Shown here in pieces: positions 1-30,861 of a stretch of DNA of 30,861 nucleotides. Each line of letters starts with the position of its first letter. Positions within the stretch are counted from its first letter, which is position 1. The notes beneath the pieces were generated by a model, which was not told the DNA's origin, did no database searches, and saw only the letters and a list, made by a program, of their open reading frames with translations. Made by a program: the position numbers and the translations under genes. This stretch comes from Patescibacteria group bacterium. GTDB taxonomy: Bacteria > Patescibacteriota > Minisyncoccia > Phycocordibacterales > JBBUBG01. The DNA is taken from assembly GCA_040384765.1 (NCBI GenBank), contig JAZKIQ010000003.1, positions 51,461-82,321 on the forward strand, given 5' to 3'.

Positions 1-618
1 GACAAACACGCGGTCCGGCGCAACGATCATGAGTCCTCGAGAGCTGAGACTATCCCAGGATGGATTTGGTATCACCGTCGGTATCCCAAGAGCCTTTGCC
101 ACCTTGAGATAATCAAGATCGGGAGAAGATGATGGCTGGCTGCGATATGCAATGACGGCAATATCGGGACGAATCTCTGTGATCTGCTTCATAATGAGCG
201 GCTCGAGCGGTGCACTCTGCTCAAAAAAGGACAGCACTCTCCCTGCAATCTCGGACGCGATGACTTTGTCGAGAAACGGGAACTTCGTCACTGCCCATCG
301 AACAGTGTCAGGCAGATAACGCCTCCAATGACGAACAAAAAACTCTGACTGCTGCGGCACGCGCAAGAAGCGTCGATAGTGCAAAATACCTCTCACGAAG
401 CGCAGAGGCCTTTTCCATACGCTGCGCCGATGACCTCTCCTGTATGAAAAAAGAGGGATCTCTAGCGCGAGCTCTTTAAGATAGTCGAGAGCGGCTGCAT
501 CAAACTCGCGAGGATCAAAGACGGCGACTATATGCGCCCCCTTCTCTGAAAGCGCTCGCAGGATGCTTTTATATACGCGGATGTACCCAACCGACCTGAT
601 AACAAAAAGTACTTTCAT
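1..618 (-). CDS. Partial (runs off the window edge) GT-B protein, CDP-glycerol glycerophosphotransferase-like / candidate ulosonate transferase
   Basis: Not in the ORF track. Translated by hand from ATG 618, which overlaps the GT4 stop as ATGA: MKVLFVIRSVGYIRVY...IRPDIAVIAY...AKALGIPTVIPNPSWDSLSSRGLMIVAPDRVFV. The frame is open to base 1. It resembles 9881..11293 around the (S/G)WD motif. Confidence 0.75.
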   Translation of the reverse strand, partial: MKVLFVIRSVGYIRVYKSILRALSEKGAHIVAVFDPREFDAAALDYLKELALEIPLFSYRRGHRRSVWKRPLRFVRGILHYRRFLRVPQQSEFFVRHWRRYLPDTVRWAVTKFPFLDKVIASEIAGRVLSFFEQSAPLEPLIMKQITEIRPDIAVIAYRSQPSSSPDLDYLKVAKALGIPTVIPNPSWDSLSSRGLMIVAPDRVFV

Positions 619-1838
619 GGCTTCCGCGCTTGATTTTCTCCAGCAAGAAACTGTCGCATATCCCTTGCATACCGATCCCAACTAAATGAGCGCCGAACAT
701 AGGCAGCACCCTCGCTCGAGATGCGGGAATAGAGCACAGGATCTTCCGCTAAACGCTTGATCACTCGTGCAATATCGTTCGGGTCCCCCGGCTCGACCAA
801 AAGCGCATGCTCGCCATCGGTAAGCACTTCTGCTGCACCAGCAGTTTTTGAGATAATCACCGGAAGGCCTGTCGCAAGGGCTTCAAAAGTGGCGAGCCCC
901 CATGTCTGCATATGCGTTGCGGCGACAAGCATATCTGCTCTATAGTACGCGGCACGAAGCTCCTCCTCGGATACGGCACCAGAAAAAACAACGGCATCCT
1001 CGAGACCAAGCTCGGCCACAAGTGCACGAAGTTTTTCATAATACGTGCGACCGGATGCTTTGTGGTTCCACTCACCGATAATGCGCAAGCGCACAGAAAG
1101 TCCTCCACGGCGCAGGAGCGCGACCGCACGAATTGTATCCTCGTAGCGCCGGTGCACATACATGATTCCGCTCGCAAGAATCTCGATTGGACGGCCAGCA
1201 GCAATTGGCGCGCGAGCCTTATATTGAAAATGCTCAACGTCAGCAGCGCTACGGATCACACGCGCATTCACTCGAAGATACCGCTTTGCAAGAGCGATGC
1301 TTCGCTCATTGAGCACAAGCACGATATCTTGGGCACGTACATATATCTGATCAAACCGATCAATGATCGCTCCACGAATGCGCGCAAAAAAAGAACGAGG
1401 CTTCGGGCCAAAAAGCGGATCATCAAGGAGCGACCAGGAGGCCGTATACACATCATTAAGCATCATGATACTTCGTACATGCGGATGACGCCGCTTATAA
1501 AAATAGGCAACTTTTGCGGCAAACATCTCGTGGGGATTAATGGCATCGAGGTCGTCCGGAAGGAGCAAGGCTAGCTCGCGCGCACGGCGAAGCTCATCTA
1601 TCTTCTGAAAGAGCAAACCAAAAAAGCGAATCTTTGACTTTGATAACCGCCGAGCAGTGCTTGGGGTTACAATGCGAAGCGAAGCGATATCTGAGGGGAA
1701 GCAGCGCTCACAATTGACGGAAAGGGTGTAAAGAGTGACCTCATCACCTTGCTCGAGCAGAGCCCTTGCAAGCATGATCGCTTGGCGCTCGCCACCGCCA
1801 GCGATCTCGAGACATTCAAAGATAATACCGATGCGCAT
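615..1838 (-). CDS. Glycosyltransferase family 4 (GT-B, retaining)
   Basis: N-terminal GGGERQ; C-terminal YYRADMLV...QTWGLATFEALATGLPVIIS, a variant of the E-x7-E motif; ALLVEPGD. Confidence 0.92.
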   Translation of the reverse strand: MRIGIIFECLEIAGGGERQAIMLARALLEQGDEVTLYTLSVNCERCFPSDIASLRIVTPSTARRLSKSKIRFFGLLFQKIDELRRARELALLLPDDLDAINPHEMFAAKVAYFYKRRHPHVRSIMMLNDVYTASWSLLDDPLFGPKPRSFFARIRGAIIDRFDQIYVRAQDIVLVLNERSIALAKRYLRVNARVIRSAADVEHFQYKARAPIAAGRPIEILASGIMYVHRRYEDTIRAVALLRRGGLSVRLRIIGEWNHKASGRTYYEKLRALVAELGLEDAVVFSGAVSEEELRAAYYRADMLVAATHMQTWGLATFEALATGLPVIISKTAGAAEVLTDGEHALLVEPGDPNDIARVIKRLAEDPVLYSRISSEGAAYVRRSFSWDRYARDMRQFLAGENQARKP

Positions 1839-1844
1839 GACGGG

Positions 1845-2654
1845 CTAGCGGGCAAGCAATCTCGCAAAGTCATCAGGAAGCAGTACTGCAAGATTCGTAC
1901 CCTCAATATGGCGCATCTTTCCATAGACGCCGCCTTTGGAAAAAAGCTCATTAAGAGCTGTTGATACACCTTCGCACGACGAACGATAGTCATGCCAAAG
2001 CACAATCCCATCGGGTCGAAGCATCTCGAGCGCTGCACGGGTGTCTGACATCACATAGGGATAGGTATGAGCAGCATCAACGAAAATAAAATCAACTGAG
2101 TTCTTGTAGGCAGAAAAATCAAAGCGAACCGAGTCGCCCAGGAGCTGAACAACCTTTTTACCAAGCGGATGCCTCTTATATTTATAGCCCGTCTCCACCT
2201 TGCCAGTAAATTTCGTATCTCCTAGAGGGTTTGCTTTCGCCGATGTCACCTCTTCATCTGGCAGATCAAGCGTATAGATACGAGCATTCTCGGGAGTGTT
2301 GGCTGCAAGGTTGAGAGTCGTTCGGCCATCGAAGGTTCCAAACTCAAAGATCGATGAGGCCTTCGACACCCGAACAAGATGATTAAGAATGACAAGCTCA
2401 AGCAGCGATGCATTGCCATCTTGACCTACCGGATCATAGAGATCGAGAGGAATGACGCCGGGAAAAAGGGTCGCAGGACCTATCTTTGGCAACACAAGCG
2501 GGTACGACTTGAGAGGATTTTTCCAGCCAAAATATTCAGCAACCTGGGCAAGCTTTCCGCGGCTCCTGCCAAGAAAAAGGCTGGAGACCAAAATCCAAAG
2601 CGTGCCAAAACCAGCATACACATATTTTTCGATAAAATTTCGAAGCTGTTGCAT
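1845..2654 (-). CDS. Class I SAM-dependent methyltransferase (Methyltransf_24-like)
   Basis: IFEFGTFDGRTT, LLGDS, DFIFVDAAHTY, LRPDGIVLWHDY; hydrophobic N-terminus. Confidence 0.88.
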   Translation of the reverse strand: MQQLRNFIEKYVYAGFGTLWILVSSLFLGRSRGKLAQVAEYFGWKNPLKSYPLVLPKIGPATLFPGVIPLDLYDPVGQDGNASLLELVILNHLVRVSKASSIFEFGTFDGRTTLNLAANTPENARIYTLDLPDEEVTSAKANPLGDTKFTGKVETGYKYKRHPLGKKVVQLLGDSVRFDFSAYKNSVDFIFVDAAHTYPYVMSDTRAALEMLRPDGIVLWHDYRSSCEGVSTALNELFSKGGVYGKMRHIEGTNLAVLLPDDFARLLAR

Positions 2655-2661
2655 CTAGGTG

Positions 2662-3339
2662 TTATGGTTTAATGACAATCCCCTTTCCTCCGCCATCTAT
2701 CACGGTAAGGCCGCGCGAAGCGCAAAACTCGTCGATTGCCCGAGCGGCACCAGGCCATTTCTTGAGCTCTTCAGGATTCTTGTACTCATCGAACACCATC
2801 ACACCACCAGGAACCACCTGATCAAAAAGCTCAGAGAGGCAGGTTTTGTACGAATCGTAGATATCGCAATCGATATGGAGAAACGCAATCGGCCCGATTC
2901 GCGCCTTCCACTCGGGAAGTGTTTTTTCAAAAGGGCCTTCAACAAGCTCAACCGACACTTTATTCATCGAGAGAAACCGGCCTACCATCTCCTTTGAGGT
3001 ATCGCGAAAGTTCTCCTTTTCCGCAACCTCCTTGATATCGTGCTCGGAAAGCGAAGGAAATCCGGCAAAGGTGTCGAATCCCCACACCTTTCTTTGCAAA
3101 GCAAGAGATGCAAGGATAAAGAGCGAACGTCCTTTCCATACTCCACACTCAACAACAGCGCCTTCGAGATCTTTGATTCGATCCATCTGGCGCACATAGA
3201 GAGCGACCTTGCGAATATTGCGAATGTCGAGAGGAAGCGTGCGCTCCTGACGCAAAATCCGTTTACCGAAAAGAGTAAAGTTACGAAGCCTCCAGCGTTT
3301 GGCAAGCTTTTTCTTCAGCGTAGGAATCGGTGAATACAT
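2662..3339 (-). CDS. TylF/MycF-family sugar O-methyltransferase
   Basis: GAVVECGVWKGRS, GFDTFAGFP, GPFEKTLP, IAFLHIDCDIYDS, PGGVMVFDEY, WPGAARAIDEF. Confidence 0.92.
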   Translation of the reverse strand: MYSPIPTLKKKLAKRWRLRNFTLFGKRILRQERTLPLDIRNIRKVALYVRQMDRIKDLEGAVVECGVWKGRSLFILASLALQRKVWGFDTFAGFPSLSEHDIKEVAEKENFRDTSKEMVGRFLSMNKVSVELVEGPFEKTLPEWKARIGPIAFLHIDCDIYDSYKTCLSELFDQVVPGGVMVFDEYKNPEELKKWPGAARAIDEFCASRGLTVIDGGGKGIVIKP

Positions 3340-3345
3340 AGCGAG

Positions 3346-4086
3346 CTATTTCATCCACGCAGAGAAATCTGCGAGAAACTGTCCGACGGCATGATCGGTT
3401 TTGTAATGACCGAACATCTTCTTAAAAATCGCGGGTGAGGCCGTAACGATATCAGCGCCAGCAAGCCCTGCATATTTTACATCAAGCGGCGTCCGAATAC
3501 TGCCTGCGATGATGCGCGCCTTGGGATAGTCGATCAAAAGATCAGTTGTTTCCACAAGAACGCTATTCGGATCGTAATCGTTTTGCTCGATCACACCTTC
3601 CATCTCGAGCTTTGTGCGCTCAGCGTCATATTTTTCCTCGGTGGCACCGTCACGCACACGATTATAAAAAAGACTCACAAACTGAGCGCCTGAGGCCGCA
3701 GCAGAGACAAGCTGCATCGGCGTCATGCATGCGGTGGCGTTTACGATGATGCCGCGATCTGAAAGTTCACGTATTACGGAGAGATAGTTTTCTCCTTTGT
3801 ACGAAATCGGGATCTTTATCGCGAGATGCTTGTATTTAAGAGCTTTGGAAAACTCGACGGCCTGCTTGACCATCTCCTTCTTATCGGTAGCAAACACCTC
3901 CACAGAAAGGGATGCTGTCTTTGAGTACTTTTTACAAAGCGCCACGATCTTCTTCATATGGGCAAGATAGTTGCCTTTTGGCTCCTTCGCCAGAAGCGAA
4001 GGGTTTGTGGTAACACCCTCAATATAGCCAGATTGGAACGCCTCTTCGATATCTGCGAGATTTGCCGTGTCGAGAAATAGCTTCAT
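3346..4086 (-). CDS. tal: Transaldolase family protein (small TalC/FSA-like class)
   Basis: MKLFLDTA start at ATG 4086 (the track start at 4122 is probably too long), GVTTNPSL, SVEV (Glu), Schiff-base IKIP, VNAT, AGSIR, C-terminal H-x-KTD..V.QFLADF. Confidence 0.88.
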   Translation of the reverse strand: MKLFLDTANLADIEEAFQSGYIEGVTTNPSLLAKEPKGNYLAHMKKIVALCKKYSKTASLSVEVFATDKKEMVKQAVEFSKALKYKHLAIKIPISYKGENYLSVIRELSDRGIIVNATACMTPMQLVSAAASGAQFVSLFYNRVRDGATEEKYDAERTKLEMEGVIEQNDYDPNSVLVETTDLLIDYPKARIIAGSIRTPLDVKYAGLAGADIVTASPAIFKKMFGHYKTDHAVGQFLADFSAWMK

Positions 4087-4158
4087 AGGTGGTATGGGAT
4101 AAGTAGGTTTTAAATCTATCACAGCAGATGAGGATTTTAAAGATCGTTTAGAGGTCCT

Positions 4159-4890
4159 CTACTTCTGGCCGTAATATTTTTCTTTACCGTGTTTCCGCAT
4201 CCAGTGCTTCTCCATGAGTTCCCGAGGAATTGGCTTTGGATCTCCAAGCGTGTGCATTGAAATCGCAATCGAGGCCACTTTCTCAAGTACTTCGGCCCGC
4301 GCCACGGTCGTTCGAGCATCAGGTCCCACGATGAACGGACCGTGTCCGTACACGAGCGCCGCAGGCATTTTCAGAGGATCGAGCTTTTCTGCAAGTATGC
4401 GCCCTGTATTCTCTTCGTATTCTGTTGCGATCTCTGAGGGCGTGAGCGTCCGAGTGACCGGGATCTCACCAAAAAACTCGTCCGCGTGAGTTGTGCCATA
4501 ACACGGAATCGACATGCCCATCTGACCAAACGCGACAGCTGATGGCGAGTGCGTATGCACAATACCGCCAATTTTTTCCCCAAAATGCTTGTAGAGGACC
4601 AAGTGCGTCGGGGCATCCGAAGATGGGGCGAATCCCGTTGGGTCAAGCCATTCACCAGTAGTAATATCCACCACGACAATCATGTCGGGCTCGAGTTTGT
4701 TGTACGGGACTCCAGACGGCTTTATAGCCATCCAGTTCTGCCAGCGCCCCGAAGCGTTCCCTTCTGTCTGAATGATGAGATTGCGATCCGCGAGCATGCG
4801 ATTCGCTTCGCATACCTCGGCGCAAAGACGATCGAGCGCGGGGGCATTTTCTCTCTGTACCCTTCGCATATCCGACGATCGTATCACCAA
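4159..4890 (-). CDS. araD: L-ribulose-5-phosphate 4-epimerase (class II aldolase/epimerase)
   Basis: GNAS, IKPSG, PSSDAPTH, GIVHTHS, GTTHADEFFGEIPVTR, HG, and the diagnostic C-terminus HWMRKHGKEKYYGQ. The start is uncertain (TTG 4890 or GTG 4887, after GAGGGGG). Confidence 0.9.
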   Translation of the reverse strand: MVIRSSDMRRVQRENAPALDRLCAEVCEANRMLADRNLIIQTEGNASGRWQNWMAIKPSGVPYNKLEPDMIVVVDITTGEWLDPTGFAPSSDAPTHLVLYKHFGEKIGGIVHTHSPSAVAFGQMGMSIPCYGTTHADEFFGEIPVTRTLTPSEIATEYEENTGRILAEKLDPLKMPAALVYGHGPFIVGPDARTTVARAEVLEKVASIAISMHTLGDPKPIPRELMEKHWMRKHGKEKYYGQK

Positions 4891-4902
4891 TACCCCCTCA
4901 AA

Positions 4903-6006
4903 TCAACGATCGATCATCGCGCGAATCTCAGTCTCAAGAAGCTTCCAATCAGGCGTGAAAAAGAGAGCTCGATCGTCGATGAAGATATCGCTTGATGGCT
5001 TGCCCAAAAATAGTTCGTGGAACTTCACTCCCCACGACTCAAGCTGTTTTTTGGTAAACATATACCCCTCTTCGTATGCGGACTTCCAATCGTTCTTGTG
5101 GCGGCCCATAAACCGAGCCGTAAAAAGATTGATCTGGTGGCCTTCATCGTACAGTTTATTTACTATCGCAATCGCCTCCTTGATCGGCTTGGCTTTAGCG
5201 TAGTCACCTTCTGTATTGGTACAGATCACGCCATCCAGATCAAAACTGATCCGTTTGCCGCGGAGCTTTTTTTCTCCTGCAAGGCGCGATGCAAGCTGAG
5301 GCATTTTCATCCTCGCTCCATCTTCGACAAGGTACGAGTCGCTATCCTCATCTTTCGTTGCAATCTCAATAATGACGGTGTCCTCGAGCCCACCACGCTG
5401 ATGCATCAACCCTTGCGGTATCGTATTAGAAACTCCTTCGCCAAGTTCAAAAAAACGATCCTCTCCGCGGCCAGCGCGCAAGCGAAGCAGGAGCTTCCCC
5501 GACTGGATATAGTAGCTTTCAAACTTGTTGCAGTGGAACTCAAGCGACGCATACGCCCCTTTTTTGACCACCATGCGTTTTGCGGAGTATCCGGCAGATG
5601 ATACGAGGGTTTCGATCTCGCCCCAATATTTGTCCCGGTGATCGGTTGGTGCAAAAGCGGTGCCGTATCTCCCTTTCGAATCTGCTGGGCCTGAAAAAAA
5701 GTAAACGCGTGACTGCTTCTTTGCAGTACATTCAATACTCTCTCCGGGTGCGACGGTGACGAGCGATTTTTCCGGCACCTTCGTCTTCCCTAAAGCAATC
5801 TCGCCGTGCTCTACATAAAATGTAGTCTCAAAATTACCGACGGGGACAAGTGCGCACTTTTTTCCACGATCAATCTCGGCAACCGAAAGCTCATACTCGG
5901 GCACTGAAACCACTTTCGTAAGATACCCCCACGACTTTTTCGCTCGGCGCGGTTTTGCGATGAGCTTATCGAGACTATTGATATCAAGTCCGTATTGAGC
6001 GGTCAT
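4903..6006 (-). CDS. Fusion protein: two cupin domains (phosphomannose/lyxose-isomerase-like) plus a C-terminal HAD phosphatase (capsule biosynthesis EcbF/BcbF-like)
   Basis: Start at ATG 6006, overlapping the kinase stop as ATGA. Repeated K-x-WG motif (KSWG, KYWG). The second cupin has SLEFHCNKFESYYIQSG...GLMHQ...EIAT. The C-terminal domain has ISFDLDGVIC, FTAR, GKP and FIDDR. Confidence 0.8.
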   Translation of the reverse strand: MTAQYGLDINSLDKLIAKPRRAKKSWGYLTKVVSVPEYELSVAEIDRGKKCALVPVGNFETTFYVEHGEIALGKTKVPEKSLVTVAPGESIECTAKKQSRVYFFSGPADSKGRYGTAFAPTDHRDKYWGEIETLVSSAGYSAKRMVVKKGAYASLEFHCNKFESYYIQSGKLLLRLRAGRGEDRFFELGEGVSNTIPQGLMHQRGGLEDTVIIEIATKDEDSDSYLVEDGARMKMPQLASRLAGEKKLRGKRISFDLDGVICTNTEGDYAKAKPIKEAIAIVNKLYDEGHQINLFTARFMGRHKNDWKSAYEEGYMFTKKQLESWGVKFHELFLGKPSSDIFIDDRALFFTPDWKLLETEIRAMIDR

Positions 6007-6959
6007 ATGAGTTTTTTTAATTGTGAGAATTTCGGCGGTTCGGTCCCCATCGTAGTCGTGGCAAGCGCAGCCCAACGATTCGCAAACAAAAGGTCCTCTG
6101 CGGTCGGCGGAAACTGGCCCATCGCAAGCGCAGCAAGAAAAGCATCTCCAGCTCCGACAGGATCAATAGCATCGACAGAGTGAGCGGGTGTCTCGAGATA
6201 TTCTCCTCGAATGAGAGCCGCGGACCCGAAAGCCCCGAGCTTCACAATCACCGATTGAATGGCGAGGCTCTCGGCAAGGAGCGGTAGCGTCTCTCGAACA
6301 GCATCGCAAGAGAACTCGGCAAACGCCGCTTTTGCCTCTGTCTCGTTGAGGCATACAAGATCTGTCTTTCGATACCAATCAAAATTTGGCTCGGTTCGTA
6401 CAACCTGCGAATCAACATACACCGGAAGCTTTTTCGCCCGCGCCATTTTTGTAATATACGTGGCCAGCTCTTTTGAAAGCAGCCCGGCGCGATAGTCAGC
6501 AATCAGTACTGCTTTGTGCTTTGAAAGCTCTCGCGCAATCGCTTGCTTGAGTGCTGCCCTTGTGGTGGCAGAGATGGAATCAGTGGACCCTCTATTCCAC
6601 CGAAACACCTTCAGGTCATCGACCACAAATCGTTCTTTCGTAATAATCTCGCGACCCTTTTGCACGAGAAACTTTTTACGAAGATTCGGGTGAGAAAATT
6701 GGGCGGCCTTCTTACTGTACTCATCATCGCCAAGAACCGAGAAAAAGGTAACCCTCGCACCGAGTTCGAGCATATTGCGCACCACAAGCCCCGCGCCGCC
6801 CCAGGTAAGGGCTGAGCGCTTATGAATACCTACGCTGTTGCCGGACTCGTGCGATCTGCCGCCAGAGTTGCCGTAGTGATAGAGGTCAACAATAAGATCA
6901 CCGATAACAAGTATCTTTTTTTCTGAGAACGCTTTGTTGTTAGGTGCCTTTTTCGCCAT
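6003..6959 (-). CDS. PfkB-family sugar kinase, similar to the HldE/RfaE kinase domain
   Basis: KILVIGDLIVDLY, GGAG.V..N...LGA, TKERF, ADY.AG, DPVGAGDAF. Likely start ATG 6959. Confidence 0.88.
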   Translation of the reverse strand: MAKKAPNNKAFSEKKILVIGDLIVDLYHYGNSGGRSHESGNSVGIHKRSALTWGGAGLVVRNMLELGARVTFFSVLGDDEYSKKAAQFSHPNLRKKFLVQKGREIITKERFVVDDLKVFRWNRGSTDSISATTRAALKQAIARELSKHKAVLIADYRAGLLSKELATYITKMARAKKLPVYVDSQVVRTEPNFDWYRKTDLVCLNETEAKAAFAEFSCDAVRETLPLLAESLAIQSVIVKLGAFGSAALIRGEYLETPAHSVDAIDPVGAGDAFLAALAMGQFPPTAEDLLFANRWAALATTTMGTEPPKFSQLKKLI

Positions 6960-7821
6960 CGTTTTCCATGCGGCCAATCAGATCTGTCGTCGAATATTTC
7001 ACTCCCGATGCCTGCATAACGATCGGGTACACCTTTACCTCGATATGATCCGGAATCTCATCTCGTTTGCGCACCTCTTCAGCTGTCCACTCGCCTCCTT
7101 TCACTACCACATCCGGTTCAATCCGCGCAATGACCTCTTTTGTATTGGTCTCGTCAAAAATGACAACCTCGTCCACACAATCGAGGTGTTCAAGAGCATT
7201 TTTTCGCTCAAGCTCCGAGTTGACTGGACGCTTCGGACCTTTCAGCGTCTTCGTGGCTCGATCAGAGTTGATGCCAACAACAAGCTTTCCCCCAAGCGAT
7301 TTGCAAAAGCGCAAAAGCTCAAGATGCCCCTTGTGCATGACGTCGAAAATACCGTTGGTGAAAATAATTTTTTCGGTATCATGCGCTTTCGTTTTCTCGA
7401 CGCGCCTGACATGCCGACCCTCGCCATAAGGAGTCTTAAGCCACTTATCGATGATGTTGAGATTTACCTCTTCTGGATTGACCCAGGAACCAAGGCAGAG
7501 GAGATTTGAATCGTTGTGTTCGCGCGTTTTCTCGGCTACATCGATACTGTGCACGAGCGATGCGCGAACATTCTCAAAGCGGTTGGCGACAATACTCATC
7601 CCGACGCCGGTGCCGCAGATAAGAATGCCGCGTGGGGCCTCCCCAGAATGAATCGCGTGAGCAACTGCGCGGGCATAATCGACATAATCAACCTTTTGGG
7701 ATTCGCTATGCGGGCCCATGTCGATCGGGAAATACCCTTGATCTATAAGGAATTTCTTGACGACCGCTTTCTGCGCTACACCGTTATGATCGGCGCCCAA
7801 TACGACGATTTTTTCTTTCAT
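6940..7821 (-). CDS. rpiB: Fusion protein: RpiB/LacAB sugar-phosphate isomerase plus RfaE-II-like nucleotidyltransferase
   Basis: N-terminal GADHNG, DYVDY, ICGTGVGMSIVANR, EHNDSNLLCLG, GRH.RR. C-terminal FTNGIFDVMHKGH, VGINSD, KGPKRP, PDVVVKGGEW, STT. Start at ATG 7821. Confidence 0.9.
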   Translation of the reverse strand: MKEKIVVLGADHNGVAQKAVVKKFLIDQGYFPIDMGPHSESQKVDYVDYARAVAHAIHSGEAPRGILICGTGVGMSIVANRFENVRASLVHSIDVAEKTREHNDSNLLCLGSWVNPEEVNLNIIDKWLKTPYGEGRHVRRVEKTKAHDTEKIIFTNGIFDVMHKGHLELLRFCKSLGGKLVVGINSDRATKTLKGPKRPVNSELERKNALEHLDCVDEVVIFDETNTKEVIARIEPDVVVKGGEWTAEEVRKRDEIPDHIEVKVYPIVMQASGVKYSTTDLIGRMENDGEKGT

Positions 7822-7828
7822 TGATTCC

Positions 7829-7857
7829 ACGATACAGAGGAACTCTCCAAGCGTCAA
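7829..7857 (-). promoter_or_regulatory. Sigma70-type promoter, probably leaderless, for the rpiB-fusion operon
   Basis: TTGACG, 17 nt spacer, TATCGT, then 7 nt to ATG 7821; no Shine-Dalgarno sequence. Confidence 0.6.
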
Positions 7858-7896
7858 CGAAAGGAAAAGGTGCATCGCGAGATGCACCTTCGACAG

Positions 7897-8631
7897 CTAC
7901 AGGATCCGCGTTACGCTCCCCATGAGGGCAGCGTGGTCGGATACACCAAACTGCATGCGAACATTCGAAACGAGATACGGCCCCCTGCTCCAGATACCGT
8001 CTACGAGTGTGCGCAGGCCGCTCACGCGATGCCGCTCGGGGTCGATGCTTGTGTCGCACTCCTTTGGCACAGCATCGGCTCCCCACCTCGTGATCTCTGC
8101 CCAGATCTCGCCGCCCCGGGGTGTATTGAAATCCCCACAAAGGATAAACTCCTCGCGAAGAGCAAGATGCTCGAGAAGTTTCCGGGCATCGCGCCGCTGG
8201 TGGTCATCCGGCTTTCCATCAGGCACCCACGTGAAATGGGTCGTCCCAACTCGATAGACCATCCCCTCCTTGGTGATAGTGCAGGAAACGAGTACTCTCC
8301 CTTCGGTCTTGCGGCGGGACTCGGGCGTAGTCGAATCAAGCGGTAGTACAAAAGAGCTGTTGGCGAGATAGTAAAACGGTGCCTCCCTTTGGAGCGAAAG
8401 CTCCGCGCGAGCGAGAATTGCAACACCGATCGTAAGGAGACCCTCTGGCCTCCGATGGATGGTCATCGGTGCAAACTGCTGGTGCGGAAACAGGTCTCTC
8501 CACCGCATGAGATCGATCTCGAACACCTCCTGAAGGCAAACCAGATCACACCGTGTTTCCTGCAAAAATCGGTCCACATCCCGAAGGTTGTTGCGACAAT
8601 CGATATTAAGCGATCCAAACCAAAGTGGCAT
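7897..8631 (-). CDS. Endonuclease/exonuclease/phosphatase (EEP) family protein
   Basis: SLNI, DLVCLQEV, GVAILAR, TTHF, ILCGDFN, LVDGIW, SDHAAL. Strong SD (GGGAGGG) upstream of the ATG. Confidence 0.9.
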   Translation of the reverse strand: MPLWFGSLNIDCRNNLRDVDRFLQETRCDLVCLQEVFEIDLMRWRDLFPHQQFAPMTIHRRPEGLLTIGVAILARAELSLQREAPFYYLANSSFVLPLDSTTPESRRKTEGRVLVSCTITKEGMVYRVGTTHFTWVPDGKPDDHQRRDARKLLEHLALREEFILCGDFNTPRGGEIWAEITRWGADAVPKECDTSIDPERHRVSGLRTLVDGIWSRGPYLVSNVRMQFGVSDHAALMGSVTRIL

Positions 8632-8736
8632 ATCTTTCCCTCCCTTCTTTCTGCCCTACTCTCGACCGAACCTATCACGCACCGAGTGCGCTGTCGACCG
8701 GTGGCGAGCGGCACAAACTGTGCTATTGTCATCCCC

Positions 8737-9912
8737 ATGAAAGCGCTCACCTGGCGACTCAATAATATCTCCCTCTTTCTCAAAGCGGGAGCGACTGCCC
8801 TCGCAAGCCGCCGCCATCGGAAATTTTCGGGAATACCCCGAACGGTCATTATAGTTCAGGGGGCAAAAATGGGTGACATGGTATGCACCACTCCGGTATT
8901 TCGAGCCACAAAGGAAGCATACCCTTCATGTCGCGTGGTCGTTGTGGGAGACACAGTTAACGAAAAACTACTTGAAGGGCACCCTCATGTTGATCGCTAT
9001 ATTGTGTGGCAGGGCTCCTTTTCTGAAATGGCGACAATCCTTGAGAATGAACAAGCAGATGCGGGCATTCTCATTCTTCCTTCACTGCTTGGGCTCGCAC
9101 TCCTTCTCGAAGCCAAGGTTCCTTTTATCATAGCACCACGTGTTCTGGGTGGAAGTTCTCCCTACGAAACGCGCACCTACAAGCTGTTGACGGCGTTCGT
9201 CACCACGGCGCCTCACCACTTTGATGCATATGCGCCCCGTGAATATCTGCGCCTCCTCGAACCGCTCGCCATTTTCACCGAAAATACAAAAAAACATCTC
9301 ACCTACCCAAAAACATCACTCGAGAGTGTCCGGGAGAAACTCGCACAAAAAGGAATCGATTTTGATCGAGATCTCATAGCGGGGATCGGCCCTTCAGTAG
9401 GCGGAGATAGAGCAAAACGATGGGCCCCGGAAAAATTTGCCACGGTAGCGCACGGCCTCATTGAACGCGGAGCCAAGGTGGTGGTTATTGGGAGCGGCAG
9501 GGACAAAGAAGATATCGAGGAGATGATGAACACCCTCGTACACGAACCGCGCGCAGTGAACCTGCTTGATGCACTAACCCTCGCGGAGCTCAAAGCTTTC
9601 ATCTCAAAGCTGTCACTCTATATAAGTGCAGATACGGGCCCCATCTATATTGCCGAAGCGTTTGATACTCCCACGATCGATATTGTCGGACCCGTAAAAG
9701 AACAGGTACAGCCCCCTCGCGGAGCAAATCATCGCATCGTGATGGCCGCTCGCGCGAGCGGAGTGATGGGCGTACTCGACAACATGCCAAGTGACAGAAG
9801 AGAGCTCCGCCGCCAGAGTGAAGAGATCACACCAGGGATGGTGCTTCACGAAGTAGACGATCTTCTCTCAACGCTGCCGCTTACGACGTCGCTTTTTCCA
9901 TCTCTCGAATAA
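8737..9912 (+). CDS. Glycosyltransferase family 9 (heptosyltransferase-like)
   Basis: KMGDMVCTTPVFRATKEAYP, HPHVD, AKRWAPEKF, ISADTGPIYIAEAFDTPTIDIVGP. The real start is likely ATG 8737; the track start at 8389 overlaps the EEP gene. Confidence 0.9.
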   Translation: MKALTWRLNNISLFLKAGATALASRRHRKFSGIPRTVIIVQGAKMGDMVCTTPVFRATKEAYPSCRVVVVGDTVNEKLLEGHPHVDRYIVWQGSFSEMATILENEQADAGILILPSLLGLALLLEAKVPFIIAPRVLGGSSPYETRTYKLLTAFVTTAPHHFDAYAPREYLRLLEPLAIFTENTKKHLTYPKTSLESVREKLAQKGIDFDRDLIAGIGPSVGGDRAKRWAPEKFATVAHGLIERGAKVVVIGSGRDKEDIEEMMNTLVHEPRAVNLLDALTLAELKAFISKLSLYISADTGPIYIAEAFDTPTIDIVGPVKEQVQPPRGANHRIVMAARASGVMGVLDNMPSDRRELRRQSEEITPGMVLHEVDDLLSTLPLTTSLFPSLE

Positions 9913-11293
9913 CTATCTGGAGTGTTCGCTCGCTCGCTTTTCCATCGAGAAGGTAGCACGCTTCCTTGCGCATGCGCTCTCGTTTATCCGCATCGAGTGA
10001 AGGGTTGTTGAAATAGTCTGTAAGGGCAGTGCGCAACTCGGGAAAAGAGTACGCTTCCTTTATAGCACCCGTGTCGAGGACCTCTCTGAAATGCTCAAAG
10101 TCGGCAAAGCGCCGGATCGAACGGCGAAGCGGTCTTTTCGCATAACCATCAAAGGGAGCAGCCACGAGCGGGCGATCGAAAAGCGCTGCTTCAAGAAACA
10201 CGGTGCTGTACACGCACATCACTACCTCTGCATAGCGAATGAGATTGAGAAAAATATTGCCGTCAAGAAGCGTATCCCAGCTTTTTGTATCGTAGTAAAA
10301 CACATATGGATCATCGGCGAGCCGTGCAAACTTTGCCTCATCAAAAGCCCGATCTTTACTACGGCTTCCCAGATACGGCCTCACCACCAGTTTTACATCA
10401 GGACCAAATGCCCCCTCTTTTACCCAACCAAGAATCTCCTCGATAATGTCAGGCTCATCCGGGCAGTAGGCGCTTCCTGATACGTACAAAATATATTTGC
10501 CGCTTGAAAGCGCAGGGAGGTGCTTTGCAAGCTCCTCGCGAGGCATATAGGCATCCTTTGAAATAAAATAATCAAAATGCTGGTAGCCCGTCACCTCTAC
10601 CGCCTCCGGATCGTACCCCTGAAACCGAATCGCATGATCACGCACCTGTGGTGAAGGGACCAAAAGAAGATCGGACTGAAAGGGAAGGTTGTACTTATCA
10701 ATATGATCCCAGCCAGATGGCATAGCAACCGAGCGGACGCCTTGGAGCCTTGCCTCACGAATTAAATACGCATCAAACAGTCCGTACACATGGGTGCCGA
10801 ACACGACCTTCGGACTATATTTTTTGAAAAGATCAGCAAAAGGACGCTCTGGATTTATGCGAGCGTGGAGATACGGAACCAATTTTTTGCGGATCATGGG
10901 AACTGTCTTTCCCAGAAAGGCGAGCGCCATGCGCACCGGCGCAAGAAGCCTATTCCCTACTGCTGGAGGATCGTCTTGCCGCATCCCCATTGTAGTAAGG
11001 ATATTTGTAGTGTTGGTATACAGGAGATATGCATACAAAAAGCGAAAAAGCCGCTGCAGCACTGTGCGCGGATTGGGAACATCTGCGATCTCCAGAACAA
11101 ACTGATCTTTCGAAAGTCCCCCGAACAGATACTCGTACTTTGGGATATCACGCTTGCGCATAAGGACGACAAACCGAACCTCGGGGTGCGTGCGCCCATA
11201 CGCCTTGCACTGATCCCAAAAACCTCCAGGGAAAAGAAAGAGGTTGCGCAGAACCGTATGTGCAGAAAAGCTTATAAAGATCGTTTTTTTCAT
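9881..11293 (-). CDS. GT-B protein, CDP-glycerol glycerophosphotransferase-like / candidate ulosonate transferase
   Basis: MPSGWDHIDKY, SDLLLVPS, VTGYQHFD, LVVRP, YSTVFLEAALFDRP, DGKASER. The C-terminal half is typical of TagF/sialyltransferase-like GT-B folds. Confidence 0.7.
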   Translation of the reverse strand: MKKTIFISFSAHTVLRNLFLFPGGFWDQCKAYGRTHPEVRFVVLMRKRDIPKYEYLFGGLSKDQFVLEIADVPNPRTVLQRLFRFLYAYLLYTNTTNILTTMGMRQDDPPAVGNRLLAPVRMALAFLGKTVPMIRKKLVPYLHARINPERPFADLFKKYSPKVVFGTHVYGLFDAYLIREARLQGVRSVAMPSGWDHIDKYNLPFQSDLLLVPSPQVRDHAIRFQGYDPEAVEVTGYQHFDYFISKDAYMPREELAKHLPALSSGKYILYVSGSAYCPDEPDIIEEILGWVKEGAFGPDVKLVVRPYLGSRSKDRAFDEAKFARLADDPYVFYYDTKSWDTLLDGNIFLNLIRYAEVVMCVYSTVFLEAALFDRPLVAAPFDGYAKRPLRRSIRRFADFEHFREVLDTGAIKEAYSFPELRTALTDYFNNPSLDADKRERMRKEACYLLDGKASERTLQIVIREMEKATS

Positions 11294-11301
11294 GAGGGAA
11301 G

Positions 11302-12495
11302 CTATTTATACAAGAGAAAGATCTTCTCAGCGAATTCAATCAAAAGAGAGTCCTCTGAACCAGACTGCTCGGTCAAGGGCGATGCCATGAGCGACTGCGT
11401 ACCAGAAGAGCGCCATTTCCAGGGAAACCGCCCCCCGGGAACACGGCGCCGAAGCCGTTCGAGAACTCTCGCAAGAAAAAGATCTACCGTTCGAGATGCA
11501 AAGATGGGATCTTGTCCTCCGCCATCGACTTTTTTGTACCACCAGAGCCGAAAAGGACCCTTCCGCTGCTTTCCGGAAAGACCCAACGCTCGAAGAAATT
11601 TATTCTGCATAGGCAAAAAGGCAAACTCTTTCTGTCCGAGCGGGACACGACCGTCTGCCTTTTTGGCGATAACTGTCAGCATGCGCGGGTCGGATAGATC
11701 ACGCGAAACGATCGTATACCCATGTCGTGCAAACAGAAGCGAAAGTGAATCAATGCTGAACGAATGAAGGTGTGGAAAGAAAAGTAACTGCAGAAGCGAA
11801 ACCTCATGCCACACGTCCGGCACAGAAAGCGCAAAGAGATCACCCGGCTTTTGGATTTTTGATGCAGCGTCAATGAGCGAGCCGGGATTTTGAATATGCT
11901 CAAGTACATGGTTCGAAAGAAGTGCGATGCTTTTGTCACCCGCATCGGTTCGTATCTTTTGCAAAAAATGTTCAAAGCCACCTCCATACACAGGAACATC
12001 CGCATAGGTGGCGGCATGGCTCGCGCGGTGAGGGGAGGCTTCTATTCCAGCGAGAGAACGATACCCTGCATCCTTAAGCAGTCGAAGGGATTCGCCATAC
12101 CCGCATCCCACATCGCATACAAACGTATCCTTTGGCACCTCAGAATCAAGAAAAATACGAAGAGCCGGATTAGGTTCTATCTCCCCTTTCCCAAGAAGAC
12201 CCCGATGGCCGGTGCGGGCGACATCCCACGTACCGCTCGCATAGAAACGGTCAACCCACGCCTGGGCAGGCCGATCGATATAGCCGACATAGTTGCAGGC
12301 GGAACACCAGCCAATCCGAATCGTGCATCCATCGGCTCTCCCACGAAGGGTGGCGAGCACCCGTAGACGCGCACCATCAGCAGGACAAACTGCCTGTATC
12401 TCATACGGCACATCACGATCCATCACCACGGTGCGAAAACCCGCGAGATTGAGAGGCTTATCGATAACAAAACCACGAGAGAGAGTCTTAGACAT
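11302..12495 (-). CDS. Class I SAM-dependent methyltransferase with an N-terminal Cys-containing (zinc-ribbon-like) segment
   Basis: CPADG...WCSAC, CDVGCGYG, GIEAS, NHVLEHIQNP, LSVPD, HLHSFS. Likely start ATG 12495; the track uses TTG 12510. Confidence 0.85.
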   Translation of the reverse strand: MSKTLSRGFVIDKPLNLAGFRTVVMDRDVPYEIQAVCPADGARLRVLATLRGRADGCTIRIGWCSACNYVGYIDRPAQAWVDRFYASGTWDVARTGHRGLLGKGEIEPNPALRIFLDSEVPKDTFVCDVGCGYGESLRLLKDAGYRSLAGIEASPHRASHAATYADVPVYGGGFEHFLQKIRTDAGDKSIALLSNHVLEHIQNPGSLIDAASKIQKPGDLFALSVPDVWHEVSLLQLLFFPHLHSFSIDSLSLLFARHGYTIVSRDLSDPRMLTVIAKKADGRVPLGQKEFAFLPMQNKFLRALGLSGKQRKGPFRLWWYKKVDGGGQDPIFASRTVDLFLARVLERLRRRVPGGRFPWKWRSSGTQSLMASPLTEQSGSEDSLLIEFAEKIFLLYK

Positions 12496-13465
12496 GGAAT
12501 GAACGGCCAAATTTATGGAACATCTTTTCGAGAAAGAGCGGGCGGGGTGCGCTCAGGGCATACGCAACTGCCGGATCCAAGGCTAGTTCTGCCACGGCAG
12601 GAGGAATCCCGTTCGGCATCGTATACAAAATCGGCCATGGACAGCTTGGAGAATAGAAGCCTGCGGTAAACATGACACGCTCCTTCGTCGTGGCATATCC
12701 TCCCCGATGTAAACCGCTAGTATCGGCAAACACCACCGTGCCTGCTGTCCCTATACACGAAACAATATCTGAGGAAGAGACGGTCTCCTTGATAAGTTCC
12801 GCGGATGGATAGCTTCCCCGTGGAGGCCTTTGCGGGGCAATCGCTCGATAGCGACCATCGAGCTGTGATCCCTTGATATAGGTAAACGGCCCAGCAGGCA
12901 TGTCCACGTCGGAGAGATATATGAAAATCTTGACAATGCGAGTATCTTCCGGATCGCGATGCCACTGCTGAGATGCAACAGGAGGAACACCATCTCCCAC
13001 AGGTTTTGTAACGCCCAAGGCAAAGTAGTAAAAGCGAGAAGCCAAACCCATATATGCATTTACGATCCTCACGATATTTGGCCGCAAAATTACAGGCAAA
13101 AAAATATTCTGGTCAGAAAGGGGCGAAACTTCCTCGAAAAGCTGCTGGCTGTATGCCTTTGTTTTCGAAAACGCACCGTGCGATCGCAGCGATTCGCTGT
13201 AGCGAGCCAGGTCGGCAGTGAGGTGTGGTTCACCTGGAAAGAGCTCCTCCATCGTACTAATGGCAATTCCATCTCTCCGCAGGTCTGCCGCAATACGCTG
13301 CTCGCTCGTCCTAAGTGGCGAACTCCACGAACGAAAAAGTTTTACTGCCTGGCGATTTGCGATGCCATACCATATGCGCTTCCCTGATCTGAGTACAAAA
13401 AGAGCTCTCAAAAAGAGATATGGTACGAAGCTGAGATATTTTTTGAGAGTGGGGGTCACAGACAT
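12488..13465 (-). CDS. Fe(II)/2-oxoglutarate dioxygenase, phytanoyl-CoA dioxygenase (PhyH)-like
   Basis: HxD...H facial triad in QWHRDPED...GLHRGG; KIFIYLSDVD, GPFTYIKGS, AGTVVFADT and a distal Arg (ERVM). Confidence 0.8.
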   Translation of the reverse strand: MSVTPTLKKYLSFVPYLFLRALFVLRSGKRIWYGIANRQAVKLFRSWSSPLRTSEQRIAADLRRDGIAISTMEELFPGEPHLTADLARYSESLRSHGAFSKTKAYSQQLFEEVSPLSDQNIFLPVILRPNIVRIVNAYMGLASRFYYFALGVTKPVGDGVPPVASQQWHRDPEDTRIVKIFIYLSDVDMPAGPFTYIKGSQLDGRYRAIAPQRPPRGSYPSAELIKETVSSSDIVSCIGTAGTVVFADTSGLHRGGYATTKERVMFTAGFYSPSCPWPILYTMPNGIPPAVAELALDPAVAYALSAPRPLFLEKMFHKFGRSFHV

Positions 13466-13475
13466 ATCGAGGAAA

Positions 13476-14309
13476 CTATCGCGTACGATCTTCCTTAGGA
13501 AAAGCCGTCAAAAAACCGGTATTAAAAACATACTTCTGAATCAGGGCCGGTTCGTACGAAAAAATAGTCCACCCAGCCTTTTCAATTTCCGTATATGATG
13601 CGCAAAAATAGTCGATGTTGCGCAGATGCATCATCTTGATCGGCTCACCCTTTTGAGCTTCAGCAAACGGCTCCGAGAACATCCCCACCTTTTTTGCAAC
13701 TCGCGAAGCTTCCTCAAAGACCTGTAAATAGTCGCGGGGAATCTGCTCGATCACTGAGTTTGAAAATACAGCATCGTAGCTTTTGTCCGAAAAAGGAAGC
13801 GCGCGAATGCTACCTTCTCGGTAGTCAATAAGGCGGCCAGCCAAGCGCTCGCCGACCTCGCGTTCGGAGAAGCCGGTCATCTGGGCAAGAATCGAGAGAG
13901 ATGGATTCTTCCGGTTTCTTTGTGCTGTTTCTACACCTGAGCGAGTCAGCTCGATTCCCTGGAACTCTTTGACGTCAGGCAACAAAACGGCAAGCGCCAT
14001 CAAGTTGTACCCCCTCCCACTTCCAAGCTCGAGAATCGATGAGGGAGAGAAAGGGCGCAGTCGGTCTGCAAACGACTCCATAAGAAAGCGCTTATGCAGC
14101 ACGACGGGATACAGCGCCTTCTTTCCGTTTATGAACGTATCCTGAAGGTTATGCATGAAGAAATCGTTGGTCTCGCGATCATAGTTTTCTCCATACACCT
14201 CACGCACTCCTGCTTCCGAACGTACATAACGGGTATTTGGAAAAAGCCTGCGTTTGAGCGCAGTCTTCACAACATGCATGCGAAAGCGGTTATCCAGACG
14301 TCCTTTCAT
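13476..14309 (-). CDS. Class I SAM-dependent methyltransferase
   Basis: SILELGSGRGYN, GIEL, LPFSDKSYDAVFS, IEQI, FSEPF. Confidence 0.85.
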   Translation of the reverse strand: MKGRLDNRFRMHVVKTALKRRLFPNTRYVRSEAGVREVYGENYDRETNDFFMHNLQDTFINGKKALYPVVLHKRFLMESFADRLRPFSPSSILELGSGRGYNLMALAVLLPDVKEFQGIELTRSGVETAQRNRKNPSLSILAQMTGFSEREVGERLAGRLIDYREGSIRALPFSDKSYDAVFSNSVIEQIPRDYLQVFEEASRVAKKVGMFSEPFAEAQKGEPIKMMHLRNIDYFCASYTEIEKAGWTIFSYEPALIQKYVFNTGFLTAFPKEDRTR

Positions 14310-14354
14310 GAATTAGATGAACCTTACTATACCAGAGGCACTGTTTCCAGATAC

Positions 14355-15038
14355 TCATTTTGTGGCGACTACATAGTAGCCACTCGCCATAATTGGATAG
14401 TCAGACTGCTTTGAACGTCGGACATCGCCATACTCCTTGGTGATCACCGGAGAGATCATGAGAAATAGCTTCGAAAGCAGTATCCAGATAATCGAAAGGG
14501 GCTTCAGCCAAAGCGTATCGGTCTCAAGGGCCACTCGTTCAAAAAGAACTGCAAACGTCTCGAGCGTATTTGACTCCTCCACAATCGACACCTCTCCAAA
14601 CGAGCGAAGAAGGTGCTCGAGCCCGTAGCGGGTAAAACGAAAATAGTCGTGCGGCGCATCGTGAAGCGGAAACAGAAAGCGGGTGGTTAAAATAAGCGTA
14701 CCTCCCGGTGCAAGAACTCGATAGATCTCGGAGATGGCCCGTGCCGGATCGTGCATATGTTCGAGCGCCTCAGTCGATAGCACACACGAAAATTCACCAT
14801 CGGAAAATACCGACAGATCGTGCGCATCAACCACATAGTCGACACCTGGACCTGGAGCGATATCGGCTCCAACTCTGTTCGGGAAAAAGCGAGTGTACGG
14901 TCCGGAGCCACCCCCAAGGTCGAGGGTACGCTCGGCAGTTGCCTGACGCTCGAGAAAACGCGCGATGCGCGTGCGCGGTATTTTTGAAAAGAGGCCGAGA
15001 CGATCGGCCACCTTGAGTGCGGTTTTTTTGAGAGACAT
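14355..15038 (-). CDS. Class I SAM-dependent methyltransferase (Methyltransf_11)
   Basis: TLDLGGGSG, DAHDL, TEALEHMHDP, RVLAPGG, PLHDAPHDYFRFT. Confidence 0.9.
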   Translation of the reverse strand: MSLKKTALKVADRLGLFSKIPRTRIARFLERQATAERTLDLGGGSGPYTRFFPNRVGADIAPGPGVDYVVDAHDLSVFSDGEFSCVLSTEALEHMHDPARAISEIYRVLAPGGTLILTTRFLFPLHDAPHDYFRFTRYGLEHLLRSFGEVSIVEESNTLETFAVLFERVALETDTLWLKPLSIIWILLSKLFLMISPVITKEYGDVRRSKQSDYPIMASGYYVVATK

Positions 15039-15093
15039 ACCTGGGTAACATCAAGCTTTGCATAAAAAGCGCACATGGTAAACTCCGGGAATC

Positions 15094-16164
15094 ATGGAAC
15101 GAAAACCTCGCGTCTTATATCTCTATGCAGGATCTCGCAAGCATTTTTACGAAGAGTGGAAAAAGGGACTTGTAGCGGATACGCAGCTCTTGGGCCAGAA
15201 CCATATGAGCGATCTTGGTATTGATGCTGAGTTTAAAGAGTTTCAAATCTCGGAGCTCCTTCGAAAAATAAACTTCAACCTGGTCCATCTTCCCTACCTC
15301 TCAATACTCCGCCGCTACGACGTTGTATTTATATGCGCAGGCCTACCGCTCGTGTTCGCTGCAAAAAAGATTTTTGGCTGGAAGAAGCCGCGTTTTGTTA
15401 TCTACAACACGTCGCTCACGAATGCCCTCTTGCGCAACAAAAGAGGATTCGCCCGCCACATCCTCGTGCGAGCGATCTCCGCACTCGACTCGATCGTCTG
15501 TACCGCCACAGAGCAAGCAGACTTTCTAAAAAAAGAGGGTTTTGACCCCGAGAAGATCGTCGTCCGCCCAATAGGGATCGACCCCGCACCGTTCCTCGCA
15601 CACGACGATACTTATCCTGATATAGATACTCCTTTTATCGTAAGCGTCGGCAGAGATCTGGGAAGGGACTACGCCACGCTCTTTGAAGCTGTCCGGGAGT
15701 TGCCGATAAAAGTGGTCGTGGCGACAAAACCTGAGGCGGTTCTTGGCCTCACACCTCCACCAAACGTAGAGATCCGTTTCAACGTACCGTACAGCGAAAT
15801 GCCGAAGCTCTACAGAAAAGCGCTCTTTGCCGTAACCCCGCTTCGTGACGCCACAAACCCAAACGGCTCCGACACCTCAGGCCAGTATGGCTTTCTCGAA
15901 CCGATGGCGGCCGGACGTGCAGTAATCGTATCTGATCGCAGCACAGTGCATGACTACCTCGAGCATGAAAAAAGTGCGCTCCTCGTACCGCCTGGCAACC
16001 CAACAGCTCTTCGAGGTGCAATCGAGGAGCTCATCCGTGACAGTGCAAAGCGTGATCGGCTCGCCCTCGCAGGAAGAGAGGCTGTGCGGGAGCGCTACAC
16101 AAGCACGCAATTTGCCCGAGAGCTCGCTCGTATCTTTCAGCGACTTGCCGACACACGCGTATAG
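15094..16164 (+). CDS. Glycosyltransferase family 4
   Basis: SVGRDLGRDY, SGQYGFLEPMAAGRAVIVS, ALLVPPGNP. Confidence 0.9.
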   Translation: MERKPRVLYLYAGSRKHFYEEWKKGLVADTQLLGQNHMSDLGIDAEFKEFQISELLRKINFNLVHLPYLSILRRYDVVFICAGLPLVFAAKKIFGWKKPRFVIYNTSLTNALLRNKRGFARHILVRAISALDSIVCTATEQADFLKKEGFDPEKIVVRPIGIDPAPFLAHDDTYPDIDTPFIVSVGRDLGRDYATLFEAVRELPIKVVVATKPEAVLGLTPPPNVEIRFNVPYSEMPKLYRKALFAVTPLRDATNPNGSDTSGQYGFLEPMAAGRAVIVSDRSTVHDYLEHEKSALLVPPGNPTALRGAIEELIRDSAKRDRLALAGREAVRERYTSTQFARELARIFQRLADTRV

Positions 16165-17288
16165 GCCAGCACTTTCTCTGCACGCTTTTTCCACGAGTAC
16201 CCTTGCGCCCGCGTGTTCGCCTCAGCACTTTTGATCGCTCGAGCGCTTCCACCGAGCTTAAAAATACCGTCAGCGACCCTTGCCATGTCCGCCGCATCAT
16301 CAGGCTGATAAAACCAGACTTCGCTCTCATCCGCCACCTCACGAATAGCAGGCGTATCTGCGGCCAAGATAGGAACTCCCGCACTCATATATTCAAACAG
16401 CTTCATGGGTGAGGTGTGGTAGTACGAATATTCGTTATCTTTCGTACCAAGCACAATAAGCATATCCGCAGCCTGGAGCCAAAGCGGCATCTCGGCATAC
16501 GGACGCTTGCCGATACAGATAAGGTTGTTAGGTATAGCGAGCTCCGGGAGAAAGCTCGCAAGCTCTTCTTTTGTGCCCCCTACCAGATACAGATCGAGAG
16601 CTGGCGAGCGCTCGGCAAACTCGATCAGCTGTCGAAGACCTTTCCATGCGTACAGCTGGCCAGCATAGAGAGCTATTTTTGCTTCAAGCGGGATTGCGAG
16701 ACGCTCTCGCGCGATCTCTCGCGTAACAGGATTCCCGAAACGCGAGAAGTCGATTCCGTTTGGACATACAAGGATCTTTTCTGCAGGGAGCGAGAATCGC
16801 ACTGCAAGCTTGTCCCGAATGATTGAGTTGATCGTTACGATCCCCAAAGCGCCCCGCAGCACGATCGAATAGAGCACCCCGTGCGGCTTAGCGTCGTGGA
16901 GCTCCATCATATAGGGGTACGGCGAGAGTGGCATACCAATAGAACTAAACTGATCCATATCGATCGAGTATCCAAGCGCGCGCTCGCCCCGCAAAAAGCG
17001 AGACCACAGAAAAGCTAGATACGAAAAAACAAACGAGAGCGACCCAATCCAAAAACCGATCTTTCCCGCACCATAGGCTCGAGACAAAACAGGAAGGTAG
17101 ACTACCGAGATATCGCGAGAGAGACCATAAAAAACCTGAGGGCTTACAGAAACAAACGCCCGCTTTGGTACCACAAGCGTAAGGTCAACGCCTTCAAGAA
17201 GGAGCGCTTCACACATCTTTGCAATCTGAATCGCATGTGCACGCTCCGAGGGCATCCTCGCATTCGCAATGTAGTACACCTTTTTCAT
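16137..17288 (-). CDS. Glycosyltransferase family 4
   Basis: AHAIQIAKMCEA, PNGID, YAGQLYAWKG, TSPMKLFEYMSAGVPILAAD, YSW..RA. Confidence 0.92.
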   Translation of the reverse strand: MKKVYYIANARMPSERAHAIQIAKMCEALLLEGVDLTLVVPKRAFVSVSPQVFYGLSRDISVVYLPVLSRAYGAGKIGFWIGSLSFVFSYLAFLWSRFLRGERALGYSIDMDQFSSIGMPLSPYPYMMELHDAKPHGVLYSIVLRGALGIVTINSIIRDKLAVRFSLPAEKILVCPNGIDFSRFGNPVTREIARERLAIPLEAKIALYAGQLYAWKGLRQLIEFAERSPALDLYLVGGTKEELASFLPELAIPNNLICIGKRPYAEMPLWLQAADMLIVLGTKDNEYSYYHTSPMKLFEYMSAGVPILAADTPAIREVADESEVWFYQPDDAADMARVADGIFKLGGSARAIKSAEANTRAQGYSWKKRAEKVLAYTRVSASR

Positions 17289-17292
17289 AGTT

Positions 17293-18666
17293 CTATGCCT
17301 TGATTACTACATAGCTTACATGCGAAAAGGGAGTGCCCGGCTGCATCGGGATCACACGAACTGCCCCACCAAGCCGCTTCAAGATTGGCTCGAGCTCAGG
17401 GCGAAAACGGTAGTAGATAGTATCGCCTGGATACAACATCGCATCTGCGATGCGGGTCAAAAAAAACTTAAACCAAGGACGCGGCTCTATTTCGCACACA
17501 AGCAGCGTGCCACCTTTGCGAAGTTTTGAGTAGCAGGCAGCAAGAAGAGTCTCTTGGTCGGCATATGAGTTGAGATGGTGGAGCACATGGATAAGCATCA
17601 CACAGTCTGCCGGCGGCACATCGATCTTTGTGATATCGGCTTGGCGAAAGCTCACATTCGATACCAACGCTTTTGCATGCTTTGCCTTATAGGCATCAAG
17701 CTCAAGCCCAAGAACTTTTCGTGCAGGAGAGATGAGTCCGAGGAGATTGGAAAAGATGCCGTATCCCGATCCGAGGTCGATAATAAACCCTTCCCGAGGA
17801 ACTACAGAAGCAAGTGCAGGATAGGGCGCAGTAAAGTAGAGGCGTATGCGCGTGAAAATGCCGGGCCAGCCTTGCGGCGCCGAGCGCACGATCGCACGCC
17901 TTGCGTCGCGGTACGCAATATTCATATACGGGCCGTACATACCTAAAAAGTCGCGCACGAGCATCTGCCCCAACCCCTTAAGCGTGCGCAGCGAATCGCG
18001 CACGATACGCACCTTTGAATCACGGTTATCTTCCCACTCAACGGGAAGCTCTTTCATGCCGTACCCAAGCACTCGTGCCGCATGTACCACCTCGCCCGCA
18101 GCGAGAAAGCGCTCGTCATAGACGCGCGAGAATATCTCTTTGCCCGGCCGATGCCGCATCATCTTGAATCCGCACATCACATCGCGGTAATGAATATCAA
18201 AAAGGTAGCCAAAGAGTGCATGGAATCCTTTGCCAGCAAATACGCGCGCCCATGGCTGGTCAAGAACAAACGTAGAACCGCGAAGGCCCCGAGAACCGAT
18301 CAGGATATCAAGCCGAGGATTGCTTCGAAGCTCTTCGAGAAAGCGCGGTACATGAGACGGACTCACGGGGAGGTCAGCATCTGTTTCAAGTATAAAATCA
18401 CCTTTGGCGGCAAGCACCCCTTCACGCATGCCAAAACCTCTGCCACGGTTAACCACGCTTCGAATACCCCGGATTTTCGGGTTAGCTGCTTCCAAAGCCT
18501 CCACAACGGCCCAGGTGCCGTCCGTGCTCCCATCGTCAACAACCACTATTTCATAGGACGGGAGGTGCGCCTCCAGGTAGTCAATATAGTGCGGCAGGCG
18601 AAGCGGCAGGCGTTTTTCCTCATTAAATACAGGAATAACAATCGAAAGAGTGGCCGGTGTTTCCAT
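17293..18666 (-). CDS. Fusion protein: GT2 polyprenyl-phosphate glycosyltransferase (Dol-P-Glc/Man synthase-like) plus a class I SAM methyltransferase
   Basis: SIVIPVFNEE, VDDGSTDGT, NRGRG, TDADL, IGSR, DVMCGFK, ELPVEW; followed by IDLGSGYG, ADIT, IHVLHH, LRKGG. Start at ATG 18666. Confidence 0.85.
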   Translation of the reverse strand: METPATLSIVIPVFNEEKRLPLRLPHYIDYLEAHLPSYEIVVVDDGSTDGTWAVVEALEAANPKIRGIRSVVNRGRGFGMREGVLAAKGDFILETDADLPVSPSHVPRFLEELRSNPRLDILIGSRGLRGSTFVLDQPWARVFAGKGFHALFGYLFDIHYRDVMCGFKMMRHRPGKEIFSRVYDERFLAAGEVVHAARVLGYGMKELPVEWEDNRDSKVRIVRDSLRTLKGLGQMLVRDFLGMYGPYMNIAYRDARRAIVRSAPQGWPGIFTRIRLYFTAPYPALASVVPREGFIIDLGSGYGIFSNLLGLISPARKVLGLELDAYKAKHAKALVSNVSFRQADITKIDVPPADCVMLIHVLHHLNSYADQETLLAACYSKLRKGGTLLVCEIEPRPWFKFFLTRIADAMLYPGDTIYYRFRPELEPILKRLGGAVRVIPMQPGTPFSHVSYVVIKA

Positions 18667-18720
18667 ATACAGTATCGGAAATGATAGCACACTTTTCTGG
18701 CTTCAAAATGGGCCTTTTCG

Positions 18721-18749
18721 TTGCCTTGGGAAGGTGATCCATGTAGAGT
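18721..18749 (+). promoter_or_regulatory. Sigma70-type promoter for the FkbM + membrane protein pair
   Basis: TTGCCT, 17 nt spacer, TAGAGT, lying 13 nt upstream of ATG 18763 in the divergent intergenic gap. Confidence 0.45.
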
Positions 18750-18762
18750 AGAGGCACCAACA

Positions 18763-19575
18763 ATGGGCATTCGGCAACTCGGCACAATCGTATCAGGCTC
18801 TCTATCGACAGTGCTCCGCTCGGCCCGCTTTCTTGGCGGTCATGACTTCCTTCGGTTCTGGCTCTCCAAAAGGCCCGAAGAGGTGATAACACTCGGCGGC
18901 ATCCGCCTGGGGATCCGCTCATACTCACTCCGCCAAAAGATGGTAGACCTGTTTGTTGCGACCTACTGCATTCTCGATCGTGAGTACAATCCTCCTGGCT
19001 TTGAGCTGAAGGCTGACGATACGGTCATAGATATCGGTGGGCATATCGGCTCCTTTGCACTCCTCGCCGCAAAGAGTGCTCCGAACGGAAAAGTGTACAC
19101 ATTCGAGCCGGATGCGCAAAACTTCTCGAGAATCAAGCGCAACATCGATCTCAACTCCCTTTCAAACATCCATCCGATAAACAGCGCTGTCGTATCTACG
19201 AACGCACCCACTGCCTACTATCGTAACGAAACGAATGACTCTTCAAGTAGCCTGACTCGCCCCGTGGGTGCTCAGAGCACGGTCTCTGGCATCTCGCTCG
19301 TGCAGTTTTTTACAGACCACTCAATCGAAAAGGTTGATTTTATGAAAATTGACTGCGAGGGGAGCGAGTACGACATTATCTTCAACACGCCCGATTCGCT
19401 ATTCAAGAAGATCCGCACCATGGCGATTGAGGTGCACGATCCGCGATACTTTCATCTGCCGAGAGACCGCTACAACAAGCACGTGTTTCTGCGCCGTTTG
19501 CATGAGCTCGGGTATACAACAAAGGTAGTGTACGAGACGCACCTGCACGATCTCATATTTGCCCGACGACCATGA
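18763..19575 (+). CDS. FkbM-family methyltransferase
   Basis: TVIDIGGHIG, TFEPD, NIDLN, VDFMKIDCEGSEY, IEVH. Likely start ATG 18763. Confidence 0.9.
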   Translation: MGIRQLGTIVSGSLSTVLRSARFLGGHDFLRFWLSKRPEEVITLGGIRLGIRSYSLRQKMVDLFVATYCILDREYNPPGFELKADDTVIDIGGHIGSFALLAAKSAPNGKVYTFEPDAQNFSRIKRNIDLNSLSNIHPINSAVVSTNAPTAYYRNETNDSSSSLTRPVGAQSTVSGISLVQFFTDHSIEKVDFMKIDCEGSEYDIIFNTPDSLFKKIRTMAIEVHDPRYFHLPRDRYNKHVFLRRLHELGYTTKVVYETHLHDLIFARRP

Positions 19576-21332
19576 TCTCCACTCGACTTCGCCGACACTG
19601 GGCAGCTCTTATTGCCGCACTTCTCATGGGGCTTCTCTATGCAAGCTTTCACTTTTTCATACAAAAAGAGGTTACGGCTCTCGGGAGAGAGTACGAACCA
19701 GCACCTGCTGAAGGCAACCTCGACGAGGGATACTACGCCTTGCGAGCGGCGCGGGCCTACGCGGGTGAGGGAAGAATCGGAGATATCAATCTGGTCGAGT
19801 ACAAAGGAACTCCCTCCTTTCTTCCACTAGCAAACCCCCACATCTTCTCCCTCCTCGCCGCGGCGTTAGGATCACTTGATCGCGCCTTTATTGCGTCAGA
19901 TTTTCTCTTTAGTGGGATCATCTTTTTTCTTATCTACCTTATCGCACTCGAGGTTGGCATTCCGCGAGGAGGAGCAACGGTTTTTTCATTCTTCTTTATG
20001 ATTGCGCCAAAGTTTGCCCTGTTCCCTTCGGGAGGCGCGCTCCCCTTTTTCGAACCCGCCCGAGCACTGTTCTTTTCGCGCTTTGACTACCCGAGCCTCA
20101 CCTATATCTTTTATGCACTGGTCCTCTACCTTGCAGCCCGACTCGCCGCACGAAAGGAAGAGCACGTATCAGTTCTTCTTGGTATCGCGGCAGGTTTTAC
20201 TTTTTATACCTATCTCTATGACTGGGTGTACCTCTTCGGAGCCCTCATCTTGCTCGTACTCTTTTTTTCTCTCCAAGGCGAGCGCGAGCGGGCACTCTTC
20301 TTTGCTCGAGCCATCCTGATAGGCCTCTTCGTTAGCATCCCGTACTGGATCAACTTCGTGGAGCTTGTATCGTTGCCCTCCTATACAGATCTTGCGGAGC
20401 GGATCGGCCTTGAGCACGGCCGGTTCTTCCGAGTTGCGGTGGTCTGGCCGAGCTATGTTCGGCATCTCGGACTTCTTCTCCTGCTTGCCCTTTCCGGACA
20501 TCTCCGAAAAGAAAAAAACGTGCTCACTTTTTTTGCCGCACTCCTTCTGCCAATCTTCGTACTTCTCAACCTTCAGGTGATCACTGGCTTCGTTCCCCAT
20601 CCCGACCACTGGCAAAGGACGTGGCTGCTGCCCCTCGGGCTCGCCGCTGCTCTTGTGCTCTACGAAGCATACAGAGCATACCGGAGCGCATTCTCTCCTC
20701 TTGCTCGACCACTTTTAAGGACTCTTGGTGTATGTGTGATCACAAGCAGCGCACTCTATGGAATATGGGTACAAAGGACCCTTGCGCATGAACAAGCAGC
20801 TGCTTTTACCCGCGAGAACTCTCATGCGGCAGCATATGAGTGGCTTCGCGCAAACACACCAAAGGATTCTGTCGTCGGCACCCTCTCATCGAGAACCAAC
20901 GACGAGATCATTCTCCATACGAACAACAAAATCTATACTCCGAATGGGCTCCATACTGTTGCACCGACAGCAGAGATCTGGGAGCGCATCCGCCATGCCG
21001 CCCGGCTCTTCGACCTTTCCACAGAAGAGTTCCGTGCACTCACACAAAAACAGACTCTCTATTTTTTCACAGATCTCTACCACCGCGATAGTTCATTCAA
21101 TGCGTATTTCCGCAGAACATACCGGGAAATTCCCAAAGAAATTCTTGAAAAAGAGAGCTGGCTCTACGAATCAGAGAAGCTCAACTCGTATATGCCAACA
21201 TACGAGCTCGACTACCTTTTAATTGACGACCGTACACAACTACTCGAGGGCAAAGATGAAGCTCTTTCTCTCTGGGGAAAGCTCGTATACACCTCAGACG
21301 AACTATCTATCTACAAAAGTATCCTGGAGTAG
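19572..21332 (+). CDS. Polytopic membrane protein, probable GT-C-fold glycosyltransferase
   Basis: About 11-13 hydrophobic segments, an acidic LDEGYY loop after TM1, and a soluble C-terminal domain (AYEWLRANTPKDSVV...LDYLLID...LVY) like those of ArnT/STT3-type proteins. ATGA-coupled to the FkbM gene. Confidence 0.6.
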   Translation: MISTRLRRHWAALIAALLMGLLYASFHFFIQKEVTALGREYEPAPAEGNLDEGYYALRAARAYAGEGRIGDINLVEYKGTPSFLPLANPHIFSLLAAALGSLDRAFIASDFLFSGIIFFLIYLIALEVGIPRGGATVFSFFFMIAPKFALFPSGGALPFFEPARALFFSRFDYPSLTYIFYALVLYLAARLAARKEEHVSVLLGIAAGFTFYTYLYDWVYLFGALILLVLFFSLQGERERALFFARAILIGLFVSIPYWINFVELVSLPSYTDLAERIGLEHGRFFRVAVVWPSYVRHLGLLLLLALSGHLRKEKNVLTFFAALLLPIFVLLNLQVITGFVPHPDHWQRTWLLPLGLAAALVLYEAYRAYRSAFSPLARPLLRTLGVCVITSSALYGIWVQRTLAHEQAAAFTRENSHAAAYEWLRANTPKDSVVGTLSSRTNDEIILHTNNKIYTPNGLHTVAPTAEIWERIRHAARLFDLSTEEFRALTQKQTLYFFTDLYHRDSSFNAYFRRTYREIPKEILEKESWLYESEKLNSYMPTYELDYLLIDDRTQLLEGKDEALSLWGKLVYTSDELSIYKSILE

Positions 21333-21351
21333 TTGATCCTTTTTGCGAGAG

Positions 21352-22284
21352 CTACTCGATAAGCATGGAAAGAAGCCTTGAAGAAAGCTGTCGAAAGTGC
21401 GGAGCGACCGCTTGGCGCGCATGGGCCGATAGGCCACGCGAGACGAGTTCACCTTCCCAGCCATCAGGATACATAAAACGTGAAGGCCAGGGGGAGACGG
21501 GGGTATGGAAGCCAGCGGTAAACATAAAACGCTCACGCGAACGGGCATGCCCTCCTTTGTGAAGACCGGCAGTGTTTGCAAATATCACCGTTCCAGCTGG
21601 AGCTGCATATGACTGAATAAACGAAGGGTCGACTTTTTGCTCTACTCGTCCAAGAGGAGGATATGTGGCCTCCGGTGTGCGCGCAGGAAAGACTGATCCC
21701 CACCGAAGCCCGGAAGCAGACTGTCGAACATAGGTAAACGGACCGCTCTCTTCATCGACCGGAGAGAGATAGATAAACATCTTCAGGAGCTTGATATCTT
21801 CCGGGTCGCGATGCCATCGCTGAGACGACTGAGCAGCCTCGCTTCCCACCGGCACAGTCACATTGAGGGTTAGGTTGTATAGAACGGGACGCGTACCGAG
21901 ATATGTCTCCGCAAGAGAAAGCATGTGCTTCGAGAGCACGGTCACCAGGAATGGATTTTTGAAATCAACAGGAAAGGGATCGGCCCAGAGATATTGAATG
22001 AACTGTTTTCCAGGAATGAGCGAGCGCTTTTCTTTACTTTTCCGCTCTTCTTCAGCCCACGAGCGAAGCATGGCAAATGTGCCCGTGCCAAAAAGCTCAT
22101 CTACGGTAGTAACAGCAATTCCCTCTCGCGCAAGTTCATCTGAAAGAGTCTGCCAAATCGCAGGAGCACTGGGATCGAGTGGAGTCGAAAATTTTGGCCC
22201 AAAGATTCGCTGAACAGGAGCCGAATAGAAAACCTTGAAATAGGTCCGCAGCAGCCTCTTTTGGACTCTAGAGAAGACGCTCAT
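21352..22284 (-). CDS. Fe(II)/2-oxoglutarate dioxygenase, PhyH-like (paralog of 12488..13465)
   Basis: RWHRDPED, KMFIYLSPVD, GPFTYV, AGTVIFANTAGLHKGG, ERFMFTAGF. Confidence 0.8.
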   Translation of the reverse strand: MSVFSRVQKRLLRTYFKVFYSAPVQRIFGPKFSTPLDPSAPAIWQTLSDELAREGIAVTTVDELFGTGTFAMLRSWAEEERKSKEKRSLIPGKQFIQYLWADPFPVDFKNPFLVTVLSKHMLSLAETYLGTRPVLYNLTLNVTVPVGSEAAQSSQRWHRDPEDIKLLKMFIYLSPVDEESGPFTYVRQSASGLRWGSVFPARTPEATYPPLGRVEQKVDPSFIQSYAAPAGTVIFANTAGLHKGGHARSRERFMFTAGFHTPVSPWPSRFMYPDGWEGELVSRGLSAHARQAVAPHFRQLSSRLLSMLIE

Positions 22285-22422
22285 CGATACATATTAGCAG
22301 AGCACGCCACAGAAGATTATTGACAAGAGCATAGATTAATTATGCTTCCACCTTGGCATCCAGGAAGCGTGAGCACAACAACATCTCAAAAATTCCCCCA
22401 ATAAAGAGTGACTACTGTCCAT

Positions 22423-22457
22423 AAAAAAACGCTCGAAACTGTAGTTTCGAGCGTTTT
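22423..22457 (-). terminator. Intrinsic terminator downstream of the EamA gene (possibly bidirectional)
   Basis: Inverted repeat AAAACGCTCGAAACT-GT-AGTTTCGAGCGTTTT, with a T7 tract on the minus strand. Confidence 0.8.
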
Positions 22458-22496
22458 GCCTACCTCCTGGTGAGTTCGTTTATTGGATAGCTCAGA

Positions 22497-23444
22497 CTAG
22501 AAACCGAGCAGGATCGCTCCGAGGACCATCACCACCGCCGGTCTCCAGCGCGTAGCGGCCTTCACCTCTCCCAGGAAGAAGTAGGCGAGGAGGAGCACCA
22601 CGATCGTCTGCGTCCTCTTGAGCGCGCCGATGTACGACGCGAACCCGAAGTAGAGCGATGACTCGAACAGCCCCAGGTAGATCGCGAAGATGAACGGGTT
22701 CACGAGGAGCATGGGCAGGTCTGCCTTCGAGACCTGCGTGTACTCCCGCGACCGCAAGCATGTCGGAAGCATGATGAGTCCGCACATAAAGAACTTGAGC
22801 CCGGCAGAAAAGAGAGACGAGCTTCGAAGCACCACGAGCTTGTCGACGTTGATAGCAACAGCGCCCGAGCACGCGACCACGAACGCGATCTTCACCCCCT
22901 TGTTTCGAAACAGCATCTGTACCGGCGCGAAGTAGCGTGCCTTTTCACCAGTCCACGCGAGCCATCTCGGCGCCACCCACGGCTTCCCTTTCTCCTCGTA
23001 CACCTGCTCCCCGATGGCGAGCAGATAGGTACCGAAGGCGATGAGGAAAAGTCCGATATATCCAGTAGCCGAAGGTACTTCGCCGAGGATGAGCATCGCA
23101 GGGATGAGCACGACCATCGGCTGCGCAGCTGAGATCGGGGCCACGAGCGAAGCATCTGCGTGCTTGAGCGCGTGGATATTTCCGAACTGAATCACGACGT
23201 TGAACAGCGTAGTGATAATGAGCGGCCAGAGGAGACCGCGGGGCCAGTCGAGCCAGCTCTCGATCGTCGGAGGCATAAACAGCCCCGAGGCGACGAGCAG
23301 AAGCAGGCCACCACAGATCATATTCACCACCCCGATCAGGTTGGCCGGCACGTTCTTGCCGAGGAGCTTCTTGTTCACCGTGGTAGCGATGGCTGACAAG
23401 AAAATCCCCAACACCATGAGCACAAAACCCTGCCACTCGATCAT
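22497..23444 (-). CDS. EamA/DMT-family transporter
   Basis: About 10 TM segments in two repeats; ALKHADASLVAPI...ILGE and ASYIGALKR...FFLGE; SD sequence GGAGG. Confidence 0.88.
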   Translation of the reverse strand: MIEWQGFVLMVLGIFLSAIATTVNKKLLGKNVPANLIGVVNMICGGLLLLVASGLFMPPTIESWLDWPRGLLWPLIITTLFNVVIQFGNIHALKHADASLVAPISAAQPMVVLIPAMLILGEVPSATGYIGLFLIAFGTYLLAIGEQVYEEKGKPWVAPRWLAWTGEKARYFAPVQMLFRNKGVKIAFVVACSGAVAINVDKLVVLRSSSLFSAGLKFFMCGLIMLPTCLRSREYTQVSKADLPMLLVNPFIFAIYLGLFESSLYFGFASYIGALKRTQTIVVLLLAYFFLGEVKAATRWRPAVVMVLGAILLGF

Positions 23445-23535
23445 GCTGTTCCTCCATTTCTTCTACCGCTTGCTCAAAGCATGGCTTTCAAAAAGGTTCT
23501 GACAAGTGAGCGCTCATCAGCGTTTTCCAAAAGTG

Positions 23536-23564
23536 AAATTACCACAAAAAGAAGTACACGGCAA
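23536..23564 (-). promoter_or_regulatory. Putative sigma70 promoter of the EamA gene
   Basis: TTGCCG, 17 nt spacer ending in TGG, TAATTT. Confidence 0.45.
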
Positions 23565-23576
23565 GTTCTCCGTTAT

Positions 23577-23612
23577 AAAAAAATAGAGGTGCTGTCTTTC
23601 GACAACACCTCT
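23577..23612 (-). terminator. Intrinsic terminator downstream of the inositol monophosphatase gene
   Basis: On the minus strand AGAGGTGTTGTC-GAAA-GACAGCACCTCT (12 bp stem with one G-U pair, GNRA loop), followed by ATTTTTTT. Confidence 0.8.
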
Positions 23613-23638
23613 CACCCAGACCGCCACCAAAGGCGGCC

Positions 23639-24469
23639 TTACCACTCCCTCGAACGAGCAATCGAGTCAAGCAGAACTTCGTGGTACTGCCCGTTCGAGA
23701 ACATGCGACCAGGCTTCGTCCGATCCTTCTTGAAACCGTAGTTGATTGGGTTCCCCTCGAGATCGGTCGCCTTCCCGCCCGCCTCCTCGATGATCAAGTG
23801 ACCAGCAGAGGTGTCCCACGGAGTATCTCCCGTGAAGATCGTTCCCACGAAGACACCGCGCGCGACGAGCATGTCGAGGTACCCCATCGAGGCGATCATG
23901 ACCGACCGGAGGCCACTCTTGCCGAGCAGCTTTCCGACATCGAACATGTCGAGGCCGGGCACATGAGGAGCGGTGGCGAGCCCTACTGCCGGCTTTCCTT
24001 TCGATCCATCGCCTGGCATACATTCCGACACTCGAATGCAATGGGTATTCGTTCGGGTCCGAACGAAGGCCCCCTCTCCCCGAACTGCGTAGTACAGTGC
24101 GTCAGCGTACGGATTGCACACCACGCTCATCTGGGGTTTCCCCTCGAAGAGCAGAGCCGCCATGAACGTGCTTGCCGGAAGGCCCCAGGTGAAGGGCAGG
24201 GTGCCGTCGATCGGGTCGATCTGGAGCTGCCACGGGCTTTCGGCCCGGACGCTCTCCTCTTCGCCGAGGATGTCGATCCCGGGCGCATCTCTTTGCACCT
24301 CGGAAATCACAAACCTGTTCACCTCCCCATCAGCTGTGGTGACAGGAGACTGGTCCTCCTTAAACGTCGTCGTGAAGCCCGAGGTAAAGCGCTTCTCGAT
24401 GATCAATCCAGCAGCTCGAGCGATCCCGAGGAATCTCCCGCGACTTAGCGGAAAATCAGGAACCGTCAT
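23639..24469 (-). CDS. Inositol monophosphatase family protein (SuhB/HisN/CysQ-like)
   Basis: SPVTTAD, LGEE, IDPIDGT, WDTSAGHLIIEEAGGKATD; purine-rich SD upstream. Confidence 0.92.
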   Translation of the reverse strand: MTVPDFPLSRGRFLGIARAAGLIIEKRFTSGFTTTFKEDQSPVTTADGEVNRFVISEVQRDAPGIDILGEEESVRAESPWQLQIDPIDGTLPFTWGLPASTFMAALLFEGKPQMSVVCNPYADALYYAVRGEGAFVRTRTNTHCIRVSECMPGDGSKGKPAVGLATAPHVPGLDMFDVGKLLGKSGLRSVMIASMGYLDMLVARGVFVGTIFTGDTPWDTSAGHLIIEEAGGKATDLEGNPINYGFKKDRTKPGRMFSNGQYHEVLLDSIARSREW

Positions 24470-24534
24470 CGCACTCTCCCTTCTCTCGACAACGAGGCTT
24501 TCGTTTGAAAATCTCGTTCTGTGTATCTAGTGAT

Positions 24535-24563
24535 TTTTTACCATTTAAATTCAAGGTAGTCAA
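24535..24563 (-). promoter_or_regulatory. Putative sigma70 promoter of the inositol monophosphatase gene
   Basis: TTGACT, 17 nt spacer ending in TGG, TAAAAA. Confidence 0.45.
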
Positions 24564-24578
24564 TGGCTACTTTTGACG

Positions 24579-24615
24579 ACATAAAACCCCTGATCAAAGA
24601 TCAGGGGTTTTATGT
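24579..24615. terminator. Perfect 17-bp inverted repeat, likely terminator after neuB
   Basis: ACATAAAACCCCTGATC-AAA-GATCAGGGGTTTTATGT, 12 nt past the neuB stop. Confidence 0.8.
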
Positions 24616-24627
24616 TGCATCTCCTAC

Positions 24628-26187
24628 CTAGTCGAGGTTTTCTCCGAGATGATCGAACTGATGGCGGCCCCAGTTTACGAGGCGCGTCTTGCGCTCATCC
24701 CGAGGAATTTTTGATACAGCCCGATCGATATAAAACGAGTCGCTGCCAACCGCTGTAGTTGAGATCTCTTCAAGAACGGCACCCGTCTCTGTACCAAACG
24801 CATGCCAAGTGCCACGCGGTACCCAGAGCGTGTCGCCAGGATAGAGGATCTTCTTACGGCCTTCAATCTCTGCGAGCAATATGCCCGAAAGCACATAGAA
24901 GGTCTCGTCTTTCTGTTTGTGATAATGGGTTGGGTTCCACTGACCGGGCGTCTGAATGATCAGCTTCTTCGCATACTCGCGGTTGAAACATTCAATGATG
25001 GTGCAGCCGTACTGCTCAAACTGAGAAAGCCCGTAGTGGTGCGAAAGCTCTACGGCAAACTCATGGCCGATATGGATCTGTGCATTGTTGAGCATCCCTT
25101 TCGCGGTACGAATTGAGCCGTACACAATATCTTTCTTTGTCGGACGCGGTGGCTCAACCTTTGCCGGAAGCGCTTCGTTCACGCCGTAGTCCTGGGCAGC
25201 AATATAGCCTTCCTGAAATCGCCCTGAGCGCATCTGGTCTTGCTGCAGTGGAAATGCAAAGTAGATATCTTCACGCTTGATCACCTCCCCCGCCCTGATC
25301 TCGCGCTTTGCCCATACACCACGCATGAGTGAGCGAAGGTCCTCTTTTTCTTTATCCGAAATCTCTCGCTCTCCTTCGTGGCCACAGAGTGCCACTGCAT
25401 GCTTTTGTGCGTCCACCCACGCGCGCACCTGAGCAGGTGTTGCTGAGTAGGCATTGAGCTTGATCGTGTCGGTCGCGACGCCTACGTGCTTTTCAAAAAT
25501 ACGAGCACCCTTTGCGTAGGCAAGCCCCACGATCGTCGTGTCAGAGGGATCCTCGTGTGTCGAAAATCCGATCGTTACACCTGGATAGCGCTTCTTCATC
25601 ACCTCGATCTGATTGAGGTGAAACTTCTCCTCAGGGGTTGGGTAGATTGCAACACAGTGCATGAGGGCAAACTGCACTGCACGATGCTCGAGAAAGCTTA
25701 CGATCCGGTCGATCTCTACCATGCGGAGACCGCCCGTTGAAACGATCATCGGCTTACCTGCCTCTGCAGCACGCGCGATAAGAGGCCAGTCATGCGCTGA
25801 ACAGCTTCCGATTTTAACGATATCGACGTCCAGCTTTTCAATAAGATCAACCGACGGCTCATCGAAGGGTGTCACCATAGTAAGCAAACCTTGCGCACGA
25901 GTTTCATCGAGGAGCTCCTTAAACTGGTCGGCCGAAAGACGCGTCGAGAGAAAGCGAGGGATATGCTTGTTTTCTGTGCTTCCCTTGAAATCAGGATGGA
26001 TAAAGGTGTCGAGATCGCGAAACTGCAACTTTACTGCTGCGCGGATTCCCTTCTCACGCGCGAGCGCCGCCATCTCACGAATGATCAGTTTTCCATGTTC
26101 GACAGAACCCTGATGGTTGTTGGCCATCTCAAATACAAAAAGATTCTCAAAATCAAAGATATGGTTATCTGGAGGAAATGTGGCCAT
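24628..26187 (-). CDS. neuB: NeuB-family (N-acetylneuraminate synthase-like) PEP-dependent ulosonate synthase, with a SAF domain and a C-terminal cupin (D-lyxose-isomerase-like)
   Basis: FEMANNHQG, AVKLQ, TPFDE, KIGS, IVSTGG, MHCVAIYP, GFSTHE, EKH; SAF region RGVWAKREIRAGEVI; cupin YAKKLI...HYHKQKDETF...WHAF...EEIST. Likely start ATG 26187. Confidence 0.9.
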   Translation of the reverse strand: MATFPPDNHIFDFENLFVFEMANNHQGSVEHGKLIIREMAALAREKGIRAAVKLQFRDLDTFIHPDFKGSTENKHIPRFLSTRLSADQFKELLDETRAQGLLTMVTPFDEPSVDLIEKLDVDIVKIGSCSAHDWPLIARAAEAGKPMIVSTGGLRMVEIDRIVSFLEHRAVQFALMHCVAIYPTPEEKFHLNQIEVMKKRYPGVTIGFSTHEDPSDTTIVGLAYAKGARIFEKHVGVATDTIKLNAYSATPAQVRAWVDAQKHAVALCGHEGEREISDKEKEDLRSLMRGVWAKREIRAGEVIKREDIYFAFPLQQDQMRSGRFQEGYIAAQDYGVNEALPAKVEPPRPTKKDIVYGSIRTAKGMLNNAQIHIGHEFAVELSHHYGLSQFEQYGCTIIECFNREYAKKLIIQTPGQWNPTHYHKQKDETFYVLSGILLAEIEGRKKILYPGDTLWVPRGTWHAFGTETGAVLEEISTTAVGSDSFYIDRAVSKIPRDERKTRLVNWGRHQFDHLGENLD

Positions 26188-26266
26188 GGATATAGTTATT
26201 CGTTCGGGCGCGAGATGCCTCGTGCGTATCAATTCTAAGCTCTCTTATCTAGTCTTTGTATCATGC

Positions 26267-26295
26267 GTATTACCACACTATTCCCCTCTATGCAA
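26267..26295 (-). promoter_or_regulatory. Putative promoter of neuB
   Basis: TTGCAT, 17 nt spacer ending in TGG, TAATAC. Confidence 0.4.
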
Positions 26296-26307
26296 TCCCT
26301 TTTGCCA

Positions 26308-26335
26308 GAGAGAAAGAAGCGGGGAGTCCACCCCG
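26308..26335 (-). terminator. Putative terminator after the kinase gene
   Basis: On the minus strand CGGGG-TGGACT-CCCCG, followed by CTTCTTTCTCTC. Confidence 0.5.
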
Positions 26336-26374
26336 GTATTCTCGATAACTCGACGGCAGTAGGTATGGTTTCAA

Positions 26375-27448
26375 CTACTCTTTTCCAAGATGTTTCTCAA
26401 TCCAAGGTAGGTCAAGAAATGAAAGAAGCTCCGGGAGCATCTCGATGCGTCGCAAAAGATGCTTTTCGATTTTTTGCGTAAGCTCAGGGAGACGGTTTCC
26501 CTCAAAGTGGTGCCTTCGGAGGCTCCGAAGCACGCGCATCATATCCCAGCGGATCGCAGCAGGCAGTATGAGCTCGTACTCCTCTGGAAGCAGCGGATTT
26601 TCCTTGTGATACGCTTTCAAAAAAGTACGCACCTGCTCTTCAGTCTGCGCATGCTTCCCAGCCTCATACCCTTTCCAGCCGAGAGAAAGGAGCGCGGCGC
26701 CAATATCCCACAGCGCTGGCCCTGTTCCCATCTGATCGATATCGATGAGCCCGCGAAGCGATCCATCCGGCGAATAGAGGCCATTGCCCATATGAAAATC
26801 ACCGTGACGAACTGTTTGCATACGCACACCATCGTCAAAAGGCACCCTATCGAGATATTCTATCTGCTTATCGATAAAAGAGATCTTCTCACGAACCAAA
26901 GCGCATACCAGGGGCAACTCGCACTCATGCAAAGAAAGAAACTGCTCGCGGTGAACTGGGCCGTAGAGCGCACGCGATTCTTCGTACGGTTTTTCTTGCG
27001 GAATCTGTTCTGAAATAGTCTGCACTTCTTCGGGATGCTCGCGAAGATAGAGAGCCCCCTGCGCATGGAAAAGACCGAGTGCTCGCCCAGCTTCATGAGA
27101 AAAAGGTTCAGAAAATTCGTACGGCACACCAGGGATATGATCCATCAGCACAAAGAAACGCTCCCCCGCCTCTTCTGAGAGCAATGCTACAAACTGTCCC
27201 ATATGTGTACGATATACCCTGGGAAGCGGCACACCGCGAGCGCGAAGCTCTTCGCTCACCGCATATGCCTTCTCGTACGGCGCACGCGACTGATGCCAGT
27301 CTGACTGTTTGAACACATACTGCTTGCCGCTTTGGTCAGTACACAAAAACACGCTACTTGAAACAGCGTCACCGCCAAGAGGCCTGACCGAAACCATCTC
27401 TATCCCATATGAGGTAGCAATAAAGCGTTTGAGCGCATTCTCGTCCAT
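26375..27448 (-). CDS. Aminoglycoside phosphotransferase / type II homoserine kinase-like small-molecule kinase
   Basis: YVFK (ATP-binding Lys), LGLFH, Brenner motif HGDFHMGN, LIDID, WDIG. Likely start ATG 27448. Confidence 0.85.
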   Translation of the reverse strand: MDENALKRFIATSYGIEMVSVRPLGGDAVSSSVFLCTDQSGKQYVFKQSDWHQSRAPYEKAYAVSEELRARGVPLPRVYRTHMGQFVALLSEEAGERFFVLMDHIPGVPYEFSEPFSHEAGRALGLFHAQGALYLREHPEEVQTISEQIPQEKPYEESRALYGPVHREQFLSLHECELPLVCALVREKISFIDKQIEYLDRVPFDDGVRMQTVRHGDFHMGNGLYSPDGSLRGLIDIDQMGTGPALWDIGAALLSLGWKGYEAGKHAQTEEQVRTFLKAYHKENPLLPEEYELILPAAIRWDMMRVLRSLRRHHFEGNRLPELTQKIEKHLLRRIEMLPELLSFLDLPWIEKHLGKE

Positions 27449-27471
27449 TGGGTGCAGACTACCATGCACTT

Positions 27472-27520
27472 ATAAAAACATGAACGGGTCCGGCTGTGCC
27501 GAACCCGTTCATGTTTTTAT
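27472..27520 (-). terminator. Long hairpin/terminator after the oxidoreductase gene
   Basis: An 18-bp perfect arm ATAAAAACATGAACGGGT plus an inner CGGC/GCCG stem. The one mismatch becomes a G-U pair on the minus-strand transcript. Confidence 0.75.
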
Positions 27521-27535
27521 CCTCTCTACGGTTCT

Positions 27536-28624
27536 CTATTTTGGAAAATGCATATCCCACAAAGAGTAGTCTACGGGTACTGTTTTCTTCTCCGCAGCTG
27601 ACTTGTGAGCCGCAGTCAGGAGAAGCGACGAGTAGATGCCATTCTTGAGATGAATTGGTGATGATTCATAGGCAATCTCGCCCGAGGCGATCCCCATCAT
27701 ATGCTTCATCTCTCGAGCAAACTCTTCAACGCGTGTTTTCTCAAGAGGATGCTTCTCTGCCGGAACACCCTTCTTCTCAAACTGCACCTCGTCAGCAGTT
27801 TTTGACACATCGTTGAGCCAGGTAATATGTGCGCTTTCAAACTGAAGCTCTACCGCTTTTCGTTTTGTTGGGGTGGTTACCACATCCTGAGCAATCGTAC
27901 CCAGCAGACCCTTTTCGGTAGTAACGTTTGCGAGGAAAATGCTGTCGTATGTTGCTCCCTTATGATCGACATACTGAATCGAGGCCGAAACATCAGCCGG
28001 GCGGCCCATCCCTGCAACCTCGGCAAAATGTATCCAGAGGTTAATGGCATGCGAGTGTTCGCCACCTGCGCCTCCACCGCGCTTCCAATAGCCAAGGTAG
28101 GTATCCTCCGGACCCGAGAGCCATGGATGAGCTGCGAAAATATTCTGCCAATGGCTGCGTACTTCTGAGGTGAGGTTTACGAGAGCACCAATATCGCCAG
28201 TGCCCATTAGCTTGCGAGTAAGCTCTGAGTTTGCTGCAAGCAAGTGGTTGAAGCCGACAAGAACTTTCGTTTCCGGATGACTCTTTACCGCCTGGAGAAA
28301 GGGCCCAAGGTCGTCCGTTGGAGAGCAGAGCGGCTTCTCGATCATAAGCACCTTCGGACGATTAGCACTTTCAAGGACCTTAATGGCAAGCGCGAGGTGA
28401 CTATCAGGAGGCGTCCCGATAATCACGATATCAGCCTGCTCATCTGATGGACCGCCAAGCCTTACTTCGTTGTTCCAGGCGCCGTAGCGCTTTGCGTAAA
28501 TTTCAGGAAAACGGGCAAGGGCTTCAGGAGAAAGATCCTCCACGGACACCGCACAGCCGTATTCAACCGCCGCACGAGAATGATGAATACCTATTGAACC
28601 AGCCCCAATAATACGAATGTTCAT
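27536..28624 (-). CDS. Gfo/Idh/MocA-family NAD(P)-dependent oxidoreductase
   Basis: IIGAGSIG, IIGTPPDSH, IEKPL, VGFNH, GGGAGGEHSHAIN. Confidence 0.9.
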   Translation of the reverse strand: MNIRIIGAGSIGIHHSRAAVEYGCAVSVEDLSPEALARFPEIYAKRYGAWNNEVRLGGPSDEQADIVIIGTPPDSHLALAIKVLESANRPKVLMIEKPLCSPTDDLGPFLQAVKSHPETKVLVGFNHLLAANSELTRKLMGTGDIGALVNLTSEVRSHWQNIFAAHPWLSGPEDTYLGYWKRGGGAGGEHSHAINLWIHFAEVAGMGRPADVSASIQYVDHKGATYDSIFLANVTTEKGLLGTIAQDVVTTPTKRKAVELQFESAHITWLNDVSKTADEVQFEKKGVPAEKHPLEKTRVEEFAREMKHMMGIASGEIAYESSPIHLKNGIYSSLLLTAAHKSAAEKKTVPVDYSLWDMHFPK

Positions 28625-28635
28625 ACGAGTTAAAA

Positions 28636-29355
28636 TTATACGTTCATGCGGTCTCTAAGTAACATCTCGGCAATACGAAAATCGAGGAGAGTATCGATAT
28701 TTGTCGACTCTTCCTGCGCCATTATAAACCCTTTTACTCGCTTGCCAAGCGATGAGTGTTGCTCGAAAAGAGTTCGCGGATTGATGACGTTTACACACGA
28801 ATTTTGCACATACGCCGCAGGCAGTTTTTGCCGAGGCTGCTTTGAGGCTTCTTTGATACCTGAAACAGATTCTGGAATAAAGGGCGTTGCGAAACCCCCG
28901 TCATCAATTGCGTATGTTTTGAAAGGATGCGCTGGAGACTTTACCACCGTGATAAGCGAATCGATCGAAGGGTCAACCAAGTACGCTTCTATACAGTCGT
29001 CGATGTGCTGCGAAGTGCGCAAAGGGTTCGTGGGCTTAAGCTGCACCACAATATCTGGCTTGTAGCCATCATGCTTCCCAAGCTCCGTGAGAGCATGCAA
29101 GAGAAGATCGATACTTTTTGAGCCATCTTGTGCATACTCGGCAGGTCGCAAAAAGGGAACCTCTGCACCCGCGGCACGCGCAACTTCGGCTATTGCTGCA
29201 TCGTCAGTGCTTACAATCGTGCGAGATATTTTCTTCGAACCACGCGCTGCTTCGACCGTCCATGCAATAAGCGGCTTACCTGCAAGCTCTTTTATATTCT
29301 TGCCAGGTATCCCCTTTGATCCTCCACGCGCTTGTATTATTGCGAGTATCTCCAT
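28636..29355 (-). CDS. neuA: Acylneuraminate cytidylyltransferase (CMP-ulosonate synthetase)
   Basis: IIQARGGSKGIPGKNI..LAGKPLIAWT, VSTDD, FLRPAE, LKPTNPLR, RQKLP, NIDTLLDF. Confidence 0.95.
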   Translation of the reverse strand: MEILAIIQARGGSKGIPGKNIKELAGKPLIAWTVEAARGSKKISRTIVSTDDAAIAEVARAAGAEVPFLRPAEYAQDGSKSIDLLLHALTELGKHDGYKPDIVVQLKPTNPLRTSQHIDDCIEAYLVDPSIDSLITVVKSPAHPFKTYAIDDGGFATPFIPESVSGIKEASKQPRQKLPAAYVQNSCVNVINPRTLFEQHSSLGKRVKGFIMAQEESTNIDTLLDFRIAEMLLRDRMNV

Positions 29356-29356
29356 A

Positions 29357-29983
29357 TTAGACCGTGGGCTTATTTACAACCTCAACACACCACCGGCCAC
29401 GCTCGTGATCAAACAGTGCGCTACTCAGTCCGCAATAGTCCTGTGCAATACGCGCACGCTTGCCGTACGGAATCCCGAGCATTGCCCCAAGGAGTACCCG
29501 TATCACATTGCCATGGATTATGTACACAACTGTTTTGCCGCGATATTCGCGTAGATGCGCATCAAGGACCGGAAGAGCGCGATGCTCAACATCCTCGAAA
29601 CTTTCTCCTCCTTCGGGGCGAGGATCCTCTTCTCGCGCCCACGCTTCTGTGATTTCCGGATATCGCTTATCAAAATCAGTTTTGGGCGTACCCTCCGCCA
29701 CTCCCTTAGAGCGTTCGCGCAGGTCCGCGATCTCGGCATAGGGCACCTCCGGTCGAACAGACCGAAGTGGAAGCGCAGTGTCGCGTGCACGAAGCGCCGT
29801 ACTCGCAAACAAGAGATCGAAGGGTTCGGAAGCAAGCTTCGAGACAAGTATGTGTGCCTGCTCGTGACCAAGATCAGTAAGTGGCACCTCGAGACCAGTA
29901 CCTTGTACGATACCAAGCTCGCTCGCCATGCTTTTTGCGTGGCGAACAAAAATAAAACGAGTGAAGCGTGCAGGTTGTTCCAT
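29357..29983 (-). CDS. Histidine phosphatase (phosphoglycerate mutase-like) family protein
   Basis: FVRHAKS, LTDLG..QA, S...RA..T, LRER, GGES, IHGNVIR. Likely start ATG 29983; the gene ends 1 nt before the neuA ATG. Confidence 0.9.
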   Translation of the reverse strand: MEQPARFTRFIFVRHAKSMASELGIVQGTGLEVPLTDLGHEQAHILVSKLASEPFDLLFASTALRARDTALPLRSVRPEVPYAEIADLRERSKGVAEGTPKTDFDKRYPEITEAWAREEDPRPEGGESFEDVEHRALPVLDAHLREYRGKTVVYIIHGNVIRVLLGAMLGIPYGKRARIAQDYCGLSSALFDHERGRWCVEVVNKPTV

Positions 29984-30030
29984 ACGTACCCTAAAACTAT
30001 CACTGCGCCCGCGGAGTAACAAGGAGAGTG

Positions 30031-30783
30031 CTACTTACCCTTCTTGAGATGGTAGAGGCCAACAGCTCCTCCCGAACGCTTTGCATCAGCAATAAACTCC
30101 TTTTCGAGTCCAAGCCATTCGTTGAACTTCCGAATGTTACCTTCCGTGGTTTTAAAAGATTCACCCAATAGTACTTTAGGAAGACGTAGGTTGAAATCCT
30201 GTATAAGCTTCTCACCTTGTGCCCAGTCAAAATCTACCGTTTTCCAAGAGAGCTTCATACCCAGTTTTTTTGCCCACTCCATAAATATGCGCGGGGTAAA
30301 AAAATGCAGGTCCGCCAGAGTTATTTTTGCACCAAAAAGCATACGGAGCATGAGGAGCATCGACCCCCTTCCATTTGCCCAGTTTGGAACCGTGATAATA
30401 ATCGATCCTTTAGGGCGGGTAAGCTCCGAAAATTTCTCTACTACAGCAAACGGATTATCCATATGCTCAAGCATCCCCATCGAAAGCACAATGTCATACG
30501 TACCTGTAAAACGGGTGACATCGGCAACTTCATACTTCAAGTTTTTAGCACTATAGCTAGCCTGAGCCGTCTCTACAGCCTTAGGAGAATAGTCGATGCC
30601 TGTCACAAACTTTGCGCCTTTTTTTGCAATGAGATACGCCACCTCTCCTCCACCAGAGCCAATATCAAGCACCGTCTTCCCTTTCCAATTCGTAAGCGCC
30701 AGCACCGAAAGCTTTTCAATGGTTGTTTTATCAGAGCCCAAAAGAAGCTTCGTGTAATGCTTTTTCTCGCCCTTTTCGTACAC
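30031..30783 (-). CDS. Class I SAM-dependent methyltransferase (5' end possibly frameshifted)
   Basis: VLDIGSGGG, GIDYS, YDIVLSMGMLEHMDNP, IIITVPN. The frame stays open upstream to a TAA at 30808-30810. Confidence 0.85.
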   Translation of the reverse strand: MYEKGEKKHYTKLLLGSDKTTIEKLSVLALTNWKGKTVLDIGSGGGEVAYLIAKKGAKFVTGIDYSPKAVETAQASYSAKNLKYEVADVTRFTGTYDIVLSMGMLEHMDNPFAVVEKFSELTRPKGSIIITVPNWANGRGSMLLMLRMLFGAKITLADLHFFTPRIFMEWAKKLGMKLSWKTVDFDWAQGEKLIQDFNLRLPKVLLGESFKTTEGNIRKFNEWLGLEKEFIADAKRSGGAVGLYHLKKGK

Positions 30784-30861
30784 CTTGTCGTAAAAAGATT
30801 TAAGTTCTTAGGCCTTTGTTTATTCACGGCGCTGGCGTCCTTAACTTATATTTTTATTGAT

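Follow-up and report, generated by a model that had tools for sequence, protein, structure and literature searches.

Five adjacent genes on a contig of Patescibacteria group bacterium (candidate phyla radiation) raise the question of which sugar their enzymes would build and activate, and whether they could do so without the SIS isomerase GmhA. We analyzed a 30,861-nt stretch of DNA, hereafter the window, in which a sequence-only reading had placed a GmhA-independent pathway to a nucleotide-linked heptose or octose. The five-gene cassette was confirmed at 7821..3346 on the minus strand, and its enzymes most likely convert pentose-phosphate intermediates into an unusual sugar, to which a nucleotide is then attached. 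In the order A to E, the genes encode an RpiB–nucleotidyltransferase fusion, an HldA-like kinase, a bicupin–HAD fusion, an AraD-like 4-epimerase and a transaldolase, and a gene for a GT9 glycosyltransferase adjoins the cassette.

The five genes

Gene A (6940..7821, minus strand) starts at ATG 7821, just downstream of a promoter-like site. A consensus scan placed a hairpin (7891-7866) and then this site (7857-7829) within 7829..7891 of the same strand; the two probably mark the start of the transcription unit, a weak placement because promoter-like sites in the region are not more numerous than in shuffled controls. Matches in Pfam, NCBIfam and the PDB divided the product of gene A into an RpiB domain (about residues 1-147) and a HldC/HldE-II-like nucleotidyltransferase domain (about residues 150-293). 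The RpiB domain scored 156.6 bits against PF02502 and 144.8 bits against TIGR01120, above the NCBIfam equivalog cut-off of 138.65, and matched the sequence of 3he8, an RpiB, at 1.4e-32. The second domain is cytidylyltransferase-like (PF01467, 74.2 bits; rfaE_dom_II, 131.8 bits, below the cut-off of 181.5) and matched 5x9q at 3.5e-23, an entry deposited as a putative cytidylyltransferase that we take to be HldC. The fusion is a single unbroken frame in all 13 aligned cassette homologues, across which the DH, CGTG, REHND and GRHxR motifs are invariant.

Gene B (6003..6977, minus strand; start candidates TTG 6977 and ATG 6959) shares 20-38 nt with gene A and encodes a PfkB-family sugar-phosphate kinase nearest to HldA or domain I of HldE. 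It scored 157.7 bits against rfaE_dom_I (TIGR02198), below the cut-off of 345; it has the GAGD motif, and its best PDB match was HldA 4e84 (5.8e-16). An ATGA overlap connects gene B with gene C (4903..6006, minus strand), whose product is 367 aa long, the 390-aa open reading frame having too early a start. Two cupins are followed by a small HAD phosphatase (TIGR01689, 33.2 bits against a cut-off of 162), an architecture drawn from an alignment (A1) of 22 of the 116 homologues found, from a PDB match and from an AlphaFold2 model showing a bicupin plus HAD (pLDDT 88.2). Of the two cupins, the N-terminal one is degenerate, and the C-terminal one resembles mannose-6-phosphate or lyxose isomerase, with PMI-type and lyxose-isomerase-type signatures, and PF01050 and PF07385 were matched by 11 and 10 of the 22 aligned members, respectively.

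The best solved match of the HAD domain was 9iqw (7e-16), whose aligned stretch has the same letters as RB69 gp51 (36% identity to the gene C domain, 9e-17). According to a 2026 paper (PMC13326640), gp51 is AfhF, a Mg-dependent arabinofuranose-1,5-bisphosphate 5-phosphatase, in a phage route that runs from arabinose-5-phosphate isomerase through kinase and phosphatase to nucleotidyltransferase. Judged by sequence, AfhF/RB69 gp51 is the nearest characterized relative of the domain. Identity was 47-53% to cyanophage and SIS_2-fused forms versus 35-42% to AfhF-type proteins, and it was 51% to the HAD of P0113, a fusion with a GmhA-type SIS_2 domain.

Gene D (4159..4890, minus strand) scored 241.4 bits against NF006047, for which the cut-off is 257, and aligned over its full length with E. 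coli AraD 1jdi (1.1e-51). It looks like a genuine L-ribulose-5-phosphate 4-epimerase: every catalytic and phosphate-site motif of the E. coli enzyme is retained (GNxS, IKPSGV, PSSDxPTH, HTHS, TTHAD, HGPF and YYGQ), which makes a pentulose 5-phosphate a very likely substrate within the cassette. Such retention is easier to reconcile with a pentose-level step than with an octulose step. Gene E (3346..4122, minus strand; probable start ATG 4086, with an upstream alternative at 4122) is a small transaldolase, matching PF00923 (TAL_FSA) at 135.9 bits and TIGR00875 at 126.7 bits, below the cut-off of 245.95. It carries the transaldolase-type Glu and Phe where fructose-6-phosphate aldolase has Gln and Tyr, and its Schiff-base Lys and SIR phosphate site are conserved.

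Recurrence of the cassette and a divergent transaldolase

The cluster proved to be conserved, recurring in 20 cellular loci and on about 55 viral contigs, counts that overstate independence because many loci are near-copies (L040/L041 and L048/L049 are near-identical, and several viral loci are identical). With the same genes together at these loci, the arrangement is far beyond chance. The cellular loci, defined by having a cupin relative, belong to CPR, Acidobacteriaceae, Bryobacterales, Dehalococcoidaceae and one archaeon-labelled MAG. All 20 contain the kinase, 19 the nucleotidyltransferase, 16 RpiB, nine AraD and one a SIS isomerase; the transaldolase is present in 18, and the remaining two run into a contig edge. 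The viral set comprises 55 loci that match both RpiB and the nucleotidyltransferase, as full-length fusions in 54 and unfused in L157, with the cupin in 52, the transaldolase in 51, the kinase in 50, AraD in 48 and the HAD in 46.

The sequence-only reading had noted that the window lacks a SIS-type GmhA, GmhB and HldD, and none was present among the scanned window ORFs of at least 150 aa. Across the whole genome (0.82 Mb, 99.83% complete), gmhA and hldD gave no match at E<=0.001. On another contig (C5), a second, free-standing rpiB lies with rpe, tktN/tktC and gap, which makes the RpiB of the cassette an additional copy. The scenario held to undermine the earlier reading, in which the cassette would supply the only pentose-phosphate genes and a gmhA elsewhere an ordinary heptose phosphate, was not borne out. 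Separate housekeeping rpiB, rpe and tkt genes exist; gene E is the sole TAL_FSA in the genome. Among 201 sampled high-quality Patescibacteria, 41 have a TAL_FSA, this genome included, and none of three genomes of the same order does; a transaldolase does not belong to the usual gene complement of this lineage.

The proposal of a dedicated transaldolase gained from its phylogeny and its near-constant presence in the loci. In a tree that sampled ordinary transaldolases and cyanophage TalC, LmbR itself not being among its sequences, a branch with SH-aLRT 98.8 parted the cassette transaldolases and two sisters from 35 ordinary transaldolases and three cyanophage TalC. Both sisters lie in clusters that encode NTP_transferase, SIS_2, HAD, transaldolase and GHMP kinase proteins, the families to which the lincomycin GDP-octose enzymes (LmbR/N/P/K/O) belong. 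In larger genomes the cassette transaldolase occurs next to ordinary ones, with two matches in a Doudnabacteria genome, four in each of two Acidobacteriaceae and seven match rows in a Bryobacterales genome, several of which are fragments of split genes. This genome and G401 have no other transaldolase, and neither does any of the five phage records checked, which leaves room for a plain supply role.

A candidate route and its alternatives

In the explanation we favor, the five genes together make up a self-contained pathway. It is somewhat probable that this pathway leads to an ADP-linked heptose or octose independently of GmhA, with a mannose-6-phosphate-isomerase-like cupin in its place. An octose would be a tentative assignment of the product and a heptose a slightly more tentative one. 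The overall logic would be that of the heptose pathways, in which a 1,omega-bisphosphate leads to a sugar 1-phosphate that is then linked to a nucleotide. The cassette RpiB and transaldolase would turn pentose-phosphate intermediates into a ketose phosphate of D-threo configuration at C3/C4: erythrose 4-phosphate would give sedoheptulose 7-phosphate or, in the manner of LmbR, ribose 5-phosphate would give an octulose 8-phosphate. The second cupin of gene C may then yield the aldose phosphate; earlier, isomerization had been assigned to a cupin or RpiB, of which RpiB is unlikely on stereochemical grounds and the cupin is the better candidate. The HldA-like kinase would phosphorylate the anomeric position, the cupin-fused HAD domain would take off the distal phosphate, and the RpiB-fused HldC-like domain would form the nucleotide sugar, probably ADP-linked. 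The isomerase–phosphatase and RpiB–nucleotidyltransferase fusions tie these steps together. The AraD-like epimerase may be an optional module altering a C4 configuration.

The neighboring GT9 gene (8737..9912, plus strand) would pass the sugar to a surface glycan. It is transcribed divergently from the cassette (PF01075, 74.9 bits) and probably starts at ATG 8737 within the ORF 8389..9912; cassette-linked homologues (49-51% identity) start at query residue 117-118. GT9 genes lie in the fetched flanks of 14/20 cellular loci, in line with the surface-glycan link suggested before, and the enzyme is the likely user of the cassette product. To our knowledge, all characterized GT9 members are heptosyltransferases. 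Directly downstream of the cassette, a TylF-like O-methyltransferase gene (2662..3339, minus strand; PF05711, 84.2 bits) has homologues right after the transaldolase in loci L037 (47% identity) and L043 (66%). Sugar tailoring is a possible role for it, and the downstream methyltransferases may modify the sugar.

The earlier proposal of a heptose or octose was partly supported, at the level of the cassette; it had not considered a pentose product, toward which the AraD motifs and the relation of the HAD to AfhF would point. An AraD homologue has no natural place in a heptose or octose scheme, and the HAD's nearest characterized relative uses arabinofuranose 1,5-bisphosphate. The main rival, a nucleotide-linked pentofuranose made by the logic of the phage UDP-D-arabinofuranose route, is possible but on balance unlikely. 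The cupin would convert a pentulose 5-phosphate (D-xylulose 5-phosphate, L-ribulose 5-phosphate in AraD loci, or D-ribulose 5-phosphate supplied by RpiB) into an aldopentose 5-phosphate, and a lyxo, L-ribo or arabino product would gain a phosphate at C1, lose the one at C5 and then be nucleotidylated, with RpiB and the transaldolase merely feeding the pentose-phosphate pool. The 9iqw and gp51 matches, the characterized precedent of AfhF as 5-phosphatase, the intact and frequent AraD, the equivalog-level RpiB score, the D-lyxose isomerase family matches among the cupins and the sole transaldolase of the phage records, as expected of a supply gene, all point this way. However, the kinase and nucleotidyltransferase are of HldA/HldC rather than AfhE type, GT9 is linked to most cellular loci, and the HAD resembles AfhF-type proteins less than it does cyanophage and SIS_2-fused forms. 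A divergent transaldolase kept even beside ordinary ones would be unexpected of a supply gene, and the cassette lacks rpe although xylulose 5-phosphate would be a direct precursor.

It is improbable that the cassette serves ordinary hexose activation through a 1,6-bisphosphate that bypasses phosphomutase, as in fructose 6-phosphate to mannose 6-phosphate by the cupin or psicose/allose 6-phosphate by RpiB, with the transaldolase, RpiB and AraD as supply enzymes. The PMI C-terminal domain is the cupin's nearest sugar-enzyme family, E. coli RpiB accepts allose 6-phosphate, and the TylF-like gene lies downstream, but this reading gives no pathway role to the conserved transaldolase, RpiB and AraD, and the kinase, nucleotidyltransferase and GT9 indicate heptose-type substrates. 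Most improbable of all is that these three are housekeeping pentose-phosphate genes beside an ordinary ADP-heptose set with its isomerase elsewhere. Gene E being the only TAL_FSA agrees with this; against it stand the separate rpiB-rpe-tkt operon, the missing gmhA, the absence of a transaldolase from 160/201 sampled Patescibacteria, the recurrence in several phyla and phages, the cassette-specific clade and the in-frame RpiB fusion.

Comparison with known systems

We found no description of such a sugar-building and nucleotide-activation route in the literature, consistent with the earlier suggestion of an undescribed pathway. The ADP-heptose pathway shares the order of ketose phosphate isomerase, anomeric kinase, distal phosphatase and nucleotidyltransferase, and the cassette kinase and nucleotidyltransferase are most like HldA/HldE-I and HldC/HldE-II, with GT9 adjacent. 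Unlike that pathway, this genome has no SIS isomerase or HldD, the candidate isomerase is a cupin, the phosphatase comes from another HAD subfamily, and the cassette brings its own transaldolase, RpiB and AraD; its kinase, nucleotidyltransferase and GT9 all fall under the heptose-specific NCBIfam cut-offs.

The lincomycin GDP-octose pathway likewise includes a dedicated transaldolase, LmbR, which takes a C3 unit from either fructose 6-phosphate or sedoheptulose 7-phosphate and adds it to ribose 5-phosphate. Its SIS isomerase, GHMP kinase and NTP_transferase are non-homologous to the cassette cupin, PfkB kinase and HldC-like domain, and it belongs to an antibiotic cluster, whereas the cassette lies in a surface-glycan island or a phage. 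The phage pathway to UDP-D-arabinofuranose, for arabinosylated 5-hydroxycytosine DNA, shares the reaction logic and the HAD subfamily. It consists of arabinose-5-phosphate isomerase, AfhE and AfhF (RB69 gp55, gp52:53 and gp51), with a SIS-type isomerase and a kinase–nucleotidyltransferase of fused APH-like and NTP_transferase-like domains, unlike the cassette. It has no transaldolase, RpiB, AraD or cupin, and its product goes to DNA, whereas that of the cassette likely goes to GT9 in a glycan island.

Another related system is a four-gene set of cultured T4-like cyanophages (P-SSM2 PSSM2_309-312; P-TIM68 gp191-195), for which a literature search at the level of titles and abstract openings yielded no characterization. 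It holds a nucleotidyltransferase, a PfkB kinase, the small HAD close to that of gene C and a single cupin. Transaldolase, RpiB and AraD are absent from the set, and TalC, of the ordinary clade, lies elsewhere in the genome; the transaldolase is thus dispensable for the core function. The cyanophage HAD is annotated as 'phosphoheptose isomerase'.

Gene organisation and enzyme assignments of the cassette

Our comparisons establish a conserved, mobile cassette that brings together a candidate aldose-ketose isomerase, a kinase of the anomeric type, a phosphatase for the distal position and a nucleotidyltransferase, without GmhA. In the window, it consists of five close-packed minus-strand genes between 7821 and 3346, and the domains that a sequence-only reading had named in these genes are all present. 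Gene A (7821..6940) is an RpiB domain fused to a nucleotidyltransferase of the cytidylyltransferase fold, gene B (6959/6977..6003) is a PfkB kinase whose best family is HldE domain I, gene C (367 aa from the ATG at 6006) holds two cupins and a small HAD phosphatase and has the same form in the protein database (P0001), gene D (4890..4159) is AraD-like (NF006047), and gene E (4086/4122..3346) probably encodes a small transaldolase. The overlap is 20-38 nt between genes A and B and an ATGA between genes B and C. The cassette activities are tied by two domain fusions; the transaldolase and RpiB are usual members and AraD is often present.

Upstream of the cassette lies an EEP-family gene (7897-8631). 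A hairpin with an 11-bp stem is found 3’ of this gene and is followed by a promoter-like site, both within 7829-7891 of the minus strand and both predicted by consensus matching only. The promoter-like site ends 7 nt before the gene A ATG (7821), which suggests a leaderless start. We considered the EEP-family gene as a cassette member but dropped it, since it has no counterpart in the other loci and the hairpin lies between. Glycosyltransferase and methyltransferase genes make the window as a whole a glycan island. A plus-strand GT9 ORF (8389-9912, 507 aa) adjoins gene A and is divergently transcribed, scoring 74.9 bits with PF01075 (cut-off 22) and falling below the cut-offs of the NCBIfam heptosyltransferase models. 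This ORF overlaps the EEP gene of the opposite strand, and homologous GT9 proteins begin at residue 117-118, so the real GT9 start is probably the ATG at 8737. The glycan island extends beyond the window, as a second GT9-family gene is located about 2.5 kb past the window end (genome G000, contig C3, 84860-85546).

The RpiB domain of gene A scored 144.8 with TIGR01120, above the cut-off of 138.65; its Cys, Asp-His and Arg active-site motifs are invariant in 13/13 fusions and align to 3he8 (1.4e-32) and 1nn4. The best family of the nucleotidyltransferase domain is HldE domain II (TIGR02199, 131.8 bits against a cut-off of 181.5) and its best solved match is 5x9q (3.5e-23), with the HxGH motif present. 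For the gene B kinase, the best family is TIGR02198 (157.7 bits, cut-off 345) and the best PDB match is HldA (4e84, 5.8e-16). Gene D and E. coli AraD (1jdi) align over their full lengths (1.1e-51), and gene D scored 241.4 bits with NF006047, just under the cut-off of 257. It keeps the AraD motifs for the catalytic Asp and Tyr, the Zn-binding His residues and the phosphate site. Gene E reached 126.7 bits with TIGR00875, below the cut-off of 245.95, and is closer to solved transaldolases (1vpx, 1.2e-28) than to FSA (1l6w, 1.7e-11). It retains the Glu and Phe of the transaldolase type, versus the Gln and Tyr of FSA, positions that discriminate between the two.

AlphaFold2 modelled gene C as a bicupin with a HAD domain (pLDDT 88.2). 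Conserved metal ligands are absent from the N-terminal cupin, and the second cupin has a set of strongly conserved motifs like that of the C-terminal domain of type II mannose-6-phosphate isomerase (PMI). Among the aligned gene C members, 11/22 matched PF01050 and 10/22 matched the D-lyxose isomerase family, all weakly, and most language-model neighbours proved to be PMI-C-terminal-like cupins, with many viral ones among them. A Foldseek search with the model returned generic bicupins only (oxalate decarboxylase, seed proteins) and nothing on function. The HAD domain scored 33.2 bits with TIGR01689 and matches 9iqw and 1xpj, while the GmhB type is not indicated, with only 22.3 for HAD-SF-IIIA against a cut-off of 44.6. 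Its best solved relative is 9iqw (7e-16), the aligned stretch of which is identical in reading to gp51 of phage RB69, and the domain itself is 36% identical to gp51 (9e-17). A HAD of the same subfamily, 51% identical, is fused to a GmhA-type SIS_2 domain in another protein, and the subfamily is also found in fusions with two kinds of nucleotidyltransferase.

Genome context and distribution in cells and phages

The genome (822,710 bp, 12 contigs, 99.83% complete) yielded no match to gmhA (TIGR00441) at E<=0.001 and none to hldD (TIGR02197), and the scanned ORFs of the window contain no SIS domain. Contig C5 carries a second, free-standing rpiB that forms a row with gap, rpe and the two halves of transketolase; this region also has a class II FBP aldolase and lacks a transaldolase. 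Gene E is the sole TAL_FSA match in the genome, which taken alone might suggest a housekeeping role. The absence of gmhA noted for the window in the sequence-only reading thus extended to the genome; of the separate housekeeping genes looked for, rpiB was present and a second transaldolase was not found. Since a TAL_FSA match was obtained for just 41 of the 201 high-quality Patescibacteria that we sampled, with this genome counted among them (and for 0/3 genomes of the same order), since a separate rpiB exists and since gmhA is absent, the genome does not agree with an account in which these are its only pentose-phosphate-pathway genes and a gmhA elsewhere leads to standard ADP-heptose.

Gene C has 116 database relatives, with about 45 full-length bicupin-HAD fusions (44-61% identity) and some shorter bicupin-only forms. 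We scanned one genome per species for the gene pattern, which gave 22 loci, compared all 31 window protein queries with them by tblastn, and, of the 100 unexplained ORFs near cassettes, analysed the 71 with at least 110 aa by Pfam. The conservation of the cluster was confirmed, as the gene combination recurs in 20 cellular and 55 viral loci. Counted over the 20 cellular loci with a cupin relative and a kinase, the nucleotidyltransferase is present in 19 and RpiB in 16 (absent from loci L047, L052 and L053 and not visible in L043). The transaldolase is found in 18, the other two (L044 and L050) ending at a contig edge, and AraD in nine. The window-type HAD occurs in 11 loci and a different, HAD_2-type phosphatase in five more; GT9 lies in the fetched flanks of 14, and a SIS isomerase in one (L055). 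By record title, the cassette taxa are Saccharibacteria, Parcubacteria, Doudna-, Taylor-, Kaiser- and Nealsonbacteria, Acidobacteriaceae, Bryobacterales, Dehalococcoidaceae and an ‘archaeon’ MAG. In Acidobacteriaceae, the cassette is positioned between Wza/Wzz-like export genes and a GT9 with a MurJ-like flippase.

The independent cases are fewer than 20, given near-copies and split frames. L040 and L041 are almost identical, with transaldolase branch lengths of 0 and 0.048, as are L048 and L049; L041 is titled Acetobacteraceae and L040 is an Acidobacteriaceae MAG, so one of the two taxonomic labels may be a binning error. An automated suggestion of a bicupin-HAD-transaldolase triple fusion in L040 was rejected, as the genes proved on translation to be separated by a stop codon. 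In L046 (Bryobacterales) and L054 (Acidobacteriaceae), the kinase, cupin, HAD or transaldolase is split into two pieces, which could reflect pseudogenes or long-read indel errors. Among 400 other sampled Patescibacteria, we found no full-length or bicupin relative of gene C, just single-cupin or HAD pieces, so the cassette is rare in this sample of the phylum; its rare and patchy occurrence is as expected of transferred accessory DNA. Two CPR loci carry a NUDIX hydrolase gene inside the cassette (L036, 2662-3150; L045, 2726-3235), which may encode a nucleotide-sugar hydrolase or proofreading enzyme. An AAA_33 kinase-like gene stands beside the NUDIX gene in L036, and another is present in L044.

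We checked five cassette-bearing genomes (Parcubacteria, Doudnabacteria, two Acidobacteriaceae and Bryobacterales) for transaldolases and gmhA. The Parcubacteria genome has the cassette transaldolase only, and the Doudnabacteria genome has the cassette copy and one long ordinary copy. Each of the two Acidobacteriaceae holds four transaldolases, and Bryobacterales gave seven match rows, several of which are pieces of split genes. No gmhA was found in the two CPR genomes; gmhA-like genes occur outside the cassette in the three large ones.

When viral contigs were scanned with the bicupin alignment, no relative came up. The alignment of 13 RpiB-nucleotidyltransferase fusions, each in one open frame, retrieved 61 IMG/VR loci, and both parts were matched in 55, several of which are cut by contig ends and several of which are identical copies. 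The full-length fusion is present in 54 of the 55, the two parts being separate in L157. These 55 loci contain the cupin (52), transaldolase (51), kinase (50), AraD (48) and HAD (46) and no GT9, in the usual order RpiB-nucleotidyltransferase, kinase, AraD, cupin, transaldolase and HAD. Phage records with the cassette were also checked for a second, ordinary transaldolase, and 5/5 had the cassette copy only, a result that neither supports nor excludes a supply role for the enzyme. Cultured cyanophages such as P-SSM2 and P-TIM68 possess a four-gene core only, comprising nucleotidyltransferase, kinase, HAD and a single cupin.

In many T4-like phages, the label ‘phosphoheptose isomerase’ is attached to a 112-132-aa homologue of the HAD phosphatase and not to a SIS isomerase; this is probably a propagated misannotation. 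Examples are PSSM2_311 of P-SSM2 (L174, 4495-4839), gp195 of P-TIM68 (L070, 6384-6722), gp51 of RB69 (L173, 7709-8095) and gp045 of VR5 (L172, 3956-4354). The cupin adjoining these HAD genes is annotated ‘cysteine dioxygenase’.

Transaldolase phylogeny and Lmb-like gene sets

The transaldolase trees are quick trees with SH-aLRT support only, built after removal of same-gene duplicates (L062, L064, L065 and L066) and split genes (L046 and L054). The 18 cellular cassette transaldolases formed one group (support 89), with a long branch shared with two other sequences. When 40 distinct phage cassette sequences were added, the cassette transaldolases remained on one side and 36 ordinary ones split off with a support of 97. 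In the last tree, which included three cyanophage TalC and every second phage row and left out the long-branch row L069, 38 cassette sequences and the two sisters were separated from 35 ordinary transaldolases and the three TalC (support 98.8). The cassette and sister transaldolases have lost the Pro of the SPF motif next to the catalytic Phe (S[LIV]F), and the subclade of the window’s enzyme has an extra insertion of about 22 residues.

The sisters come from an Acidobacteriaceae genome (G404, contig C75) and a CPR genome (G018, contig C4), and both lie in sets of NTP_transferase, SIS_2, GmhB-type HAD, transaldolase and GHMP kinase. The Acidobacteriaceae set occupies 5792-8453 and 11018-12001 of a glycan locus (L101, G404:C75:85000-100000), and the CPR set occupies 7120-10801 of another (L102, G018:C4:392000-406000). 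In both, the five families are those of the lincomycin octose enzymes LmbO/N/K/R/P, of which LmbR extends ribose 5-phosphate by a C3 unit. The Acidobacterial Lmb-like transaldolase has at least 8000 relatives at E<=1e-10 in the protein collection, and the best 120 of the 8000 are close soil homologues, largely from metagenome sources.

Known pathways and candidate products

The logic of the cassette is that of the ADP/GDP-heptose, GDP-octose and UDP-arabinofuranose pathways and its enzyme set is new, making it a new version of a known logic. Compared with ADP-heptose synthesis, GmhA, HldD and a HAD of the GmhB type are lacking; the kinase and nucleotidyltransferase are nearest to HldE-I/HldA and HldE-II/HldC, yet below the family cut-offs, and a GT9 is present as the candidate user of the product, as in that pathway. 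The cassette shares with lincomycin GDP-octose synthesis a dedicated transaldolase in a sugar-nucleotide gene set, but where that pathway uses a SIS isomerase, a GHMP kinase and an NTP_transferase guanylyltransferase, the cassette encodes a cupin, a kinase of the PfkB family and a cytidylyltransferase-like fold. The gene C HAD matches the small AfhF-type phosphatase of phage UDP-arabinofuranose synthesis, whereas the SIS A5P isomerase and the bifunctional AfhE (NTP_transferase and APH-like kinase) are missing. According to a 2026 paper, gp51 corresponds to AfhF of phage HY126, a phosphatase that depends on Mg and converts arabinofuranose 1,5-bisphosphate to the 1-phosphate; the route to UDP-arabinofuranose begins with arabinose-5-phosphate isomerase and continues with a kinase and this phosphatase (PMC13326640; background in PMC6024577). 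A full-text search, with subscription journals mostly outside it, found no paper on this gene combination, on a cupin-type sedoheptulose-phosphate isomerase or on the cyanophage four-gene set.

We lean slightly toward a seven- or eight-carbon sugar as the product. Such a sugar is favoured because the kinase, nucleotidyltransferase and linked GT9 are all heptose-like, because the transaldolase is an integral and divergent cassette member even where ordinary ones exist, because its nearest relatives lie in Lmb-like gene sets, and because the products of a transaldolase, which are D-threo at C3/C4, are the expected substrates of a PMI-like cupin. RpiB as the isomerase of the transaldolase product was set aside on stereochemical reasoning; transaldolase products have a C3 configuration opposite to that of RpiB substrates. 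For a heptose, the transaldolase and RpiB would merely raise sedoheptulose 7-phosphate and the cupin would replace GmhA. For an octose, the dedicated transaldolase would add a C3 unit to ribose 5-phosphate from the fused RpiB, the cupin isomerase and HldA/HldC-type enzymes would turn octulose 8-phosphate into ADP-octose, and GT9 enzymes would place the octose in surface glycans of CPR bacteria and Acidobacteria, with phages spreading the pathway. A supply of ribose 5-phosphate by the fused RpiB would fit the LmbR reaction, and octose is therefore rated slightly above heptose; that the cassette solves the problem of octose synthesis a second time, with enzymes not homologous to those of the lincomycin pathway, and makes ADP-octose for surface glycans is a tentative and rather doubtful proposal.

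The main rival product is a pentofuranose nucleotide, formed by steps like those of the Afh pathway, and it is the only one that would give the apparently genuine AraD a natural substrate. It agrees with the closest characterised relative of the phosphatase (AfhF/gp51) and fits the cassette enzyme being the sole transaldolase of the five phage records, but it leaves the heptose-like kinase, nucleotidyltransferase and GT9 as well as the special transaldolase clade unexplained, and we regard it as possible and on the whole unlikely. The remaining explanations are weak. A hexose product is improbable, and chance adjacency of housekeeping genes is extremely so; the cassette genes do not match a housekeeping profile, in which pentose-phosphate genes would be lineage-standard single copies beside tkt and rpe.

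Nucleotide-sugar pathways decide which sugars can reach cell surfaces and, in phages, DNA or host envelopes. The cassette would be an undescribed donor route, with a cupin in place of GmhA and pentose-phosphate-type enzymes built in, hosted by ultra-small CPR bacteria whose surfaces are almost unstudied, by abundant soil Acidobacteria and by dozens of large environmental phages. An octose or unusual pentose would be a new monosaccharide for glycan biology; if the octose reading is true, octoses would be a widespread and overlooked building block of microbial glycans, and the Lmb-like sets of soil Acidobacteria a parallel GDP-octose route. The assignments would also correct the wide misannotation of the phage HAD and cupin. 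The new elements are the counts across phyla and in phages, a transaldolase clade whose sisters are Lmb-like, the connection between the phosphatase and AfhF, and the cellular CPR example with a bicupin-HAD fusion and linked GT9. The five proteins are small and soluble-looking, which makes the proposal directly testable in vitro.

The window probably contains a second sugar pathway on the minus strand (23639-30022), outside the cassette, with an inositol-monophosphatase-family gene, a NeuB-cupin fusion (24628-26232), an APH-type kinase (26375-27469), a GFO/IDH oxidoreductase, a CTP_transf_3 cytidylyltransferase and a His_Phos_1 phosphatase. The gene set looks like a route to a KDN/Kdo-like ulosonic acid activated with CMP. 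The cupin of the NeuB fusion shares 30% identity with the second cupin of gene C, and homologues of the NeuB-cupin protein are encoded directly 3’ of the cassette in two viral loci (L107 and L128).
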